From: Ruminococcus sp.
Lineage (GTDB): Bacteria; Bacillota; Clostridia; Oscillospirales; Ruminococcaceae
Assembly: GCA_015066935.1 (NCBI GenBank)
Contig: SVNK01000010.1
Span: 2,159 to 66,158, forward strand
Length of the DNA: 64,000 nt
Direction: 5' to 3'
Shown: positions 1-64,000 of the stretch, in pieces
Numbering within the stretch: position 1 is the stretch's first letter
Layout: each line of letters opens with the position of its first letter
The notes under the pieces: generated by a model
Told to the model about the DNA's origin: nothing
What the model saw: the letters and a program-made list of their open reading frames with translations, nothing else
Databases searched by the model: none
Made by a program: the position numbers and the translations under genes

Positions 1-2
1 TG

Positions 3-671
3 CTTTCTGACGAATTCCGCAGAGGCAGAATATCTCTTGGTTCTTCAGCTGTTCACATTGACGTGCTCAAGCAAGAGATCGACAGGATGATTACTCTTGT
101 CGGACAGAATACAGAGATGTGCTATCATACAGTAATTGAGTCAGACAAGACAATGCTTCAGGAAGTAGAAAAAAACGAAGAAGTTATTGATACCATGAAC
201 AAGGAGATTTCACAGTACATATCCAGAATCCTTGTAAACAACAAAATCGGACACAGTGTAGAGGATATAGAGGAATACTTCCTTATCACGGGCAACGCTG
301 AGAGAATCGGTGACCATGCAGTTAATATTGCGGGATATATTGAGGTTATCAACCGCAAGTCGATTGTATTCTCTGAGGAAGCACGTTCTGAACTTGCTGA
401 AATGCAGAGTATTTCGAAGCAGACTATTGAAAAGCTTCTTAACAGGAGTGAGGCTCCTGAAAAATGGCTGTCAAGAGTTGCCGCACTTGAACAGAAAATC
501 GACGATATGACGGTTTCATACCGTGAAAAACACCTTGAACGTATGAGACAGGGAAAATGTACTGAGGAGGCATGCGTTCTGTATTCCGAACTTCTTACAG
601 ACTTTGAGAGAATCGGAGACCATGCACTGAATATTGCACAGTGTTTTTCCAAGATTCATGCAAAGGTATAA
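3..671 (+). CDS. Na/Pi-cotransporter-type protein, C-terminal PhoU-repeat region (5' end outside window)
   Basis: The frame of listed ORF 63..671 stays open back to the window edge. It has two PhoU-like repeats, each with an ERIGDHA(V/L)NIA motif. Confidence 0.65.
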   Translation, partial: LSDEFRRGRISLGSSAVHIDVLKQEIDRMITLVGQNTEMCYHTVIESDKTMLQEVEKNEEVIDTMNKEISQYISRILVNNKIGHSVEDIEEYFLITGNAERIGDHAVNIAGYIEVINRKSIVFSEEARSELAEMQSISKQTIEKLLNRSEAPEKWLSRVAALEQKIDDMTVSYREKHLERMRQGKCTEEACVLYSELLTDFERIGDHALNIAQCFSKIHAKV

Positions 672-677
672 TAATAC

Positions 678-853
678 AAGGCAACACCGCACAAAGCCCG
701 CCTGACGGCTTTGCACGAAATCTGCTTGCATATTTTCCGCCATTCTGCACAAAAATTCCTTGACATACGTCAGTATGCCTTCAGAATCTCTGTACGATCT
801 GTCGAAAAATCTGACTTCGCATCTTTCGCACAAGCTCTGTGTGGTATTGCCTT
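678..853. repeat. Long form (~175 bp) of an intergenic hairpin repeat family; sister long copy at 46053-46224
   Basis: The termini aaggcaacaccgcacaaag ... ctctgtgtggtattgcctt are inverted repeats. The interior is nearly identical to 46053-46224, which also shows as near-identical spurious peptides (MCERCEV..YVKEFLCRM..MQADFVQSRQ) in ORFs 516..833- and 45618..46205-. Confidence 0.85.
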
Positions 854-892
854 AAAAAGCCGACAGCATTTAAATGCTGTCGGCTTTGTTTT
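854..892. terminator. Bidirectional intrinsic terminator between convergent genes
   Basis: Perfect hairpin aaagccgacagcatt-taa-atgctgtcggcttt, flanked by an A-run and a T-run. Confidence 0.8.
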
Positions 893-1547
893 ACCAATTG
901 ATTACAGAGTGACTGTGGATGTAGAATTCCTCCTGACTGGGCTGCCATGCTTTGACTTTTGGCGGAAAGAGCTTATCAAATTCGGCAACTGCATCGGTGT
1001 CGCTGCAAGGTGCGTCGGCATTATTGGGATGATAAAACCACTTTCTGCCGTCGAGAGCGTCGTCCGAGAGAGTCTTTACAAGCAGTGCGGCAGGGAATAC
1101 ATCTCCCTCAAAGCAGACATTATACTTTTTGCAGCTTTTATAGCCTCTTGCTACGTAGTTATCGGGATTGCCGAAATTGATAACGGTATCGTAGCCCATA
1201 TTCCTTACAAGCTCAAAGGTATGCTCAAGCAGAGCTTTACCGCAGCCCATACGCTGGAATTCGGGGAGTACGCACAGCGGTCCCATTTGTACAACGGGCT
1301 TGATATTGCCGCTTTCATCGACCAATTCTGCTTTTGAGTACATAATTGCCGCAGCGATTCTGCCGTTTATTTCAAGGACATGAGCGAGTTCGGGGATAAA
1401 AGCCTCATGCTTTCTCATCACATGGATGAAATAGTGCTCATCGCAGCCGGGGAAGCTCAGATTCCAGAATGCTTCACGGGCGAGGTTTTCAACTTCACGG
1501 TAGTCATTTTCTGTTTCCAAACGGATAATATAGTCATTTTTATTCAT
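891..1547 (-). CDS. GNAT family N-acetyltransferase
   Basis: 218 aa with an acetyl-CoA binding-type motif, FQRMGCGKALLEH. Confidence 0.7.
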   Translation of the reverse strand: MNKNDYIIRLETENDYREVENLAREAFWNLSFPGCDEHYFIHVMRKHEAFIPELAHVLEINGRIAAAIMYSKAELVDESGNIKPVVQMGPLCVLPEFQRMGCGKALLEHTFELVRNMGYDTVINFGNPDNYVARGYKSCKKYNVCFEGDVFPAALLVKTLSDDALDGRKWFYHPNNADAPCSDTDAVAEFDKLFPPKVKAWQPSQEEFYIHSHSVINW

Positions 1548-1774
1548 TGTTTTTCCTCCTGAAAATTGTTGACGTCAATACGGGAGGTCTGGCTGAGATT
1601 GTATTTGCGCAAACCACCCGTTTACGCTGCAATCTCCTTTTTAGTGTATAGTTTCAAACAATACTCTCCTTGTATGTAGTTTCGGAGCAGACTGCTCCGC
1701 TGATTATATTGTATCATGAATATTGAGCGGTGTCAATAGGATTTCCGCAGTATTTACAGGAATTGATGCATTTT

Positions 1775-1790
1775 TATTGTAATCCTACAA
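1775..1790. repeat. Left copy of 16-bp direct repeat tattgtaatcctacaa flanking an AT-rich insertion
   Basis: Exact 16/16 match with 3240-3255. An adjacent 21-nt motif, caggaatNgaNgcatttttat, is also present at both ends (1757-1777 and 3260-3280; 19/21 identical). Confidence 0.8.
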
Positions 1791-1819
1791 AGGAATGGGG
1801 AGGTTTTTGCACAAGTGAC

Positions 1820-1848
1820 TTGAAATACAGGTTGTTTTATGTTATAAT
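1820..1848 (+). promoter_or_regulatory. Sigma-A-type promoter of the inserted DUF5655-like gene
   Basis: TTGAAA, 17-nt spacer, TATAAT. Confidence 0.6.
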
Positions 1849-1893
1849 CAAAATAGTTCATAGCTTCTAAAAAACGCATAATGGAGGTTGTAA

Positions 1894-2793
1894 ATGGCTG
1901 ATATAAAACTTTTCAATATAAAAGGACAAGTAGAAGAACTGCAATCCACACAGGTGACATTGGAAAAAGAACTTCAACAACTGCTGGAAGATAACATGTA
2001 TACGTTTTTTGGAGTTACTTTTTTAAAATCCGAGTACAGAATCACTAACGGCAGAATGGACAGCATTGGCATTGATGAAAACAATTGTCCGGTGATTTTT
2101 GAGTATAAACGTAGTCTGAACGAAAATGTAATTAATCAAGGATTATTCTACCTTGACTGGTTGTTGGACCATAAAGCGGATTTCAAATTGTTGGTAATGG
2201 ATATTCTTGGTGTAGAAAAAGCTGAAGCGATTGATTGGAGTATGCCTTGTGTTATATGTGTTGCAAATGATTTCACAAAGTTTGATGAGCATGCCGTAAA
2301 TCAGATGCAACGTAATATTAAATTGGTTAAGTACAAGAAATTTGGTGATGATTTGATTTCACTTGAGTATCTTAATGCACCACAAGTACAGCCCGTACTA
2401 GATGAAACAACTACAAAGCCTATAAAAAAGAACAATTGGAAAGACAAGGATTTTAAGCAATACTTCTCAGAGGCTGGAGAAAAGAATCAAAACTTATTCT
2501 ATTCCGTTCGTGACTATGTTCTTTCCTTAGGTGATGATGTTTCTGAGAACCAGTTGAAGCTATATGTTGCATTCAAAAAAGTCCGCAATATCGTTTGTGT
2601 TGAAGTATATCAAAGCAATCTGCTTTTACACCTCAGACTGAATCCTGATTCAGTAGATTTACAGCAAGGCTTTACAGAAGATGTACGAAACAAAGGTCAT
2701 TGGGGTACAGGTGATCTTCGTGTATATCTGAAGTCTGTCGAAGATTTTGAAAAGGCAAAACCTCTGATAGATAGAGCTTACAATGAAAACTAA
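1894..2793 (+). CDS. PD-(D/E)xK-like (NucS/DUF91-like) N-terminal domain protein with DUF5655-like C-terminal domain
   Basis: 299 aa. The N-terminal stretch GRMDSIGIDENNCPVIFEYKRS fits a D..(E)xK nuclease core. The gene is AT-rich relative to its neighbours, and GGAGG lies 6 nt upstream of the ATG. Confidence 0.5.
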   Translation: MADIKLFNIKGQVEELQSTQVTLEKELQQLLEDNMYTFFGVTFLKSEYRITNGRMDSIGIDENNCPVIFEYKRSLNENVINQGLFYLDWLLDHKADFKLLVMDILGVEKAEAIDWSMPCVICVANDFTKFDEHAVNQMQRNIKLVKYKKFGDDLISLEYLNAPQVQPVLDETTTKPIKKNNWKDKDFKQYFSEAGEKNQNLFYSVRDYVLSLGDDVSENQLKLYVAFKKVRNIVCVEVYQSNLLLHLRLNPDSVDLQQGFTEDVRNKGHWGTGDLRVYLKSVEDFEKAKPLIDRAYNEN

Positions 2794-2879
2794 GCATATA
2801 GTGCTCTGCATCTTTGATAAACATAAATATTGACATAAACCTCGACTTCTCTTATGAGTTGGGACGTTTTTGTGTACAG

Positions 2880-3141
2880 AATAGCATTTGATTCATCACA
2901 CCAGTGTGTTTGTTCTTCTTGCGCATACGTTTTATAAGTTCTATTTCTTCCTCTGTATGCTGATTAGGGGACGATGTGAGCGGTCTTTCAGCGACTCTAA
3001 TATACCATTATATCGTTCTATCAAGCGGTATATCGACGCTCTTCCTACGTTGTATCGCCTTGCAGCGGCTGTTACTCCTTTTTTCTCAGCATACTTAATT
3101 ATGGCTTGACGGCGAGTAGTTATTTGTGTTATAGTATTTAT
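2880..3141 (-). pseudogene. IS481-like (rve-type) transposase N-terminal remnant, frameshifted and truncated
   Basis: The reverse strand reads ..ITTRRQAIIKYAEKKGVTAAARRYNVGRASIYRLIERYNGILESLKDRSHRP. After a frameshift it continues PNQHTEEEIELIKRMRKKNKHTG. There is no ATG, and no catalytic domain follows. Confidence 0.6.
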
Positions 3142-3239
3142 GGCGGATCAGCTAACCTCCTGTTGCTTTTATTGTCGCAACTTAACTGTAACACGGGTCT
3201 ATGCTGCTCCGTTACCTTTTTTGTTAATAGTCTCATATC

Positions 3240-3255
3240 TATTGTAATCCTACAA
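3240..3255. repeat. Right copy of 16-bp direct repeat tattgtaatcctacaa
   Basis: Exact match with 1775-1790. Confidence 0.8.
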
Positions 3256-3284
3256 TTTGCAGGAATAGACGCATTTTTATACAG

Positions 3285-3313
3285 TTGACAATTCATGTGC
3301 GGAGTGATATAAT
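3285..3313 (+). promoter_or_regulatory. Sigma-A-type promoter of mtnN
   Basis: TTGACA, 17-nt spacer, TATAAT. Confidence 0.6.
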
Positions 3314-3353
3314 AAAGGCGGTGCCGCAGAATGCGGCTGAATGGAGGAAAACA

Positions 3354-4031
3354 ATGGATACAATCGTTATTATAGGAGCAATGCCATCGGAGCTTGCCGA
3401 CATACGTAATATGCTTGGAGAAGGCGAAATCAGACGCTTTTCCGGATTTGATTTTCATATAAACGAGCTTGGAGGAAAGACCGTTATCAATGTCTGCTGC
3501 GGAATTGCAAAGGTGAACGCAGCCCTCTGCACACAGGCTGCTATTGACAATTTCCATCCCGACTGCGTTATCAATACAGGTATCGCAGGCGGAATGAACA
3601 GTGACGTCAAGGTGTGTGATATTGTTATCTCAACCGAGGTTCTTCCCCACGACCTTGATCTGCATTTCCTTAATGACTATCCGCCATACTGTGGAATTTT
3701 CAAGTCTGATGAAAGACTTATGGAGACAGCCGAGAAGGTATGCGGTGAATTCGGTGTGAAGAGTTTCAGAGGACGCATTGTTTCGGGAGAGGCATTCATT
3801 TCCGACAGCAAGGTCAAGGCAGAAATACAGAGTCGTCTTAATCCTCATGCAGTTGATATGGAGAGTGCCGCAGTCGGACATGCTTGCTATCTGAACGATA
3901 TGCCGTATGTAAGTGTACGCTGCATTTCAGACAATGCCGATGACGAGGGTGCAATGTCCTTTGATGAATTCGAGAAGATTGCCGCAAAACGTGTAGCCGA
4001 AATCGTCCTCAGGATGACAGAGCTTCTTTAA
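3354..4031 (+). CDS. mtnN: 5'-methylthioadenosine/S-adenosylhomocysteine nucleosidase
   Basis: Motifs IVIIGAM, GIAKVNAA, NTGIAGG and DMESAAV are present. The ATG at 3354 is preceded by GGAGG; the listed ORF 3285.. starts too early. Confidence 0.85.
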   Translation: MDTIVIIGAMPSELADIRNMLGEGEIRRFSGFDFHINELGGKTVINVCCGIAKVNAALCTQAAIDNFHPDCVINTGIAGGMNSDVKVCDIVISTEVLPHDLDLHFLNDYPPYCGIFKSDERLMETAEKVCGEFGVKSFRGRIVSGEAFISDSKVKAEIQSRLNPHAVDMESAAVGHACYLNDMPYVSVRCISDNADDEGAMSFDEFEKIAAKRVAEIVLRMTELL

Positions 4032-4045
4032 CGGAGGGAAATAAT

Positions 4046-4933
4046 ATGAAAAAATTAACTGCACTTTTTACATCCGCAGTAATTGCGGCTTGTACGATGA
4101 CGTCTTTTACAGCCAATGCACAGGGACAGGATTATTCTCCACGTCTTTATTTCAAGACGGAGAAAAGCGACGAATATGATGTGCTTCCAAGCGGAAAAAT
4201 CTATATAAACACAAGCAGTACGGACGCTTCAAAGATTTCTTTCAATGCGAATGTGTTTATTGATGACAAGTGGAACAACGCCGGACTTGTTTTTGTGAAG
4301 TGGCAGGGCAGCGATAAGGGAATTGAGATTTCGGAATTTCTCAATCCTGTTGAATATGCAGGCGGTTCGCCGTATGCTGAGTTTGAAAAAGCGGAGGACA
4401 TCAGCTGGAGTCTTAATAAAGAGGAGAATTTTATCGGAGTAGCATACGTCTGTATGGTATTCGACAAGACTCTTACATTTAAGGGAGAGAAGTCTGATTC
4501 CTATCCGCTCGGAGGATTCAAGGCGAATGTTGATACGTCAATTCCCGCAGGAAATTACTCGGTAAATTTCATGAACGAGGATACACAGAAATGTGACATC
4601 CTTTACAGATTTGAGGATAACAGTACATATGAGGTATATCCTGTAGGAAATTATGCAAAGCCGCTTCCTATCGGAATTTCGGACCGTATGCTCGGTGATG
4701 TTGACGATACGGGAAAGCATGAAGCGTTTGATGCTTCAACGGTTCTTGCTGCATATGCTGACCTTTCCGCAAGCAAGGACACGGGTCTTTCCGACGCACA
4801 GCTTGTTGCGTCCGATGTTGACGGCGACGGAGTAATTACCGCAGCAGATGCATCAATGATTCTTTCGTACTATACATATCTGAACGGCGGCGGCAAGCTC
4901 AGTATTGTTGATTATCAGGCAGAGCTTGTATAA
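4046..4933 (+). CDS. Secreted dockerin-containing protein with an uncharacterised beta-rich N-terminal module
   Basis: The signal peptide is MKKLTALFTSAVIAACTMTSFTANA. The C-terminus holds duplicated dockerin Ca-binding repeats, GDVDDTGKHEAFDAS and SDVDGDGVITAADAS. Confidence 0.75.
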   Translation: MKKLTALFTSAVIAACTMTSFTANAQGQDYSPRLYFKTEKSDEYDVLPSGKIYINTSSTDASKISFNANVFIDDKWNNAGLVFVKWQGSDKGIEISEFLNPVEYAGGSPYAEFEKAEDISWSLNKEENFIGVAYVCMVFDKTLTFKGEKSDSYPLGGFKANVDTSIPAGNYSVNFMNEDTQKCDILYRFEDNSTYEVYPVGNYAKPLPIGISDRMLGDVDDTGKHEAFDASTVLAAYADLSASKDTGLSDAQLVASDVDGDGVITAADASMILSYYTYLNGGGKLSIVDYQAELV

Positions 4934-4974
4934 AAACAGGATTTCTGTCAATCCTCATATACGAGGTGACAGAA

Positions 4975-5589
4975 ATGAAAAAATATACAGGCATAATTAT
5001 GACAGCATCAATGGTGCTGACGATACTTATTTCAAACGCATTATCATTTGTCGATGATGGACGTCGGCTTGACGAGCTTCGTGGCAGTGTGCTTCGTCTT
5101 CATATTCTTGCTAACTCTGACAATGAGGAGGACCAGCGTCTGAAGCTCTGCGTCAGGGATGCACTTCTTGAACAAAGCGGAGAACTTTTTGCGTGTGCGG
5201 ATTCTCTTGAGGAGGCGGAAGCTGCTGCTGAGGCAGAGCTTCATGAAATTGAACGAATTGCCCGTGAGACGCTCGAATCTCAGGGGAGCAGCCAGACCGT
5301 AACGGCGAAACTTGTTGATATGCACTTTGATGAACGATTTTACGACGGACTTACAATGCCTGCGGGTGACTACAAGGCATTAAGAGTGGAGCTCGGAGAG
5401 GCTGAGGGACATAACTGGTGGTGTGTGATGTATCCGCCGCTTTGTCTGCCTGCGGCGTGTCGTGTGACGATTAACAAGACTGCTGAGGAGGCGCATTTTG
5501 ATAAGAAAGAGCTTGACATAATGTATCGTCCGAAGAAATACCGTATCCGTTTTGCTGTCTGGGACAAATTAAAGAGGTTGTTTGATTGA
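4975..5589 (+). CDS. spoIIR: Stage II sporulation protein R
   Basis: It has an N-terminal TM segment, the LRLHILANSD motif and the WWCVMYPPLC motif. GAGGTG lies 8 nt upstream of the ATG at 4975. Confidence 0.8.
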   Translation: MKKYTGIIMTASMVLTILISNALSFVDDGRRLDELRGSVLRLHILANSDNEEDQRLKLCVRDALLEQSGELFACADSLEEAEAAAEAELHEIERIARETLESQGSSQTVTAKLVDMHFDERFYDGLTMPAGDYKALRVELGEAEGHNWWCVMYPPLCLPAACRVTINKTAEEAHFDKKELDIMYRPKKYRIRFAVWDKLKRLFD

Positions 5590-5623
5590 AAATTGTGCAA
5601 TCTTACAAAAATAAAGCCTGTGC

Positions 5624-5652
5624 TTGACAAAAACGGATAAAAGTAGTATACT
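5624..5652 (+). promoter_or_regulatory. Sigma-A-type promoter of the infC-rpmI-rplT operon
   Basis: TTGACA, 17-nt spacer, TATACT. Confidence 0.65.
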
Positions 5653-5654
5653 AT

Positions 5655-5800
5655 TTGATGAAAACAAAGCAGAACAATTCGTTCTCACCGTCAGGCAAGG
5701 CTTAAACGGTCAATATTAACGTAATCCTCGGAAGAGGCAGGTTTGTATTGTTATGAGTGCGGATGTTTTCTGCACTCATTTTTGTTTTAAACCTATAATG
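5655..5800 (+). ncRNA. L20-type ribosomal-protein leader with attenuator hairpin (5753-5788)
   Basis: The leader is about 150 nt long and lies upstream of infC. It ends in the hairpin atgagtgcgga-tgttt-tctgcactcat followed by ttttgtttt. This position matches the Firmicute L20 leader. Confidence 0.6.
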
Positions 5801-5813
5801 GAGGTGCTTGACT

Positions 5814-6332
5814 ATTAGCAAACAGGAACTGCAGATCAACGAAGAAATCCGGGATAAGGAAATTCTGGTGATCGACGCTGACGGAAAAAAGCTCGGTGTA
5901 TTATCATCAAAAGAGGCACAGCAGATCGCTTTCGATCAGGAACTTGACCTTGTGAAGATTGCTCCTCAGGCTACACCGCCCGTATGCCGTATCATGGACT
6001 ACGGAAAGTACTGCTTCGAACAGCAGAAGCGTGAAAAGGAAGCAAGAAAGAATCAGAAGGTTGTTTCTATCAAGGAGATCAGAATGTTCTCAACGATTGA
6101 TACACACGATTTTGAAACAAAGGTTAATCAGGCAGTAAAGTTTTTGCAGGGCGGAGATAAGCTCAAGGTATCTGTAAGATTCAGAAAAAGAGCAATCGCA
6201 CATCCACAGCTCGGCGAAGAACTGCTGGAACGTTTCAAGGAAGCAGTTTCATCGGTCGGCACTGTGGAAAAGCCAGCTAAAATGGAGGGACGCAGCATTG
6301 TAATGTTCGTTTCCCCAAAGGCTGCTAAGTAA
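5814..6332 (+). CDS. infC: Translation initiation factor IF-3 (probable AUU start)
   Basis: The protein reads [24 protein letters not shown].. GGAGGTG at 5799-5805 is 8 nt from the ATT at 5814 but only 2 nt from the TTG at 5808 used in the ORF track. Confidence 0.9.
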
Positions 6333-6346
6333 GGAGGATAATAACA

Positions 6347-6550
6347 ATGGCAAAGGTTAAGGTTAAAACTCACTCTGGCGCAAAGAAGCGTTTTAAGATT
6401 ACAGGAAGCGGTAAGGTAAAGTACCAGCACACAAACAAGAGACACAGACTTACTCAGAAGGATACAAAGCGTAAGAGAATTGCTCGTAACGCAGGCGTTG
6501 CAGATTCATCAAACGCTCCTACAATCAAGAAGCTCGTTCCTTATATGTAA
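6347..6550 (+). CDS. rpmI: 50S ribosomal protein L35
   Basis: [23 protein letters not shown].. Confidence 0.95.
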
Positions 6551-6610
6551 GACTGCGGAGCTGAGGCTCTGTTATCGTTTTTGTAATTTCAATATTGGAG
6601 GTAAAAGATT

Positions 6611-6964
6611 ATGGCACGTATTAAAGGTGCAATGATGACTCGTAAGAGAAGAAATAAGACTTTAAAGCTTGCTAAGGGCTATTTCGGTGCAAAGAGCAAG
6701 CACTTCAAGATGGCTAAACAGGCTGTAATGAAGTCAGGCAACTATGCATACATCGGAAGAAAGCAGAAGAAGAGACAGTTCAGACAGCTCTGGATCACAA
6801 GAATTTCTGCTGCTGCTAAGATGAATGGTATGAACTACTCAACATTCATGAACGGCTGCAAGAAGGCTGGCATCACACTCAACAGAAAGATGCTCTCTGA
6901 GATCGCAATCAACGATGCAGCAGGCTTCACAGCAATCGCTGATAAGGCAAAGGCTGCTCTCTGA
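6611..6964 (+). CDS. rplT: 50S ribosomal protein L20
   Basis: [26 protein letters not shown].. Confidence 0.95.
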
Positions 6965-6973
6965 TAAACATAT

Positions 6974-7010
6974 AAAACACGCTGCTTATTAAATAAGAGC
7001 GTGTTTTCTT
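6974..7010 (+). terminator. Intrinsic terminator after rplT
   Basis: Near-perfect hairpin aaaacacgctgcttatt/aaataagagcgtgtttt followed by a T-run. Confidence 0.8.
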
Positions 7011-7061
7011 GTAAAGGGTGAAACTCCTCCGCAAGGGGGAGCGCTGCCCTCTGTAACGGAG

Positions 7062-7856
7062 GTGTCAGTACTATTGGAAAACATAATTACATCAAAGGAT
7101 AATCCTGTTATCAAGCTGTATCAGAAGCTCTCGTCGTCGAAAAAAGAGAGACTTCAGTACGGCTTATTCGTGTTGGAGGGGTACCGTATAGTAGAGGACG
7201 CACTGAAAGAGTCAGCAGAGATACGCCACCTTCTTATAACGGAACAGTCATATGAAAAGTATTCGGAAGCATTATTACAGGCTGATTTGAGGAATACAAA
7301 GCTTATTGTTATTTCAAATGAGCTTGGAAGAAAAATTGCTTCCACCGACTCTACACAGGGAGTCTTTGCAATATGTGCAATTCCTGTGAAAAAATCGCTC
7401 TCCTTCAGACAGAACGGAAGATATGTTATTCTGCATCATCTTCAGGACCCCGGAAATCTCGGAATGATAATCCGTACAGCCGATGCACTCGGTATGGACG
7501 GAGTTGTAATGTGCGGCTGTTGTGATTTGTACAGTCCAAAGACAATCCGTTCCACAATGGGGTCTGTTTTCAGAATGAACATCACTGTTGAAAACAACGA
7601 AGATACGTTGTTTGAAGCGATTGAACGTGACGGAGTAAGAACTTATGCGGCAGTTATAGACAAGGATGCTGTTCCGCTTACCGAATGTTCATTTGTCGGA
7701 ACAAATGCAATAATGATAGGTAATGAGGGAAACGGTCTTCCAAAGGAAACAGCGGAAAGATGTACGGGACGAATGATAATTCCGATGAACGGAAACATAA
7801 ATTCTCTCAATGCAGCAATGGCGGCAGGTATTTTTATGTGGGAACTGAAAAAGTAA
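7062..7856 (+). CDS. TrmH/SpoU family RNA 2'-O-methyltransferase
   Basis: SpoU motifs are present: LQDPGNLGMIIRTA, GNEGNGL and SLNAAMAAGI. The start codon is uncertain. Confidence 0.8.
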   Translation: MSVLLENIITSKDNPVIKLYQKLSSSKKERLQYGLFVLEGYRIVEDALKESAEIRHLLITEQSYEKYSEALLQADLRNTKLIVISNELGRKIASTDSTQGVFAICAIPVKKSLSFRQNGRYVILHHLQDPGNLGMIIRTADALGMDGVVMCGCCDLYSPKTIRSTMGSVFRMNITVENNEDTLFEAIERDGVRTYAAVIDKDAVPLTECSFVGTNAIMIGNEGNGLPKETAERCTGRMIIPMNGNINSLNAAMAAGIFMWELKK

Positions 7857-7869
7857 CGGAGGAGCTGTT

Positions 7870-9162
7870 ATGAAAGAGACAAAATACTGGGTATGGCTCA
7901 CAATGGTTTTCGGTGTAGGGAACCAGCGTCTCTGGCAGGTGATGTCGTTGTATGAGAGGGCTTCGGACGCTTATAATTCAATGAAAAACGGTTATACAAA
8001 GCTGAGGTTCAGCAGTTCTGAGGCGAAAAATATAAGCAGCGTTTCACTGATGAAGGCGGATGAGTTTGTACAGGACTGTGTAAAAAGGGGGATAGAGCTT
8101 CTTTGCTACAGCGATGATGAATATCCTCAGACGCTGAGGCATATTTTCAATCCTCCTGCCGTACTTTATTGTGTCGGAGACATTACGTGTCTGAGAAATC
8201 GCAGAACGGTTACTGCCGTAGGAGCAAGAAAGGCTTCGTTCTACAGTGTTGAGGCGACTTCACGTATATGTCGTGAACTTGCGGAAAAGGGGATGCTTAT
8301 CGTAAGCGGATTTGCTATGGGAACCGATATATCCGCTCATCTTGCAGCGGCAAAATCAGGAAAACCGACAGTATGCGTCCTCGGATGCGGAGTTGATGTT
8401 GACTATCCGAAAGGACACCTCGGATACAGAAATATAATTCTTGCAAACGGCGGACTGTTTATATCGGAGTATCCGCCCGGAACTCCCGCATACGGACACA
8501 ATTTCCCCAAGAGAAATCGTATTCTTGCGGCTCTGGGACGTGTTACGCTGATTTTTGAGGCGTCAAGGAAAAGCGGTTCACTCATAACGGCAGGAATGTC
8601 AGCCGATCTTGGAAGAGAAGTGTTTGTTCTGCCGCCGGCGGATATATTCAGCGACAGCTTTGCAGGTAACTCGTACCTTATAAAAGAGGGAGCCCTGCCG
8701 CTTCTTGGCAGTGAGGATATACTGGAATGCTTCAGAGCAGGCGGATGTATAGATCTTGAAATACATTCCGAGGTTTATACAGGAATTAATGCATATATTT
8801 CGGAGGACGAGGAGGAAAATTCCGGTACGGAAAACCTCCGTACTGAGAAATACAGGATTACGGACAGCGGAAATGAAGATGAATCGGAAGAGTCTTCCGA
8901 CGAGTCGTTGATGAAAAATGACGCTGATGAAACAGAATCGGCGTCTGTACATAAATCAGAAGGAAACAAGGAATACTACGGAGAGCTTACGGATATGCAG
9001 AGAGAAATCGTCGGACTTCTTGAACGGGAGCGTCTCCATGCAGATGTTCTGTCGGAGAAGCTCGGAATCGACGCATCAGAGCTTATGACCGAGCTTACAG
9101 AGCTTGAGCTTGCAGGTGCGATAAAAGCACTTCCGGGCAAAATGTATGAAATAATCAGATAA
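7870..9162 (+). CDS. dprA: DNA-processing protein DprA (Smf) with acidic linker before the C-terminal winged helix
   Basis: The DprA Rossmann core is present (VSGFAMGTDISAH, FPKRNRILAAL). A D/E/S-rich insert follows, then the C-terminal segment LTELELAGAIKALPG. Confidence 0.85.
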   Translation: MKETKYWVWLTMVFGVGNQRLWQVMSLYERASDAYNSMKNGYTKLRFSSSEAKNISSVSLMKADEFVQDCVKRGIELLCYSDDEYPQTLRHIFNPPAVLYCVGDITCLRNRRTVTAVGARKASFYSVEATSRICRELAEKGMLIVSGFAMGTDISAHLAAAKSGKPTVCVLGCGVDVDYPKGHLGYRNIILANGGLFISEYPPGTPAYGHNFPKRNRILAALGRVTLIFEASRKSGSLITAGMSADLGREVFVLPPADIFSDSFAGNSYLIKEGALPLLGSEDILECFRAGGCIDLEIHSEVYTGINAYISEDEEENSGTENLRTEKYRITDSGNEDESEESSDESLMKNDADETESASVHKSEGNKEYYGELTDMQREIVGLLERERLHADVLSEKLGIDASELMTELTELELAGAIKALPGKMYEIIR

Positions 9163-9261
9163 TATTCAAGGCGGAATTGTTACGCCGAAAGACGATGCGA
9201 CGGACGATTACAGAAAAATCACGTCTGTTAGTGGAAAAGACAGGTAAGGGGTTATATATAG

Positions 9262-11343
9262 ATGTCAGATTTAGTCATAGTAGAGTCGCCTGCAAAGGCA
9301 AAAACAATACAGAAATATCTTGGACCGGGGTACGAAGTAATCGCATCAATGGGTCATGTAAGGGACCTTCCCAAGTCGAAGATGGGTGTAGATACCGAAA
9401 ACGACTTCCAGCCTCAGTATATTGATATGAAGGGTAAGGAGGATGTAATCCGTGAGCTGAAAAAGAGAGCCAAGAAGTGCGACAGAGTATTCCTCGCAAC
9501 CGACCCCGATAGAGAGGGAGAGGCAATTTCATGGCATATCGCACAGATGCTCAAGCTTGATATGGAGGCAAACAACCGTGTTGCGTTCAACGAAATCACC
9601 AAGTCAGGCGTAAAGAACGGAATGAACAATCCTCATAAAATAGATGTTGACCTTGTTAACGCTCAGCAGGCAAGACGTATTCTTGACAGACTTGTGGGCT
9701 ATGAGCTGAGTCCGTTTCTCTGGAAGAAGGTCAAGAGAGGACTTTCAGCAGGCAGAGTTCAGTCAGTTGCGGTTCGTCTTGTTGTTGACCGTGAGGAAGA
9801 AATACGCCGTTTTGTTCCGAAGGAGTACTGGTCTATTGACGCAAAATTCATTGCTCCGGGATCGAGAAAGGTGTTTGATGCGTCACTTGCACTTGTTGAC
9901 GGAAAAAAGTTTGAAATTGCCGACAAGACAGCTGCGGATGAGCTTCTAAGCCGTCTTGAAAATGCGGAATACTCCGTAAAATTGGTCAGAAAGCGTGTCA
10001 CGAAGAAACAGCCGGCACCTCCGTTTATTACTTCGACTCTCCAGCAGGAGGCTTCAAAGAAGCTTGGTTTCAGTGCAAAGCGTACCATGAAGGCAGCTCA
10101 GGAGCTTTATGAAGGTGTTGACGTACAGGGCGTGGGAGCAGTTGGTCTTATCACATACATGAGAACAGACAGCCTGCGTATTTCTGACGAGGCAAAGGCT
10201 GCTGCCGCTGATTACATCAGAACGGTATACGGAGAGAAATACCTCCCCGATGCACCGAGAAACTACAAATCAAAGAATAATGCTCAGGATGCACATGAGG
10301 CGATTCGTCCCTCTACTTCAGAGCTTACTCCCGAGCGTGTAAAGTCGAGTCTTACAACCGACCAGTTCAAGCTCTACAAGCTTATCTGGGAGCGTTTTAT
10401 CGCAAGTCAGATGGCAAATGCACTCCTTGATACGGTATCTGTGGATATTGAGGCTAACGACTGTATTTTCAGAGCGTCGGGATATTCGGTGAAATTCGAC
10501 GGCTTTATGGTGCTTTACGTGGAGACTGCCGATAACGGCGAGGAGAACAAGAAGATGCTCCCCGAGCTTGCAGCAGGAGATAAGCTCAAGCTCAAGTCTA
10601 TCGGCGGAAATCAGCATTTTACCCAGCCTCCCGCACGATATACGGAAGCTTCGCTCATCAAGGCTCTTGAAGAAAACGGAATCGGCAGACCAAGTACCTA
10701 CGCTCCGACTATAACAACAATCACTGCACGCCGTTACGTTGAGCATGAAGGTAAAACTTTAAAGCCGACAAATCTCGGCGAAGTAATTACAGAGCTTATG
10801 AAGGACCACTTCAGGAAAATTGTTGACGCCAAGTTCACAGCCGATATGGAAAACAATCTTGATGATGTCGAGCACGGTACGAAGAACTGGGTCAGCACAC
10901 TCCATGAATTTTATGATGATTTCTCGGAAACGCTCAAAAAAGCCGAGGAAGCCATGGACGGAAAGCGTGTGAAGGTTCCCGACGAGGAGACCGATATTGT
11001 CTGCGAGCTTTGCGGAAGAAACATGGTCATCAAGTACAGCAAATACGGAAAATTCATTGCATGTCCGGGATTTCCCGAGTGCAAGAATACAAAGAAAATC
11101 GTTACGGAAACCGAGGGCGAATGTCCGAAATGCGGCAAGAAAATGCTGCTTAAGAAGTCAAAGAAGGGCAGAAGCTTCTATGGCTGCGAGGGCTATCCCG
11201 ACTGCGGTTTCATGACATGGAACGTCCCTGTAGGCGACAAGTGTCCGGATTGCGGAAAATCACTCTTCATGAAGGGCGGAAAATCAGGCAGACTCGTCTG
11301 TGAAAACGAGGGCTGCGGCTACGAAAGAGAGCTGAAAAAATGA
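9262..11343 (+). CDS. topA: DNA topoisomerase I
   Basis: It has a Toprim start (LVIVESPAKAKTIQKYLG), the active-site region YMRTDS and C-terminal Cys4 zinc ribbons. Confidence 0.95.
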   Translation: MSDLVIVESPAKAKTIQKYLGPGYEVIASMGHVRDLPKSKMGVDTENDFQPQYIDMKGKEDVIRELKKRAKKCDRVFLATDPDREGEAISWHIAQMLKLDMEANNRVAFNEITKSGVKNGMNNPHKIDVDLVNAQQARRILDRLVGYELSPFLWKKVKRGLSAGRVQSVAVRLVVDREEEIRRFVPKEYWSIDAKFIAPGSRKVFDASLALVDGKKFEIADKTAADELLSRLENAEYSVKLVRKRVTKKQPAPPFITSTLQQEASKKLGFSAKRTMKAAQELYEGVDVQGVGAVGLITYMRTDSLRISDEAKAAAADYIRTVYGEKYLPDAPRNYKSKNNAQDAHEAIRPSTSELTPERVKSSLTTDQFKLYKLIWERFIASQMANALLDTVSVDIEANDCIFRASGYSVKFDGFMVLYVETADNGEENKKMLPELAAGDKLKLKSIGGNQHFTQPPARYTEASLIKALEENGIGRPSTYAPTITTITARRYVEHEGKTLKPTNLGEVITELMKDHFRKIVDAKFTADMENNLDDVEHGTKNWVSTLHEFYDDFSETLKKAEEAMDGKRVKVPDEETDIVCELCGRNMVIKYSKYGKFIACPGFPECKNTKKIVTETEGECPKCGKKMLLKKSKKGRSFYGCEGYPDCGFMTWNVPVGDKCPDCGKSLFMKGGKSGRLVCENEGCGYERELKK

Positions 11344-12668
11344 ACGTAGTCGTAAATGTAATCGGTGCCGGACTCGCAGGCTGCGAGGCAGCGTGGATAA
11401 TTGCGGAAAACGGCATAAACGTCCGTCTTTTTGAAATGAAGCCGGAGAAGTATTCTCCTGCACATAAATACAGCGGCTTTGCAGAGCTGGTATGCTCAAA
11501 TTCCCTTAAAGCCGCAAGACTTGAGTCGTCTGCAGGTCTGCTCAAGTACGAAATGGAGCTGCTCGGTTCACTGACAGTTCCCTGTGCAAAGGAGAATTCA
11601 GTTGAAGCAGGCGGTGCGCTTGCAGTGGACAGAGAGAAATTCTCCGATGCGGTAACGGCAAAAATAAATTCACATCCTCTTATCGAGGTTATCGGCGGTG
11701 AGGTTGCGGAGCTTCCCGACGGTTATACAATTATCGCAACAGGTCCCCTTACATCGGGGGCAATGGCTGAAAGAATCCGTGAGCTTTGCGGCGAGGGACT
11801 CAGCTTCTATGATGCGGCAGCTCCCATTGTGACATATGAAAGTCTTGACAAGGAGAAGGTTTTCTTTGCGTCACGGTACGACAGGGGAGAGGCAGACTAT
11901 GTAAATTGTCCCATGAATAAGGAAGAATACCTTGCGTTTCATAGTGCACTCCTTTCAGCGGAGAAGGTTCAGCTCCACGATTTTGAAACTCATCCTTTCA
12001 GCGTTTATGAGGGCTGTATGCCGATTGAGGAGCTTGCTTCCCGAGGCGTAGACACAATGCGTTTCGGCCCCATGAAGCCCGTGGGAATCACCGATGCAAA
12101 GACGGGCAGACGACCTTATGCAGTGGTACAGCTCAGACGTGAGAATCGTGAGGGAACACTGTTCAATCTTGTCGGCTTCCAGACAAATCTTAAATTCGGC
12201 GAGCAGAAGCGTGTATTCTCAATGATACCCGGACTTGAAAATGCTGAATTCATGCGTTACGGCGTTATGCACAGGAATACTTTTATCAACAGTCCCGTTC
12301 TTCTGAATTCTGATTTTTCAATGCGTGAGCATCCTGAAATCTATTTTGCGGGACAGATTACGGGTGTCGAGGGATATATGGAGTCGGCAGCAAGCGGACT
12401 TCTTGCAGGTATTGCACTTTCACGGAAGATAAAAGGTCTTGAACCACTGAAACTTCCTTTGGATACAATGACAGGAGCACTCAGCGCATACATAAGCGAC
12501 CCGTACAACAATGGGAAATTCCAGCCAATGGGTGCAAATATGGGGATACTTCCCGACATCGGCAGACGTATCAAGGACAAAAAAGAACGATACGGAGCCT
12601 ATGCCGAGCGTGCGGTGGAGTCACTGAAAAATGAAATGGAGAGGATAGGCTATGAAAATAATCGTTGA
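11340..12668 (+). CDS. trmFO: Methylenetetrahydrofolate--tRNA-(uracil54-C5)-methyltransferase
   Basis: An FAD motif, VIGAGLAGCEAAW, is present. The ATGA overlaps the topA stop. Confidence 0.9.
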   Translation: MNVVVNVIGAGLAGCEAAWIIAENGINVRLFEMKPEKYSPAHKYSGFAELVCSNSLKAARLESSAGLLKYEMELLGSLTVPCAKENSVEAGGALAVDREKFSDAVTAKINSHPLIEVIGGEVAELPDGYTIIATGPLTSGAMAERIRELCGEGLSFYDAAAPIVTYESLDKEKVFFASRYDRGEADYVNCPMNKEEYLAFHSALLSAEKVQLHDFETHPFSVYEGCMPIEELASRGVDTMRFGPMKPVGITDAKTGRRPYAVVQLRRENREGTLFNLVGFQTNLKFGEQKRVFSMIPGLENAEFMRYGVMHRNTFINSPVLLNSDFSMREHPEIYFAGQITGVEGYMESAASGLLAGIALSRKIKGLEPLKLPLDTMTGALSAYISDPYNNGKFQPMGANMGILPDIGRRIKDKKERYGAYAERAVESLKNEMERIGYENNR

Positions 12669-13653
12669 TGCTTTTGGCGGAGACAATGCACCGCTTGAAG
12701 TTATAAAGGGCTGTGCCCGTGCCGTTAAGGAACTTGACGTTAATATTATCCTCACAGGAAGCGAAGAAAAAATCAGAAAATGCGCTTCTGAAAACGGAAT
12801 AAGTCTCAATGGAATTGACATTGCACATACGGACAATGTTTTTGATATACATGAGGAGCCTAAGGAAATCGTAAAATCGGGCAAGAATTCATCTATGGGA
12901 CTCGGACTTTCACTCCTTGCAGAGGGAAAGGGTGACGCCTTTGTTTCAGCAGGAAGCACCGGAGCTCTTGTAATGGGAGCAACATTCATAGTCAAGCGTA
13001 TCAAGGGTATCAAGAGAATAGCTCCGTCACCGATTCTGCCTGCTGATAAGGGAAGTCTGATTCTGCTTGATGCAGGTGCGAATACGGAGTGCCGTCCTGA
13101 AATGCTTGTACAGTTTGCAGTAATGGGAAGCGCCTACATGGAAAAGGTTATGGGTGTAAAGAATCCTAAGGTAGGTCTGCTCAATATCGGTGCAGAGGAG
13201 ACAAAGGGCAGAGAACTTGAAATCGGCTCATACAGTCTGCTGAAAGAATCGGGACTCAATTTTATCGGAAATATCGAGGCAAGAGATATTCCCACAGGTG
13301 AATGTCAGGTTGTTGTAACCGACGGCTTTACCGGAAATATCGTACTCAAGCTGTACGAAGGCATGGGAAGCTTCTTTGCAAGAAAGCTTAAGTGGATATT
13401 CTCGGGAGCAGGCAAGATAGGCGCAGTGTTCTCGCTTGGAAAAATCAAAGCTTTCAAGAAGCAGATGGACTATAAAGAGGTCGGAGGTTCTGTGCTGCTG
13501 GGCGTTAAGAAGCCTGTAATCAAGGCGCACGGAAGTTCTGATTCAACGGCGTTCTTCAATGCCGTAAGACAGGCAAAACGCTGCATCGAAACAGATGTGA
13601 CAGGCGGTATCGAAAGCTACGTTGCAGGACTTTCCGTAATTGATGAGGAGTAA
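12652..13653 (+). CDS. plsX: Phosphate acyltransferase PlsX
   Basis: MKIIVDAFGGDNAP.., about 333 aa. Confidence 0.9.
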   Translation: MKIIVDAFGGDNAPLEVIKGCARAVKELDVNIILTGSEEKIRKCASENGISLNGIDIAHTDNVFDIHEEPKEIVKSGKNSSMGLGLSLLAEGKGDAFVSAGSTGALVMGATFIVKRIKGIKRIAPSPILPADKGSLILLDAGANTECRPEMLVQFAVMGSAYMEKVMGVKNPKVGLLNIGAEETKGRELEIGSYSLLKESGLNFIGNIEARDIPTGECQVVVTDGFTGNIVLKLYEGMGSFFARKLKWIFSGAGKIGAVFSLGKIKAFKKQMDYKEVGGSVLLGVKKPVIKAHGSSDSTAFFNAVRQAKRCIETDVTGGIESYVAGLSVIDEE

Positions 13654-13656
13654 AAA

Positions 13657-14343
13657 ATGGAAAATATAAGCAAGCTTGAAGAGCTGATAGGCTACAGCTT
13701 CAAAAACAAGGAGCTTCTGAAGCACGCTCTTTCACATTCATCATATGCCAACGAAAGAAAAATTCATGGCGGAAGCAATGAACGTCTTGAATTTCTTGGA
13801 GACAGCGTACTTTCGATAGTCGTGTCGGACTATCTCTACAAGAATATGAATGTTGCGGAGGGCGAACTGACAAAAATCCGTGCCTCTCTTGTTTGTGAAA
13901 AGTCACTTCACATCTTTGCGACGCAGATTAACCTCGGTGACTTCATGAGACTCGGAAAAGGCGAGGAGAATACGGGAGGCAGAGAGCGTCCATCAATTCT
14001 TGCCGACGCATTTGAAGCTGTTATTGCAGCAATTTATCTCGACGGCGGAATGGAGGCTGCGGCAAAGCATATCCTTCGTTTCATGCCTGAAAATATCATA
14101 GAGGCAAAAAAGCCTGTTTTCAGTGACTTCAAAACCGTTCTTCAGGAGATTGTGCAGAAAAATCCCGAAGAAAAGGTTGAATATGTCCTCATAGGAGAGG
14201 AAGGACCTGACCACAACAAGCGTTTTGTAGTTGAAGTGTGTCTTAATTCGCAGGTTATAGGCAAGGGCAAGGGCAGAAGCAAAAAGGAAGCAGAGCAGCT
14301 TGCCGCCAAGGAAGCGCTGGAGCTTATGGGCTATGAAGCATAG
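13657..14343 (+). CDS. rnc: Ribonuclease III
   Basis: The signature ERLEFLGDSVL is present, with a C-terminal dsRBD (GKGRSKKEAEQLAAKEAL). Confidence 0.95.
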   Translation: MENISKLEELIGYSFKNKELLKHALSHSSYANERKIHGGSNERLEFLGDSVLSIVVSDYLYKNMNVAEGELTKIRASLVCEKSLHIFATQINLGDFMRLGKGEENTGGRERPSILADAFEAVIAAIYLDGGMEAAAKHILRFMPENIIEAKKPVFSDFKTVLQEIVQKNPEEKVEYVLIGEEGPDHNKRFVVEVCLNSQVIGKGKGRSKKEAEQLAAKEALELMGYEA

Positions 14344-15331
14344 TAACATTTCGATTTTTGTGCCGCATACAGGATGTCCGCACCTTTGCAGCTTCTGTAA
14401 TCAGAGGACAATAAGCGGTGTTCAGCACGCTCCGACGGGCGACGAGGTAAGACGTATCTGTGAAAAGGCTCTTAAAGAGGTAAAGTCTCCTGAAAATACC
14501 GAGATTGCCTTTTTCGGAGGAAGCTTCACGGCGATTCCCGAGGATTATATGCTGGAGCTTCTTGAAGCAGCATCGGATTATGTCAGAAAGAGAGAATTCA
14601 GAGGGATACGTATATCAACACGTCCCGACTGCATAAATGAACGGATTCTTGATACTCTTGCTGAATACAGAGTCACATCAATCGAGCTTGGAGCACAGTC
14701 GATGTGTGACCATGTTCTTGAAGCGAATGAGAGAGGACACTCCGTACAGGATGTTTACGGTTCGTGTGCGCTTATACGGGAATACGAATTTGAGCTGGGA
14801 CTCCAGACAATGATAGGTCTGTATGGCAGTACTCCCGAAGACGAGCTTGAAACAATGCACAGAATACTTGATATAGCTCCCGATACGCTGAGGATTTACC
14901 CTGTTGTTATACTCAGGGGAACAAGACTCGGAGAGCTTTATGAGTCGGGAGAATATGTTCCTTACAGTTTTGAAAAGGCAGTAGAACTTGCCGCAAGTGC
15001 AATGATAATGGCTGAGGGAAGCGGAATCCGTGTGATAAAATGCGGACTTCATGCAAGTGAGTTTGTAGAGCGTGATATGCTGGGAGGCTTTTATCATCCC
15101 GCATTCAGAGAGCTTTGCGAGGGAATGATTTTCCGCTATAATATGGAGTTTGCACTGAAATCGGCAGGGATTACAGATGGTGAAGTGACATTCTCCGTTA
15201 ATCCGTCCTGCATAAGCAAGGCGTTGGGACATAAAAAATCGAATACAGAATATTTCAGAAAGCGTGGAATCGTCGTGAGGATTACTGCTGACGAGACTGC
15301 GGAAAAATATCAGACTGAACTCAGGAGGTGA
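14333..15331 (+). CDS. Radical SAM protein of unknown role, conserved between rnc and smc
   Basis: A CxxxCxxC motif (CPHLCSFC) sits near the N-terminus. The ATG at 14333 overlaps the rnc stop. Confidence 0.7.
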   Translation: MKHSNISIFVPHTGCPHLCSFCNQRTISGVQHAPTGDEVRRICEKALKEVKSPENTEIAFFGGSFTAIPEDYMLELLEAASDYVRKREFRGIRISTRPDCINERILDTLAEYRVTSIELGAQSMCDHVLEANERGHSVQDVYGSCALIREYEFELGLQTMIGLYGSTPEDELETMHRILDIAPDTLRIYPVVILRGTRLGELYESGEYVPYSFEKAVELAASAMIMAEGSGIRVIKCGLHASEFVERDMLGGFYHPAFRELCEGMIFRYNMEFALKSAGITDGEVTFSVNPSCISKALGHKKSNTEYFRKRGIVVRITADETAEKYQTELRR

Positions 15332-15335
15332 AGCG

Positions 15336-18300
15336 GTGTATCTTAAATCATTGGAAATACAGGGATTCAAGTCTTTTCCCGATAAAATAAGCCTGACCTT
15401 CGACAAAGGTCTTACGGCAGTTGTAGGTCCTAACGGCAGCGGAAAAAGTAATATCGGCGATTCTGTTCGCTGGGTTCTCGGAGAACAGTCAACAAAGACA
15501 CTCAGAGGAAACAAGATGGAGGACGTTATTTTTTCCGGTACTGTTGCAAGAAAGGCTATGGGATTTGCCGCAGTTACACTCAATATTGATAATTCCGACG
15601 GTATACTTGCAGATATGGGCGATGAGGTTGCCATAACGAGAAAGCTCTACCGCAGCGGTGAGAGTGAGTATATGATAAACGGAAAGAATTGCCGTCTGAA
15701 GGACATAAACGAGCTTTTCATGGATACGGGACTCGGTCGTGACGGCTATTCGATAATCGGACAGGGAAGAATCGCTGAAATCGTAGGTGCGAAAAGCAGT
15801 GAACGCCGTGATATTTTCGAGGAAGCCGCAGGAATCTCGAAATTCCGATACAAGAAGCTTGAAGCGGAGCGAAAGCTCAGTGCGGCACAGGAAAACCTTG
15901 TGCGTCTGACGGACATCGTTTCGGAACTTGAAAGCAGAGTAGAGCCTCTGCGTATACAGTCACAGAAAGCGGAAAAATTCATAAAGCTTGCGGAGGAACG
16001 CAAAAGACTGGAAATTTCCGTGTGGGTGAATCGTCTTGACGAGCTGAAGGCGAAGCTTGAATCGCTTGATGAAAAGATTCTTGTAAGCCGTAATGAATAT
16101 GAAAATATCGAAAACGACATACAGCGTGAGGAACAGAAAATAGGGGACGGCTACCGCAGAATGCAGGAAAGTACGCTCCGTTCCGACGAGCTGAGAAGAA
16201 AAATGCTTGAGGAGGAGCAGTCGGCATCCGACATCAAATCGGGAATAGCCGTTTTTGAGAACGACATCCGTCACTGTGAAGAAGCAATCGAGTCAGCAAA
16301 ACGCAGCATGGAAAGTTCTGAGGAGACAAAGGCTGAACTCGTCAGAGAGAAGGCAGAGGCAGAGGAAAAGCTGGCTGAGCTTAACAGATGCCGTGAAGAA
16401 ATTGCAGCTGAAATCTCTGAGACGGAAGCACAGTTTGAACTGGCTGAAAGCGAAAGTGCAAAGCTCGGAAACAGCGTCGATAAGGCAGGCGGTGAAATCA
16501 ACAGTCTGTACATCAGACAGAGTGAATACCGTTTTGCCTGCGAATCGGCAAAAACTCAGATAAATGAGGAGAACAGCCGTCTGGATGAGCTTCGCCGTGA
16601 CAGCGGCGATATTTCGGAAAAGCTTGCGGAATACAGTGAAAAAATTTCCGCAGCTCATGCTGAAACCGAGAAGAATGCTGAAAAAAATCTTGAACTGAAA
16701 AACAGACTCAGTGGTCTGGAGCGACTTTACGGTTCCAGAAAAGACAGCTTTGAAAAGGCTAAAAGCGACTTCGAAAGTGTTATATATGAACTCAAAGACA
16801 AGCAGCAGCGCAGAAAAATCCTCACAGACCTTGAAAACAGTCTTGAAGGCTTTGCAGGGAGCGTAAAGCTTGTGCTGCGTGCCGGAAAGCAGGGCAGACT
16901 AAGTGGAATCTGCGGAACTGTCGCACAGAATATCAGCGTTGAACCGCAGTATGCCGTAGCTGTCGAAACAGCTCTGGGAGGTGCGATGCAGAATATCATC
17001 GTTGAAAACGAGGATGCTGCAAAACGCTGTATCGGTTTCCTCAAGGAGCAGCGTGGAGGACGTGCGACATTCCTGCCCATAACCTCGGTAAAGGGCAGCG
17101 AGCTTCGTGAAAACGGAATCGAAAACTGCGAGGGCTACGTTGCAAGAGCAAACGAGATAGTGACCTTTGACCCGAAATTCAGCGGAATTATTGCTTCACT
17201 TCTCGGAAGAATCGTAATCGCTGAGGACATCAATACTGCAACGGTGATTGCAAAGAAATACGGGTACAAATTCAGAATCGTCACACTTGACGGTCAGGTT
17301 ATAAATGCGGGAGGTTCGTTTACAGGAGGTTCCGCACAGAAATCGGGAGGAATGATTACCCGAAAGAATGAGCTTGATACGCTTGCGTCTGAAATCACAG
17401 ACCTAGAGAATAAGCGTGACGAGCTTCGCAGTAATGCCGAGAAACTCCGTGCAGCAGCGGAAAAACTCCGTTATGACACCGAAGCTGCCCGTGATGAGCT
17501 TGCACAGTGCGAGGCGGACGGAGTCCGTATAAAAGCGGAGCTTTCAAGTCTTGAAGCACTTATGGAGCAGATGAAGGCACAGTCGGAAAACTCGGAGCGT
17601 TTTGTTGCGGAAGCAGAGCAGAGAATTGCTGCTGCGGAAAAGACAATCGAGGAATCCGAGAAAGCCTATGAGGAAACGGCAGAGCTTATCCGTCAGGCAG
17701 AGGAAAAGCTTGCACAGGGACAGGATGTCCGTGAGAAGCTTCGTCTCAGACGTGCCGAGCTTTCAGAGGAGCTTTCTCAGCTAAGAATAAAGAGCATAGG
17801 AATCGACAAGGATATAAGTGCGCAGGAGCTTGAAATTGACCGCATTTCAAGGTCGGTTGAGGAGCTTAAAAGCGGCAGACAGCGTTTTGAGGATGAAATT
17901 GCAAATCAGCAGAACATTATTGCTGCAAAACGTGAGGAAATTGCCGGACTCCGTGAAACACTTGAAAGCTTCAAGGACAATACCGAGACATATCTTGAAC
18001 AGATCAAACGCTGTCAGGAGATTCATACCGAGCAGACACGTCTTGTAAACGAATTGCAGAAGGGTCTGAAGCAGATAAACGAGGCAAAGGAAAAGCTTTC
18101 GGGCGAGATAACACGTCTTGAGGAGCGTCGTGAATCGGTCTGCCGGGATACGGATGTTATTATCCGTCAGCTTATGGAGGTCTACGAGCTTACACGTTCA
18201 GAGGCTGTTGCGATTGCGGAAAAGCTTGATGATATGGCAGAGGCACAGCGTCAGCTGACCGATGTCAAGAACAAAATCCGTGCGTTGGGCAACGTAAACG

Positions 18301-18908
18301 TGGAAGCTATCGAGGAATACCGTGAGGTTTCTGAGCGATATAAATTCATGTCGGAGCAGATTGCCGATGTACAGCGTTCGAAGAGCGAGCTTGAAAAGAT
18401 AATCGGAGGACTTACGGAAGAAATGTGCCGTATTTTCACTGAAAGCTTCGCAATAATCAATGCCAATTTCAAGCAGATTTTCGTTGAGCTTTTTGGCGGA
18501 GGCAAGGCTGAGCTTATCCTCACAGACCCCGAAAACGTCCTTGAATCGGGCATAGAAATCAGTGTAGCGCCTCCCGGAAAGGTCATCAAGAATCTTATTT
18601 CGCTTTCAGGAGGAGAGCAGTCGTTTGTTGCGATTGCGATTTATTTTGCTATACTGAAACTCCGTCCTGCACCGTTCTGTATTCTTGACGAAATTGACGC
18701 CGCACTCGACGAGGTAAACGTAAGAAAATACGCTCAGTACCTCAAGAAGTTTACAGATACAACACAGTTTGTCCTCGTAACGCACAGACGAAGTGCGATG
18801 GAGGAGGCAAGCGTCCTTTACGGCGTAACAATGCAGGAGGACGGCATTTCAAAGCTTCTGAAAATGGAACAGGTTGATTTTCAGGAGGACATAGCAGACA
18901 TACAATAA
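15336..18908 (+). CDS. smc: Chromosome segregation protein SMC
   Basis: 1190 aa with Walker A GPNGSGKSN, long coiled coils, a hinge, LSGGE and Walker B ILDEIDAALD. Confidence 0.95.
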   Translation: MYLKSLEIQGFKSFPDKISLTFDKGLTAVVGPNGSGKSNIGDSVRWVLGEQSTKTLRGNKMEDVIFSGTVARKAMGFAAVTLNIDNSDGILADMGDEVAITRKLYRSGESEYMINGKNCRLKDINELFMDTGLGRDGYSIIGQGRIAEIVGAKSSERRDIFEEAAGISKFRYKKLEAERKLSAAQENLVRLTDIVSELESRVEPLRIQSQKAEKFIKLAEERKRLEISVWVNRLDELKAKLESLDEKILVSRNEYENIENDIQREEQKIGDGYRRMQESTLRSDELRRKMLEEEQSASDIKSGIAVFENDIRHCEEAIESAKRSMESSEETKAELVREKAEAEEKLAELNRCREEIAAEISETEAQFELAESESAKLGNSVDKAGGEINSLYIRQSEYRFACESAKTQINEENSRLDELRRDSGDISEKLAEYSEKISAAHAETEKNAEKNLELKNRLSGLERLYGSRKDSFEKAKSDFESVIYELKDKQQRRKILTDLENSLEGFAGSVKLVLRAGKQGRLSGICGTVAQNISVEPQYAVAVETALGGAMQNIIVENEDAAKRCIGFLKEQRGGRATFLPITSVKGSELRENGIENCEGYVARANEIVTFDPKFSGIIASLLGRIVIAEDINTATVIAKKYGYKFRIVTLDGQVINAGGSFTGGSAQKSGGMITRKNELDTLASEITDLENKRDELRSNAEKLRAAAEKLRYDTEAARDELAQCEADGVRIKAELSSLEALMEQMKAQSENSERFVAEAEQRIAAAEKTIEESEKAYEETAELIRQAEEKLAQGQDVREKLRLRRAELSEELSQLRIKSIGIDKDISAQELEIDRISRSVEELKSGRQRFEDEIANQQNIIAAKREEIAGLRETLESFKDNTETYLEQIKRCQEIHTEQTRLVNELQKGLKQINEAKEKLSGEITRLEERRESVCRDTDVIIRQLMEVYELTRSEAVAIAEKLDDMAEAQRQLTDVKNKIRALGNVNVEAIEEYREVSERYKFMSEQIADVQRSKSELEKIIGGLTEEMCRIFTESFAIINANFKQIFVELFGGGKAELILTDPENVLESGIEISVAPPGKVIKNLISLSGGEQSFVAIAIYFAILKLRPAPFCILDEIDAALDEVNVRKYAQYLKKFTDTTQFVLVTHRRSAMEEASVLYGVTMQEDGISKLLKMEQVDFQEDIADIQ

Positions 18909-18961
18909 ACGTGAATCCTGAGGGTTTCACATTACATACAGGTACCTGAACGGAGGGTGTT

Positions 18962-20365
18962 ATGGGAATATTTGCAAAAATTTCAGCAGGTCTGCGTAAG
19001 ACCAGAGATTCGTTTCTCAACAGACTGAAGCTTATTACAAACAAGTTTACAAAAATTGATGAGGAGCTTTTCGAAGAGCTTGAAGAAGCCATGATAATGA
19101 GCGACATCGGCGTTGAAACCTCAGTGGAGATATGTGAGCGTCTCCGTAAGAAAATAAAGGAGAGAGGCATTACCGACCCTGCTGAGATTATGGAGCTGAT
19201 ACAGGAAATTATCGGCGAAATGATGGGGGACGATACGGGTCTTGACCTTACTGCCACACCTGCGGTTATTATGGTAATCGGCGTAAACGGTGCAGGTAAG
19301 ACCACTACAATCGGAAAGCTCTGCTACCAGTTCAAAAACGAAGGCAAGAAGGTGATTGTTGCCGCAGCTGATACGTTCCGTGCGGCTGCTATCGACCAGC
19401 TTGAAGTCTGGACAGAGCGTGCAGGAGTTGACATTGTAAAGCACGCAGAAGGTTCTGACCCGGGTGCGGTTGTCTACGACGCACTTGAAGCCGCAAAGGC
19501 AAGAAACTGCGACGTTGTTATCATCGACACGGCAGGCCGACTCCATAACAAGAAGAATCTCATGGATGAGCTTGCGAAAATCAACAGAATCATCGACACG
19601 AAGGCAGGGGACTGCTCACGTGAGGTTCTGCTCGTTCTTGATGCAACAACGGGACAGAATGCCGTTAATCAGGCGAAGCTTTTCAGCGAGACAGCTCCGA
19701 TTTCGGGAATTGTCCTCACAAAGCTTGACGGTACCGCAAAGGGCGGAATCGTAATTTCAATCAAGAATGAACTCGGAATTCCTGTGAAGCTTATCGGTGT
19801 GGGAGAGAAGATTGACGATCTCCAGCCATTCGACAGCCGTTCATTTGTGGAGGCACTCTTCGGCGACATCGAAACAGGTACTGCTGATGATGAGGAGACT
19901 GAGGTTTCTGAGGATTATGAGGATTACGATGAGACTGCCGAAGACTCTGAATACGATGACGAAGCAGATTCAGAGGACGTAGAATCCGATACAGATGACG
20001 ATTCTGAGGAAGGTGAGTCTGATGTGGATGATGCAGATGCCGATGCCGAAGCTGACAGCGAGTCTGATAGCGAGACCTATGATGAGCCCGAGTACGACGA
20101 TACTCCCGCAGCAGATGATGAAGATGAAGCAGAGGATTCCGATGACGAGGATGATGAATCCGACGGCGAAGATGATGAGTCTGACGACGATGAGGATGAA
20201 GATGACGACTCCGACGACGATGAGGACGAGGATGATGACTCCGAAGATGAAGATGATTCTGACGATGAGGACTCTGATGACGAAAAGGCAGAAGAGGAAG
20301 AAAAGCCTAAGAAGAAGGGCTTCTTCAAGAGACTGTTCGGCAGAAAGGACAAGGATGATGAGTAA
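18962..20365 (+). CDS. ftsY: Signal recognition particle receptor FtsY with an unusual C-terminal poly-acidic extension
   Basis: The NG domain is present ([29 protein letters not shown]). About 150 aa of D/E-rich tail follow, ending [18 protein letters not shown]. Confidence 0.9.
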
Positions 20366-20957
20366 GCTGGTAATGGCTACGAATAATGCCAATAAGCTCC
20401 GTGAGGCGAAGGAAATTCTTTCGCCGCTCGGAATAGAGGTTCTGTCGCTTGCCGATATAGATATTGACTGCGATCCTGATGAAAACGGTGCCACATTTGC
20501 TGAAAATGCAGAAATAAAGGCAGAAGCGGTCTATAATGCGATTGCGGACAAGTACGGTAATAACATGGCTGTATTTGCTGATGACAGCGGACTTTGTGTT
20601 GACGCTCTCGGAGGCAGACCGGGTGTGCACTCAGCAAGATATGCTCCAAAGGGACAGGAATGTGCAAGACTGCTTGACGAGCTTACGGGTGTTCCCGACG
20701 AAAAACGCACGGCACGTTTTGTGTGTTCGATAGTATTTCTTGATAAGACAGGACAGACATATGAAGTGAAAGGTACCTGCGAGGGAATGATTGGTCATGA
20801 GGAGCGCGGAACAAACGGATTCGGCTACGACCCTGTGTTTGTCGTTGGAAACAAGACAATGGCAGAGATGACATCAGATGAAAAAAATGCGGTAAGTCAC
20901 AGAGGAGCAGCAATGAACAGACTGTACAGGCTGCTTGAAGGAAAGGTGAATGAATAA
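20355..20957 (+). CDS. rdgB: dITP/XTP pyrophosphatase (RdgB/HAM1)
   Basis: The protein reads [21 protein letters not shown].. and contains FGYDPVF and SHRG. The upstream part of listed ORF 19995.. is an out-of-frame reading of the ftsY acidic tract. Confidence 0.85.
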   Translation: MMSKLVMATNNANKLREAKEILSPLGIEVLSLADIDIDCDPDENGATFAENAEIKAEAVYNAIADKYGNNMAVFADDSGLCVDALGGRPGVHSARYAPKGQECARLLDELTGVPDEKRTARFVCSIVFLDKTGQTYEVKGTCEGMIGHEERGTNGFGYDPVFVVGNKTMAEMTSDEKNAVSHRGAAMNRLYRLLEGKVNE

Positions 20958-21259
20958 TGCTTACAAGTAAACAGAGAGCGTACCTCAGAGGAATCGCTTC
21001 AACATACGAGACTATATTTCAGGTAGGAAAAGGCGGAGTTTCCGAAGCTATGTGCAAGGATATAGGAGAGGCGCTCCGCAAGAGAGAACTTATCAAACTC
21101 AGGGTTCTTGAGAATTCGGGTTGGACAGCACGTGAAGCTGCCGAAGCTATTGCTGAACAGACGGGTTCTGAGGTAGTGCAGGTTATCGGAAGCAAGTTTG
21201 TGCTTTTCAAGCGTAATCCCAAGGAGCCTGTAATCGAGAATATTCCGAAGGCAAAGTAA
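20957..21259 (+). CDS. yhbY: YhbY/CRS1 family RNA-binding protein
   Basis: LTSKQRAYLRGIA..FQVGKGGVS..ELIKLRV. Confidence 0.85.
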   Translation: MLTSKQRAYLRGIASTYETIFQVGKGGVSEAMCKDIGEALRKRELIKLRVLENSGWTAREAAEAIAEQTGSEVVQVIGSKFVLFKRNPKEPVIENIPKAK

Positions 21260-21275
21260 TCAGGGGAGACATAAA

Positions 21276-21872
21276 ATGCGTATCGGAATTTTCGGAGGAA
21301 GCTTCAATCCCGTACACAATGGACATATCCACCTTGCAGAAACAGCAAAAAAGGATTTCGGACTTGACATGGTATATTTTGTACCATCGAAGATTTCGCC
21401 TCACCGTTCAAGTTCGGAGTATGTTCCGGGCGAGGACAGACTGGCGATGCTTCGTCTTGCATGCAGCGGACGTGATGGACTTGAAGTAAGCGGTTATGAG
21501 CTGAGCAATGAGCGTGTGAGCTATACGATTTACACCATTGAGCATTTTCGCAGACGATTCCCCGATGATGAGCTGTTTCTTCTTGTCGGAAGTGATATGC
21601 TGCTCTGTTTTGACAGCTGGTACCGCTATGAGGAGATTCTTGCAGAGGCTTCATTGTGTGTTGTCTCAAGAAACGACGGCGACAGCGGAGTGCTGGAGAA
21701 AAAAGCTGAGGAACTGCGTAAATACGGCAGAATTCTCATCAGCAGTTCGTCACCAGAGGTTATGTCGTCTTCCATGATACGAAAAAAAATTGCAAAAAAT
21801 GAGAATTATGCTTGCTATCTTGACAAAAATGTAGTACAATATATAAAGCTGAAAGGTTTATATTCTGTATGA
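21276..21872 (+). CDS. nadD: Nicotinate-nucleotide adenylyltransferase
   Basis: GIFGGSFNPVHNGH and a C-terminal SSSMIR motif. Confidence 0.9.
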   Translation: MRIGIFGGSFNPVHNGHIHLAETAKKDFGLDMVYFVPSKISPHRSSSEYVPGEDRLAMLRLACSGRDGLEVSGYELSNERVSYTIYTIEHFRRRFPDDELFLLVGSDMLLCFDSWYRYEEILAEASLCVVSRNDGDSGVLEKKAEELRKYGRILISSSSPEVMSSSMIRKKIAKNENYACYLDKNVVQYIKLKGLYSV

Positions 21873-21883
21873 GGTGAAGAAAT

Positions 21884-22495
21884 TTGCTTTATAATGCCGA
21901 TGAAAAAAAGAAATATCTGAAAAAAATTCTTTCTGCAAAACGTTACAGTCATTCGCTTAATGTGGCAGCGGAGTGCAGGAAGCTTGCAATAAAATACGGT
22001 GAAGATTCCGATAAGGCATATTTTGCCGGACTCCTTCACGACATCTGTAAGGAACTTTCCGATGAGGAACAGCTTGAACTTGTGAAAAGAAGTACATTTA
22101 CGGTCTGCCGTGAAGAGCTTGAAACACGTTCTCTCTGGCACGCTGTTGCCGGAGCATACTATATCAAGACTGAGTTCGGTATTGAGGACATTGATCTGCT
22201 CAATTCCGTAAGATTCCATACTGTCGGCAGGGCAGGGATGTCACGGCTTGAAGAAATCGTATATCTCGGTGATCTCGTGTCGGCTGACAGGGATTACAAG
22301 GATGTTGACAAAATGAGAAAGCTTGCGTATTCGGATCTGAATTCAGCGATGCTTGAAGCACTGGCATTTTCCATGAAATCGGTTATCAAAAAGGGTGGAC
22401 TTATTCCTCTTTGTACAGCCGAGGGTTATAATTTCTATACACGACTTGTTGGGGAAGAGAAAAACGGGGCAAATGCGAAAAGAGGACTTAAATGA
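21884..22495 (+). CDS. yqeK: HD-domain phosphohydrolase YqeK
   Basis: An HD motif (GLLHDICK) is present and the gene sits after nadD. It uses a TTG start. Confidence 0.8.
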   Translation: MLYNADEKKKYLKKILSAKRYSHSLNVAAECRKLAIKYGEDSDKAYFAGLLHDICKELSDEEQLELVKRSTFTVCREELETRSLWHAVAGAYYIKTEFGIEDIDLLNSVRFHTVGRAGMSRLEEIVYLGDLVSADRDYKDVDKMRKLAYSDLNSAMLEALAFSMKSVIKKGGLIPLCTAEGYNFYTRLVGEEKNGANAKRGLK

Positions 22496-23922
22496 ACAGC
22501 GAAGAGATAAAAGAAACGAACAGCAATACGGAGCAGAAGCAGTCCCCGAAGCCTCTGAAAAAGCTTGTAAGGGTAAACAAGGCTGTACCTGCAAATAATA
22601 GTGAATATCAGGGTGGGCATGAAGCTCCGCAATATGAAAATCCTCCTGTTGTGACTCCGCGTGAGACTCAGGACGGAGAATACCACGGTCGATATGAGGC
22701 TGAATCTGTTAAGACGAAAAAGAATCCGAAGCGTGAGTGGCAGGACGTTCTCGTTAAGGCTATGTCAATAATACTCAGTCTTGCGGTCATCATCATACTG
22801 ATTCTGACGCTTCCGATTGTTAATTTCAAAGAGAAGGACGGCTCTTCAAGAGGAGTCTCACTCATATACTTCATCCGTAATTACAAGTGGCTCGGAGATA
22901 TCGAGGGCGAGCTTGACAAGAGCAAGGTCGATGTTCAGCTGAATCCTGATATCGACCACGAAAATCTTAATGACGGTCTTGACCTGCCCCAGCTTATTGA
23001 AGGACAGTATTCCGTTCTGTTCCTTGGATTTGATGAGGAGGTCATCAATACAGACATCATGTGGGTATTACAGTTTGATATTCTGGCAGCAAAGCTGAAT
23101 ATCCTGCAGATTCCCCGTGACACGTGTCTGCCCGATTATACCAATGCTCCCAACGGCAAATTCAACAGCATCTATCATAACGGCAAGGACAGCTCTGTGC
23201 CGAAGATACAGAACGTAGTTGATGCCGTTCAGGAGAACTTCGGAATCCCGATTGACGCCTACATTACAACAGCCTGCTATGACATTGTGGATATGGTTGA
23301 CCTTGTTGGCGGAATCCCGATGCACCTTGATAACAAGATTATTTACGAAGCAGGAAAGGTTATTCCTGCGGGAGACGTTACTCTCACAGGTGAGCAGGCG
23401 GAATGGTTCATGCGTTTCCGTCACGAGTGGCTTCAGGGCGACGTTGGACGTGTCCAGAATCAGCGACGCTTTATGGCTGCCGCAATGAGAAAGCTCATCA
23501 ATATCGCAGGCGGTGAGGACGGTCACAATCAGCTTTATAAGTATATCAAGGAGATATACGATAACAAGTGGCTTGCTACCGACATGACCATAAACGACCT
23601 TACAAAGCTTGCGGATTTTGCAGGAACGCTTTCAATGGAGAATGTACTTGTAAACATGGTGCCCGGTGAAGAATCCGACCCTGTAAAATACAACGATAAT
23701 CTTGTGTATTCCGTACACAAGAATGAGACAATAGCAATGCTCAACAAGTACTTCCGTCCCTATCAGAGACCGATGACGACACGTGATACGGCGATAGTGG
23801 AATTCATCACAAATCACAAGCATAATGTATTTGATGATACCTCTGCAACCTTCAATGACCTTGAGAATTCTACGGAACCGATGCGTGACCCGAATAAGGC
23901 TCCCGAATGGACGGATGAATAA
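22492..23922 (+). CDS. LytR-CpsA-Psr (LCP) family cell-wall polymer ligase
   Basis: It has an N-terminal cytoplasmic tail, one TM segment and an LCP core (NTDIMWVLQFD.. LQIPRDT). Confidence 0.75.
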   Translation: MNSEEIKETNSNTEQKQSPKPLKKLVRVNKAVPANNSEYQGGHEAPQYENPPVVTPRETQDGEYHGRYEAESVKTKKNPKREWQDVLVKAMSIILSLAVIIILILTLPIVNFKEKDGSSRGVSLIYFIRNYKWLGDIEGELDKSKVDVQLNPDIDHENLNDGLDLPQLIEGQYSVLFLGFDEEVINTDIMWVLQFDILAAKLNILQIPRDTCLPDYTNAPNGKFNSIYHNGKDSSVPKIQNVVDAVQENFGIPIDAYITTACYDIVDMVDLVGGIPMHLDNKIIYEAGKVIPAGDVTLTGEQAEWFMRFRHEWLQGDVGRVQNQRRFMAAAMRKLINIAGGEDGHNQLYKYIKEIYDNKWLATDMTINDLTKLADFAGTLSMENVLVNMVPGEESDPVKYNDNLVYSVHKNETIAMLNKYFRPYQRPMTTRDTAIVEFITNHKHNVFDDTSATFNDLENSTEPMRDPNKAPEWTDE

Positions 23923-23932
23923 GGAGAAAAGT

Positions 23933-24292
23933 ATGAACGAAAAGGAAAAACTCGAACTTATAGTAAAGACTCTCGACCTTAAAAAAGGTGAGGATATACA
24001 GGCAATAAAAATAACCGACCTCACTATTCTTGCGGATTATTTTGTGATTGTAAACGGTACCAGCAATACTCACGCAAGAACACTTGCGGATGAAGTTGAA
24101 TTCGTTCTTTCACAGAAGGGAACCGAGCCTCTCAGACGTGAGGCTGATACGGGAAATACATGGATAATCCTCGATTACGGCGATATTATTGTTCACGTAT
24201 TCTATAAGGAAGCACGAAACTTCTACAAGCTTGAAACTCTCTGGGCGGACGGCGAGCAGATTGACGTAAGCGAACTTATTACGGAGGACTGA
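23933..24292 (+). CDS. rsfS: Ribosome silencing factor RsfS (iojap)
   Basis: ADYFVIVNGTSNTHARTLADEV.. WIILDYGDIIVHVF. Confidence 0.9.
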   Translation: MNEKEKLELIVKTLDLKKGEDIQAIKITDLTILADYFVIVNGTSNTHARTLADEVEFVLSQKGTEPLRREADTGNTWIILDYGDIIVHVFYKEARNFYKLETLWADGEQIDVSELITED

Positions 24293-24293
24293 A

Positions 24294-24644
24294 ATGAATA
24301 CCAACAATGAAACAGGCAGAAAGATATGTGTCGGCATAGGGGCATATCTTATTGTGAAATGTGTGCTGAATATGATAATCGGCGGCGGACTCGATATAAG
24401 CGGTCTGCTGATTGCAGCAGCGATGTTCTGTGCACTCTTGTCCGGCATAAAGTATGTCAATTATGTTGTGGCAGGAATTCTTGCGGTTATAGCACTGATT
24501 CATATGCCTGATAATATTTCAAATATCGGAAGCAACTGGATATATCTCGTTGAGGGCGTCATTGACATAGGCTGTGCCGTACTTCTGTGTGTTCAGTCAG
24601 ACGTGAAGGAGCACTTCACAAATACACTTAATATAAATAATTGA
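24294..24644 (+). CDS. Small integral membrane protein, unknown function
   Basis: 116 aa with 3-4 hydrophobic segments, packed between rsfS and leuS. Confidence 0.5.
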   Translation: MNTNNETGRKICVGIGAYLIVKCVLNMIIGGGLDISGLLIAAAMFCALLSGIKYVNYVVAGILAVIALIHMPDNISNIGSNWIYLVEGVIDIGCAVLLCVQSDVKEHFTNTLNINN

Positions 24645-24661
24645 TTAAAGGAATGATATAA

Positions 24662-27100
24662 ATGAGCAGATACGATTTCTCCGCCATTGAAAAGAAGTGG
24701 CAGAAATACTGGGAAGAAAACGAAACCTTCAAGACCGATGTGTGGGACTTCAGCAAGCCTAAGTTCTATGCACTCGATATGTTTCCGTATCCTTCGGGAG
24801 TAGGTCTCCATGCAGGTCACCCCGAGGGCTATACAGCTACCGACATCGTTTCACGTATGAAGCGTATGCAGGGTTATAACGTGCTTCACCCCATGGGCTA
24901 CGACTCATTCGGACTTCCCGCAGAGCAGTATGCCGTTACAACGGGAAATCATCCCAATGGCTTCACACAGGAGAATATCAAGACTTTTTCAAAGCAGCTC
25001 AAGGAGCTTGGCTTTGATTATGACTGGTCGAAGATGATCGCAACTTCCGACCCTGAGTTCTACAAGTGGACACAGTGGATCTTCAAGCAGCTCTATGAGG
25101 ACGGCTATGCAAAGTACATTGATATGCCAGTAAACTGGTGCGAGGAGCTTGGTACAGTTCTTTCCAACGATGAGGTCATCGATGGAAAGTCTGAGAGAGG
25201 CGGCTTCCCCGTAGTGAGAAAGAATATGAAGCAGTGGGTAATCGACCAGCCTGCGTTTGCCGAGAAGCTCCTTGAGGGACTTGATGAAATCGACTGGCCT
25301 GAGTCCACAAAGGCAATCCAGCGCAACTGGATTGGAAAGTCAACGGGCGTAGAGGTTGAATTTGACATTGTGGGCGGAGGAAAGTTCTCCATCTTCACAA
25401 CCTGTATCGAGACAATTTACGGTATAACATTCATGGTTCTTGCTCCCGACGGTGCAGTAACAGAAAGTCTTCTTGACAGAGTACAGAACAGAGAAGAGGT
25501 TCAGGCTTACATCGACGAGACAAAGAAAAAGAATGATATGGACCGTACTGAGCTCAATAAGACAAAATCCGGCTGTGAGCTGAAGGGTGTAACATGTATC
25601 AACCCTGTAAACGGCAAGGAAGTAAGAATGTTTATCGGTGATTTCGTTCTTGCAAGCTACGGAACAGGTGCTGTAATGGCGGTTCCCAGCCACGACCAGA
25701 GAGACTTTGAGTATGCAATTGCACATAATATCGACATGATTCAGGTTATTGACGGTGACGAAAAGCTTGGTCACGTTGATGTTTCAGAGGCTGCTTTTGA
25801 GAAGCAGGGATACCTCGGCAAGGGCTACAAGCTCATTAATTCCGAGGAATTCACAGGACTTACCGTTGAGGAAGCCAAGGAAGCAATCACAAAGAAGCTT
25901 GAAGAAATGGGCAGAGCAAAGCGAACTGTCAACTATCATTTCCGTGAGTGGATATTCGCACGTCAGCGTTACTGGGGCGAGCCTGTTCCTGTTGTTCACG
26001 GCGAGGACGGACAGATCCATTCTCTTGACGACAGCGAGCTCCCTCTCATTCTCCCCGAGCTTGACGACTATAAGGGCAAGAACGGCAAGGCTCCGCTTGA
26101 AAATGCGACAGACTGGAAACAGTATGACAACAACGGCATCAAGGGACTCCGTGAGACTTCAACAATGCCCGGAAGTGCAGGTTCAAGCTGGTACTATTTC
26201 AGATATATCGACCCCAATAACGATAAAGAATTTGCAAATCAGGAGCTTCTGAAGCACTGGATGCCTGTTGACCTTTACATAGGCGGTCCGGAGCACGCTG
26301 TCGGACACCTTATGTATTCAAGAATCTGGAACAGATACCTTTATGATAAGGGCCTTGCTCCCACAAAGGAGCCGTTCAAGAAGCTTGTTCATCAGGGAAT
26401 GATTCTTGGTGAGAACGGCATCAAAATGGGTAAGCGTTTCCCTGAATTCGTAGTAAATCCCTCAGACATCGTAAGAGATTACGGTGCAGACACACTCCGT
26501 CTTTATGAAATGTTCATGGGACCTCTTGAGGTGAGCAAGCCCTGGAGCAAGAATGGTGTTGAGGGTGCAAGAAAATTCGTCAACAGAGTGTGGAACTTCT
26601 TCACTGAGTCGGAAAACATTACCGACGACAACGACGGAAGTCTTACAAAGGTTTACCACAAGACTGTCAAGAAAGTTACCGACGATTTCGAGAAGCTTGC
26701 GTTCAACACAGCTATCAGCCAGATGATGATATTTGTGAACGAGGTTTACAGAATCGGCAAGTGTCCCAAGGAGTACGCTGAGGGACTCATAAAGATGCTT
26801 TCATGTATTACGCCTCATATGGGTGAAGAAATCTGGAGCATTCTCGGTCATGACGATACAATCGCATTTGAAAGCTGGCCGACATACGATGAAGCTCAGC
26901 TTGTTGAGGATACGATTGAAATTGTCGTACAGATCAATGGTAAGATCAAGGCAAAGCTTAATATTGTTCCGGATAGTGCACAGGATGAGGTTCTTGCAAT
27001 GGCGTTTGCAAACGAGAGAGTCAAGGAAGCTGTTGAAGGAAAGAATATCATCAAGCAGATATATGTACCAAATAAACTTGTTAATATTGTTGCAAAGTAA
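24662..27100 (+). CDS. leuS: Leucyl-tRNA synthetase
   Basis: 812 aa with a HIGH-type motif (HAGHPEGY) and typical LeuS N-terminal and C-terminal sequences. Confidence 0.95.
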   Translation: MSRYDFSAIEKKWQKYWEENETFKTDVWDFSKPKFYALDMFPYPSGVGLHAGHPEGYTATDIVSRMKRMQGYNVLHPMGYDSFGLPAEQYAVTTGNHPNGFTQENIKTFSKQLKELGFDYDWSKMIATSDPEFYKWTQWIFKQLYEDGYAKYIDMPVNWCEELGTVLSNDEVIDGKSERGGFPVVRKNMKQWVIDQPAFAEKLLEGLDEIDWPESTKAIQRNWIGKSTGVEVEFDIVGGGKFSIFTTCIETIYGITFMVLAPDGAVTESLLDRVQNREEVQAYIDETKKKNDMDRTELNKTKSGCELKGVTCINPVNGKEVRMFIGDFVLASYGTGAVMAVPSHDQRDFEYAIAHNIDMIQVIDGDEKLGHVDVSEAAFEKQGYLGKGYKLINSEEFTGLTVEEAKEAITKKLEEMGRAKRTVNYHFREWIFARQRYWGEPVPVVHGEDGQIHSLDDSELPLILPELDDYKGKNGKAPLENATDWKQYDNNGIKGLRETSTMPGSAGSSWYYFRYIDPNNDKEFANQELLKHWMPVDLYIGGPEHAVGHLMYSRIWNRYLYDKGLAPTKEPFKKLVHQGMILGENGIKMGKRFPEFVVNPSDIVRDYGADTLRLYEMFMGPLEVSKPWSKNGVEGARKFVNRVWNFFTESENITDDNDGSLTKVYHKTVKKVTDDFEKLAFNTAISQMMIFVNEVYRIGKCPKEYAEGLIKMLSCITPHMGEEIWSILGHDDTIAFESWPTYDEAQLVEDTIEIVVQINGKIKAKLNIVPDSAQDEVLAMAFANERVKEAVEGKNIIKQIYVPNKLVNIVAK

Positions 27101-27127
27101 CGAATTTTTTACGCAGATAAAAAAAGC

Positions 27128-27156
27128 TTGACATTATATCTGTTCTGTGGTAAAAT
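27128..27156 (+). promoter_or_regulatory. Sigma-A promoter (extended -10) upstream of rpsU
   Basis: TTGACA, 17-nt spacer ending in TGg, TAAAAT. Confidence 0.65.
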
Positions 27157-27274
27157 ATTATTATATTCACTTTAAAAAAGCATTTTCAGGGATAGTTGAC
27201 TGACACTCATCAAGAGTGATTGGTATAGATGTCCGGTAAATTCCGGCCAACCTCTGAATAAGGGAGGGAAAATC

Positions 27275-27449
27275 AGTGGCAGAAGTTCGCGTAGGCAAAA
27301 ACGAGTCTTTAGACACAGCTCTTAAGAGATTTAAGAGATCATGTGCAAAGGACGGCGTTATCGCTGAGGTTCGTAAGAGAGAGCACTACGAAAAGCCTTC
27401 AGTAAAGCGTAAGAAGAAGTCTGAGGCAGCTCGTAAGCGCAAGTATTAA
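27275..27449 (+). CDS. rpsU: 30S ribosomal protein S21; as written it carries a 1-nt frame disruption in an A6 run (27296-27301)
   Basis: From the GTG the sequence reads VAEVRVGK. The +1 frame then reads [49 protein letters not shown]. The span is 175 nt, which is not a multiple of 3. Confidence 0.75.
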
Positions 27450-27473
27450 TCTTACGAAAAAATAAGAGTTGAT

Positions 27474-27498
27474 AAAGGCGGACTTCGGTCCGCTTTTT
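27474..27498 (+). terminator. Intrinsic terminator after rpsU
   Basis: Hairpin aaaggcggac-ttcg-gtccgcttttt. Confidence 0.8.
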
Positions 27499-27524
27499 CA
27501 TTTATACAGATAAGGAGAGAAAGT

Positions 27525-28031
27525 GTGCTTTTCAGAATAACTGCCGCCTTTGAGCGTGTGACCGACATAACAACGCAGTTTCTTGCGGAAAATGGGGTAA
27601 AGGGGCTGATTCTCGACCTTGATAATACCCTTACAACCCACGATAATCCCGTTCCTGCGGAGGGCGTTCTTGACTGGCTTGACTGCATGAAAAAGAGTGG
27701 GATCAGACTTATGATAGTCTCAAACAATCATGCTCCGAGAGTCACTCCGTTTGCGGAAATGCTCGGACTTCCGTTTGTGAGCGAGGGAGCTAAGCCTCTG
27801 ACGAAGGGCTTCAAAGAAGCTGTAAAAAAAATGGGACTTACCAAAGATGATGTTGCGGCTGTCGGAGACCAGATTTATACCGATGTTCTCGGAGCGAACC
27901 TGTTCCGCATAAAGATGCTCTACGTGAAGCCGATAGAGCACGAGAAAACCACTTTTTTCAAGGTGAAGCGTAAGTGCGAAAAACCGTTCCTTCCGAAAGA
28001 ATTTATAAAGAATAAGCAATCCATTGCATGA
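27525..28031 (+). CDS. yqeG: YqeG-family HAD phosphatase
   Basis: LILDLDNTL motif, SNN motif, GDQIYTDV. Confidence 0.8.
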   Translation: MLFRITAAFERVTDITTQFLAENGVKGLILDLDNTLTTHDNPVPAEGVLDWLDCMKKSGIRLMIVSNNHAPRVTPFAEMLGLPFVSEGAKPLTKGFKEAVKKMGLTKDDVAAVGDQIYTDVLGANLFRIKMLYVKPIEHEKTTFFKVKRKCEKPFLPKEFIKNKQSIA

Positions 28032-28043
28032 AAGGTGAGCAAT

Positions 28044-28472
28044 ATGAAAAAAATACTTGTAATACACGGACCGAATCTCAATCTTGTGGGCGAGCGTGAG
28101 CCGGGAGTCTACGGCAGCGAATCATATGATACGCTCAACAGCAATATAATTGACCGTGCAAAGAGCCTTGGAATCGAGTGCGAGATTTTCCAGTCAAATC
28201 ACGAGGGAGCTATAATTGATAAGCTCCATGCCGCACGTAAGACTTTTGACGGTGTCGCAATCAATGCGGGAGCATATACTCATTACAGCTATGCGATTCG
28301 TGACGCAATTTCAGCTATAAAGATTCCGTGTGTTGAGGTGCATATCAGCAATGTTTTTGCAAGGGATGAGTTCCGCAGCACTTCTGTAATCGCACCTGTC
28401 TGCAAGGGCAGCATAAGCGGATTCGGATTTGCAAGCTACTATCTTGCGCTGCAGGCACTTGCTGAACTCTGA
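28044..28472 (+). CDS. aroQ: Type II 3-dehydroquinate dehydratase
   Basis: MKKILVIHGPNLNLVGEREPGVYG.. NAGAYTHYS.. HISN. Confidence 0.9.
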   Translation: MKKILVIHGPNLNLVGEREPGVYGSESYDTLNSNIIDRAKSLGIECEIFQSNHEGAIIDKLHAARKTFDGVAINAGAYTHYSYAIRDAISAIKIPCVEVHISNVFARDEFRSTSVIAPVCKGSISGFGFASYYLALQALAEL

Positions 28473-28482
28473 GGTGAGTGAT

Positions 28483-29547
28483 TTGGACAGATTGAAAAAA
28501 CTTTTTGAAAATTTCAGCGGAGCCGACTGTGCACTTATAACATCGGATATTAACCGACGTTATTTTACGGGGATGAAGTCTTCGGCAGGCACGGTTCTGG
28601 TGTTTCCAGATAAGGCATATCTGCTGATAGATTTCCGGTACATTGAAAAGGCGAGGGAGACTGTTTCCGACGCCGAGGTAATCGAACAGAAAAAGCTGTA
28701 TCCTCAGATTATGGAGCTTGTAAAGCGACACGGTGCAAAAACGATGGCGATTGAATCTGAGACAATGACTGTCCGTGAACTGAATGCTTACCGCCATTTC
28801 TTCAGAGAGCTTGATATAGACGATTCCGACGCACTCAGCAATGCAATCAATGCCATGAGGTCTGTGAAGGATGAGGAGGAGCTTCTCTGTATAAGAAAAG
28901 CACAGGAAATTGCCGAAAAAGCGTATGGCGAGCTGCTGAATTTTCTTCGTGCGGGAGTTACGGAGCGTCAGGCGGCTCTGGAGCTTAACAGACTTATGTT
29001 TGAATACGGTGCGGAGGATATTTCCTTTGACACGATTGTGCTTTCGGGAGCCAATACCTCGATGCCGCACGGAGTTCCGTCCGATAAGCCGATGACAGAC
29101 GGCGAGTTCGTGCTGATGGACTTCGGAGCTGTATGGAACGGCTATCACAGCGACATGACAAGGACGGTCTGTATCGGAAAACCTACGGATGAAATGGAGA
29201 GGGTCTATAATATAGTTCTTGAGGCTCAGCTTGCGGCGATTGAGGCTGCACGTCCGGGAATTACAGGGTGCGAACTTGACGGTATTGCACGTAAAATCAT
29301 TGAAAATTCAGGCTACGGAGAATGTTTCGGACATTCTCTCGGACACGGAGTAGGACTTGAAATTCACGAAAAGCCGAATGCTTCGCCAAATTATGCAGCT
29401 GTCCTTAAAAAAGGCGAGATAATTACTGTAGAACCGGGAATATATATCGCAGGAAAGTTCGGAGTAAGAATTGAGGATTTTGTCATTTTGACTGAAAATG
29501 GCTGTGATAATCTGACGAAATGTGCAAAAAACATAATATATTTATAA
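28483..29547 (+). CDS. Xaa-Pro aminopeptidase (M24B)
   Basis: Metal ligand motifs are present (DFGAVWNGYHSDMTRT, HSLGHGVGLEIHE, EPGIY). The start is TTG 28483 or GTG 28474, after GAGGTG. Confidence 0.85.
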   Translation: MDRLKKLFENFSGADCALITSDINRRYFTGMKSSAGTVLVFPDKAYLLIDFRYIEKARETVSDAEVIEQKKLYPQIMELVKRHGAKTMAIESETMTVRELNAYRHFFRELDIDDSDALSNAINAMRSVKDEEELLCIRKAQEIAEKAYGELLNFLRAGVTERQAALELNRLMFEYGAEDISFDTIVLSGANTSMPHGVPSDKPMTDGEFVLMDFGAVWNGYHSDMTRTVCIGKPTDEMERVYNIVLEAQLAAIEAARPGITGCELDGIARKIIENSGYGECFGHSLGHGVGLEIHEKPNASPNYAAVLKKGEIITVEPGIYIAGKFGVRIEDFVILTENGCDNLTKCAKNIIYL

Positions 29548-29564
29548 GAAAATCGTTTTAGGTA

Positions 29565-29593
29565 TTGCAATATAAAGGATTATGTGGTAAAAT
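29565..29593 (+). promoter_or_regulatory. Sigma-A promoter (extended -10) of efp
   Basis: TTGCAA, 17-nt spacer ending in TGg, TAAAAT. Confidence 0.6.
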
Positions 29594-29629
29594 GTATACA
29601 TATAATAATGTCAATACGGAGGTATTTAT

Positions 29630-30187
29630 ATGATTTCAGCAGGAGATTTCAGAAACGGCGTTACTTTTGAGCTCGACGGACAGGTTGTTCAGGTTGTTGA
29701 ATTCCAGCACGTTAAGCCCGGTAAAGGCGCTGCTTTTGTAAGAACAAAATACAAGAATGTAATTACAGGTTCAGTTGTTGAAACTTCCTTTAACCCTACT
29801 GCAAAGTTCCCCACAGCATACGTTGAGAGAAAGGATATGCAGTACAGCTACAATGACGGTGATCTCTACTACTTCATGGATATGGAGACATACGAGCAGG
29901 TTCCGATCAGTGCTTCTGTTCTTACAGACAGCTTCAAGTTCGTTAAGGAAGAAATGATCTGTAAGATTCTTTCATATAAGGGTAATGTATTCGGAGTAGA
30001 GCCTCCTAACTTCGTAGAGCTCGTTGTAACACAGACAGACCCCGGATTCAAGGGCGATACTGCTACAAACGCTACAAAGCCTGCAACTGTTGAAACAGGC
30101 GCAGAGGTTAAGGTTCCCCTCTTTATCAACGAGGGCGAGAAGATTCAGATCGACACAAGAACAGGTGAATATATGGCAAGAGCATAA
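29630..30187 (+). CDS. efp: Elongation factor P
   Basis: [32 protein letters not shown]. Confidence 0.95.
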
Positions 30188-30229
30188 GCTCTGCTTAAAA
30201 AAATTATAATCCGGAAGGGAGGAGCTTTT

Positions 30230-30715
30230 ATGAAGCTTACAGAAAAAATGTCTTATTTGCAGGGACTGCTTGACGGTCTTGATCTGGACAAATCCACAAA
30301 AGAGGGCAAGGCACTCGTTCAGATGTCTGAGGTAATGCATGAGCTGGTGCTCTATGTTGAGGACCTTCAGTCTCAGGTAGACGAGCTTACAGAGCTTTGC
30401 GATATTCTTGATGAGGATCTCGGAGCTGTTGAGGACGACTTCTATGATGAGGAAGACTTCGACGATGACGATGACGACGATGAAGAAGATGATGAGTGGG
30501 ATGATGATGACTTCGACGATGAAGACTTTGATGACGATGAGCTTTACGAAGTTACCTGTCCCGGCTGCGGTGATACAATCCTTCTTGACGAGGGAATGCT
30601 TGAGGAGGGTTCGCTGAACTGTCCCAACTGCAACGAGCTTCTTGAATTTGACCTTGATGATCTCGTTATCGAAGATGACGAAGATGAGGAAGAGTCTGAT
30701 AAGAAGGAAGACTGA
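30230..30715 (+). CDS. Acidic zinc-ribbon protein (CD1247 N-terminal-domain-like)
   Basis: It has an N-terminal helical domain, a poly-D/E linker, and the pairs CPGCG..CPNCN. Confidence 0.55.
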   Translation: MKLTEKMSYLQGLLDGLDLDKSTKEGKALVQMSEVMHELVLYVEDLQSQVDELTELCDILDEDLGAVEDDFYDEEDFDDDDDDDEEDDEWDDDDFDDEDFDDDELYEVTCPGCGDTILLDEGMLEEGSLNCPNCNELLEFDLDDLVIEDDEDEEESDKKED

Positions 30716-30783
30716 TTATAAAAATAATGACGTCACTCAGTCTGATTCCATTCGTGGTTACTGAGACGGCAAAAAATGTACAG

Positions 30784-30817
30784 CAGGCGTATGAAAAATG
30801 CATACGCCTGTTTTTTT
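30784..30817 (+). terminator. Intrinsic terminator
   Basis: Hairpin caggcgtatg-aaaaatg-catacgcctg followed by T7. Confidence 0.8.
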
Positions 30818-30831
30818 ATACCGATTCAAAG

Positions 30832-30875
30832 AAAAATCCCCTGAATCTGAAATGCAGTTCAGACAGGGGATTTTA
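30832..30875 (-). terminator. Intrinsic terminator for the minus-strand lipoprotein gene
   Basis: tcccctg..cagggga hairpin flanked by an A-run and a T-run. Confidence 0.7.
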
Positions 30876-30880
30876 GTGCT

Positions 30881-32143
30881 TTAATACAGTCTTTTTACGA
30901 GGAAGTCTTCATCATAGCGGCTGTTGAAGTATGCTTTTGTCATATCGTAGGAAGAGGCGTCGGTTCTTTCCGTAAAAATGCTGTTATATATTGAGTAAAG
31001 TGAACTTTCATCTGCGTCGGGATGGAGCGTGTTATAGTATTCGGTCAGTATCTGCGACATTTCAGCTCTGATTTCTACAGTTGTTTCAATGACTGCATCG
31101 AAATCGCAGTTTGATTCTTCCCATTTGTTTTCCCATTCAGAAATCAGCTCATATAGTCGCTGTATTTTAGTTTCATCGGGAATAATTTTAAGGAGTTCGG
31201 CTTCAATAATCGAATTGTCAGAGAAACTGTATGCCTCCAGAACCTTATCTTTGCCGATTACTTCGATTAACATTTTCAGATACGTAACCCGCTGGTCCTG
31301 ACAAGAATATATATCGCCGTTGTTATACTCTTTTTCAAGGAGGACTGTCATTCCCTCGTTAAAAAAGCTGAATATATTGTCGATTTTGCTTGATACTGCG
31401 ATATGCAGAATCTCATGCTTTATCATATCGAACACATTGTAATCAACGTAAGAAAGTCCTGTTTCTTCATATTCGGGCGAAGAATAATAGCCTTCTGTCT
31501 GCTCATCGGTTACCAATATGTAAAATTCAATCTTGTTCATATACGAATCTGTTGCCGCACCATAGAAAAAGCCCTCATCATTCTCGCCGAAAGTCTGAGT
31601 TTCTATTTGCAGGTTCAGGAGTTTTTCATAGATTTCTTGTTTTGGCAGATAAGTATTATCGTTGAAATATTCAATTATATGAAAGAGCCATTTTTTATAT
31701 TTATAGTCGATGTTCTGATTTGAAAGTAAGGCACTCATCAGAAGCTTTGCTTCTGTGGAGGGCGCATAGTCTTCACCGTAAATGTATTCGATTTCTTCGT
31801 CTATGAGTTGCATTTGCTCAGCATAGACTTCGGGTTCGCAGACCACTTCGTTTTCGAGAAAAACATTCTCAGCCAGTGGTTTGAAGTTTTTATAGAAATC
31901 GTCGGGATTTCTTTCGTGAATCGATTCTGTTTCGGGTTCGGTTGCAATCTGAGTTGTGGATTGGGGTGGAGTTTGCGTAGTTGCTTCGGTTGGAGCAGCT
32001 GTTTCGGTAATGGAAGTGGTTGCAGTGGTTGCTGAAGTTTCTTCAATAACCGAAGTCCTGTCGCTTTCATTACGATTGGAACAGGCAGATAAATGCAGAG
32101 CCGCCAGAGAAAGGCAGATTATTCTGATTAAAATATTCTTCAT
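30881..32143 (-). CDS. Lipoprotein with HExxH motif (putative zinc metallopeptidase)
   Basis: The lipobox is MKNILIRIICLSLAALHLSAC. A T/P/E-rich linker follows, then HEILH with NEG 16 residues downstream. The gene is AT-rich. The listed ORF start at 32260 is probably too far upstream. Confidence 0.5.
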   Translation of the reverse strand: MKNILIRIICLSLAALHLSACSNRNESDRTSVIEETSATTATTSITETAAPTEATTQTPPQSTTQIATEPETESIHERNPDDFYKNFKPLAENVFLENEVVCEPEVYAEQMQLIDEEIEYIYGEDYAPSTEAKLLMSALLSNQNIDYKYKKWLFHIIEYFNDNTYLPKQEIYEKLLNLQIETQTFGENDEGFFYGAATDSYMNKIEFYILVTDEQTEGYYSSPEYEETGLSYVDYNVFDMIKHEILHIAVSSKIDNIFSFFNEGMTVLLEKEYNNGDIYSCQDQRVTYLKMLIEVIGKDKVLEAYSFSDNSIIEAELLKIIPDETKIQRLYELISEWENKWEESNCDFDAVIETTVEIRAEMSQILTEYYNTLHPDADESSLYSIYNSIFTERTDASSYDMTKAYFNSRYDEDFLVKRLY

Positions 32144-32351
32144 AGACAGCAGAATCCTTCGTTGATGTTGATAGTATAAATTAATTATACACCGAATCTG
32201 AGGAAATGTAAAGAGGAGACAGAGCTTAAATACCGTTGGAATGTTTTTTCTGTATTGCAAAAATGATTCGTATGTGGTAAAATAGAGTAAACTGAATCGT
32301 CCGCAGAATGTGCGGTATGGTTGTAATGATGTCTGACAGGAGATTTATGAT

Positions 32352-33020
32352 ATGAAAGGTAAGCTTATTGTTATAGAGGGACTTGACGGAAGCGGAAAGG
32401 CTACACAGTCTGAAAAGCTGTGCACGGCACTGACGGAACACGGAGTAAATGTGCGGAAGGTATCATTTCCGAATTATGAAAGTCCGTCTTCGGCACTTGT
32501 AAAGATGTATCTTGGCGGTGAATTCGGTACAGACCCGGATTCGGTGAATCCGTACGCAGCGTCGAGCTTCTATGCCTGCGACCGTTTTGCCGGCTATAAA
32601 AGTGACTGGGGAGAGTTTTATGAGAACGGCGGGGTAATTGTTGCCGACCGTTATACAACATCCAATGCGATTCATCAGTGCTCAAAGCTTCCGAAAGAAA
32701 AATGGGATGGCTTCATAAAATGGTTGTTTGACTATGAATACAGACTTATGGGGATTCCCGAGCCTGACTGCGTGGTATATCTTCGCATGGAGACGGAAGC
32801 GAGTCAGAAGCTTATGAGCGGACGTTACAACAATGATGAATCAAAAAAGGATATACACGAAAAAAATGTCGGTTATCTGAATAATTCAAGAATCGCAGCA
32901 GACTATTGTTCGGATGTGCTTGGATGGAAAATCGTTGAATGTTCTTCGGACGGCACAGTACGTCCCGTTGAAGAGATAGGCGGGGATGTTTTCAACATAG
33001 TGAAAGACATCGTATTGTGA
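32352..33020 (+). CDS. tmk: Thymidylate kinase
   Basis: MKGKLIVIEGLDGSGKATQ P-loop; DRY motif. Confidence 0.85.
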   Translation: MKGKLIVIEGLDGSGKATQSEKLCTALTEHGVNVRKVSFPNYESPSSALVKMYLGGEFGTDPDSVNPYAASSFYACDRFAGYKSDWGEFYENGGVIVADRYTTSNAIHQCSKLPKEKWDGFIKWLFDYEYRLMGIPEPDCVVYLRMETEASQKLMSGRYNNDESKKDIHEKNVGYLNNSRIAADYCSDVLGWKIVECSSDGTVRPVEEIGGDVFNIVKDIVL

Positions 33021-33052
33021 CCGAAAAATGTGCAGTTTTCATAAATAGTTAA

Positions 33053-33081
33053 TTGACATTTTGACGAAAATGAGTTATAAT
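33053..33081 (+). promoter_or_regulatory. Sigma-A promoter of the EAL-protein gene
   Basis: TTGACA, 17-nt spacer, TATAAT. Confidence 0.6.
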
Positions 33082-33163
33082 GGTATTGATATAACTGAAT
33101 GATTCTTGGTTTTCTGCATACCGTGAATGCAGAGCCGTATAAATAACGGTTGAAGGAGGATTA

Positions 33164-35896
33164 ATGAGCATTTTCGATTTAAGCAAAAGACCTCCCGAAT
33201 TAAGCCATGATTGGCTGGTTTTTCAGCAATTTGTGGGAAATATCGGCGTTTTCACCTACTTGGCAAAGGAGAAGACAGCATATTTTGACGCTGCTGCCTG
33301 TCGTCTGCTATCATGTTCCGGAGAAGAGATGAACGAGTTCGATTTCTTCAATCTTCTTGAAAGCATTTCAAAGAATCCCGTTGAGGGACAGAAACATATC
33401 TACCGCTTTACAGAAAAAAATGTCACACGATACATAAAAATGAATATTTATGAGAGCAGCAACGAATGGCTCGGATTTGTGCAGGATTTCACACGTCAGA
33501 TTACAGAGGCGGATAATCAAAAGAATTTCGTTGAGTATGACCCGATTACACGTCTGCCGTCGTATCCGTTCTCTTCGCAGAAGATAAAAAAACTTCTGCC
33601 TGAGCTGAAAAGCTGCTGTCTTGCGACGATATGCATTAACGGCATTGATAAGCTCGGCTCGTATCTTACCGTTGACAATACCAATAACTGCATAACTTCT
33701 GTAGCGGAGGTTATAAAAAACTTTTCCGGCGACAATCTTATTATCGGTTCGAAATCAAATTACGAAATATGTGCGTTTTTCCTCAATACCGATAAAAAGA
33801 CCATATATGACATCCTGAACAGTATGGATGAGGCTGTAAGAGACTGTGTGCTTACCGATGATTTCGGTGAAATTATCGACATTTCCGACAGCAGTGAACT
33901 CAGCCTGTCAATCGGCTGTGCGTCGTATCCCGAGGAAGCTGCCGATTTCAATATGCTTGTGAACTATTCTGAGTTCGCTCTTTACGAGGCACGTACCGAC
34001 TGCCGCACCGTTACAAACTGGTTTTCGAAGGAAAATTATCTGCGTGAAAAGGATTCGTACAGAAATGCACAGCTTTTCATGAGAATTGTGCAGGAGAATC
34101 TGCTTACATATTATCTGCAGCCTATTGTTGAGGCACAGACGGGAGAAATTGTTGCGTATGAAGCTCTTATGAGAACAACAGGCGATATAAAAATGACTCC
34201 CAAACAGATTCTTGCTATTGCGGCAAGTCAGAACAATCTTTATGCCATAGAGCGTCTGACTTTCTTCAACGTAATGAAGCTTCTCAGCGACAATCAGCAG
34301 GTCTTCAAGGACAGAAAAATGTTCATCAACTGTATTCCTGATTCGCTTCTGACAGATGAGGATTTCAACGAGCTTTACCTCACATACGGCGAACTCCTTG
34401 AAAAAATGGTTGTAGAGATGGTAGAGGACGGCGTTGCTTCCGTTGAGGGACTTGAAAAGCTGAAAAAGCGCCTGAGTCTTTCAAGAGCAAAGCTTGCGGT
34501 TGACGATTATGGTTCGGGCTATTCAAATTCTTCGAATCTGCTTAAATATTCTCCCGACTATGTAAAGATTGACCGTTCACTGATATGCGATATACAGAAT
34601 GACATGAAGAAACAGCAGCTTGTTACTTCGATTATTGAATTCTGTCAGGAGAACCAGATACAGTCGCTTGCAGAAGGCGTTGAGACGGTTCAGGAGCTTA
34701 AAACAGTGATACGTCTCGGAGTTGACCTTGTTCAGGGCTACTTCACTTCAAAGCCGAAGCCGCTGTTTCTCAATAATATTGCGGATGACGTAAAGGATGT
34801 CATCATCAAGACGAATCTTGAGGTGCGTCCCGAAGGCGTAAAGAAAATCTACTCGGCTCATAACGATAAGGAAATCGACCTTATCAGACTGGCACTCGAA
34901 AAATACACCGATATCCACGTTTATCAGAGCAAGCTTACTATTGTCGGTGATCCCGATAAGGCTGTAAAGATGAATATCTCAATTATGGATAATCACAGCT
35001 GTGAGCTTACATTAAAGAATGTCAATATTACAAGCTGCAACGGAAAACCGACGATTTCTGTCGGTGAGTATGCGAGACTTGTGCTGAATGTTGTCAAGAA
35101 CAACAAGCTGAGCTATGCTGGAATCCACGTTCCCAAGGGTTCGCAGTTCGAGCTTGTGGGCAAGGGTTATCTGACGATAGACTGCTTTGCACCGCAGGGC
35201 TTCGGAATCGGAAGCGACCTTGAACATGGCTACGGTGACATTACAATAAACACAAGCGGAAATCTTGTGATAGTCTCAAACAGTACGCAGGCTGTGTGCA
35301 TCGGAGGAGGCTATAACGATGAGGAATCCGAAATCAGACTTGAATCGGGCGACATCAAGATGAATATGTACGCTCATGACGGACTGGCTGTCGGAAGCTT
35401 CAACGGTGACTCGATTATTGACATCTCAGAAAAATGCAGCCTTGATATTGCTATATCAGGAATAGTTGCAGGTATCGGAAGCTACAGGGGCTCCGCTTCG
35501 GTGACCTCTGCCGCTGATATAAATATGACATGTACAGGTGCTCATACAGTAGGAATAGGAGTTCTTGAGGACGGCGAAGGAAGTATACTTATCCGTCAGG
35601 GTACAATCAGCATCAAGCTTCGCTCAGCACAAAACGCTGCTATCGGAGCAATGGGAGGAAGTATCAATACAAAGATAAAGAATGCCGAAATCAATATTGA
35701 TGCCGAGGGTGACGAAGTTGCCGGAATCGGTGATTCAAAGGGTACCGGCAGTGTTACGATTGTCGATTCTACCGTGAATATGAAGCTGCTTGCAGGTACA
35801 CCGAGAGACATCGGAACGGAAAGCGGCGATGTTCAGGTACAGAATTCAACGGTAAATGCTCTTGTAAACAACAAGAGAGTCTCCTACAGCAATTGA
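33164..35896 (+). CDS. EAL-domain c-di-GMP phosphodiesterase with N-terminal sensor and degenerate GGDEF-like region and a C-terminal repetitive beta-solenoid-like domain
   Basis: EAL motifs are present: YEALMR, DDYGSGYSN, KIDRS, EGVET and QGY. No GGDEF signature is seen. The C-terminal ~365 aa contain periodic (V/A)(G/C)IG-type repeats. Confidence 0.75.
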   Translation: MSIFDLSKRPPELSHDWLVFQQFVGNIGVFTYLAKEKTAYFDAAACRLLSCSGEEMNEFDFFNLLESISKNPVEGQKHIYRFTEKNVTRYIKMNIYESSNEWLGFVQDFTRQITEADNQKNFVEYDPITRLPSYPFSSQKIKKLLPELKSCCLATICINGIDKLGSYLTVDNTNNCITSVAEVIKNFSGDNLIIGSKSNYEICAFFLNTDKKTIYDILNSMDEAVRDCVLTDDFGEIIDISDSSELSLSIGCASYPEEAADFNMLVNYSEFALYEARTDCRTVTNWFSKENYLREKDSYRNAQLFMRIVQENLLTYYLQPIVEAQTGEIVAYEALMRTTGDIKMTPKQILAIAASQNNLYAIERLTFFNVMKLLSDNQQVFKDRKMFINCIPDSLLTDEDFNELYLTYGELLEKMVVEMVEDGVASVEGLEKLKKRLSLSRAKLAVDDYGSGYSNSSNLLKYSPDYVKIDRSLICDIQNDMKKQQLVTSIIEFCQENQIQSLAEGVETVQELKTVIRLGVDLVQGYFTSKPKPLFLNNIADDVKDVIIKTNLEVRPEGVKKIYSAHNDKEIDLIRLALEKYTDIHVYQSKLTIVGDPDKAVKMNISIMDNHSCELTLKNVNITSCNGKPTISVGEYARLVLNVVKNNKLSYAGIHVPKGSQFELVGKGYLTIDCFAPQGFGIGSDLEHGYGDITINTSGNLVIVSNSTQAVCIGGGYNDEESEIRLESGDIKMNMYAHDGLAVGSFNGDSIIDISEKCSLDIAISGIVAGIGSYRGSASVTSAADINMTCTGAHTVGIGVLEDGEGSILIRQGTISIKLRSAQNAAIGAMGGSINTKIKNAEINIDAEGDEVAGIGDSKGTGSVTIVDSTVNMKLLAGTPRDIGTESGDVQVQNSTVNALVNNKRVSYSN

Positions 35897-35948
35897 TTAT
35901 TCAGCTGACGGAGTATATATTTAATATAGGAAGGTATGTTATAAAACA

Positions 35949-37043
35949 ATGAAGCTTGGAATGGTTGGTCTGCCGAATGTCGGCAAAAGCACACTTTTTA
36001 ATGCACTCACAAATGCAGGAGCAGAATCTGCGAATTATCCCTTCTGCACTATCGAAAAAAACGTGGGAATCGTTTCGGTTCCGGATGAAAGACTCGATAA
36101 GCTTGCGGAAATGTACGAGCCTGATAAATTTACTCCGGCAGTACTTGAGTTTGTGGATATTGCAGGACTTGTAAAAGGTGCTTCCAAAGGTGAGGGTCTT
36201 GGCAATAAATTTCTTGCGGATATCCGTGAGGTGGATGCAATTGTCCACGTTGTAAGATGCTTTGAGGACCCGAACATCATTCACGTTGACGGCAGTATCA
36301 ATCCTCTCAGAGATATCGAGACAATAAATCTTGAACTTATTTTCTCGGACATCGAAATGGTTGACAGACGTATCGACCGTGCAAAGAAAGCTGCGAAGGG
36401 TGATAAGAAGTATCTCGTCGAGATAGACTTCCTTGAGCGTCTCAAGACTCATCTTGAGAACGGAAAGTCTGCAAGAGGCTTTGATTTTACAGATGATGAG
36501 CGTGAGCTGATAAAGTCCACACCGCTTCTTTCCGCAAAGCCTGTTATCTATGCCGCAAACCTAAGCGAGGACGACTTCGTGAATAATATCGAGACAAACG
36601 AAAATTATAAGAAGGTTCGTGAGCTTGCGGCAGAGGAACGCTCGGCGGTTCTTCCCATCTGTGCCCAGATAGAGGCTGAAATTTCCGATATGGGTGACGA
36701 GGACAAGGCGATGTTCCTGAGTGAACTCGGACTTGAAGTATCGGGACTCAACCGAATCATAAAGGAGGGGTATTCACTCCTCGGACTTATCTCGTATCTC
36801 ACCGCAGGCAAGCAGGAGGTAAGAGCTTGGACCATTACAGATGGCACGAAAGCTCCTCAGGCGGCAGGAAAAATCCATACTGATTTTGAGAAGGGATTTA
36901 TCCGTGCAGAGGTTATTTCCTTTGATGACCTGATGGAGTGCGGTACGATGGCGGCAGCGAAGGAAAAAGGACTTGTCCGTCTTGAGGGCAAGGAGTACGT
37001 TATGAAGGACGGAGACATCGTTCTGTTCAGATTCAACGTCTGA
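35949..37043 (+). CDS. ychF: Redox-regulated ATPase YchF
   Basis: GLPNVGKSTLFNALT, DIAGLVKGAS, C-terminal TGS-like end. Confidence 0.95.
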   Translation: MKLGMVGLPNVGKSTLFNALTNAGAESANYPFCTIEKNVGIVSVPDERLDKLAEMYEPDKFTPAVLEFVDIAGLVKGASKGEGLGNKFLADIREVDAIVHVVRCFEDPNIIHVDGSINPLRDIETINLELIFSDIEMVDRRIDRAKKAAKGDKKYLVEIDFLERLKTHLENGKSARGFDFTDDERELIKSTPLLSAKPVIYAANLSEDDFVNNIETNENYKKVRELAAEERSAVLPICAQIEAEISDMGDEDKAMFLSELGLEVSGLNRIIKEGYSLLGLISYLTAGKQEVRAWTITDGTKAPQAAGKIHTDFEKGFIRAEVISFDDLMECGTMAAAKEKGLVRLEGKEYVMKDGDIVLFRFNV

Positions 37044-37094
37044 GTAAAAGACTATCATGTGTTTTATTCGCTTCAACGGAATATAATAATATAG

Positions 37095-37197
37095 CAGTGG
37101 ACAAAATGAGGCGTAAAGGCACATTTTTCACAAAATATTACTGACATTTTATATGTTATGGGGTTATTTGCTGAAAAAATCTTCATTTTGTCCACTG
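37095..37197. repeat. 103-bp unit bounded by perfect 15-bp inverted repeats (MITE-like element or long hairpin)
   Basis: cagtggacaaaatga at 37095-37109 and its exact reverse complement tcattttgtccactg at 37183-37197. Confidence 0.7.
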
Positions 37198-37214
37198 TTT
37201 CTGCAAAATGTGGG

Positions 37215-37243
37215 TTGTAACAATTCATTAATAATTGTACAAT
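37215..37243 (+). promoter_or_regulatory. Sigma-A-type promoter of the GH10/GH43 gene
   Basis: TTGTAA, 17-nt spacer, TACAAT. The -10 lies inside the 10-bp palindrome attgtacaat. Confidence 0.5.
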
Positions 37244-37338
37244 AATTATATATTGTACGGCAATAACCACTTCAGGGGATACGGACTTCAATCCGGCACT
37301 GATTTTGCCGGTAAATGACTTCCAAGGAGGAATGAAAG

Positions 37339-40300
37339 ATGAATCTAAAAAGAATCGCAGCAAGTCTGACAGCAATGGCTTGTTTCGGAAGCATCGTTGG
37401 CACAATGCCTGAGTTTTCAGACAAAACCTATGCAGCTGAGATTGTGTGCAACAACTTTGAAGAGACCTACGAGGGCTGGTATGCAAATGATGAAATGGCG
37501 GAATTTGCTGCAATACCGGGCGTGGGTGCAGACGGCACAAGAGGTATGAAAATCTCGAATCGTCTCAATCCCGATTCAGGTGTAAGCTCATCGAAGGGCT
37601 TCTACCTTACAGGCGGAATCAAGTATGATTACAGTGTGCAGGTTTACAGTGAGACAGACGAAACATTCCACGTTTCGCTTCTCTGCATTGATCAGGACAC
37701 ACAGGAAGAAACTGTTGTTGAGCTTGTTTCAAAGGACGTGAAGGCAGGCGAGTGGACAGAGCTCTCTGCTGATTACAAGGCTCCGAAGAACAGCAGCGAA
37801 TTCCGTCTTACAATTACTACAGACAGCACAAATGATTTCTGTTTCGATAACGTTCTCATTACAGAGCAGAGATCAAAGAATGTAATCGTTGCAAACGCTG
37901 CCGGCAACGGACTTAAAGAAGCTTTCAACGGATACGGTTTCCGTGTGGGCAACATCCTCAACGGCAATACAGTAAATAATTCAGGCATCACTTCAAACTA
38001 CATCAAGGACTTCAATGCAATCGAGTGCGAGAACGAGACAAAGGCAGACGCTATCCTTGTTCAGAACGGCTCAACAAATACTGATGTAAAGGTATCACTC
38101 AACAGATGTGCGGCTATTCTTGATTTCTGTGTAAAGAACAACATGGGCTTCAGAGGTCATGCTTTCGTATGGCACAGCCAGACTCCTTCATGGTTCTTCA
38201 AGGAGGGCTTCAGCAATAACGGTGCATGGGTAAATTCTTCAACAATGGACCAGCGTCTTGAGAGCTACATCAAGAATACATTCAATGCATTCAAGACACA
38301 GTATCCTACACTTAACCTCTATGCATACGACGTTGTAAACGAAGCTGTATCCGATGACTCAAACAGAACAGCAAACAACGGCGGTGCAAGACTTCCCGGT
38401 GACAACAATGTCGAGGGCGGAAAGTCTGCATGGGTACAGGTTTACGGTTCAAACGCATTCATCGAAAAGGCGTTCACATACGCAAGAAAGTATGCTCCCT
38501 CTACATGTAAGCTTTACTATAATGACTATAACGAGTACTGGGATCACAAGCGTGACTGTATCATCAATACAATCGTAAAGCCTCTCTACAACAAGGGACT
38601 CCTTGACGGTATGGGAATGCAGTCTCACGTTCCTGCCAATGCAACAGGCTTTGCAGGCACAGATTCCTATCTTCAGGCAATGGATATGTACCTTTCAGTC
38701 GGATGCGACGTTCAGGTAACAGAGCTTGATATTTCTCTCGAAAATGGCAAGTATTCACTTCAGGATCAGGCAAACAAGTACAAGGCAATCTTCCAGCACG
38801 CTATGGATGTAAATACAAGCGGCAAATATAAGGGACGTGTAACCCTCGTTCAGGTATGGGGACCCAATGACGCCAACTCATGGCTCAGTGCAGGTTCAGA
38901 CGCACTCCTTTACGATTCAAGCAATCAGCCCAAGCTCGCTTATACAACACTTATGCAGCTTGGCGACGGCAACGGTCCTTTCGAGAGCCTTGACGGTCCG
39001 ATTACTCCTCCCGAGCCTAATGAGTACGGCTGGTGGTTCCAGTGCGGATTCGAAAACGGCGACGATAACTGGACTAACAGAGGCGGAAACTCAGTTGAAG
39101 TTTCAGATAAGGAACACTATACAGAGTGGGGCAGCAAGTCGCTCTTTGTATACGACAGAACATCCGAGTGGATGGGTGCAATACTTTCACTCAGTCCTGT
39201 AATCTACAAGGCAGGCGAGTCCTACAGCTTCAGCGTTCACGTTAAGCAGAACAACGAAGAGGCTGTTGACTTCAAACTCTCTCTTGAATACACAGACGCA
39301 TCAGGCGAAACTGCTTATGCAGATATCGCTAAGGTAACAGCTCCCAAGGGAATGTGGGCACAGCTTGTAAACACAAGCTACAAGATTCCTGATGGCGCTT
39401 CAGACCTCAAGATTTACGTTGAAACAACATCATCCCTCACTGATTTCTATATGGACGAGGCAATCGGTGCTGTTGATAAAACAGGTATTGCAGGCGAAGG
39501 TCAGCCTGAAGTAAAGGTTGTAGTCCGTGGAGACCTCAACTTCGACGGAAAAATCAATGTATTCGACGTTGTTGCTGCTCGTAAGGGCATCATAAACGGT
39601 ATTTCAGACGCAGATACAAAGAAGGCTGCCGACGTTGACAGAAACGGCAAGTTCGAAGCAGCCGACCTCGTTCTCATTCATCAGTACGTTATGGGTAAAA
39701 TCACAGAGTTCCCCAAGGCACAGATTTCAATTGATGTTGCTGCAATGGAAGCAGCATTCTCAGGCGTAAACGTTCTTGACAGCTGGAAGAAGGACGGCGA
39801 AAATAACGTTCTCTGGACTCAGCGTTTCGGTGCAGACCCCGGATTTATGGTTTACAAGGACAGACTCTACGTCTATACAACAAACGACGCTCCTGAATAC
39901 AGATCCGACGGAAAAATTCAGGTGAATACTTACAATTCAGGTACTATCAACTGCTTCTCCACTGCCGATCTCGTAAACTGGACAGATCACGGTGCAATTC
40001 CCGTTGCAGGCAGAAACGGCAGAACTCAGAATGGTGCAGCAAAGTGGGCAACTTATGCATGGGCTCCCGACGCTGCATGGAAGACAATCAACGGTAAGGA
40101 TAAGTTCTTCCTTTACTTCGCAGACAGTGCAGGTGGTATCGGCGTACTTACAGCCGACAGTCCCGAGGGTCCCTACACAGATCCTATCGGAAAGGCACTT
40201 ATCACCAAGAGCACTTCAGGCTTTGGCGACGTAGAATGGCTCTTCGACCCTGCTGTTCTCGTTGACGATGACGGCACAGGTTACCTCTACGTAGGCGGTG

Positions 40301-41187
40301 GTGTTCCCAGCGGAAAGGCTGCTGACCCGGGAACAGCAAGAGCTATCAAGCTCGGTGACGACATGACATCACTTTCAGGTTCAGCTGTAAGAATGAATCC
40401 TCCCTATCTTTTTGAGGACTCAAGTATTCTCAAGGTTGGCAATACTTATTATTACTCATACTGCACAAACTGGAGCACAGGCGGAAATCCCTACGGTTTC
40501 GGCAATGCGGAAATCGCTGTTATGACTTCCACAAATCCCCTCGGACCCTTCACATATAAGGGAATTGCACTCAAGAATCCCGCATCCTACAAGCTTGACG
40601 GCGGCGGAAACAATCACCACTCCATCGTTGAGTTCAAGGGCAAGTACTATGTGCTTTACCACAGCCGTGCACTTTCAAGAGCTATGAACATTCAGGCACT
40701 TAATACTGACGGTTCAATTGATTTAGGCGGTAACTACCGTTCACCTCATATCGACGAGGCTACATTCTCTAACGGAATGTTCTCGGCAACAGGTACAATG
40801 AAGGGCGTTTCACAGATTGAATCACTCAATCCTTATGTAAAGGTTCAGGCTGAGACAATGTCAAATCAGTCCAAGAATCTTAAAGTAAACGGTCTTTGCG
40901 ATACATCTGTTGCAGTCGGCAAGGGTGACTGGTTCAAGACAAGCGGTGTTGACTTCGGCAGCGGTGCATCATCACTCACAATGAAAGCTTCTTCTAAAAA
41001 TGGTGCTGTAATAAGAGTTTGCAGCGGTTCTGCAAAGGGCGAGGTTCTCGCTTACGTACAGATTCCCGCAGGCGGTTCTGCTGAGGAAATTGAAGTTCCC
41101 GTAATCAATTCAGCATCCGGCAAAAACGACATCTACTTTGTATCAAGCGGAGATGCAGAAGTAGACTGGTGGCAGTTTGCTGAATAA
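37339..41187 (+). CDS. Cellulosomal multidomain xylanase/arabinofuranosidase: CBM22-GH10-CBM22-dockerin-GH43-CBM6
   Basis: It has a signal peptide and GH10 motifs (WHSQTP, YDVVNEA, VTELDI). The dockerin reads GDLNFDGKINVFD..VDRNGKFEAADL. GH43 motifs are GADPGFMVYKDRLYVY and WAPDAAW. The C-terminus is CBM6-like. Confidence 0.85.
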   Translation: MNLKRIAASLTAMACFGSIVGTMPEFSDKTYAAEIVCNNFEETYEGWYANDEMAEFAAIPGVGADGTRGMKISNRLNPDSGVSSSKGFYLTGGIKYDYSVQVYSETDETFHVSLLCIDQDTQEETVVELVSKDVKAGEWTELSADYKAPKNSSEFRLTITTDSTNDFCFDNVLITEQRSKNVIVANAAGNGLKEAFNGYGFRVGNILNGNTVNNSGITSNYIKDFNAIECENETKADAILVQNGSTNTDVKVSLNRCAAILDFCVKNNMGFRGHAFVWHSQTPSWFFKEGFSNNGAWVNSSTMDQRLESYIKNTFNAFKTQYPTLNLYAYDVVNEAVSDDSNRTANNGGARLPGDNNVEGGKSAWVQVYGSNAFIEKAFTYARKYAPSTCKLYYNDYNEYWDHKRDCIINTIVKPLYNKGLLDGMGMQSHVPANATGFAGTDSYLQAMDMYLSVGCDVQVTELDISLENGKYSLQDQANKYKAIFQHAMDVNTSGKYKGRVTLVQVWGPNDANSWLSAGSDALLYDSSNQPKLAYTTLMQLGDGNGPFESLDGPITPPEPNEYGWWFQCGFENGDDNWTNRGGNSVEVSDKEHYTEWGSKSLFVYDRTSEWMGAILSLSPVIYKAGESYSFSVHVKQNNEEAVDFKLSLEYTDASGETAYADIAKVTAPKGMWAQLVNTSYKIPDGASDLKIYVETTSSLTDFYMDEAIGAVDKTGIAGEGQPEVKVVVRGDLNFDGKINVFDVVAARKGIINGISDADTKKAADVDRNGKFEAADLVLIHQYVMGKITEFPKAQISIDVAAMEAAFSGVNVLDSWKKDGENNVLWTQRFGADPGFMVYKDRLYVYTTNDAPEYRSDGKIQVNTYNSGTINCFSTADLVNWTDHGAIPVAGRNGRTQNGAAKWATYAWAPDAAWKTINGKDKFFLYFADSAGGIGVLTADSPEGPYTDPIGKALITKSTSGFGDVEWLFDPAVLVDDDGTGYLYVGGGVPSGKAADPGTARAIKLGDDMTSLSGSAVRMNPPYLFEDSSILKVGNTYYYSYCTNWSTGGNPYGFGNAEIAVMTSTNPLGPFTYKGIALKNPASYKLDGGGNNHHSIVEFKGKYYVLYHSRALSRAMNIQALNTDGSIDLGGNYRSPHIDEATFSNGMFSATGTMKGVSQIESLNPYVKVQAETMSNQSKNLKVNGLCDTSVAVGKGDWFKTSGVDFGSGASSLTMKASSKNGAVIRVCSGSAKGEVLAYVQIPAGGSAEEIEVPVINSASGKNDIYFVSSGDAEVDWWQFAE

Positions 41188-41310
41188 GTGAAAAATAATT
41201 AATAATTTTCGTTTAGCCATGCCCTGAAATAGGGTGTGGCTAAGCGTGTAATTAAACAAATTAATTCTTTGAACAATTTTACAAAGAGTTACTAAAAGGA
41301 GGATATTAAG

Positions 41311-44181
41311 ATGGGTTTAAAAAAATCAATCGGAAGAGCTTTTTCTGCTCTTACGGCAGCGGCTATGCTTGCAACCTCAGCACAGGTCCTGCCGAAGAGT
41401 GATGAGGAGCTCGTTGCAAGGGCAGCAAGTGCCTGCGTAATTGACACTCAGAAGGAGTATCAGCTTATCAGAGGCTTCGGAGGAATCAATCATCCCGAAT
41501 GGACAGGTGCAGACCTCTCAGATTCGCAGAGACAGACTGCTTTCGGAAACGGTACAAATGAACTCGGACTTTCAGTTCTCAGAGTATTTGTCAATCCTGA
41601 TAAGAATCAGTGGTACAGAGCTGTTGAGACAGCAAAGTTTGCAAACAAAATGGGTGCATACGTATTTGCTTCTCCGTGGGAGCCGCCTTCGAGCATAGCG
41701 TCCAAGGGCGACGGCACCTATCAGGGAGGAAAGGTACACCTTGACAAGTCAAATTACGGTGCATACGCTCAGCATCTTAACGACTTCGGAACTTACATGA
41801 AGAATCAGGGCGTAGACCTTTTCTCCATTTCAGTTCAGAACGAGCCTGACTACGCTCACGACTGGACAGGCTGGACTTCCGACGAAACAACAGACTTCCT
41901 TGCAAATTACGGACACCTTATTACAAGTACACGTATGATGTCTCCCGAGACTTTCCAGTATACAAATAAGGACTACTACAACAAGATTCTCAACAACTCA
42001 AAGGCATTTGCAAATACAGACGTATTCGCAACACATATGTACGGCACACAGAGAAGTCAGATGGATTTCTCCGCACTTGAAAACTGCGGCAAGGAAATCT
42101 GGATGACAGAAGTTTATGTTCCCAACAGCGAAGCTGATTCAGCAAACCGCTGGCCCGAGGCTCTTCAGGTAGGTGAGAACATTCATAATGCTCTTGTAGT
42201 AGGAAACATGAGTGCGTATGTATGGTGGTACATCAGAAGAAGCTACGGTCTCATGACAGAGGACGGCAAAATCAGTAAGCGTGGCTACAACATGGCACAG
42301 TTCTCGAAGTGGGTACGTCCCGGAGCTATCAGAATCGGCGCTACAGAGCAGCCCGATACAAATATCCTCGTTTCTTCCTACAAGAATGAGGACGGAACAA
42401 TCGCAATCGTAGCTATCAACAAGAATTCTTCGGGCAGCGTTGTTCAGGAATTCAAGCTTGGCAGCGGCGAAAAAATCGGAAGCGTTGACCGTTACAGAAC
42501 AAGCAGCAGCGAGAATCTTGCTCTTACTGCAAACATGGAAGCAAGCGAAAGCGGATTCTTTGCAACACTTCCCGCACAGTCCATTTCCACATTCGTAATC
42601 ACTCCCGAGGGGGGTATCAAGCAACCCGAACCCAATGAGTACGGCTGGTGGTTCCAGTGCGGTTTTGAGGACGGCGACGATAACTGGACAAACAGAGGCG
42701 GAAATACTGTTGCAGTATCCGATGCAGAGCATTATACAGAGTGGGGAAGCAAATCACTCTTTGTTTCAGACAGAACATCTGAGTGGATGGGTGCTTCACT
42801 TGAGCTCAGCAACAAGATTTTCACAGCAGGTCAGGCATACAGCTTCAGCGTTCATGTAAAGCAGAACACCGAAGAAACGGTTGATTTCAAGCTTTCACTT
42901 GAGTATACCGATTCCACAGGCGAGACAGCTTATTCCGACATTGCAAAGGTAACTGCTCCGAAGGGACAGTGGGCACAGCTCCAAAATAAGAGCTACAAGA
43001 TTCCCGAAGGTGCAACAAATCTCAAGATTTATGTAGAAACAACATCCTCTCTTACAGATTTCTACATGGACGAGGCAATCGGTGCTGTTGACGGCACAGG
43101 TATTCAGGGCGAGGGACAGCCTGAACTTCCCGAAGTAAAGACAGTTATTCCCGGTGATATCAACTTCGACGGCAAAATCAACATCTTCGACGTTGTAATG
43201 GCAAGAAAGGGCGTAATTGCAGGAGGCTTCTCCGATAATTACGCTGTCAAGGCTGCTGACGTTGACAATAACGGCAAGGTAGAAGCAGCAGACCTCGTTC
43301 AGATAAGCAGTTACGTAATGGGCAGAATTACCGAGTTCACAAAGGTTGAGGGAAGCAGCGGTACAATGATGACAATTTCAGAGTACACTCCTCTTGCACA
43401 GGCAAAGCTTGCGATGAATGAGACAAATGAGTCAAAGCAGGAAAAGTCAGGCGTTCAGTACGGAACTGTAGTTTCCAAGAGCTATTATTCGGAATTCTGT
43501 AAACGTGAGAAGAAGTATAACGTACTTCTCCCCGCAGGCTATACCACAAGCAAGAAGTATCCCGTAATGTACGTAATGCACGGCTACTGGGAGAATCAGG
43601 ACAGAATGATTATTACAGGCAACGGGACAATGTATACACGTCAGATTGTCGGCAATGCAATTGCTGAAGGCGCTGCAAAGGACATGATTCTTGTTTTCCC
43701 ATACATCTATTCAAGCCAGTCACAGGACGACTGCAATGCTATGGACGATGCAAACAATATCGCATATGATAACTTTGGAACAGTGCTTGTTAATGAGCTT
43801 ATGCCTCTTATCGAGAAGGAGTACAGCGTTGCAACAGGCAAGGCAAATACAGCTATCACAGGCTTCTCAATGGGTGGACGTGAGTCTCTCAACATCGGAC
43901 AGAAATATCCCGACCTCTTCGGTTACGTAGGAGCAATCTGTCCTGCACCTGGAGCTTCAGGCAACTGGAAGTTTGCATCTGAGGAGGCATCTCCCTCACT
44001 CATCTATATCACAGCAGGCGGAAACGACGATGTTGTTTATACAACTCCCGAGGGATACCACAACAATTTCACAAAAAATAATGTTCCCCACATCTGGCAC
44101 TACTACCAGAACGGCTATCACGGTGATAACAGCATCCATGCACATCTCTACAATTTTGTAAGATTTGCATTTCAGGCTTAA
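41311..44181 (+). CDS. Cellulosomal multidomain enzyme: GH30 (glucuronoxylanase-like)-CBM22-dockerin-CE1 esterase
   Basis: GH30 motifs are RGFGG, ASPWEPP, SVQNEPDY and WMTEVY. The CBM22 and dockerin are nearly identical to those of the upstream gene. The esterase has GFSMGGRES. Confidence 0.85.
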   Translation: MGLKKSIGRAFSALTAAAMLATSAQVLPKSDEELVARAASACVIDTQKEYQLIRGFGGINHPEWTGADLSDSQRQTAFGNGTNELGLSVLRVFVNPDKNQWYRAVETAKFANKMGAYVFASPWEPPSSIASKGDGTYQGGKVHLDKSNYGAYAQHLNDFGTYMKNQGVDLFSISVQNEPDYAHDWTGWTSDETTDFLANYGHLITSTRMMSPETFQYTNKDYYNKILNNSKAFANTDVFATHMYGTQRSQMDFSALENCGKEIWMTEVYVPNSEADSANRWPEALQVGENIHNALVVGNMSAYVWWYIRRSYGLMTEDGKISKRGYNMAQFSKWVRPGAIRIGATEQPDTNILVSSYKNEDGTIAIVAINKNSSGSVVQEFKLGSGEKIGSVDRYRTSSSENLALTANMEASESGFFATLPAQSISTFVITPEGGIKQPEPNEYGWWFQCGFEDGDDNWTNRGGNTVAVSDAEHYTEWGSKSLFVSDRTSEWMGASLELSNKIFTAGQAYSFSVHVKQNTEETVDFKLSLEYTDSTGETAYSDIAKVTAPKGQWAQLQNKSYKIPEGATNLKIYVETTSSLTDFYMDEAIGAVDGTGIQGEGQPELPEVKTVIPGDINFDGKINIFDVVMARKGVIAGGFSDNYAVKAADVDNNGKVEAADLVQISSYVMGRITEFTKVEGSSGTMMTISEYTPLAQAKLAMNETNESKQEKSGVQYGTVVSKSYYSEFCKREKKYNVLLPAGYTTSKKYPVMYVMHGYWENQDRMIITGNGTMYTRQIVGNAIAEGAAKDMILVFPYIYSSQSQDDCNAMDDANNIAYDNFGTVLVNELMPLIEKEYSVATGKANTAITGFSMGGRESLNIGQKYPDLFGYVGAICPAPGASGNWKFASEEASPSLIYITAGGNDDVVYTTPEGYHNNFTKNNVPHIWHYYQNGYHGDNSIHAHLYNFVRFAFQA

Positions 44182-44260
44182 TTTCACTGCTTGTCATTAA
44201 AGCTGGGAACTCGGATAAACCGTAAGACTTGCCTTTATGTCAGAGCAGGTAATTAAACGA

Positions 44261-44301
44261 ACCCTCCTATGGTGTAATAATATCATAGGAGGGAGTTTTT
44301 T
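44261..44301 (+). terminator. Intrinsic terminator after the GH30 gene
   Basis: Hairpin ccctcctatg..cataggaggg followed by T6. Confidence 0.8.
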
Positions 44302-44453
44302 GTAAGAGGGGACTGATTCGTACGGCAGCATATTGTGATTACGGGCTTGAAACTCTGATTTTTCAATAAAATAATGTTTCTGCCTCAAAAAGTATTTGAT
44401 TTTCTGAAAAAATGTGTTATAATATGACTGTAACAACTTTTATGGAGGTCATT

Positions 44454-45116
44454 ATGCGTATCCGACACAAACCATGGGCAAAGCCTGAACTTGAGGCATG
44501 TCCTTTCTATATCAACGAACCACAAAACTGTATAGGCAAATGGAATGAACTTTTCAGTAATCCTTCGGCTCCGCTTTATGTTGAACTGGGCTGCGGCAAG
44601 GGAGGATTTATTTCTCAGGCAGCTCCTGCGCATCCCGAAGTCAATTTTATTGCCATGGACATTAAGAATGAGATGCTTGTTCTGGCAAAGAGAAAGCTTG
44701 AGAATGCTTATAATGAACTTGAAATGTCTGCGGATAATGTCAGAATTGCAATTCAGAATATTGAGCGTATTGAACTTGCATGGAACGAAAACGACCGTGC
44801 AGACAGAATCTACATAAATTTCTGCAATCCATGGCCGAAGAAAAAACATAAGAAGCGTCGTCTGACACATACACGTCAGCTTCTTGCGTACAAGAAATTT
44901 CTCAGAGGTCAGCTATGGTTCAAGACGGACGACGACGAGCTTTTCGAAGAATCATTTGAGTATTTCGAAGAAGCAGGCTACAGAATTGTTTTCAGAACAT
45001 TTGACCTCCATAGTGAATCGGGTATCGAGAATTTCGTTACAGAACATGAAAAAATGTTCACCGACGAAGGAAAAAAGATTAAATTTCTTATCGCTGAACC
45101 AATAAGGGAGGATTAA
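44454..45116 (+). CDS. trmB: tRNA (guanine46-N7)-methyltransferase
   Basis: MRIRHKPWA.., VELGCGKGGF, FCNPWPKK. Confidence 0.9.
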   Translation: MRIRHKPWAKPELEACPFYINEPQNCIGKWNELFSNPSAPLYVELGCGKGGFISQAAPAHPEVNFIAMDIKNEMLVLAKRKLENAYNELEMSADNVRIAIQNIERIELAWNENDRADRIYINFCNPWPKKKHKKRRLTHTRQLLAYKKFLRGQLWFKTDDDELFEESFEYFEEAGYRIVFRTFDLHSESGIENFVTEHEKMFTDEGKKIKFLIAEPIRED

Positions 45117-45117
45117 T

Positions 45118-45324
45118 ATGGAATTTGAAAAAACAGGTGAAAAATTTCAGTTCGGATTCGGCTCCATGACAGCTGCCGGAAACGGAAACGTTACCAACGC
45201 TCAGCCTGTTCCAAAGGAAATAAAAACAAAGCATAATACGGAAGCAATAGCAAAAAGTGCTGTAAAAGCTGCCGTTCTCTCTGCTGCAGTTCTGATAAAG
45301 AACAGGAAGAAAAAGAAAAAATAG
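45118..45324 (+). CDS. Small tail-anchored protein, unknown function
   Basis: 68 aa with a C-terminal hydrophobic segment and a KKKKK tail. Its start is 2 nt after the trmB stop. Confidence 0.4.
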   Translation: MEFEKTGEKFQFGFGSMTAAGNGNVTNAQPVPKEIKTKHNTEAIAKSAVKAAVLSAAVLIKNRKKKKK

Positions 45325-45355
45325 CCTTTTTTCAGCAGATTTTCACATTGTACAC

Positions 45356-45384
45356 TTGACATTTCTGATAGTCTGTACTATAAT
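45356..45384 (+). promoter_or_regulatory. Sigma-A promoter
   Basis: TTGACA, 17-nt spacer, TATAAT. Confidence 0.6.
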
Positions 45385-45402
45385 TAATATGTCCTCTACC
45401 AT

Positions 45403-46026
45403 ATGGATAAAACTCTAAGGAGTGAACTTTTTATGATAAAAATCAGGGAGTTTTTCGTTAATCTGAAAAAGTCCACCAAAATAACCATGATTTCATGCGG
45501 ATGCTTTATCGCTCTTACGGTTATCATTCTGTTTTATTTCATTTTGTTTCCGTATACTCCGTCAGATAAGGTGCTCAAAGCCTTCGGACGTGAGAACGTT
45601 TCAAGTGTTGAGACTGTCTATACAACAACTACAAGCGTTGTAACAAGCAGTAATGCAACTACTACAACCGTTACAACTACACGTGACCCTAATCGTACAG
45701 ATTTTGAAATCGTTATCACAACAGGTAAGGGATTTATAATTTCCGGTGATATTATCCCGACAGGTCCCGAATATATCGTCACTACAACAACTACTCCCGA
45801 ACCTACTGAAACTATAGAACCGACAGAGCCTACTGAGCCAATCGAGCCGACTGACCCGACTGAACCGATTGAGCCTACCGACCCGACAGAGCCTACAGAG
45901 CCGACGGTTGAGCCTACAGACCCGACAGAGCCTCCTGTTATTCCGACAGAACCGCCTGTTGTGCCGCCTGAGATTCCTACTGAAACACCTGATTTGCCGC
46001 CTGATGACAGCGGTGAAACGTGGTAA
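45403..46026 (+). CDS. Membrane-anchored Thr-rich / (E/D)PT-repeat protein
   Basis: It has an N-terminal TM segment, poly-T stretches and tandem EPTEPTEPIEPTDPTEPIEPTDPTEPTEPT repeats. The start may be at 45433. Confidence 0.5.
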   Translation: MDKTLRSELFMIKIREFFVNLKKSTKITMISCGCFIALTVIILFYFILFPYTPSDKVLKAFGRENVSSVETVYTTTTSVVTSSNATTTTVTTTRDPNRTDFEIVITTGKGFIISGDIIPTGPEYIVTTTTTPEPTETIEPTEPTEPIEPTDPTEPIEPTDPTEPTEPTVEPTDPTEPPVIPTEPPVVPPEIPTETPDLPPDDSGETW

Positions 46027-46052
46027 TCAGAAATTGTCAGATTATACTTTGT

Positions 46053-46224
46053 ACAACACCGCGCAAAGCACGTCTGACGACTTTGCACAAAATCTGCTTG
46101 CATTTTTTTCGTCATCCTGCACAGAAATTCCTTGACATACGGCAGTATGCCTGCGAAATTTCTGTACAATCTTACGAAAAAACTGACTTCGCATCTTTCG
46201 CACAAGCTTTGTGCGGTATTGCCC
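46053..46224. repeat. Second long-form copy of the hairpin repeat family
   Basis: Aligns along its whole length with 678-853. Confidence 0.85.
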
Positions 46225-46227
46225 TTA

Positions 46228-46253
46228 GAGACCGCTTTTTGCGGTCTTTTTTA
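46228..46253 (+). terminator. Intrinsic terminator
   Basis: Hairpin agaccgc-ttttt-gcggtct followed by T6. Confidence 0.75.
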
Positions 46254-46390
46254 TTCTTTTCGGAAAAAAATCGTGCCAGCTATTGCAATTTATTCCAAAG
46301 TATGATACAATATTAACGATAGGGTGTTTTTCACCTTCAAGGAGCTTTTTACAAATTGCTCTAAATGAACATTCAGGAGGAAATTAAATT

Positions 46391-47254
46391 ATGTTAGTTT
46401 CAGCTAAAGAAATGCTCGATAAGGCAAGAGCAGGCAAGTATGCAGTAGGTCAGTTCAACATCAATAACCTTGAGTGGACAAAGGCTATACTCCTCACAGC
46501 TCAGGAGTGCAATTCTCCCGTTATCCTCGGTGTATCCGAAGGTGCAGGAAAGTACATGACAGGTATGGAGACTGTTGCTGCTATGGTTAAGGCTATGGAC
46601 GAGTCCCTCGGTATCACTGTTCCCGTTGCTCTCCACCTCGACCACGGTTCTTACGAGGGCTGCTATAAGTGCATCAAGGCAGGCTTCACTTCAATCATGT
46701 TCGACGGTTCACACTTCCCCATCGAGGAGAATATCGAAAAGACTAAGGAGCTCGTAAATGCTTCTCACGCTCTCGGTCTCTCTATCGAGGCTGAGGTTGG
46801 TTCTATCGGCGGTGAAGAGGACGGCGTTGTTGGTGCTGGTGAGTGTGCTGACCCCAACGAGTGCAAGATGATCGCTGACCTCGGTGTTGACTTCCTCGCA
46901 GCAGGTATCGGCAACATCCACGGTAAGTACCCTGAGAACTGGGCAGGTCTTTCTTTCGAGACTCTTGAGGCTGTTAATAACGCTGTTGGCGAGCTTCCCC
47001 TCGTTCTTCACGGCGGTACAGGTATCCCCGACGATATGATTACAAAGGCAATCTCTCTCGGCGTTGCTAAGATCAACGTTAATACAGAGTGCCAGCTCGT
47101 ATTCCAGGAGGCTACAAGAGCTTACATTGAGGCTGGTAAGGACCAGACAGGTAAGGGCTTTGACCCCAGAAAGCTTCTTGCTCCCGGCTTTGAGGCTATC
47201 AAGGCTAAGGTTAAGGAGAAGATGGAACTCTTCGGAAGCGTTAACAAGGCATAA
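46391..47254 (+). CDS. fba: Class II fructose-1,6-bisphosphate aldolase
   Basis: MLVSAKEMLDKA.., LHLDHG, HGGTG. Confidence 0.9.
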   Translation: MLVSAKEMLDKARAGKYAVGQFNINNLEWTKAILLTAQECNSPVILGVSEGAGKYMTGMETVAAMVKAMDESLGITVPVALHLDHGSYEGCYKCIKAGFTSIMFDGSHFPIEENIEKTKELVNASHALGLSIEAEVGSIGGEEDGVVGAGECADPNECKMIADLGVDFLAAGIGNIHGKYPENWAGLSFETLEAVNNAVGELPLVLHGGTGIPDDMITKAISLGVAKINVNTECQLVFQEATRAYIEAGKDQTGKGFDPRKLLAPGFEAIKAKVKEKMELFGSVNKA

Positions 47255-47295
47255 TTCTGCTTATACAGAATGTCTGCTGACATTATCACGTAAAT

Positions 47296-47348
47296 TTAAG
47301 GCAACACCGTGCAAAACCGTCAGGCGAGCTTTGTACGGTGTTGCCTAA
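47296..47348. repeat. Short form (hairpin only) of the repeat family
   Basis: ttaaggcaacaccgtgcaaa..tttgtacggtgttgcctaa. Confidence 0.8.
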
Positions 47349-47386
47349 AGCCATTCCCGATTTTTGTCGGGAGTGGCTTTTATTTT
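47348..47386 (+). terminator. Intrinsic terminator after fba
   Basis: Hairpin aaagccattcccga..tcgggagtggcttt followed by a T-run. Confidence 0.75.
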
Positions 47387-47437
47387 GTGTATATTCCGCA
47401 CACATCTGCTCATATAATGTAGCGGAGGTGCTGTTCT

Positions 47438-48631
47438 ATGAAAAAAACAATCCTGATTACAGCTGCTGTTTCGTTGCTTCTGACCACTGCCTGTTCGGGA
47501 CAGGCTCCGTTAAATAATACCGACGGAAATTCTGTATCTTCTTCGCAGCAAACCGCTGATTCTGAGTCTTCAAGTGTCAATATGCAGATTCAGTCCTCAA
47601 GCGACGACGCTCCCCGAAAAAGCTACACTCCGATTAATTATGAAACGCAGATAGGCATGTGGTTTCCGTATCTGTACTACGATGAATACATGAAAGGAAA
47701 GTCTGCCGATGAGTTCAGAGCAGCCGTAAGAGAGCTTTACTCCGAAGCAAAGAGAGAGTCGGTCAATACAGTCTATCTTCATGTCCGTCCGAATGGTGAC
47801 GCATACTATAAATCGGAGATTTTCCCTAAGGGTATCAGTCTTGACGGCGACTATGACCCTTTTCAGATTATGCTTGAGGAGGCTCACAAGCTGGGATTGT
47901 CCGTCCATGCGTGGATTAATCCTCTGAGACTCCAGACAGCTTCAGTCATGGAGACTGTTCCCAATAATTTCATTACAAAGCAATGGGCATCCGACCCGAA
48001 TTCACGGATAGTCCGAGAAGTCAACGGAAGGTTTTATCTTAATCCTGCCCGTGAGGAGACAGCTGAAATTCTCAGACAGAGCGTCGATGAGATTGTGTCA
48101 CAATACGACGTTGACGGAATCCATATTGATGATTACTTTTATCCTACTACAGACCCGCAGTTCGACAGCGTGGAATTCGAGGCAAGCGGCAGTTCCGACC
48201 TCGCAGAATGGCGTACCGACAATATCTCCCGACTTGTCAGAACGATTTACGATACAGTAAAGTCAAAGGACGACAGGATACTTTTCGGTATAAGTCCACA
48301 GGGCAGTATCAGCAACAATTATAACACGCAGTACGCTGATGTGAAACTCTGGGCAGGCAGCGATGACTACTGCGACTACATTGTTCCGCAGATTTATTAC
48401 GGATTCAGAAATTCAACAAATCCTTTCGCTGAAACTCTCGCTCAGTGGGAAAGTCTTACGGGAGAAAATGTGAAGCTGATTATAGGACTTGCCGCATATA
48501 AGCAGGGGAAATATGATAAGTGGGCAGGCGTTTCAGGTGAACAGGAATGGATAGAAGAATCAGATGTGATTCAGCGACAGACTGAGCTTGTAAAAAAGTC
48601 ATCAGCCGACGGTTATGCTCTTTACAAATGA
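47438..48631 (+). CDS. Lipoprotein, glycoside-hydrolase-like family 10 (GHL10/YngK-type)
   Basis: It has a lipobox (LLLTTAC), an S-rich linker and a TIM-barrel-like core (VYLHVRPNGDAYY, HAWINP, GIHIDDYFYP). Confidence 0.65.
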   Translation: MKKTILITAAVSLLLTTACSGQAPLNNTDGNSVSSSQQTADSESSSVNMQIQSSSDDAPRKSYTPINYETQIGMWFPYLYYDEYMKGKSADEFRAAVRELYSEAKRESVNTVYLHVRPNGDAYYKSEIFPKGISLDGDYDPFQIMLEEAHKLGLSVHAWINPLRLQTASVMETVPNNFITKQWASDPNSRIVREVNGRFYLNPAREETAEILRQSVDEIVSQYDVDGIHIDDYFYPTTDPQFDSVEFEASGSSDLAEWRTDNISRLVRTIYDTVKSKDDRILFGISPQGSISNNYNTQYADVKLWAGSDDYCDYIVPQIYYGFRNSTNPFAETLAQWESLTGENVKLIIGLAAYKQGKYDKWAGVSGEQEWIEESDVIQRQTELVKKSSADGYALYK

Positions 48632-48677
48632 TGTGTAATTAAGGAAGGAAAATTGTGAATTTTTTCACAATATACTA

Positions 48678-48706
48678 TTGACTTAAATGACGTATTATGA
48701 TATAAT
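48678..48706 (+). promoter_or_regulatory. Sigma-A promoter of the AGCS transporter gene
   Basis: TTGACT, 17-nt spacer, TATAAT. Confidence 0.6.
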
Positions 48707-48751
48707 TTTACTTGACAAACCGCTGTATTTGCGGCAGATTGGAGTAGAATT

Positions 48752-50173
48752 ATGGAAAGGCTGAATGGCATTATTACTGACATAAATGATTTTATCTGGG
48801 GAGTTCCTCTTGTTGTTGCCGTTTTTTTCTGCGGTATTCTTCTCACGATACGTCTGCGCTTTGTTCAGGTCCGCAAACTCGGCAAGGCACTGAAATTTAT
48901 CGTTAAAAATGAGGACACCGGAAGCGGAAATATTTCAAGCTTTGCTGCACTATGTACAGCTCTTTCCGCTACTGTCGGAACGGGAAATATTGTCGGAGTT
49001 GCTACTGCAATCGGCACAGGTGGTCCCGGAGCACTCTTCTGGATGGAGGTCGCTGCATTTTTTGGAATGGCAACAAAGTACGCCGAAGGTCTTCTTGCAG
49101 TGAAATACCGTGTAAAGAATGAAAACGGCGACTATATCGGAGGTCCGTTTTACTATATTGAAAACGGACTCGGCAGTAAATGGAAATGGCTTGCCAAGCT
49201 CTTTGCAGTGTTCGGACTTCTGGCAGGACTTATGGGTATAGGTACGATTACTCAGATTAACGGAATTACTTCCGCTGCAAACAACTTCTTTGACAAAGAT
49301 GCTTCCAACACTGTTTCACTTTTCGGACGTGACTATACTATAACAACAATTGCGGCAGGTCTTATTGTAACCGTTTTTGTTGCACTCATTGTTATAGGTG
49401 GAATCAAGCGCATTGCTAAGGTTTCGGAATTTGTGGTTCCTGCGATGATATTTGTTTATGTTGCATGCTGTCTTGTTATTATTTTTGGTCACATTACGGA
49501 AGTTCCCGATGCAATTGCAACGATTATCAGGAGTGCTTTCGGATTCCGTCAGTCGGCAGGCGGTTTTGCGGGATATGCTGTTATAAAAGCTTGTATGAGC
49601 AAGGGCGTTGAACGTGGAATCTTTTCTAATGAAGCAGGTCTTGGCTCTGCACCGATTGCTTCGGCTGCGGCAAGAACAAACGAGCCTGCACGTCAGGGAC
49701 TCGTTACTATGACCGGTACTTTCATTGATACTATAATTGTATGTACTATGACAGGTCTTGCTATCGTTATTGGCGGAAGCTATAACAAGGGACTTGAAGG
49801 CGTTGATATTACTATAGACGCATTCAGTTACGGTCTTCCTGTATCTGATAAAACTGCTGCGTTCATAATCATGGTATGTCTTTCATTCTTTGCGTTCACC
49901 ACAATTCTCGGTTGGAATTATTACTCTGAATGTTGTCTTTCATATCTTACAGGCTCGAACAAGAAAGCCTCAGCGGTATTTCGTTGGCTGTATGTTGCGG
50001 CTGTTTTCATTGGTCCCTATCTCACAATCGAAGCTGTATGGAGTCTTTCGGGTGTGTTCAACGGACTTATGGCGTTTCCAAATGTTATTGCTCTGATTGC
50101 ACTTTCGGGCGTCGTTACCGCTGAAACTAAGAGTTACCTGAAACGTCTAAAAGAAGGTAAGGCGGAGTCATAG
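48752..50173 (+). CDS. Alanine/glycine:cation symporter (AGCS family)
   Basis: 473 aa, polytopic, with AGCS signature-like GTGNIVGVATAIGTGGPGALFWM. Confidence 0.85.
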   Translation: MERLNGIITDINDFIWGVPLVVAVFFCGILLTIRLRFVQVRKLGKALKFIVKNEDTGSGNISSFAALCTALSATVGTGNIVGVATAIGTGGPGALFWMEVAAFFGMATKYAEGLLAVKYRVKNENGDYIGGPFYYIENGLGSKWKWLAKLFAVFGLLAGLMGIGTITQINGITSAANNFFDKDASNTVSLFGRDYTITTIAAGLIVTVFVALIVIGGIKRIAKVSEFVVPAMIFVYVACCLVIIFGHITEVPDAIATIIRSAFGFRQSAGGFAGYAVIKACMSKGVERGIFSNEAGLGSAPIASAAARTNEPARQGLVTMTGTFIDTIIVCTMTGLAIVIGGSYNKGLEGVDITIDAFSYGLPVSDKTAAFIIMVCLSFFAFTTILGWNYYSECCLSYLTGSNKKASAVFRWLYVAAVFIGPYLTIEAVWSLSGVFNGLMAFPNVIALIALSGVVTAETKSYLKRLKEGKAES

Positions 50174-50249
50174 TCGATAATAACAGAAGTCTGAATGACC
50201 GCAAGCGTTATTATGTTTTTATTATTCGTTTATACTTTTTTGAATGATG

Positions 50250-50284
50250 AAGCAAAGCTGTAGAAATATGGCTTTGCTTTTTTG
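50250..50284 (+). terminator. Intrinsic terminator
   Basis: Hairpin agcaaagc..gctttgct followed by T6. Confidence 0.75.
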
Positions 50285-50434
50285 TAATCAGAAAAAGGTT
50301 CCCCGAACGAAGTTCGGGGCAATAACCGCCTGCCGTCCTTCCGATGTTTTTGCGGATTCCGCATGGTATTCGCTGAATCTGAGTAAGATAGACAGTTGGA
50401 GAGACGTCACTGTAAGGATACGATTTCATTTTAA

Positions 50435-50464
50435 TTGACAATTGTTTGTGCTGTATGCTATAAT
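50435..50464 (+). promoter_or_regulatory. Consensus sigma-A promoter of the lipid operon
   Basis: TTGACA, 18-nt spacer, TATAAT. The predicted start site falls at the base of the hairpin at 50471-50527. Confidence 0.65.
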
Positions 50465-50470
50465 AAATTT

Positions 50471-50527
50471 AAGGCAACACCGCACAAAGACCGCCTGACG
50501 CACTGTCCTTTGTGCGGTGTTACCTTA
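50471..50527. repeat. Short form (hairpin) of the repeat family, placed at the predicted 5' end of the operon transcript
   Basis: aaggcaacaccgcacaaag..ctttgtgcggtgttacctt. Confidence 0.8.
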
Positions 50528-50543
50528 ATCTTATTATATTATT

Positions 50544-51218
50544 GTGGCGGTGATATTTTTGAAGAAACACAAAACATTCCTCTATCGATTCCTTCGTTTT
50601 TTGTTTGCACCACTGTTTCGGTTTCTTTTCCGTCCTGAAATCGTAGGAAAAGAGAATATCCCCGTAAGCGGCAGAGCTGTGATTGCAGGCAATCACAAGC
50701 ACGCATTTGACCCGATTCTCGTTGATATATGCACAAAACGTATTGTGCACACGCTTGCAAAAAAAGAGCTTCATGACGGCGCATTCGGTTTTATATTCCG
50801 TGGAGTGGGGACGATACCCGTTGACCTTCACAGTAAAGAAAACAAAGCTGCACTTGCTGCTGCGGTTGATGTGCTCAGGGGCGGCCATGTCGTAAATGTA
50901 TCTCCTGAGGCGAAGCGGAATTATACAGATGAACTGCTGCTTCCGTTCAAATACGGCACTGTATCTATGGCGCAGAAAACGAACAGTCCAATTGTTCCTT
51001 ATGCGATTTCGGGAGATTACAAGCTATTTTCAAATAATCTGAAGATTGTATTCGGAGAGCCGTTTTACACAGACGACAGGGAGCTTTCCGACGCAAACAG
51101 CGATCTGTATCATCGTGTGATGAAGCTGTTGATTGAGAACATGAGTCAATCGGAGCTGAAGAAAAAACATATCACAACGTTTGAAGAATGGAGCAGAAAA
51201 AATGAGAAAGCATCTTGA
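50544..51218 (+). CDS. plsC: Lysophospholipid (1-acyl-sn-glycerol-3-phosphate-type) acyltransferase
   Basis: An HX4D motif (NHKHAFD), a PEAKR block and a PIVP block are present. The start codon is uncertain (GTG 50544, or TTG 50559). Confidence 0.75.
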   Translation: MAVIFLKKHKTFLYRFLRFLFAPLFRFLFRPEIVGKENIPVSGRAVIAGNHKHAFDPILVDICTKRIVHTLAKKELHDGAFGFIFRGVGTIPVDLHSKENKAALAAAVDVLRGGHVVNVSPEAKRNYTDELLLPFKYGTVSMAQKTNSPIVPYAISGDYKLFSNNLKIVFGEPFYTDDRELSDANSDLYHRVMKLLIENMSQSELKKKHITTFEEWSRKNEKAS

Positions 51219-52848
51219 ATATCCCGATTGTTCGCTGTATGATTTCCTGAAACAAAATGCGAAGAATTATGAAAGCTCCTGCGCCCTGGAATATTTTGGC
51301 ATGAAGATTACATATCGCCGTTTGCTTGAGGAGATTCACCGCTGTGCCAAAGCTCTGCGACACATGGGAATACAAAATGGAGATACAGTATCGATCTGCC
51401 TGCCCAATATTCCACAAGCAGTGGTAGCTTTTTATGCGGTGAACTGCATCGGTGCAGTTGCAAATATGATTCATCCGCTTTCGGCTCAGGCAGAGATTCT
51501 GCATTATCTGACGGTTTCTCAAAGCCGCATGATCATCGCACTGGATATGACTTCGGAAAAAATACAGAAGGTTCTTCCGCAGACAAACGTTGCACATACG
51601 GTTTACGTCTCTGTTTCTGAGGAAATGCCTTTATATCTGAAGCTTGCGTATCATCTGACGAACCGTAAAAAAGCTGTTCTTCCCTGTGATGCTTTGGTAT
51701 GGAAAGATTTTCTTACACTTGATGGCTCGCAGGAGCTCGCTGCCGAATACCACGGAACAGGCAAGGAATGTGCTGTTATTCTGTACAGCGGCGGTACAAC
51801 GGGAAAGTCAAAGGGGATTATGCTTTCGAATCTTAATTTCAATGCGCTTGCACTTCAGAGCATCGAAAGCTGCGGCTGTCTGTGCAAAGGCGATAGGGTT
51901 CTCTCCATCATGCCGGTTTTTCACGGATTCGGACTTGGTGTGTGCATTCATACTGTACTGAATTTCGGAGGTACGGCAATCATTCTTCCGAAATTCAAGG
52001 CTTCTGAGTTTCATAAGCTTTTGTTCCGATATAAACCGAATGTTATTGCCGGCGTACCTGCGATATATGAGAGTCTGATACGCAGCAGAGCCTTTGAGGG
52101 CAAAGATTTTTCCTTTCTTAAATGTATAATTTCAGGCGGAGATTCTCTTGCCTCTGCCACTAAGGAGAAGCTGAACAGCCTGCTTGCCTCACATGGATGC
52201 AATGTAACTGTGCGTGAGGGCTATGGTCTGACTGAATGCGTTACAGGAAGCTGTCTTGTACCCGATCATTCAACTAAGCTTGACAGCGTAGGATTGCCCT
52301 ATCCCGATACGTTTTATCAGATTCTTGATCCCGAAAGCGGTGCGCCTCTGCCCGTAGGAGAGATTGGTGAAATTGTACTGCGTGGTCCGTCGGTTATGTT
52401 GGGTTATCTGAATGAACCTGCGGAAACTGCCGATACGCTCCGTCTGCACAGCGACGGGAATAAATGGCTTCATACCGGCGATCTGGGATACATGGACGAT
52501 GACGGCTATGTATATTTCCGACAGCGCCGCAAGAGGATGATTGTTTCCGGCGGATATAATATTTATCCCCAGATTATAGAAGAAATCATCAGTAGGCATC
52601 CTCAGGTTATGACGTGTGCCGTCGTTGGGATTCCCGATGAAATTATGGGACAGCGTGTCAAGGTTTATGCAGTGCTTTGCGGAGATGATTCGGATACGGA
52701 AAAGATTAAGACGGAGCTTATGGAAGCTTTGCGGCAGGAGATCGCAGGCTATGCATTGCCGCGCGAGATCGCCTTTGTGCCGTCTATGCCCCGAACCTTG
52801 GTCGGCAAAATTGCGTATACAGAACTGATTGGCATGGAGGAGCGTTAA
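51203..52848 (+). CDS. Acyl-AMP/acyl-CoA ligase (adenylate-forming enzyme)
   Basis: AMP-binding motifs are present: YSGGTTGKSKG, GYGLTE and TGDLGYMDDDGY. It overlaps the plsC-like gene. Confidence 0.85.
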
Positions 52849-52849
52849 T

Positions 52850-54190
52850 ATGCAGAACGATAAGCGATTTTTACTCATTCATCCCGAAATTTCACGTACA
52901 AAATATAATTTTGCAGGTGTCATTGATAATGAGCCGCTGGAGCTGGAATACCTCTATGCATTGCTCAGACAAAACGGCTATGAGCCTGATATCTGGGACG
53001 GACAGGTGGAGAAAATTCCGCTGACCGAAAAGCTCAGAGCATTTCAGCCGGAATATGTATATATATGCGGACGCACACGGCAGGAAAACTTCATGAAGGA
53101 ATACTGCGCATCAGCAAAGGAAATATGCGGCAGTACGGTTTTTATCGGCGGACTGCATGCACAGCATAATTTCCATCGTTTTTACATCAATACAGCAGAT
53201 TATATCTTAAAAACCTTTGATATTTACAAGGTTTTTGATATTCTGGACGGTATGTCGCTTTCGGATATTGATGGAATCTGCTACCGTGATGGTCAGAACT
53301 GGACGGAAAATCCGTCACATCCCTTTGATATAAAACGGCTGCCTCTGCCTGACCGCAGTTATTTCTATGCGCATTCAGACAGATACCGTTATCTTGAACT
53401 GCTGCCGTGTGCCCACGTGCGTACAGCGTATTCATGCCCGTTTCGCTGCAGATTCTGCTATCGGAACCGCCTCAACTGCGGCGTGTATTCCGCACGTCCC
53501 ATTGAGGAGGTTGTGGAAGAAATCCAAAGCATTGACTGTGATAACATATACTTTATTGATGACGATTTTCTTATTGACGAAGAACGCATTCGTACATTTA
53601 TACGTCTTGTGAAAGAGAGGGGGATTCATAAGAAATATGTCTGCTATGGCAGGGCGGATTTTATTGCAAAGCATCCTGAGCTTATGGTACAGCTCAAGGA
53701 AACAGGCTTTTATTATATACTGGTGGGACTTGAAGCAATTGATGATACATTCCTGAATGAATACAACAAATGTTGTGATATGAACAGCAATATCAGAGCC
53801 GTCAAGATTCTCAATAAAGTCGGAATTAATATCATGGGTATGTTTATAGTGGGGCTTGATTTTACAGCAAAGGATTTTTCAAAGCTTTATCGGTGGATCA
53901 AGCAGCATAAGCTTCGTCATACGGCGATTTCTATATTTACTCCTGAGTTTTCTTCAGAGCTTATGGAGGAATACAAAAGCCGCCTGATTACGGAAAATCC
54001 CGAAGCGTGGGATTATCTTCATGTTGTTGCGAAGCCGTCAAGTCTCAGCGTCAGACGGTATTATTTTCATTATCATGTACTACTGGTAAAGCTGTTTTTG
54101 AAAGGTCAGCGAGAAGGAATCTACGATTTTATTGATTACAGCTATTATCTGAAATCGTTTTTTAAAAATATGTTCCGATTCGGAGGGTAA
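52850..54190 (+). CDS. Cobalamin-binding-domain radical SAM enzyme (class B)
   Basis: The N-terminal part is B12-binding-like and Rossmann-type (FLLIHPE.. YICGRT). It is followed by CPFRCRFCY (CxxxCxxC). The start overlaps the ligase stop region. Confidence 0.75.
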   Translation: MQNDKRFLLIHPEISRTKYNFAGVIDNEPLELEYLYALLRQNGYEPDIWDGQVEKIPLTEKLRAFQPEYVYICGRTRQENFMKEYCASAKEICGSTVFIGGLHAQHNFHRFYINTADYILKTFDIYKVFDILDGMSLSDIDGICYRDGQNWTENPSHPFDIKRLPLPDRSYFYAHSDRYRYLELLPCAHVRTAYSCPFRCRFCYRNRLNCGVYSARPIEEVVEEIQSIDCDNIYFIDDDFLIDEERIRTFIRLVKERGIHKKYVCYGRADFIAKHPELMVQLKETGFYYILVGLEAIDDTFLNEYNKCCDMNSNIRAVKILNKVGINIMGMFIVGLDFTAKDFSKLYRWIKQHKLRHTAISIFTPEFSSELMEEYKSRLITENPEAWDYLHVVAKPSSLSVRRYYFHYHVLLVKLFLKGQREGIYDFIDYSYYLKSFFKNMFRFGG

Positions 54191-54214
54191 GCAAGTAAGT
54201 AAGGAGGAGACTTT

Positions 54215-54880
54215 ATGCCTCAGAAAAATACCGTAAAAAAAATTATTCCGAGCAGGCTTGAAACGGGATTCCAGCAATTTTTATACAAGCATGTCGGAAA
54301 GCATATCCCTGAAAGTATGACGCCAAACCGGATGACGCTTGTTGGTGCACTTGGCGGACTGTTTGCGATTATCTGCACTCTGTTGACGCACATCTCGCCG
54401 TTTTTCTTTTTGGGAACGCTGGCAGGTCTGCTCGTGCATATTGTGGCGGATGACCTTGACGGCTATATTGCAAGAAACAGGAATATGTCCTCAAAAGCAG
54501 GCGCATATTTCGACCTGATTACTGACGTTATGTTTTCCACATTTCTCCTGCTTGCACTTGGACTTTCGCCCTATGCCAATATGGAGGTAATGGCATTTGC
54601 CGCACCTGTGTACGGAATTATCAACGTTACCGCAATGAATTACATCATCTATTGTAATGAATTTCTGTTTCCTCGGCTTGGACCGATTGAGGCTCATCTT
54701 ACATATGGTGCGGTTGCGGTTCTGAGTATGATATTCTGCGGAAAATCATTCTTCTGCATATTCGGTATGAACATCATGATTGCGGATATTGTGCTGTTTA
54801 TAGGGCTTATTCCGATGTACTACGAAATGTTCCGTCTGCAGATTCAGCTGTTTCGTAGGCTCAGGGAATCAGAGAGATGA
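54215..54880 (+). CDS. CDP-alcohol phosphatidyltransferase family membrane protein
   Basis: The signature D(x)2DG(x)2AR(x)8G(x)3D(x)3D reads DDLDGYIARNRNMSSKAGAYFDLITD. Several TM segments are present. Confidence 0.85.
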   Translation: MPQKNTVKKIIPSRLETGFQQFLYKHVGKHIPESMTPNRMTLVGALGGLFAIICTLLTHISPFFFLGTLAGLLVHIVADDLDGYIARNRNMSSKAGAYFDLITDVMFSTFLLLALGLSPYANMEVMAFAAPVYGIINVTAMNYIIYCNEFLFPRLGPIEAHLTYGAVAVLSMIFCGKSFFCIFGMNIMIADIVLFIGLIPMYYEMFRLQIQLFRRLRESER

Positions 54881-55518
54881 AAACGATATATATTTGTCTT
54901 GTTGCGGCACATACGGGGCTCGGGAAATTCGTGCGGAGGCTCACAGACTATCCCTATACGCATATTGCGGTCAGTAAGGATGAAAGTCTGACGGATTTTG
55001 TGACCTACTCGCGCAGAAAGCATTATGTGCCTCTGGACGCAGGGTTTATGCATGAATACCGCGATTATTATGCATTCGGAAAACACAGAACTGTCCGCAT
55101 GAAAGTGTATGCTCTGCCTGTTTCTGAGGCTGCCTATGCACGTATTATGCAGTTTATAGGTGCTTGTGAAAGCGATGCCGCACAGATGTTTAATCTGTTT
55201 TCAATGGTCACCATGCCGTTATTTCATGGCTTTCGGATTTACAAGGCGCATAATTGCATGTCGTTTACGGCAAGAATTCTGGAGCTTTCCGAAACAGTAC
55301 CCATGAACAAGCCCTACTGGCGATATGATATACATGAGATGGACAGGCTTCTTGATGGACATCTTTATTTTGAGGGTGAACTTGAACGGACAGACTCTCC
55401 TGATTACGAAAGCTACATGGAGAAGCCTCCTTTTGCGAAAAGACTTTCCGTGTCTGCAAAAACTATTATAACACTGACAAAACGTTGTATGTTCGCACGC
55501 AGCAGAATCGAGGATTGA
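54877..55518 (+). CDS. Hypothetical protein with permuted His..Cys (LRAT/YaeF-type NlpC/P60-like) arrangement
   Basis: YPYTHIAVS is followed about 100 aa later by AHNCMSFTARIL, which resembles the NCEHF-type Cys motif. The ATGA overlaps the upstream stop. Confidence 0.4.
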   Translation: MKTIYICLVAAHTGLGKFVRRLTDYPYTHIAVSKDESLTDFVTYSRRKHYVPLDAGFMHEYRDYYAFGKHRTVRMKVYALPVSEAAYARIMQFIGACESDAAQMFNLFSMVTMPLFHGFRIYKAHNCMSFTARILELSETVPMNKPYWRYDIHEMDRLLDGHLYFEGELERTDSPDYESYMEKPPFAKRLSVSAKTIITLTKRCMFARSRIED

Positions 55519-55844
55519 TACAGAATGAGGTCGATATTATCCGAACAAATGCGGTGCTCTCCACGAAGTATTTCATGCTGTTTGCACGTATTGAGAGCCT
55601 TATTGCGGGTGAATCCATCGAAACGGTATTGCTGCGTGCAACAGTTGGATTCCGAATCAATATGACGGAGATTCTGAAAGGCTTCGGCTTTTCTCATGTT
55701 TATACAGCGGTGGATGAAACAGAAGTCAAACGGTGTCCGGCATATCTCAGCGAGCAGCCGAAATCAGCTATGGTTATCTGCGCACTGCAGGGCTTACGTG
55801 CATACCTTGGCAGAACTACGGTTTCTCCGCCGGATAATAAAAGA

Positions 55845-57620
55845 ATGCTGATGGAGAAAAAAGGAATGAAAGCATTGATTTTCAATTCAGGGCTTGGCAG
55901 CAGAATAGGCAGCCTGACCGAGAATATTCCGAAGTGTCTGTTGAAGCTCAGAAGCGGTGAAAGCATTTTTGCAAGGCAGCTCCGCATTTTATCGGAATGC
56001 GGTATCACCGATGTGGTTGTCACAACAGGAAAATATGAAGCCAAGCTTATTGCTGAAGCAAAGAGGCAAAGCGGGATATCAGTACAGTTTGTCAATAACC
56101 CTCTGTATGCCTCGACCAATTATATTTACTCGCTGTATCTTGCAGGTGAATATCTGGATGATTCAGTTTTAATGCTGCATGGAGATCTGGTTTTTGATAG
56201 GAGTCTTGTGCAGGCAATGCTTGCTGATGAGCGTCCCGATCTTTGCCTTATCAACAGGCAGATTCCCAAGCCTCAAAAGGATTTCAAGGGCAGAATAGAG
56301 GACGGTCGGTTACTGGAGGTTTCGGTGCATATTTTTGATGCGCAGTGCTATGCGCTCCAGCCGATGTATAAGCTTTCCCGCAATACCATGACAAAATGGC
56401 TTGCCCGAACAGAGCAGATGATACACTCAGGATTTACAGGTGTGTACGCGGAAGATGCGCTAAACTACATTGCAGATTCGCTGCATATTGAGGCTATGTC
56501 CTACGCACCGTATTACATCAACGAAATTGATACGCCGCAGGACTATGTACGCGTTTGTGCGGAAATAGAGCGCTATGAAAACGGAGTCAGGTATTCTGTT
56601 TCCTCACTGCAGTCGTTTCTTGCGGAATATCATGCCAGATGTCCGTTTTTTATCATGGGCAGACATCTGTTTGAGAGTGATACTGACCGTTTTCTTGATA
56701 CTCTTGGGATTCCCGTCGGCAGATATTTCGATGTTAAGGAAAACCCGAGCGATGAGAGTGCGGCAGATGCTCTTCGTGCTTTTTTGGAGTATCAGGGCGA
56801 TTTGATTGTTTCTATCGGCGGAGGAAGTGCAATTGATACGGCAAAGGCTGTGAAATTCAGCTTGCTGGATTCTTCTGAATATGGTAACCTTGTGCATATA
56901 GCGATACCCACAACGGCAGGCTCGGGAAGTGAAGCTACGCAGTTTGCGGTTATTTATCGGAACGGCACAAAGTGTTCTCTTGAGCATCCTTCATTACTGC
57001 CTCAGCGATGTATTCTGGACAGCTCGTTGCTTTATAGTATGACAGCACAGCAGCGCAAAGTCTCATTGCTTGATGCGTTTTGTCATAGCATAGAGAGTTT
57101 GCTCTCACATCATGCGTCTGCGGAAAGCAGGGAGCATGCGGCGTCTGCTCTGGATTCGCTGCTTGCATATTATCTTCCGTTTGTAAACGGAGAAGCTTCT
57201 GTTTGTGATGCGGTATTTGCCGCCGCAAATGATGCAGGCAGGGCGATTAATCTTGCCAAGACCTCGTTCGCTCATGCCATGAGTTATGTGCTGACCTCAG
57301 AGCATGGCATCAAGCATGGACAGGCAGCGGCTATCTGTTTGATATACGGTCTGAGGTATGCCGAGCAAATGGGTTTTCAGCCAAAAGCACTTTATGAATT
57401 GCGGCAGGTACTAGGGTGCAGGGGAGAAGAAACTGCCTCTGAGAAATTTGCTGCAATATACCGCAGTATGCAGCCTGAAGAGTATATCTGTCTGCGGAGT
57501 GCGGATCCGACTGAACTTGCAAGCAAGGTAAATGCACAGCGCATTTCAAATTCGGTGATTGCATTCAGTGAGACAGACCTGCTTAACATTTATACTAAGA
57601 TTGTGAAAGCATATTCGTAA
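55845..57620 (+). CDS. Fusion protein: LicC-type nucleotidyl(cytidylyl)transferase + iron-containing (group III) alcohol dehydrogenase
   Basis: The N-terminal domain reads MKALIFNSGLGSRIGSLTENIPKCLL, NNPLYASTNYIYSLYL and NEIDTPQDY (LicC-like). The C-terminal domain reads IGGGSAIDTAKA, PTTAGSGSE and HAMSY..HGIKHGQA (Fe-ADH). The ORF is open from 55485; candidate starts are 55845, 55851 and 55866. Confidence 0.75.
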   Translation: MLMEKKGMKALIFNSGLGSRIGSLTENIPKCLLKLRSGESIFARQLRILSECGITDVVVTTGKYEAKLIAEAKRQSGISVQFVNNPLYASTNYIYSLYLAGEYLDDSVLMLHGDLVFDRSLVQAMLADERPDLCLINRQIPKPQKDFKGRIEDGRLLEVSVHIFDAQCYALQPMYKLSRNTMTKWLARTEQMIHSGFTGVYAEDALNYIADSLHIEAMSYAPYYINEIDTPQDYVRVCAEIERYENGVRYSVSSLQSFLAEYHARCPFFIMGRHLFESDTDRFLDTLGIPVGRYFDVKENPSDESAADALRAFLEYQGDLIVSIGGGSAIDTAKAVKFSLLDSSEYGNLVHIAIPTTAGSGSEATQFAVIYRNGTKCSLEHPSLLPQRCILDSSLLYSMTAQQRKVSLLDAFCHSIESLLSHHASAESREHAASALDSLLAYYLPFVNGEASVCDAVFAAANDAGRAINLAKTSFAHAMSYVLTSEHGIKHGQAAAICLIYGLRYAEQMGFQPKALYELRQVLGCRGEETASEKFAAIYRSMQPEEYICLRSADPTELASKVNAQRISNSVIAFSETDLLNIYTKIVKAYS

Positions 57621-57632
57621 GATATTTCTCTG

Positions 57633-57652
57633 AGCACTGAGCAGTGCTTTTA
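57633..57652 (+). terminator. Weak hairpin after the operon
   Basis: Hairpin agcact-gagc-agtgct followed by ttt. Confidence 0.4.
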
Positions 57653-57702
57653 CTGACAATGAAAAGCGATATATATAAAAGAAAAATCTCCGAAAAATCG
57701 TG

Positions 57703-57751
57703 TTTAAACTGACCCTAAAAAGTTTTTCTTACTTTTTGGGGTCAGTTTAAA
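57703..57751. repeat. 21-bp near-perfect inverted repeat with 7-nt spacer (abutted IS-end-like sequences or a very strong hairpin)
   Basis: tttaaactgaccctaaaaagt-ttttctt-actttttggggtcagtttaaa, with one mismatch. Confidence 0.7.
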
Positions 57752-57775
57752 TGTATTACATACTTCAATTATTGT

Positions 57776-57999
57776 ATGATCCAGTCGTTTTCTGCCAAAG
57801 GATATCCTTATGACAATGCTGTGATGGAATGCTTTTTCAGATATCTCAAGCATGAAAAACAGATCGACGTTCTTATAGCTCATTGCCAGAGCTGCAGGAC
57901 GCTTTGTTCCGTTACATTCATGGTTTCTACAATTCTATGCGTCCACACTCTCATAATAATGGGCTTCCGTCCATTGCGGCTGAAGAGATTGGTGCTTAG
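57776..57999 (+). pseudogene. IS3-family transposase (OrfB) C-terminal remnant, frameshifted
   Basis: It reads IQSFSAKGYPYDNAVMECFFRYLKHEK. In another frame it continues YSSLPELQDALFRYIHGFYNSMRPHSHNNGLP. No upstream catalytic part is present. Confidence 0.75.
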
Positions 58000-58088
58000 T
58001 TCTCTCTTTTTCTGTCTACTTTATTGACATTGGACCATCTTAACTGCACCTTTTTCAGGTATCGGCTTTTTACGATTAGCTTGGGCAT
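57996..58088 (-). pseudogene. 30-codon stub with a strong RBS, possibly the truncated 5' end of a mobilisation relaxase gene
   Basis: AGGAGTG lies 5 nt before the ATG. The peptide MPKLIVKSRYLKK.. is then cut off where the IS3 remnant begins. Confidence 0.3.
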
Positions 58089-58171
58089 AGCATCACTCCT
58101 TTCAGTGGGGATTGTTTTTGCTTCACAAATATGATATAATGATTGTAGTTTTTGTTGATGAGGTGATATGT

Positions 58172-59194
58172 ATGAAAATCGAAATGGGAGAATCTCTTTT
58201 TTATTCTTGGCTGCGTCATGTGAAGGAATGTCAGATAGTACAAACAAACTGGAAGGTATCATCTCAGTGGTCACTATCAAATGCAGAAGAATTAGAAAGA
58301 ATGATGAAGCTTATCGACAATCATTACACACAAAAGTATGACTATGCCATTTTCAAAAACAATTCATCTCTATCTCAGTTGCTACAGCAAGGTGAATGTG
58401 ATGTTCTTGGTATATCTATTCAATCTGATGGGAACCAATACTATGCTGTTGATGTAGCTTTTCATGAAGCAGGATTAAATTATGGCAGTCGAGATACAAC
58501 GGTGATGAAAGTCCTTGAAAAATGTGCAAGGACAGCATTTTGCCTTAATGGGTACATGACAACCAAAGAAGCTGAAATCATTTTTGCATCACCGAAGATC
58601 AATCCATCTGTTCTTTCTGATCTTGAACCTTGTATTGAAGAAATGAATACTATATTCAGCGAAAACGGATATAGCTATATTTTTCGCATTATCGCAAATG
58701 AGGAATATAACGATTCAGTACTGAAGCCTATCCTGTTGGCAAGTGATGGTGTAGCGGATACCTCAGAATTGTTTTTACGCAGTTATCAAATGTATAAAAT
58801 GTTCTCTGACGAAGCAACTAACAGAACCCCAAGAACAAGAACGACTCGAAAAACACATGCTGATGGACTGGACTATACAGAGGCAGATGTATACAAGGAA
58901 TTAAAAATCGGACAGCTTGCTCAAAAAGTTCTGGGACGTTTGTTGATCGATGGCTATGCAACCAATGAAGAAATAGTTGCAATGCAAACACTGGGATATA
59001 GCAAACAGAACTTTGATTTGCAATATCCGCTTTTGGTAGAAGAGAATTCAGATTTTGATCATGTTAGGTATTATGCCAAACCAATTCTCATCAATGGTGT
59101 GAGTTACAGGATGTGTTCGCAATGGTTTGAGACCTCTGCAAATAATGATAGACCATATTTGCTGAAATGGATTGAAGAACACAGCACAAAATAA
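58172..59194 (+). CDS. Orphan 340-aa hypothetical protein (AT-rich cargo gene)
   Basis: GAGGTGA lies upstream of the ATG at 58172, and TATAAT is at about 58135. I recognise no family. The N-terminal half has E..ECDVLGI..AVDVAFHE spacing, weakly reminiscent of a restriction-endonuclease-like fold. Confidence 0.55.
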   Translation: MKIEMGESLFYSWLRHVKECQIVQTNWKVSSQWSLSNAEELERMMKLIDNHYTQKYDYAIFKNNSSLSQLLQQGECDVLGISIQSDGNQYYAVDVAFHEAGLNYGSRDTTVMKVLEKCARTAFCLNGYMTTKEAEIIFASPKINPSVLSDLEPCIEEMNTIFSENGYSYIFRIIANEEYNDSVLKPILLASDGVADTSELFLRSYQMYKMFSDEATNRTPRTRTTRKTHADGLDYTEADVYKELKIGQLAQKVLGRLLIDGYATNEEIVAMQTLGYSKQNFDLQYPLLVEENSDFDHVRYYAKPILINGVSYRMCSQWFETSANNDRPYLLKWIEEHSTK

Positions 59195-59206
59195 TTTTCA
59201 GTATGT

Positions 59207-59240
59207 AAAAGCCGTATCGCACTGATACGGCTTTTGCTTT
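59207..59240 (+). terminator. Intrinsic terminator after the orphan gene
   Basis: Hairpin aaaagccgtatc-gcact-gatacggctttt. Confidence 0.8.
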
Positions 59241-59359
59241 ATTCTTTCTGATACCTGACAGCATCCTCGCAGTCAATGACACCATTTATTTGACGGTTAC
59301 CCAAAAAAACCCTTAGGTGATCCATGGTTTTGCGAATAAAATTTTAGTGTCCATATACG

Positions 59360-59388
59360 CAAAAAAGTCCGAATAATCGGATTTTTTT
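59360..59388. terminator. Bidirectional terminator, positioned as the native terminator of the tRNA fragment
   Basis: Hairpin aaaaaagtccga-ataa-tcggatttttttt. Confidence 0.7.
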
Positions 59389-59417
59389 TGGCATGTGATC
59401 TTTTCGTCACATATAGA

Positions 59418-59474
59418 TGGTGCGGGTGACAGGACTTGAACCTGCACCGAGTTGCCCCGACTGGCACCTAAGAG
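59418..59474 (-). tRNA. 3' fragment of a tRNA-Leu(UAG): anticodon loop, long variable arm, T-arm, 3' acceptor strand and CCA, with no 5' half
   Basis: The reverse complement reads cttaggtgccagtcggggcaactcggtgcaggttcaagtcctgtcacccgcacca. The complementary 5' acceptor strand gcgggtg and a D-arm are absent upstream. Confidence 0.7.
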
Positions 59475-59493
59475 TAGCGTCACGTCAGTGGTT

Positions 59494-59874
59494 TTATTCT
59501 ATCTTGTTTCCATTTCTTATGAGTGCAGTCATAACGACAACAAATTCTGATGGCAGCGGTGGGAAGGTCTGGTTTGATTTCAGGTATTCAAACAGTTCGT
59601 GGTTTTTGTTGACCGTTCTGCAAAACCACGCCGCATCAAGTGCATTCTTTATAGCACCGTTTACACTCATTGGACCAATTGAATATTTCTGACCGACGAT
59701 TTTCAATATGCTTTTATATGTATCACTTTCAATCGGAGTATTCATCCAGAGATAGATAACATCCTTTACATAATTGAAGCCTTTGTATTTTTGTGATATA
59801 CCTAATTCGATCAGTGTTTCGGAAATATGCTGTATGAGAGTTTCATCGGTTGTAATAAGCGTTGTTGTGTTCAT
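59494..59874 (-). CDS. Stand-alone Spo0A C-terminal (DNA-binding) domain-like protein
   Basis: 126 aa. ISETLIELGISQKYKGFNYVKDVI.. MSVNGAIKNALDAAW.. PLPSEFVVVMTALI parallels the Spo0A effector domain. There is no receiver domain. Confidence 0.6.
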   Translation of the reverse strand: MNTTTLITTDETLIQHISETLIELGISQKYKGFNYVKDVIYLWMNTPIESDTYKSILKIVGQKYSIGPMSVNGAIKNALDAAWFCRTVNKNHELFEYLKSNQTFPPLPSEFVVVMTALIRNGNKIE

Positions 59875-59892
59875 AAAATTATTAATCCTTTT

Positions 59893-60010
59893 TTATATGA
59901 TTTTATCGTCGGAGATTTCGATAATACGGTCGCACTGTTTTGCGATTTCAAGGTCGTGTGTGACGATATTATCTCAGCTTTTCAAGTGCATTTTTACCTG
60001 TTCTGCAGAG
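59893..60010 (-). pseudogene. C-terminal remnant of an ABC ATPase (MacB/LolD-like)
   Basis: The reverse strand reads ..DNIVTHDLEIAKQCDRIIEISDDKII*, preceded by stops and frame breaks. Confidence 0.55.
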
Positions 60011-60018
60011 GGCATTCA

Positions 60019-60618
60019 TTAAAACTCTATTTTAATACGTTTATCGGTTGGGGACAGAGTAGCCCACACCCACATATCCTGTTCTTCAAGATTATTCCAG
60101 TTTTGGGGCGTGAAATTCTGTCTGAACAACTGATAAGCAACGCGAACCTTGATTGTTTCGCCTTTCGGGACGGTCAGACTTCCAGAACCCGATAACGCAG
60201 TGCCGCTCAATTCGGAGGAAATTTTCGAAGATAACTGCATATCGGGAGAAGTGTACCAATCTATTCCCATAACAGGAAAGCTTAGCAGCTGCATATCGTT
60301 TTCTGCAGTACCGTCATTAGTTATGGAATAAGTAAGAATCAAACATTTCTCGTAATGAATCATCGGAGCATTCAGAGAATAATTATTAATCAGTTCCTCC
60401 GCATCGACTATTTCCGCATTATCAAGCGAAACGGAATAGCCTTTGTTATATCCGCCTCCGTAAGACATATTATCGTTGAAATCCATTTTCTCATTCATTG
60501 AAAAATACTCTTTGGGGAATCTGTCTTTTATCTTGAATCCATGATTCAGGTTATAGAATTTTACTCCCCATATTAATGCAAGCGCAAGAAATGCACTACT
60601 AATTATCAGTTTTTTCAT
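60019..60618 (-). CDS. Membrane-anchored or secreted DUF4352-like beta-sandwich protein
   Basis: It starts MKKLIISSAFLALALIW and continues with a beta-rich body. It is the last intact gene of the ABC operon. Confidence 0.5.
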   Translation of the reverse strand: MKKLIISSAFLALALIWGVKFYNLNHGFKIKDRFPKEYFSMNEKMDFNDNMSYGGGYNKGYSVSLDNAEIVDAEELINNYSLNAPMIHYEKCLILTYSITNDGTAENDMQLLSFPVMGIDWYTSPDMQLSSKISSELSGTALSGSGSLTVPKGETIKVRVAYQLFRQNFTPQNWNNLEEQDMWVWATLSPTDKRIKIEF

Positions 60619-61285
60619 TTGCCGAAACCTCCTCGGAAATGACCTGTTCATCAATTATTTTTCCGTGTTCGATTTTGTAGATAATATCACACATTTCCTG
60701 AAGAATTGCGTGGTCGTGACAGGTTACGGTAATAAGTGCGCCACGTTTCTTTTCGGAGGCGATTATTTTTTTGACAATTTCAACTCCGCTTGAATCGAGG
60801 GCGTTTGTCGGCTCATCGAGAATAATCAGTTCAGGAGCTTCCATTATAGCCGAGGCTATTCCGAGACGCTGTTTCATTCCGAGAGAATACTTGCGGTATT
60901 TCTTCTTGTCATCGGGATCAAGTCCGACACGGCTAATCGTTTTTTTGATAATATCGTCTGTGATTTTTCCTTTAATCGACGCTAAGAGCTTGAGGTTGTC
61001 AAATCCGCTGAGTCCTCCGAGAAAAGCGGGATTTTCGATGAGTATACCCATATTTTCGGGGAAGTCTATATCTTTTCCGAGCTTTTTTTCATCAAAAAAT
61101 ATATCACCTTTTGTAGGGAGTATCAATCCTGAAATGAGTCGCATAAGCATTGTTTTTCCGCAGCCGTTATAACCACAAAGACCGTATACCGTACCGCTTT
61201 TCAAAGTAAGATTAACACTATCGGCAACAGTATTGCCGCCGATTATTTTTGTTACATTTTTTAGTGTTATGGTCATGTTATTCAC
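60599..61285 (-). CDS. ABC transporter ATP-binding protein (ABC-2 / LanF-BcrA-like)
   Basis: Walker A GYNGCGKT, signature YSLGMKQR, Walker B LIILDEP. Confidence 0.9.
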   Translation of the reverse strand: MNNMTITLKNVTKIIGGNTVADSVNLTLKSGTVYGLCGYNGCGKTMLMRLISGLILPTKGDIFFDEKKLGKDIDFPENMGILIENPAFLGGLSGFDNLKLLASIKGKITDDIIKKTISRVGLDPDDKKKYRKYSLGMKQRLGIASAIMEAPELIILDEPTNALDSSGVEIVKKIIASEKKRGALITVTCHDHAILQEMCDIIYKIEHGKIIDEQVISEEVSANEKTDN

Positions 61286-62142
61286 TCCTTATCGGGCAGG
61301 ATATTTGTTTTCTTGAAATATATTCCGCCTATAATCATACACAGCGCAGTAATTGTAAGACAAATAATAATACCAACGTGCGTGTTATATCCTTTTTTAA
61401 GATAATTCATGTTATAAAGCACCATTGCAGAGCGTGTAAATGCAATTTGCGAATCCGAAAAGGTTCCTGCAATAATGAGTACAACAGAAATAATATAACT
61501 GTAAACAGGCTTTATGACCAGACACAGTGTCATCTGAATCATATTAAGTGCAAGAATAACAGTAAGCGGTGCGATAATAATACAAAGCCTGTCCATGATA
61601 CCTATGCTTTTGCACGATGCACTTTCATAGACCACGCTTTCATTTGTCAGCGCATCGGTTAACTTATAATTATTTTCGGGAGTTAATATAAAATCATGAA
61701 GTACTCCATACAAAAAGATTGTTCCTATAATAAGAATGTAGCACCATACGGTTGCTGCGATGCACCAGATGCATTTTGAAAGCCACCATGACTCTCTTTT
61801 TCGGCAGCGTGTAAGTATTTGTGTACCGAATTGTGTCAGGTCGTTATGCATATATTCAAATCCGATAAACACAGCAAAAACAAATATTGCTATCCAGAAA
61901 TACGGAAGCTCCATTAAAGAATTATCTTTGGGAAGCTTTGAAATGGGATCGTTTCCACGAAAAACAAGCGTAAACAAATCAAAAATCGTTATTTTACCGA
62001 ACGAGCTTCCGTTAGAAAGAATTGCCACCAGATTATCATTGTACATACATTCAAAAAAGCAAAGTATCGGTACAACAAGAAATCTTCTGTTTTTTATGAT
62101 ACCCTGATAAATGTCGCAGCACATCAATTTACAGACATTCAT
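61282..62142 (-). CDS. ABC-2-type transporter permease
   Basis: 286 aa, about 6 TM segments, overlapping both neighbours. Confidence 0.7.
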   Translation of the reverse strand: MNVCKLMCCDIYQGIIKNRRFLVVPILCFFECMYNDNLVAILSNGSSFGKITIFDLFTLVFRGNDPISKLPKDNSLMELPYFWIAIFVFAVFIGFEYMHNDLTQFGTQILTRCRKRESWWLSKCIWCIAATVWCYILIIGTIFLYGVLHDFILTPENNYKLTDALTNESVVYESASCKSIGIMDRLCIIIAPLTVILALNMIQMTLCLVIKPVYSYIISVVLIIAGTFSDSQIAFTRSAMVLYNMNYLKKGYNTHVGIIICLTITALCMIIGGIYFKKTNILPDKE

Positions 62143-62956
62143 ATTTACGCCCCCTTAATGCAAAGAATAAAGATGGGATAATAATTATTACAGCTATATT
62201 GGTAAGCAGGTGGGGAAGATAATTGGTCGACAGAGGTGCGGCGTAAAGCATATCAGACCACACTAAACCGATAGCACGTCCATTTATAGTAACATTATAA
62301 CGCAAAATGATATACGTTCCTATGATTTGCTGTACTGTAAATGTAAGAAAGGTTGAAATAAGGGCAACGGTGTATTTTTTTGTAAGCATTCCGACTCCGA
62401 GAGCGATGCAGACCATTGCACCTCCCCACAGAAAAGCAATGCCCGTCCACGCAAGAAGAAACAGCAAAGGATGTGTATAGAATAATTGCGGACAAAATGA
62501 GAATGCATGAACCGATGATGTACCGACTGCAACTATGGGATAATAAGATGGATAAAAAGTTGAAATCATAAGGAAATGCATTAGTATCGCAAAAGCAAAT
62601 ACTATTCCGCCGCTTATGAATGATACTATATATTTTGCGAGGAAGTATTTTTTTCGGCTTGTTCTGGATAATATCTGGTTAACATACCCGATATTTCTGT
62701 CATATCCGACAGTCCAGCTGTATGCCAGAGTGGTGAGAAGCGGAAGCAGTGAAAAAAGATACACAGCTTCATCCATTCCACGAAATGTGCCAATCCATTT
62801 TATAAATACACTTGTGTAAACGTCATAGCCGTCCTTATACAGCTCATATTTTGACAGAGCATCTAATATTACTATGATTAATGCTGTGAGCAGTGAAATG
62901 TAAAAAGACACGCTGTGCATCATTCTTTTCCATTCAAATCGGATTATTTTCATCAT
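62129..62956 (-). CDS. ABC-2-type transporter permease
   Basis: 275 aa, about 6 TM segments, overlapping both neighbours. Confidence 0.7.
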   Translation of the reverse strand: MMKIIRFEWKRMMHSVSFYISLLTALIIVILDALSKYELYKDGYDVYTSVFIKWIGTFRGMDEAVYLFSLLPLLTTLAYSWTVGYDRNIGYVNQILSRTSRKKYFLAKYIVSFISGGIVFAFAILMHFLMISTFYPSYYPIVAVGTSSVHAFSFCPQLFYTHPLLFLLAWTGIAFLWGGAMVCIALGVGMLTKKYTVALISTFLTFTVQQIIGTYIILRYNVTINGRAIGLVWSDMLYAAPLSTNYLPHLLTNIAVIIIIPSLFFALRGRKYECL

Positions 62957-63729
62957 TTATTATCACCTCCAAGTCCTAAGTTCACAACAGTAAAGGGTAA
63001 TTCATCGGAAAATGAATCATCATCACGACCATTAGCAAATGTAACATCTTCAAGAGCCACTTTACGTGTATCAAGCAAATAGCCTATAATAATATCTTTT
63101 TTCTCACCCGGCTGAAGGTTTATTTTGGTATAAAAATGAAAAGGCAAACTTTCATCCGGCGGCAAAACCTGATCAAAATACTCTTCGGTGGCATAAGCAA
63201 CTCCGCCAAATCTTTCAAGCCAAAAATCATACTCGCCAAAATATTCGGGCTCCCAAAAATGATCTATGGAAACGGCATCAACATTTTCTACTGTCATATA
63301 TGTTTTTATCATTATGAATCCTTTTAAAAATTCTGTTGTTTCAGCATCATAATTAAAACCGTCAGCGATAAGCACTTGCTGTAGTTCATCGTATTTCATT
63401 CCTGCATCGTTCAGACTGTCGTATAGCTCGCATTTATTTATTGTGAGGTAAAGGTGTCCGCTGTGTACAGGCATTACTACACAAAAGCGTTCGCCAAGCT
63501 CGGCTGTTGCGGGGACTTCGGAATATGGAACGTTAGGCAAAAGCAGTGAGTCGCCGCCGTTGTTGTCCGTCGTATCGCTGCCGGATATTGTACCGTTTAC
63601 GTTTTCCTCTATCGGCTGTCCGAGAGTAGCTTCTGATGTTTCTTTTTTTGATATGTCTATATTTCCGACAGAACAGCCTGTTGTCAACAGCATAGCTGCG
63701 GCTGTCAGTATTATAAGTCTGGTTTTCAT
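62953..63729 (-). CDS. Lipoprotein (DUF4352-like), paralog A
   Basis: The lipobox is MKTRLIILTAAAMLLTTGC. The ATGA overlaps the downstream permease start. Confidence 0.7.
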   Translation of the reverse strand: MKTRLIILTAAAMLLTTGCSVGNIDISKKETSEATLGQPIEENVNGTISGSDTTDNNGGDSLLLPNVPYSEVPATAELGERFCVVMPVHSGHLYLTINKCELYDSLNDAGMKYDELQQVLIADGFNYDAETTEFLKGFIMIKTYMTVENVDAVSIDHFWEPEYFGEYDFWLERFGGVAYATEEYFDQVLPPDESLPFHFYTKINLQPGEKKDIIIGYLLDTRKVALEDVTFANGRDDDSFSDELPFTVVNLGLGGDNK

Positions 63730-64000
63730 TTATTATCACCGCCAAGCCCTAAGTTCACAACAGTAAAGGGTAATTCATCGGGAAATGAATCATCATCTTG
63801 ACCATTAGCAAACGTAACATCTTCAAGAGCCACTTTACGTGTATCAAGCAAATACCCTACAATAATATCCTTTTTCTCACCCGGCTGAAGATTAAATTTG
63901 AAAAAATAAGGAGAAGGCGAAGCATGGTCAAAATACTCTCCGGTGGCATAATCAACTCCGCCAAATCTACCAAGGCTAAAATCATACTCGCCGTATATTT
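63726..64000 (-). CDS. Lipoprotein paralog B, C-terminal part (5' end outside window)
   Basis: The reverse frame is open to the window edge and ends ..GQDDDSFPDELPFTVVNLGLGGDNK*. This is almost identical to the C-terminus of paralog A. Its TGA overlaps the ATG of paralog A. Confidence 0.7.
   Translation of the reverse strand, partial: IYGEYDFSLGRFGGVDYATGEYFDHASPSPYFFKFNLQPGEKKDIIVGYLLDTRKVALEDVTFANGQDDDSFPDELPFTVVNLGLGGDNK

Follow-up and report, generated by a model that had tools for sequence, protein, structure and literature searches.

A Ruminococcus operon lacking ppm and ppd as the remainder of an eight-gene cluster that probably attaches a phosphonate head group to lipid

What does the six-gene operon at positions 50435-57620 of this Ruminococcus sp. 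contig make, and is the pathway complete? The window, i.e., the whole stretch of 64,000 nucleotides that was analyzed, was previously read as containing a self-sufficient lipid head-group pathway, possibly for a phosphonolipid. An ORF scan revealed six intact ORFs on the plus strand between 50544 and 57620. They are preceded by a sigma-70-type promoter (50435-50464, plus strand) consisting of TTGACA, an 18-nt spacer with TG, and TATAAT. As the sole 12/12 match and the top score in a 12-kb scan (48000-60000), where promoter-like sites were otherwise at chance level (29 found, 27.7 expected), the consensus promoter proposed earlier is real, and all four haplotypes of the species share its exact sequence. 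RNA folding predicted a leader hairpin downstream of the promoter and ahead of gene 1, followed by a U-rich stretch (50469-50528, plus strand; −31.7 kcal/mol, z = −7.4), and none of 200 shuffles folded equally well. None of the haplotypes has lost the stem; the L079 type has 120 nt inserted in the loop. An Rfam search with the hairpin gave no match; the element is a possible attenuator.

The earlier note described all six genes as coupled. Three junctions are indeed overlapping or adjacent, namely genes 1/2 (51202/51218, overlap of 17 nt), genes 2/3 (52848/52850, adjacent) and genes 4/5 (54877/54880, ATGA overlap), but genes 3 and 4 lie 24 nt apart and genes 5 and 6 are separated by 347 nt (55519-55865), so the last pair is not translationally coupled. 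The start of gene 6 had been placed near 55485; homologues, likewise 584 aa long, place it at 55866 (MKALIFNSG, 584 aa). Just downstream of gene 6, the sequence was read as the C-terminal part of an IS3-type transposase, broken by a frameshift (57776-57994, plus strand). Its short pieces gave no match in Pfam, and the joined peptide matched more than 5000 plasmid records at multi-copy places. The fragment has no part in the pathway but shows that mobile elements were once active here.

The 347-nt gap is no mere spacer, as it contains pseudogene fragments of ppm (PEP mutase) and ppd (phosphonopyruvate decarboxylase). The ppm pseudogene (55525-55639, plus strand), identified by tblastn and blastn against the relatives L001, L005 and L008, comprises the start codon and about 9 codons (55525-55553) joined to codons ~157-188 (55546-55639), with an internal loss of ~441 nt and 8 nt of shared sequence at the junction. 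It lacks the EDKx5NS motif, which is present in all Ppm proteins of related loci at approximately residue 125; a motif search did not find EDKx5NS anywhere in the 64-kb window. The blastn alignment places the junction of the two remnants at 55639/55640, and the ppd remnant (55640-55865, plus strand) holds the last ~75-80 codons, matching profile positions 277-358 of 360 in TIGR03297 and aligning (tblastn, 61-66% identity) with the C-terminal ends of Ppd from L001 and L007. Upstream of it, ~1.2 kb has been lost, corresponding to the 3' third of ppm and ppd codons 1 to ~290; together, the two deletions removed ~1.67 kb. With ppm and ppd deleted, the operon is unable to form the C-P bond. The window contains no other ppm, no phnW and no phosphonate importer. 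The earlier suspicion of a phosphonate is thus supported by the remnants, which place inside the operon the two genes that the note had suggested seeking in the rest of the genome, and by the intact genes, with EDKx5NS, that lie between genes 5 and 6 in orthologous clusters. The earlier claim that the six genes suffice does not hold, since the substrate of the pathway's aldehyde step, phosphonoacetaldehyde, would be made by the products of ppm and ppd.

In relatives with 63-85% protein identity, eight genes stand in one order: acyltransferase, acyl-AMP ligase, B12 radical SAM enzyme, CDP-alcohol transferase, papain-like protein, Ppm, Ppd and the cytidylyltransferase/Fe-alcohol dehydrogenase (Fe-ADH) fusion. 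Such intact clusters (L001, L002-L005, L008+L007, L009, L010, L013, L017, L018, L042 and L057) come from Clostridia of the rumen and gut (Ruminococcus, Oscillospiraceae, Lachnospiraceae, Butyrivibrio). A literature search found no paper describing the gene set, in agreement with the earlier statement that no characterized pathway has it. Gene content, synteny and the deletions are direct observations, as are the within-species comparisons and the signal of selection given below. The reading that we favor is that the locus is a ppm/ppd-less descendant of the eight-gene cluster, whose intact form would attach 2-hydroxyethylphosphonate (HEP) to lipid in a Kennedy-type reaction.

None of the six proteins attains a curated NCBIfam equivalog cutoff. 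We infer each chemical step and the nature of the product. Gene 6 (55866-57620, plus strand) combines PF12804 and PF00465 in one ORF, confirming the fusion of a LicC/PntC-type cytidylyltransferase with an Fe-dependent alcohol dehydrogenase recognized earlier. Its top NCBIfam match is the phosphonate-associated Fe-ADH TIGR03405 (sub-cutoff), and its cytidylyltransferase domain is nearest to LicC (9e-11) and PntC-AEPT (6pd1, 6.5e-10) in the PDB. Some homologues are fused to Ppd (P0030, P0031), and orthologues or homologues follow Ppm-Ppd in both lipid-type and polysaccharide-type loci. In a polysaccharide locus of the Wzy/Wzx kind, CT-Ppm and Ppd are followed by a 41%-identical homologue; this marks the trio as a portable HEP-CMP cassette. 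Gene 6 is predicted to be a phosphonoacetaldehyde reductase and HEP cytidylyltransferase. In the intact cluster, Ppm and Ppd would convert PEP to phosphonoacetaldehyde, which the Fe-ADH half of gene 6 would reduce to HEP and the LicC/PntC-like half would activate to CMP-HEP.

These steps resemble early fosfomycin biosynthesis, in which Fom1, Fom2, FomC and Fom3 lead from PEP through 2-HEP-CMP to CMP-hydroxypropylphosphonate (HPP-CMP) (PMC8158854). The enzyme types are common to both systems, but in the cluster a CDP-alcohol transferase follows. Could the intact cluster then make a soluble fosfomycin-like antibiotic and no lipid? Ppm, Ppd, Fe-ADH, cytidylyltransferase and cobalamin radical SAM enzyme are all early fosfomycin types (PMC8158854), and one locus (L048) has a Fom1-like CT-Ppm fusion. 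We nevertheless consider this very improbable, as the conserved genes of the loci include no FomD-like hydrolase, HppE/Fom4 epoxidase, resistance gene or exporter, the membrane CDP-alcohol transferase and acyl-handling enzymes are always in the cluster, and the radical SAM gene is still present in loci without phosphonate genes.

The predicted transferase is gene 4 (54215-54880, plus strand), a membrane protein of the CDP-alcohol phosphotransferase family. As stated earlier, it has PF01066 with the complete signature motif, D-x2-DG-x2-AR-x8-G-x3-D-x3-D. Its closest solved relatives, IPCT-DIPPS (4mnd, the top PDB match), CEPT1, AF2299 and CHPT1, use small CDP-alcohol donors; PgsA was matched only at E = 0.09. 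Gene 4 would transfer the phosphonyl group of CMP-HEP to a lipid alcohol such as diacylglycerol, releasing CMP and yielding a phosphonolipid. Lipid as the acceptor is suggested by the enzyme families. Gene 1 (50544-51218, plus strand; start GTG 50544 or TTG 50559, both used by public gene calls) is a PlsC/AGPAT-type acyltransferase by PF01553 (3.7e-22) and the HX4D motif NHKHAFD, with sub-cutoff NCBIfam matches to AGP_acyltrn and to the acyltransferase domain of Aas-type acyl-ACP-phospholipid O-acyltransferases. Gene 2 (51202-52848, plus strand) is a FadD-like acyl-AMP-forming ligase by PF00501 (5e-78) and PF13193, its top NCBIfam matches being long-chain-fatty-acid--CoA ligases (sub-cutoff). 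Both assignments had been made before and stand. The two genes resemble the Aas enzyme in split form and would activate a free fatty acid and then esterify a hydroxyl group.

Gene 5 (54877-55518, plus strand) encodes an uncharacterized 213-aa protein with no match in Pfam or NCBIfam, and the about 412 members of its family are all unnamed and without Pfam matches. His29, His49 and Cys127 (NCMSF) are invariant. Modelled with AlphaFold (pLDDT 91), it has the permuted papain-like fold of NlpC/P60 proteins, and the Foldseek matches include TseH, 3kw0, YiiX (C92-like) and viral permuted papain-like amidases (E down to 1e-6). Such a His/His/Cys protein may act as a thiol acyl-transferase or hydrolase.

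A CDP-alcohol transferase might also place HEP on a polymer of the cell surface or on a glycolipid anchor, decorating it in the manner of a teichoic acid or a glycan; the acyl enzymes would then serve the anchor. The Ppm-Ppd-cytidylyltransferase/Fe-ADH cassette does occur in a Wzy/Wzx/glycosyltransferase locus (L076), exopolysaccharide conjugates are the only characterized bacterial HEP surface products cited (PMC8942020), and soluble acceptors are possible for such transferases, e.g., DIPPS. On the other hand, the conserved neighbors of the five-gene core in 59 loci include no glycosyltransferase, flippase or polymerase, and acyl-handling families account for three of the five core proteins, making this outcome improbable. 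Attachment of a phosphonate head group to lipid is most likely for the intact cluster.

For gene 3 (52850-54190, plus strand), PF04055 with CPFRCRFC (CxxxCxxC) supports the radical SAM assignment, whereas the cobalamin domain named earlier, PF02310, is sub-threshold (26.4 bits, cutoff 32.1). The top NCBIfam matches HpnR, BchE and PhpK fall far under their cutoffs. The AlphaFold model (pLDDT 88.5) matches MgmA, TsrM, OxsB, AprD4, CysS and TokK over its full length (TM 0.63-0.76), consistent with a cobalamin-type enzyme of class B architecture that is probably a C-methyltransferase. It would most likely methylate an unactivated carbon, either of CMP-HEP, as Fom3 does, or of the lipid part. A pair of radical SAM gene and gene-5 homologue occurs without a nearby phosphonate gene, and even without a CDP-alcohol transferase, in L066 and L037; it stands alone in both, adjoining a DegV fatty-acid-binding protein in L066. 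The order proposed earlier, with an alcohol made from an aldehyde, CMP activation, radical chemistry and transfer to lipid, agrees with the fosfomycin precedent as far as HPP-CMP, after which the CDP-alcohol transferase would act. Radical chemistry on the head group is nevertheless doubtful in view of these pairs; co-occurrence favors the lipid part as the target.

Does the core need a phosphonate? In a survey of 59 GTDB species, with phosphonate linkage scored within the fetched flanks, genes 1-5 form a complete module in fixed order in 45. The phosphonate cassette is linked to this module in about half: Ppm lies inside the fetched flank of 20 of the 45, in at least four different layouts that include NT+CT+Ppm triple fusions and the Fom1-like CT-Ppm, and another 20, among them cultured strains of R. 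flavefaciens and R. albus, have no phosphonate gene in the fetched flanks (13 of them with at least 3 kb on both sides). On the radical SAM tree, loci that have the cassette are mixed with loci that lack it. In L012 and L019 the gene 6-type fusion is kept without ppm, ppd or any remnant, an independent loss in these loci, and in L015 and L055 only a cytidylyltransferase remains after gene 5. These loci, the pair beside DegV and the selection on the six genes despite ppm/ppd loss would all fit a module that makes or remodels an ordinary phosphate-ester lipid, the phosphonate cassette being optional and gene 6 here taking a non-phosphonate alcohol phosphate or another aldehyde. We find this unlikely, though worth serious attention. 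Any visible head-group supply module by the core is for phosphonate, with no choline, ethanolamine or inositol genes seen; the tailoring enzyme of the cassettes is Fe-ADH in most loci and an aminotransferase in none; the Fe-ADH domain of gene 6 has its best family match in the phosphonate-associated Fe-ADH, with homologues following Ppm-Ppd even in unrelated polysaccharide loci; and the unlinked genomes may carry the cassette elsewhere.

The identical remnant was found in every assembly of the species that reaches the gene 5/6 junction (L006, L068-L073, L075 and L079-L082, representing more than 10 samples and four haplotypes); L074 stops short of it. No stop codon or frameshift was seen in the six genes of any strain. 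Among the first three haplotypes they show 29 synonymous and 27 non-synonymous changes (pN/pS 0.27, P = 1.4e-6), and against the fourth 30 and 18 (pN/pS 0.17, P = 2.8e-9); gene 6 alone gave 0.15 against the fourth (P = 0.006) and no rate acceleration relative to the ppm-linked sister lineage. The ppd remnant differs within the species at 2.3-3.1% of sites, approximately the synonymous rate, with indels and with 1 synonymous and 7 non-synonymous changes. Hence, the remnant evolves neutrally, and purifying selection has kept the six genes since ppm and ppd were lost. The deleted committed steps, the IS fragment close downstream and the neutral remnant could suggest a dying relic whose functionless genes have not yet decayed. 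This can hardly be believed of six ORFs intact in all four haplotypes with pN/pS of 0.17-0.27 (P from 1e-6 to 3e-9; gene 6 as above) and a conserved promoter, when the adjoining remnant gained indels and mostly non-synonymous changes over equal time and gene 6 was also retained after the independent losses.

We therefore return to descent from a HEP-lipid cluster as the probable history of the locus. Because selection persists without ppm and ppd, the six genes of this species must use either phosphonoacetaldehyde or HEP from outside the operon, which would be fed from another locus or from the rumen, or a non-phosphonate substrate. Given the 20 unlinked modules and the radical SAM/gene-5-homologue pairs standing by themselves, the core module of the family may not need phosphonate at all.

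Reading of the open reading frames (ORFs) in the window placed six genes on the + strand, all of them downstream of a promoter at 50435-50464 (+ strand; TTGACA-18-TATAAT with an upstream TG), which is the sole 12/12 match in the 12 kb scanned, the overall number of promoter-like sites in the same 12 kb being at chance level. On the + strand, the genes encode a PlsC/AGPAT acyltransferase (gene 1, from 50544 or 50559 to 51218, motif NHKHAFD), a FadD-like AMP-forming ligase (gene 2, 51202-52848, assigned by Pfam/NCBIfam), a radical SAM enzyme (gene 3, 52850-54190, with CPFRCRFC and a sub-threshold B12-binding domain), a CDP-alcohol phosphotransferase with a complete signature motif (gene 4, 54215-54880), a 213-aa protein without a family match (gene 5, 54877-55518) and a fusion of NTP_transf_3 and Fe-alcohol dehydrogenase (Fe-ADH) domains (gene 6). 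The start of gene 6 was set at 55866, because its homologues are 584 aa long and begin with MKALIFNSG, and a gap of 347 nt is thus left 3' of gene 5. The domain calls of an earlier note on this DNA were borne out by Pfam and NCBIfam. Its claim that the genes are translationally coupled applies to some of the junctions: genes 1 and 2 as well as 4 and 5 overlap and genes 2 and 3 abut, whereas genes 3 and 4 are 24 nt apart and the 347-nt gap separates genes 5 and 6. The six genes, predicted to be read as a single operon from the 50435 promoter, are co-directional, and the terminator-like hairpins inside this stretch are weak and at chance level. No + strand promoter-like site was found in the gap (55519-55865).

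Directly 3' of the -10 box and 5' of gene 1 lies a leader hairpin (50469-50528; -31.7 kcal/mol, z = -7.4), followed by a U-rich tract. The stem is kept in all haplotypes of the species, while the loop carries a 120-nt insertion between CTGACG direct repeats in the haplotype of three of its database loci (L079, L080 and L081). The hairpin matched no Rfam family and could be an attenuator or represent the ends of a small inserted element. A riboswitch in the leader was discarded, as Rfam at gathering thresholds gave zero matches in the whole window. Upstream, the L068 and L079 haplotypes have ~150 nt of other sequence in place of the intergenic stretch 50283-50382, which runs from the terminator of a Na/alanine symporter gene towards the promoter; the promoter sequence itself is identical across haplotypes.

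On the 3' side, a smaller hairpin followed by TTTT (~57632-57651) lies immediately after the stop codon of gene 6. Next comes a near-perfect long palindrome at 57703-57752 (AAACTGACCCTAAAAAG ... CTTTTTGGGGTCAGTTT), which may serve as a bidirectional terminator or mark the end of an element. It is located between gene 6 and a frameshifted C-terminal fragment of a transposase of the candidate family IS3 (YPYDNAVMECFF ... FYNSMRPHS; 57776-57994), the joined peptide of which has multi-copy places in >5000 plasmid records. The following ORF (58112-59194, 340-360 aa) has no Pfam or PADLOC match, and past it the strains differ, L069 having a GDSL lipase/dockerin gene where L080 and L081 have other ORFs. 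Elsewhere in the window are a 910-aa EAL-domain protein (33164-35896) and two very large dockerin- and CBM-bearing enzymes (37339-44181), one with GH10, GH43 and CBM6 (1282 aa) and one GH30/esterase (956 aa), which identify the organism as a rumen fibre degrader that makes cellulosomes. As a whole, the other 56 kb of the window are core chromosome with cellulosomal glycoside hydrolases and contain nothing bearing on phosphonate supply.

The product of gene 1 matches PF01553 with 79 bits and its motif is of the HX4D type; against TIGR00530 it scores 78 bits, below the cutoff of 103, and it is therefore assigned to the PlsC/AGPAT superfamily only. Its matches to the acyltransferase domain of Aas-type NCBIfam models score well under the family cutoffs; as a pair, genes 1 and 2 resemble, in their domains, a split Aas enzyme. 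The gene 3 protein of the window passes the cutoff of PF04055 but not that of PF02310, a domain that is listed for most homologues. The AlphaFold model of this protein (pLDDT 88.5) could be superposed over its full length on MgmA, TsrM, OxsB, CysS, TokK and AprD4 with TM values of 0.63-0.76. Nearly all of its full-length structural matches were cobalamin radical SAM enzymes, plus AprD4, and the profile search also found OxsB, TsrM and CysS. The model supports a cobalamin (class B) radical SAM architecture, for which C-methylation is the likeliest predicted chemistry. Gene 4 matches PF01066 with 41 bits against a cutoff of 22, and the signature D-x2-DG-x2-AR-x8-G-x3-D-x3-D is present as DDLDGYIARNRNMSSKAGAYFDLITD in this polytopic membrane protein. 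Its nearest solved relatives are IPCT-DIPPS (the top match), CEPT1, AF2299 and CHPT1, which use small CDP-alcohol donors, and PgsA was barely detected.

At the sequence level, gene 5 had no match in Pfam, NCBIfam or PADLOC, and a profile search of the PDB returned nothing relevant. On the other hand, its model (pLDDT 91) matched the folds of TseH, 3kw0 and YiiX (E = 5e-3) in the PDB, those of viral proteins named 'permuted papain-like amidase YaeF/YiiX C92' (E down to 1e-6, TM 0.5-0.65) and, weakly, LRAT in BFVD (E = 0.058). His29, His49 and Cys127 (in NCMSF) are invariant. An hhalign comparison with PLAAT3, for which an approximate query sequence was used, aligned 10 residues with E = 0.18 and covered the NCxxF motif only. 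The earlier description of this protein as permuted His/Cys LRAT-like is thus upheld for the predicted fold, whereas LRAT/PLAAT family membership is putative, the hhalign alignment being non-significant and a Pfam match absent. The N-terminal domain of gene 6 is above cutoff for PF12804, has the GxGxR loop as GLGSR, and matches LicC (9e-11) and the PntC-aminotransferase fusion PntC-AEPT (6pd1; 6.5e-10) in the PDB. For the Fe-ADH domain the best NCBIfam match is TIGR03405, the phosphonate-associated Fe-ADH family, with 125 bits against a cutoff of 424. Its predicted role as a PhpC/FomC-type enzyme of the 2-hydroxyethylphosphonate (HEP) branch is supported by synteny with the genes of PEP mutase (Ppm) and phosphonopyruvate decarboxylase (Ppd) in two kinds of locus.

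The gap between genes 5 and 6 contains the wreck of these two genes. Ahead of its start, the gene 6 ORF extends into a stretch that matches the C-terminus of Ppd (TIGR03297, profile positions 277-358 of 360), and the wreck was mapped by tblastn and blastn of relatives' Ppm and Ppd genes against the window. It starts with the start codon and ~9 further codons of ppm (55525-55553), followed by a first deletion of ~441 nt in ppm, with 8 nt of shared sequence at the junction, and by ppm codons ~157-188 (55546-55639). A second deletion of ~1.2 kb lies between the ppm and ppd remnants, and the last ~75-80 codons of ppd remain at 55640-55865. The diagnostic motif EDKx5NS, found at about residue 125 in 29/29 related Ppm proteins and thus within the stretch of the first deletion, occurs in none of the six frames of the 64-kb window. 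As for the features by which a phosphonate cluster is recognized, an intact Ppm with EDKx5NS is missing from the window and present in 29 related loci, and the Ppd gene adjoining ppm is a remnant in the window and intact in the relatives.

In the window haplotype the ppd remnant is in frame with gene 6, producing a 711-aa ORF that starts at 55485 and could be read as a genuine fusion of a Ppd fragment. This was ruled out by the frame, which is specific to this haplotype, by the changes in the remnant and by the 584-aa length of the homologues. An A tract at 55851-55856, 5' of the ribosome-binding site of gene 6, is A6 or A7 depending on the strain, and this length difference moves the ppd remnant into or out of frame with gene 6. 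The 711-aa ORF is an accident, because this tract joins the two frames in the window haplotype only. In the L079 haplotype the remnant is instead a 117-aa ORF that overlaps the stop of gene 5 and the start of gene 6, with no constraint seen. Within the species, 2.3-3.1% of the sites in the remnant vary, which is close to the synonymous rate; it also has indels, and in the ORF frame there was 1 synonymous change versus 7 non-synonymous ones.

The same locus was found in the same chromosomal context in assemblies of the species from NCBI, ENA, JGI and Logan (L006, L068-L075 and L079-L084; >10 samples), and the identical remnant was present in every assembly covering the junction of genes 5 and 6. 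As the deletion junctions are identical in all covering assemblies from the four sources, an assembly artefact was ruled out. Four haplotypes were distinguished, with 100%, 99.6%, 98.9% and 98.9% identity to the window. Among the first three, the six genes have no stops or frameshifts and show 29 synonymous and 27 non-synonymous differences (ratio 0.27; binomial P = 1.4e-6), and against the fourth haplotype 30 and 18, respectively (ratio 0.17; P = 2.8e-9). For gene 6 alone the ratio against the fourth haplotype is 0.15 (P = 0.006), and a relative-rate test of gene 6 against a ppm-linked sister lineage gave no clear acceleration after the deletion. Because the deletion is fixed and the six genes are constrained while the remnant is not, the operon is, on the sequence evidence, a maintained and functional six-gene unit, minus the two C-P-forming genes, and not a relic.

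Relatives of gene 6 at 54-66% identity reside in eight-gene clusters (loci L001-L005) with the order acyltransferase, ligase, radical SAM enzyme, CDP-alcohol transferase, 213-aa protein, PEP mutase, Ppd and cytidylyltransferase/Fe-ADH. The nearest relative with an intact cluster (L008+L007) has 77-88% protein identity. The gene 5 family comprises ~412 unnamed proteins and was present in 59 species when a single genome was scanned for each GTDB species. Most of these are rumen or gut Ruminococcus, Oscillospiraceae, Lachnospiraceae, Butyrivibrio and Eubacterium, and cultured members such as [Clostridium] asparagiforme and strains of R. flavefaciens and R. albus are among them. A five-gene module (genes 1-5) is complete, with constant order and spacing, in 45 of the 59 loci. 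Ppm lies inside the fetched flank of 20 of these 45; another five have Ppd, Fe-ADH and/or the cytidylyltransferase without Ppm, and in L027 and L063 Ppm is probably not visible because the fetched flank ends. The fetched flanks of the other 20 contain no phosphonate gene at all, and for 13 of these loci the flank is 3 kb or longer on each side. Cultured strains with the core and no linked cassette include R. flavefaciens 007c, ND2009 and SAb67 and R. albus 8, KH2T6 and AR67. Neighbours such as CapD, GSIII, xanthine permeases and MoxR were considered as conserved additions to the cassette-free loci and rejected, being unrelated and not conserved. In a tree of the radical SAM proteins, phosphonate-linked and unlinked loci are interleaved, and the co-occurrence pattern argues against a strict dependence of gene 3 on phosphonates.

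The HEP-supplying cassette occurs in at least four layouts: downstream as Ppm-Ppd-cytidylyltransferase/Fe-ADH; a variant of this in which the cytidylyltransferase and Fe-ADH are encoded separately; divergent and upstream, where NTP_transf_3, CTP_transf_like and Ppm are fused in one 671-aa protein and Fe-ADH and Ppd are separate; and with a Fom1-like CTP_transf-Ppm fusion (L048). Its tailoring enzyme is Fe-ADH in most cases and an aminotransferase in none, and so the product branch points to HEP, not to aminoethylphosphonate (AEP). A gene 6 homologue of 41% identity is also located 3' of a cytidylyltransferase-Ppm fusion (CT-Ppm) and Ppd in a Wzy/Wzx/glycosyltransferase locus, and because of this the trio is predicted to be a portable CMP-HEP cassette. 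In two other species, L012 (8659-10428) and L019 (8660-10423), which reached this state independently, a cytidylyltransferase/Fe-ADH gene lies directly 3' of gene 5 with no ppm, ppd or remnant, and L015 and L055 have kept the cytidylyltransferase alone; these four loci therefore indicate repeated loss of C-P synthesis with the activating enzyme kept. Since no ppm or ppd remnants were found in 27 loci without phosphonate genes, the type of decay seen in the window is specific to its lineage. In [Clostridium] asparagiforme DSM 15981 (L066, 6607-9591) and in L037 (6607-8642), the gene of a cobalamin radical SAM enzyme is paired with that of a papain-fold protein similar to gene 5, and neither a CDP-alcohol transferase, an acyltransferase or a ligase nor any phosphonate gene accompanies the pair; in L066 a DegV fatty-acid-binding protein follows. 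This suggests that the pair acts on a lipid by itself.

In the early fosfomycin pathway of Streptomyces, PEP is converted to 2-HEP-CMP by Fom1 (cytidylyltransferase-Ppm), Fom2 (Ppd) and FomC (Fe-ADH), and methylation by the cobalamin radical SAM methylase Fom3 follows (PMC8158854). The intact relatives share Ppm, Ppd, Fe-ADH, a cytidylyltransferase and a cobalamin-type radical SAM enzyme with this pathway, as well as the predicted intermediate CMP-2-hydroxyethylphosphonate, and L048 also its Fom1-like fusion. However, the cluster family lacks the FomD hydrolase and the Fom4/HppE epoxidase and adds a CDP-alcohol transferase and three acyl-handling proteins. Moreover, the cytidylyltransferase of the window lineage is of the LicC/PntC (PF12804) type and fused to Fe-ADH instead of Ppm, gene 3 occurs also in phosphonate-free loci, and Ppm and Ppd are deleted in the window. 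A fosfomycin-type cluster was rejected, as no FomD/Fom4-type genes are among the conserved neighbours.

The 'Burkholderiales_CDP-OH' clusters, Group 1 of Yu et al. 2013 according to Li and Horsman 2022 (PMC8942020), are described there as having a phosphonolipid product that was predicted and never isolated. They share Ppm, Ppd, phosphonyl-tailoring cytidylyltransferases, a CDP-alcohol phosphatidyltransferase-family gene and a phospholipid-synthesis gene with the clostridial family, but lead to AEP or 1-hydroxy-AEP by an aminotransferase and a 2-oxoglutarate oxygenase, whereas the clostridial family has Fe-ADH and the HEP branch and adds the radical SAM enzyme, the Aas-like acyltransferase/ligase pair and the papain-like protein. 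The clostridial hosts also differ in being Bacillota and anaerobes.

Kennedy-type synthesis (CEPT1/CHPT1) with LicC/PntC activation (PMC6697681) likewise uses a cytidylyltransferase and then a CDP-alcohol phosphotransferase, but the similarity of the window proteins is distant (E 1e-4 to 1e-10), donor and acceptor are predicted, and the top match of gene 4, archaeal DIPP synthase, has a soluble acceptor. E. coli Aas (2-acyl-GPE acyltransferase/acyl-ACP synthetase) combines a PlsC-type acyltransferase with an AMP-forming ligase, as do the overlapping genes 1 and 2, which however encode separate proteins with scores far below the family cutoffs. Gene 5 shares its predicted fold with YiiX/YaeF (C92), TseH and LRAT/PLAAT, and with LRAT/PLAAT the permuted order of His, His and then Cys (NCxxF), but no sequence-level relationship to any of them was detected. 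The earlier statement that no characterised pathway has this gene set agrees with our full-text literature search (with the survey of Yu et al. 2013 lying outside it), in which no description of the clostridial set was found, nor was there one in PMC8158854, PMC8942020 or PMC6697681. What appears to be new is a predicted HEP-branch, lipid-directed phosphonate cluster with unusual tailoring enzymes, of which the window, judging by its genes, carries a naturally truncated and still selected version.

Seen in the sequences are the enzyme families, their constant order, the recurrent linkage to an HEP cassette, the deletion and the signal of selection. The pathway we infer rests on the fosfomycin analogy (PMC8158854) and on Kennedy-type head-group transfer. 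Gene 6 would convert phosphonoacetaldehyde to CMP-HEP, gene 4 would transfer the phosphonyl group onto a lipid alcohol, and genes 1, 2 and 5 would supply or remodel the acyl chains. Gene 3 would methylate either the activated head group or the lipid, the co-occurrence favouring the lipid. In the window species, the aldehyde or HEP would have to be supplied by another part of the genome or by the rumen, unless the enzymes act on another substrate. Protozoal aminoethylphosphonate is abundant in the rumen. Tentatively, and as a scenario that we regard as rather unlikely to be correct in full, the core (genes 1-5) and the HEP cassette would make a class of bacterial membrane lipids not seen before, with 2-hydroxyethyl- or 2-hydroxypropyl-phosphonate and with tailoring by two enzymes, a cobalamin radical SAM methylase and a thiol acyltransferase of a new family. 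Several rumen lineages, including that of the window, would have dropped C-P synthesis, retained the other steps and scavenge phosphonate precursors from the community, a cross-feeding into membrane lipids.

To our knowledge, the phosphonolipids characterised so far all contain aminoethylphosphonate or a compound closely derived from it. If the prediction is true, dominant fibre degraders of the rumen (R. flavefaciens, R. albus, Butyrivibrio and relatives) would possess an HEP-based lipid pathway and with it a lipid class that is new, in an economically important ecosystem, and a cobalamin radical SAM enzyme, Fom3-type or lipid-directed, would be known from a new context. The cluster also offers a testable function for the ~400 unnamed gene-5-type proteins, and the Ppm-Ppd-cytidylyltransferase/Fe-ADH trio appears as a portable unit that joins lipid or polysaccharide loci. 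For the window species, in which C-P synthesis was lost and the downstream enzymes are under selection, this points to phosphonate salvage, a second genomic source or a phosphonate-independent core.

Follow-up and report, generated by a model that had tools for sequence, protein, structure and literature searches.

The forward-strand genes at 50544-57620 of the 64,000-nucleotide stretch analysed here (the window) form a single operon, which is probably a reduced version of one that is conserved in Clostridia and serves to make a lipid bearing a phosphonate; it probably still runs on phosphonoacetaldehyde or 2-hydroxyethylphosphonate (HEP) from elsewhere. Two deletions in the lineage of the window have taken the genes for PEP mutase (Ppm) and phosphonopyruvate decarboxylase (Ppd), except for a scar of ~300 nt. 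The locus is apparently a strain-lineage copy of a widespread, undescribed gut and rumen Clostridia operon for an activated phosphonate, CMP-2-hydroxyethylphosphonate (CMP-HEP), which seems to be built into a lipid. A literature search found no publication on the gene cluster.

The operon and its scar

The trio described in the earlier note, consisting of a radical SAM enzyme, a CDP-alcohol transferase and a fusion of a nucleotidyltransferase (NTP) domain with an iron-dependent alcohol dehydrogenase (Fe-ADH), is the 3′ part of this operon, which also contains genes for an acyltransferase, an acyl ligase and a 213-aa protein:

50435..50464, + strand: promoter-like site, TTGACA-18-TATAAT with TG, 80 nt 5′ of the first gene
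50544..51218, + strand: PlsC-type acyltransferase, 224 aa (Pfam Acyltransferase, E 4e-22)
51181..52848, + strand: FadD-like acyl-AMP/CoA ligase, 555 aa (AMP-binding, E 5e-78; AMP-binding_C)
52850..54190, + strand: class-B (B12-binding domain) radical SAM enzyme, 446 aa (Radical_SAM, E 1e-16)
54215..54880, + strand: CDP-alcohol phosphotransferase-family membrane enzyme, 221 aa (CDP-OH_P_transf, E 3e-10)
54877..55518, + strand: 213-aa protein, predicted permuted NlpC/P60 (YiiX/TseH/LRAT-like) Cys-His enzyme (Foldseek on AF2 model)
55551..55640, + strand: Ppm remnant, aa ~159-190 (tblastn)
55641..55859, + strand: Ppd remnant, aa ~294-368, the C-terminal ~75 aa (tblastn, TIGR03297)
55866..56546, + strand: N-terminal domain of the fusion, LicC/PntC-like nucleotidyl(cytidylyl)transferase (NTP_transf_3, E 2e-10)
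56595..57620, + strand: C-terminal domain of the fusion, Fe-ADH, predicted phosphonoacetaldehyde reductase (Fe-ADH, E 5e-30; ADH_Fe_C)

The preceding Na/Ala symporter gene is ended by a hairpin terminator (50249-50280), and the promoter-like site, predicted by consensus match alone, agrees with the consensus at 12 of 12 positions. The gene arrangement is not a matter of chance, as the identical order recurs in 80 loci of different species. Pfam and NCBIfam models and motifs bear out the earlier domain calls for the trio, and the CDP-alcohol transferase does lie between its partners; the radical SAM gene and the fusion are, however, separated by two genes and not by one, that of the 213-aa protein having been omitted.

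The true fusion gene begins with the ATG at 55866, ends at 57620 and encodes 584 aa, as in the 99%-identical P0001. The ORF list gives instead a 711-aa frame (55485-57620), in which Pfam finds NTP_transf_3/NTP_transferase and Fe-ADH/ADH_Fe_C; its first 127 codons, read there as an N-terminal extension, are the ppm and ppd remnants. The NTP domain carries a GLGSR motif at aa 9 and matches LicC (1jyk, E 9e-11) and, over aa 2-227, the T. denticola nucleotidyltransferase/aminotransferase 6pd1, the PntC structure (E 6.5e-10). The Fe-ADH domain has GGGS, D-x3-H and H-x13-HG metal/NAD motifs, and among NCBIfam models it scores highest with TIGR03405, the Fe-ADH of phosphonate clusters (E 2e-36; 125 bits, cutoff 424). 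In the comparison proposed by the earlier note, glycerol and G1P dehydrogenases gave only 3e-7 and 2e-4, respectively.

That note had found no PEP mutase or Ppd in the window. This is correct for intact genes, since tblastn with several Ppm and Ppd queries and a six-frame search for EDKxxxxxNS detected no other Ppm or Ppd in the 64 kb, but fragments of both lie within the very region of the trio. The scar (55551-55859) occupies the site where relatives have intact ppm and ppd, and the genes are missing because a lineage-specific deletion left only these remnants. The Ppm remnant is 75-77% identical over 30-32 aa to the Ppm of two related loci (L089 and L005) and matches that of a third (L003) with E 5.5e-8 in tblastn; the catalytic EDKxxxxxNS region (aa ~125 of Ppm) is missing from it. 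The Ppd remnant is 62% identical to aa 290-368 of the L005 Ppd (E 2e-28) and matches positions 277-358 of 360 in TIGR03297, and the junction between the remnants is ambiguous over ~21 nt. Three independent metagenome contigs with 98.7-98.9% nt identity to the window (L004, L090 and L091) carry the same scar, and in L089, the next relative at 82% nt identity, ppm is intact and the contig runs out after the beginning of ppd. The deletion is recent, as 62-77% identity between the scar and the relatives' intact genes has been preserved. With ppm and ppd deleted, C-P bond formation is therefore lost from the locus's own genes.

Relatives and the proposed pathway

In relatives, which are about 50-80% identical, the order is acyltransferase, ligase, radical SAM enzyme, CDP-alcohol transferase, 213-aa protein, Ppm, Ppd and NTP/ADH fusion. 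Their Ppm carry the EDKxxxxxNS motif, and the fusion of the window is 54-66% identical to orthologues encoded straight after Ppm-Ppd, while its radical SAM enzyme is 72-85% identical to orthologues from ppm-bearing loci. Ppm and Ppd directly 5′ of the fusion, or Ppd fused to it, support a phosphonate-pathway enzyme, as do its PntC and LicC matches. The phosphonate reading of the earlier note is supported by these neighbours, the TIGR03405 match and the PntC match, but not in its framing as a triad with the radical SAM enzyme.

The five-gene "lipid core" including the radical SAM gene is syntenic in 80 genomes (the acyltransferase gene in every related locus whose contig extends that far), and 32 of the 80 loci have the full Ppm, Ppd, ADH and NTP set. 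The supply module is otherwise ADH and NTP only, an OPA-family MFS transporter with an NTP transferase, or none nearby. The same transporter family includes AepP, for which import of AEP has been proven (PMC8316502). The same four activities are also combined in other ways: Ppd, NTP and ADH in a single tri-fusion, or a Fom1-like NTP-CTP_transf-Ppm protein alongside a separate ADH (L031). ADH and NTP without ppm/ppd are also found in L012, L014 and L044; in such loci of other lineages the genes are intact and motif-bearing, with no scar, which implies long-term maintenance. About 20 core loci with adequate flanks, such as those of R. albus 8, KH2T6 and AR67 and R. flavefaciens 007c, have neither an HEP nor an NTP module within ~8 kb, so that a phosphonate may be dispensable for the core. 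The partner most often found with the core is the full HEP module, and its spread over all major clades of the radical SAM tree suggests that it is ancestral.

Domain identities, motifs, deletion and scars, synteny and supply-module turnover are direct observations; the chemical steps, the lipid product, its acceptor and the radical SAM substrate are what we infer. In the complete form, Ppm and Ppd would yield phosphonoacetaldehyde, which the Fe-ADH domain would reduce to HEP and the fused LicC/PntC-like domain would convert to CMP-HEP. The CDP-alcohol-family transferase would then place the phosphonyl group of CMP-HEP on an alcohol acceptor and free the CMP; a lipid, for instance diacylglycerol, is the most likely acceptor. 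The ligase, the acyltransferase and the Cys-His enzyme would add or move acyl chains. The radical SAM enzyme may carry out a radical modification, probably C-methylation, whose target would be the lipid moiety or, in the manner of Fom3, the CMP-HEP head group. In the window, another locus or the environment would probably supply the operon with phosphonoacetaldehyde or HEP.

The lipid product is suggested by the acyl-handling annotations together with a weak fold match of the 213-aa protein. The acyltransferase has an HX4D motif at aa 51 and also matches Aas-type acyl-ACP-phospholipid acyltransferase models, and the top NCBIfam matches of the ligase are long-chain-fatty-acid-CoA ligases, all below cutoff. 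The 213-aa protein has no Pfam, NCBIfam or PDB sequence match, and none of the 412 members of its family is named; H29 and N126-C127 are invariant among them. The top Foldseek matches of its AF2 model (pLDDT 89), TseH (6v98, prob 0.97, E 7e-3), the Cys peptidase 3kw0 and YiiX (2if6), weakly suggest an NlpC/P60-like fold, and the protein may act as a Cys-His enzyme. The CDP-alcohol transferase has several hydrophobic segments and the complete motif D(x2)DG(x2)AR(x8)G(x3)D(x3)D at aa 79-104. Its nearest solved structures, DIPPS (4mnd), CEPT1 (8gyw), AF2299 and CHPT1, all take soluble CDP-alcohol donors.

Comparison with known systems

In the early fosfomycin pathway of Streptomyces, Fom1 is a cytidylyltransferase-Ppm protein, Fom2 is Ppd, FomC is an Fe-ADH and Fom3 is a B12 radical SAM enzyme. 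The relatives likewise encode Ppm, Ppd, Fe-ADH, cytidylyltransferase and a class-B radical SAM enzyme, in L031 with the Fom1-like fusion, and CMP-HEP is likely to be an intermediate common to both pathways. The window cluster differs in having neither HppE epoxidase nor FomD, in the fusion of ADH to the cytidylyltransferase, in its loss of ppm/ppd and in the hosts of the operon, which are anaerobic gut and rumen Clostridia. It adds the CDP-alcohol transferase, acyltransferase, acyl ligase and NlpC/P60-like protein, and CMP would therefore serve group transfer rather than be transient.

The transferase shares family and signature motif with the eukaryotic CEPT1/CHPT1 and archaeal IPCT-DIPPS, which take a soluble CDP-alcohol donor, but has just 221 aa and matches those structures at E 1e-4 to 6e-6. 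In eukaryotic microbes, CMP-AEP is used by ethanolamine phosphotransferase for phosphonolipids. The acyltransferase and ligase resemble the pair of activities in Aas (acyl-ACP synthetase/2-acyl-GPE acyltransferase), although they are two separate proteins with matches far below cutoffs. In Pnt pathways, including the predicted phosphonolipid clusters named 'Burkholderiales_CDP-OH', a LicC-like enzyme, whose PntC structure is that matched here, activates the Ppm-Ppd phosphonate, and a phospholipid-synthesis-type transferase lies in the cluster, with a cell-surface or lipid product predicted only; in place of an Fe-ADH/HEP branch they use AEP and the transaminase AEPT, and they have no B12 radical SAM, acyl ligase or NlpC/P60-like gene (PMC6697681, PMC8942020). 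In HEP-decorated exopolysaccharide loci, for example of Stackebrandtia nassauensis (PMC8942020), a member of the fusion family (41% identity) is encoded after Ppm-Ppd among Wzx/Wzy glycosyltransferase genes (L008), but radical SAM, CDP-alcohol transferase and acyl genes are absent and a glycan, not a lipid, is decorated.

The radical SAM enzyme and alternative readings

The radical SAM frame may start at 52829 or 52850. The enzyme has a CX3CX2C motif at aa 196 (CPFRCRFC) and a weak B12-binding match (26.3 bits against a cutoff of 32.1). Its NCBIfam matches are HpnR (E 9e-36, aa 13-413), BchE (2e-27) and PhpK (1e-24), all far below family cutoffs; with the class-B models HpnR and BchE it aligns along its whole length. 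HpnR is a hopanoid C-3 methylase and PhpK a P-methylase, while BchE is not a methylase.

A tentative reading is that the hydrophobic portion of a lipid is the target of this enzyme and of the acyl enzymes, through C-methylation in mid-chain or at the terminus, for instance, or through other radical tailoring, with phosphonate as only one of several interchangeable head groups fed to the CDP-alcohol transferase. The constant core with its varying supply module points this way, and so do HpnR as the top curated match for the window enzyme and all 100 relatives scanned, and a match to a ladderane-lipid B12 radical SAM model. All these models are matched far below their cutoffs, however, and the absent modules may simply sit elsewhere in those genomes.

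It is doubtful whether the enzyme is instead a Fom3 analogue converting CMP-HEP to CMP-2-hydroxypropylphosphonate for installation by the CDP-alcohol transferase, which was the logic of the earlier note. ADH, cytidylyltransferase and radical SAM enzyme do share one operon, Fom3 needs a CMP-conjugated substrate (PMC8158854), the HEP module is the commonest and most widely spread partner, and the curated relatives include C- and P-methylases. This logic is not supported by the loci, however: the enzyme always accompanies acyl-handling genes and the CDP-alcohol transferase, also in the ~20 loci lacking a nearby module, and is well conserved there and in imported-precursor loci, whereas the HEP fusions of polysaccharide loci come without any radical SAM enzyme. 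Moreover, the nearest curated family is a lipid C-methylase, the second a non-methylase, and HppE and FomD-like genes are absent from the window. As the head-group supply varies around a constant radical SAM core, a Fom3-like role is therefore only possible.

It is unlikely that the operon has been decaying and functionless since the loss of ppm and ppd. Both committed steps are deleted, the scar shows more nt differences than the flanking genes (1.7-1.9% against 0.45-1.4%), and an A-run just 5′ of the fusion start varies in length, shifting the scar's frame between strains. Yet none of the six remaining genes is truncated and their catalytic motifs are kept, pN/pS against three ~99% contigs is below 1 in each gene (0.04-0.6, from 3-15 substitutions per gene; 0.04-0.18 for the radical SAM gene), the predicted promoter is a perfect consensus, and scar-free loci lacking ppm/ppd persist in other lineages. 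With its genes intact and seemingly constrained, the reduced operon therefore probably still works on outside phosphonoacetaldehyde or HEP.

Conversion of a phospho-aldehyde through a phospho-alcohol to a CDP-alcohol that is then transferred is very improbable: the lack of intact ppm/ppd in 64 kb, OPA-type MFS variants that could import organophosphates such as glycerol-3-phosphate, and the resemblance of the NTP domain to inositol-1-phosphate cytidylyltransferase would agree with it, but the recency of the deletion, the orthologues of the fusion directly after Ppm-Ppd and the phosphonate-cluster model nearest to the ADH domain argue against it. The full cluster is carried by the cultured strains Anaerosporobacter mobilis DSM 15930 and Butyrivibrio sp. 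LB2008.

Operon layout and the ppm/ppd remnants

Closely packed or overlapping open reading frames fill positions 50544-57620 (+) of the window. A promoter-like site with a 12/12 match to the consensus precedes them, directly after the terminator hairpin that ends the preceding symporter gene. Because of this close spacing and of the promoter-like site and terminator at the 5′ end, the stretch 52850-57620, in which the earlier note had proposed a fosfomycin-type triad of Fe-alcohol dehydrogenase (Fe-ADH), cytidylyltransferase and B12-type radical SAM enzyme (rSAM), is regarded as part of a single operon, of which it covers the 3′ two-thirds; the gene for a 213-aa protein within it had been overlooked. 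A motif search recovered all catalytic signatures of the acyltransferase, the rSAM, the transferase and the fusion.

Operon of the window
50435-50464, promoter-like site, 12/12 consensus
50544-51218, + strand, PlsC-type acyltransferase; HX4D motif HKHAFD at aa 51; Pfam 79 bits
51181-52848, + strand, FadD-like AMP-forming ligase
52850-54190, + strand, radical SAM protein with N-terminal B12-type domain; CX3CX2C
54215-54880, + strand, CDP-alcohol phosphotransferase-family membrane protein; signature motif complete
54877-55518, + strand, 213-aa protein without a family match
55485-57620, + strand, 711-aa ORF of the mechanical list; nucleotidyltransferase and Fe-alcohol-dehydrogenase domains

Residues 44-124 of the 711-aa ORF correspond to the C-terminal 80 positions of the NCBIfam model for phosphonopyruvate decarboxylase (Ppd). 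Since homologues of the nucleotidyltransferase (NTP)/ADH fusion are 560-610 aa long and a 99%-identical one has 584 aa, its true start is placed at ATG 55866. Upstream of this codon, tblastn reveals a remnant of PEP mutase (Ppm) at 55551-55640, a 30-aa internal fragment corresponding to Ppm aa ~159-190 with 75-77% identity to the nearest Ppm, and, abutting it directly, a remnant of Ppd at 55641-55859, which covers the C-terminal ~75 aa (Ppd aa ~294-368; 62% identity). When Ppm and Ppd proteins of relatives were compared with the entire 64-kb window by tblastn, these two fragments and nothing else were found. Missing from the window are the N-terminal half of Ppm with the EDKxxxxxNS motif, the C-terminal end of the same protein, and Ppd up to residue ~290; this motif is absent from all six frames of the 64 kb, and no intact Ppd, a TPP enzyme, was found in the window beyond its C-terminal ~75 aa. 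The statement of the earlier note that the window has no Ppm or Ppd thus stands for intact genes but not for fragments, both of which lie at 55551-55859. Among related loci, the Ppd gene is intact, and the EDKxxxxxNS motif is present in L003, L008, L031 and L089. The remainder of the window, where housekeeping genes and cellulosomal xylanases lie, has no phnW, phosphonate transporter or second ppm gene.

The identical scar occurs in three contigs with 98.7-98.9% identity from other sequencing runs, the near-identical contigs being those of samples SRR22318480, SRR31077515 and SRR32129102. In the next relative, L089 (82% nucleotide identity), ppm is complete and is followed by the first part of ppd, at which the contig ends. 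The ppm/ppd deletion is judged to be real, recent and lineage-specific. A poly-A run at window 55840-55866, immediately ahead of the start codon of the fusion, differs by 1 nt from that of the near-identical contigs L004 and L090. Wherever such a contig extends as far as this codon, the difference shifts the scar into another reading frame than that of the fusion; since the frame is broken elsewhere, the 711-aa ORF is considered to be an accident of the window sequence. Its status as a genuine tri-domain protein was rejected because gene calls on the ~99% contigs give 584 aa, because the 1-nt indel takes the scar out of frame in other strains, and because the extension consists of mere Ppm and Ppd fragments. 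In L004, a 49-nt terminal inverted duplicate at the contig end (5960-6012) most likely stems from the assembly of this Logan contig and is not biology.

The window copy is read as an eroded member of an operon family and is almost certainly a ppm/ppd-deleted copy of an operon for 2-hydroxyethylphosphonate (HEP). The phosphonate assignment made in the earlier note is upheld for the family, and the deletion accounts for the caveat attached to it there. What the window offers is a dated case of a pathway being eroded rather than a working C-P pathway.

As for whether the reduced operon is still maintained, synonymous change exceeds non-synonymous change in the retained genes when the window is compared with the ~99% contigs. 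With counts of 3-15 per gene, the rSAM has a pN/pS of 0.04-0.18 and the fusion one of 0.25-0.34; values of 0.2-0.6 were obtained for those of the remaining retained genes in which more than five differences are countable. The densest differences fall in the scar; these counts being small, the signal of selection is suggestive only. In L012, L014 and L044, which belong to other species, ADH and NTP genes adjoin the core with neither ppm/ppd nor a scar; the genes are intact, and the tested motif patterns are complete in L012 and L044 and partial in L014. These ppm/ppd-less loci would lend independent support to retention of the reduced operon.

The operon family and its proposed head-group supply

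Scanning of an rSAM alignment against one genome per species yielded 80 loci, from cultured Ruminococcus albus, R. flavefaciens, Butyrivibrio and Anaerosporobacter mobilis DSM 15930 and from many Lachnospiraceae/Oscillospiraceae MAGs. A core in the order acyltransferase, ligase, rSAM, CDP-alcohol transferase and 213-aa protein is syntenic in nearly all loci with sufficient contig reach; the exceptions are L073, with the rSAM alone, and L012, L046 and L081, which lack the ligase. Relatives with a fusion 54-66% identical to that of the window carry, in this order, the acyltransferase, ligase, rSAM, CDP-alcohol transferase, a 210-216-aa protein, PEP mutase, Ppd and the NTP/ADH fusion. Two proteins of 936-941 aa have Ppd joined to NTP/ADH, and a member of the fusion family at 41% identity lies behind Ppm-Ppd in a Wzx/Wzy polysaccharide locus without rSAM.

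Module variants in related loci
L001 5952-8777, tri-fusion of Ppd, NTP and ADH
L008 7567-11824, CTP_transf_like+Ppm, Ppd and NTP/ADH in a Wzx/Wzy polysaccharide locus without rSAM
L031 12654-16913, NTP+CTP_transf_like+Ppm protein (Fom1-like) and free ADH
L053 12686-14661, MFS and stand-alone NTP transferase replacing the HEP module; likewise L061, L070, L076 and L084

The genes that would supply the head group vary around this core. First, the complete HEP module of Ppm, Ppd, ADH and NTP is found in 32 of the 80 loci, some of which have a Fom1-like NTP-CTP_transf-Ppm protein with a free ADH and some of which have the module upstream in divergent orientation. Second, three loci of the 80 have ADH and NTP only. 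Third, 4-5 of the 80 have an MFS transporter of the organophosphate:phosphate antiporter type (best models PgtP/UhpC/GlpT), followed by a stand-alone NTP transferase. AepP, a proven AEP importer, belongs to this transporter family (PMC8316502), and the occurrence of MFS and NTP transferase in place of the HEP module suggests uptake of a head-group precursor. Finally, about 20 of the 80 loci have no HEP or NTP module in flanks of 4-9 kb. Six cultured R. albus and R. flavefaciens isolates (L020, L023, L028, L030, L033 and L042) carry the five-gene core with no phosphonate or nucleotidyltransferase gene within ~8 kb, and its neighbours there are unrelated (LRR protein, permease, nitroreductase and polysaccharide epimerase). 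Strains in which only the core was seen include R. albus 8, KH2T6 and AR67 and R. flavefaciens 007c. In a Ruminococcus Ppm-domain search aimed at R. albus, the matches listed were CTP_transf_like-Ppm proteins from many taxa. In a neighbour-joining tree of the rSAM proteins, the module states are interspersed, and each of the major clades includes loci with the full module. The simplest reading would be that the family was ancestrally tied to de novo HEP synthesis, which was then repeatedly lost, moved elsewhere or replaced by uptake.

Predicted chemistry and comparison with known systems

The best NCBIfam model for the ADH domain of the fusion is the phosphonate-cluster Fe-ADH TIGR03405 (E 2e-36; 125 bits against a cutoff of 424); models of glycerol or glycerol-1-phosphate dehydrogenases, with which the earlier note had proposed to compare it, score far more poorly, which favours the phosphonate assignment. 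The metal and NAD motifs GGGS, D-x3-H and H-x13-HG are present. The NTP domain matches LicC (1jyk, E 9e-11) and the Treponema denticola PntC structure (6pd1, E 6.5e-10) and has the G-x-G-[ST]-R motif as GLGSR, in keeping with the PntC/LicC type; its orthologues adjoin Ppd/Ppm or are fused with them. Of the three Fom steps said to reappear in the window, those of the ADH and the cytidylyltransferase very likely share the chemistry of the fosfomycin pathway. The window lacks the first two steps of the pathway.

The CDP-alcohol transferase has multiple hydrophobic segments, a Pfam score of 41 bits (cutoff 22) and the complete motif D(x2)DG(x2)AR(x8)G(x3)D(x3)D, as DDLDGYIARNRNMSSKAGAYFDLITD at aa 79. 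By structure matches and NCBIfam it is closest to DIPPS, CEPT1, AF2299 and CHPT1, whose donors are soluble CDP-alcohols, and more distant from CDP-diacylglycerol enzymes; CMP-HEP would fit as its donor. The 213-aa protein has an invariant His29 on a strand and an invariant Asn126-Cys127, with Cys127 beginning helix 127-138 (AF2 model, pLDDT 89). The best Foldseek matches of this model, TseH, a Bacillus cereus Cys peptidase and YiiX, are all of the permuted NlpC/P60 fold but weak (TseH with probability 0.97 but E 7e-3 and TM 0.41; YiiX with probability 0.28). This fold includes lipid acyltransferases and phospholipases of the LRAT family. Since the NlpC/P60-like protein, the PlsC-type acyltransferase and the FadD-type ligase point to acyl chemistry, a lipid is the preferred product of the operon family, with even or slightly better than even chances.

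The rSAM has its CX3CX2C motif as CPFRCRFC at aa 196. Its Pfam B12-binding score of 26.3 is below the cutoff of 32.1, but alignments with the HpnR and BchE models start at aa 6-13 and span the whole protein; with these alignments and the motif it is assigned to class B, the cobalamin-binding enzymes. The nearest curated family is HpnR, a hopanoid C-3 methylase, followed by BchE and PhpK, all far under cutoff and in a comparison whose models did not include Fom3. In an NCBIfam scan of 100 related representatives (25-55% identity), all preferred HpnR and none reached a cutoff, and sequence and profile searches of the PDB returned AprD4, OxsB, TsrM and 9ccb only. The enzyme is placed in an unnamed part of class B, and a Fom3-like function for it is doubtful. 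Because the constant partners of the rSAM are acyl and transfer enzymes rather than HEP enzymes, action on the lipid moiety instead of CMP-HEP is a serious rival. Relatives at 30-39% identity, for example the proteins P0252, P0254, P0256, P0267, P0269 and P0270, are 645-728 aa long. A few members of the rSAM family also match BioC/UbiE-type SAM methyltransferase models in the family scan, and some relatives therefore appear to be fused to a second methyltransferase domain.

Among known systems, those closest to the operon family are the early steps of fosfomycin biosynthesis (PMC8158854; Cho 2017, cited via PMC6697681), PntC-type phosphonyl tailoring (PMC6697681) and the AEP-based "Burkholderiales_CDP-OH" clusters, which are predicted to make phosphonolipids (PMC8942020). 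None of the three, as far as these sources describe them, combines HEP, a B12 rSAM, a CDP-alcohol transferase and acyl-handling genes. The 2022 inventory (PMC8942020) was confined to complete genomes, and neither Ruminococcus nor Butyrivibrio nor Lachnospiraceae is among the taxa that it mentions. A full-text literature search found no description of the operon family. No operon gene has a domain of the late fosfomycin enzymes, the HppE epoxidase and the FomD CMP hydrolase.

A wider proposal, rather unlikely to hold in all its parts, is that rumen and gut Clostridia, cultured Ruminococcus, Butyrivibrio and Anaerosporobacter included, possess an undescribed 2-hydroxyethyl(propyl)phosphonate lipid pathway, in which a CMP-phosphonate would be both the substrate of a Fom3-like B12 rSAM methylase, here unconnected with antibiotics, and the donor for a small CDP-alcohol transferase; de novo C-P bond formation would repeatedly have given way to salvage by means of an organophosphate-type MFS and a cytidylyltransferase, the window being one loss with its scars visible. 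Many bacterial surfaces are believed to carry phosphonates, and the HEP branch is known from antibiotics and a few exopolysaccharides; to our knowledge, the route to a phosphonolipid has been elucidated in hardly any bacterium. The operon family would add an HEP-derived phosphonate, probably attached to a lipid, in Firmicutes that are abundant fibre degraders of gut and rumen, and would give CMP-phosphonate chemistry and a class B radical SAM enzyme a new context. Natural variants without de novo synthesis hint at phosphonate salvage in the environment where phosphonates were first discovered, and cultured strains with the full set, among them Anaerosporobacter mobilis DSM 15930 and Butyrivibrio sp. 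LB2008, make the pathway directly testable; the operon of eight genes is also found in L003 and L066.

Other features of the window

Immediately 3′ of the operon, the GC content falls to 0.38-0.39 within 58000-64000. The ORFs at 58112-59194 (+) and 60019-60654 (-) and three ORFs within 61282-63729 (-) have no Pfam match, and an ABC ATPase at 60599-61285 is the sole one with a match among the ORFs named in this region, which may be an acquired island. A 910-aa protein at 33164-35896 has an EAL domain of the cyclic-di-GMP phosphodiesterase type, flanked on both sides by long stretches without annotation. The region 37339-44181 encodes two large enzymes with dockerins, one with the domains GH10+CBM4_9+dockerin+GH43+CBM6 and the other with GH30C+CBM4_9+dockerin+esterase; from these the host is taken to be a cellulosome-type fibre degrader, consistent with Ruminococcus-like relatives.
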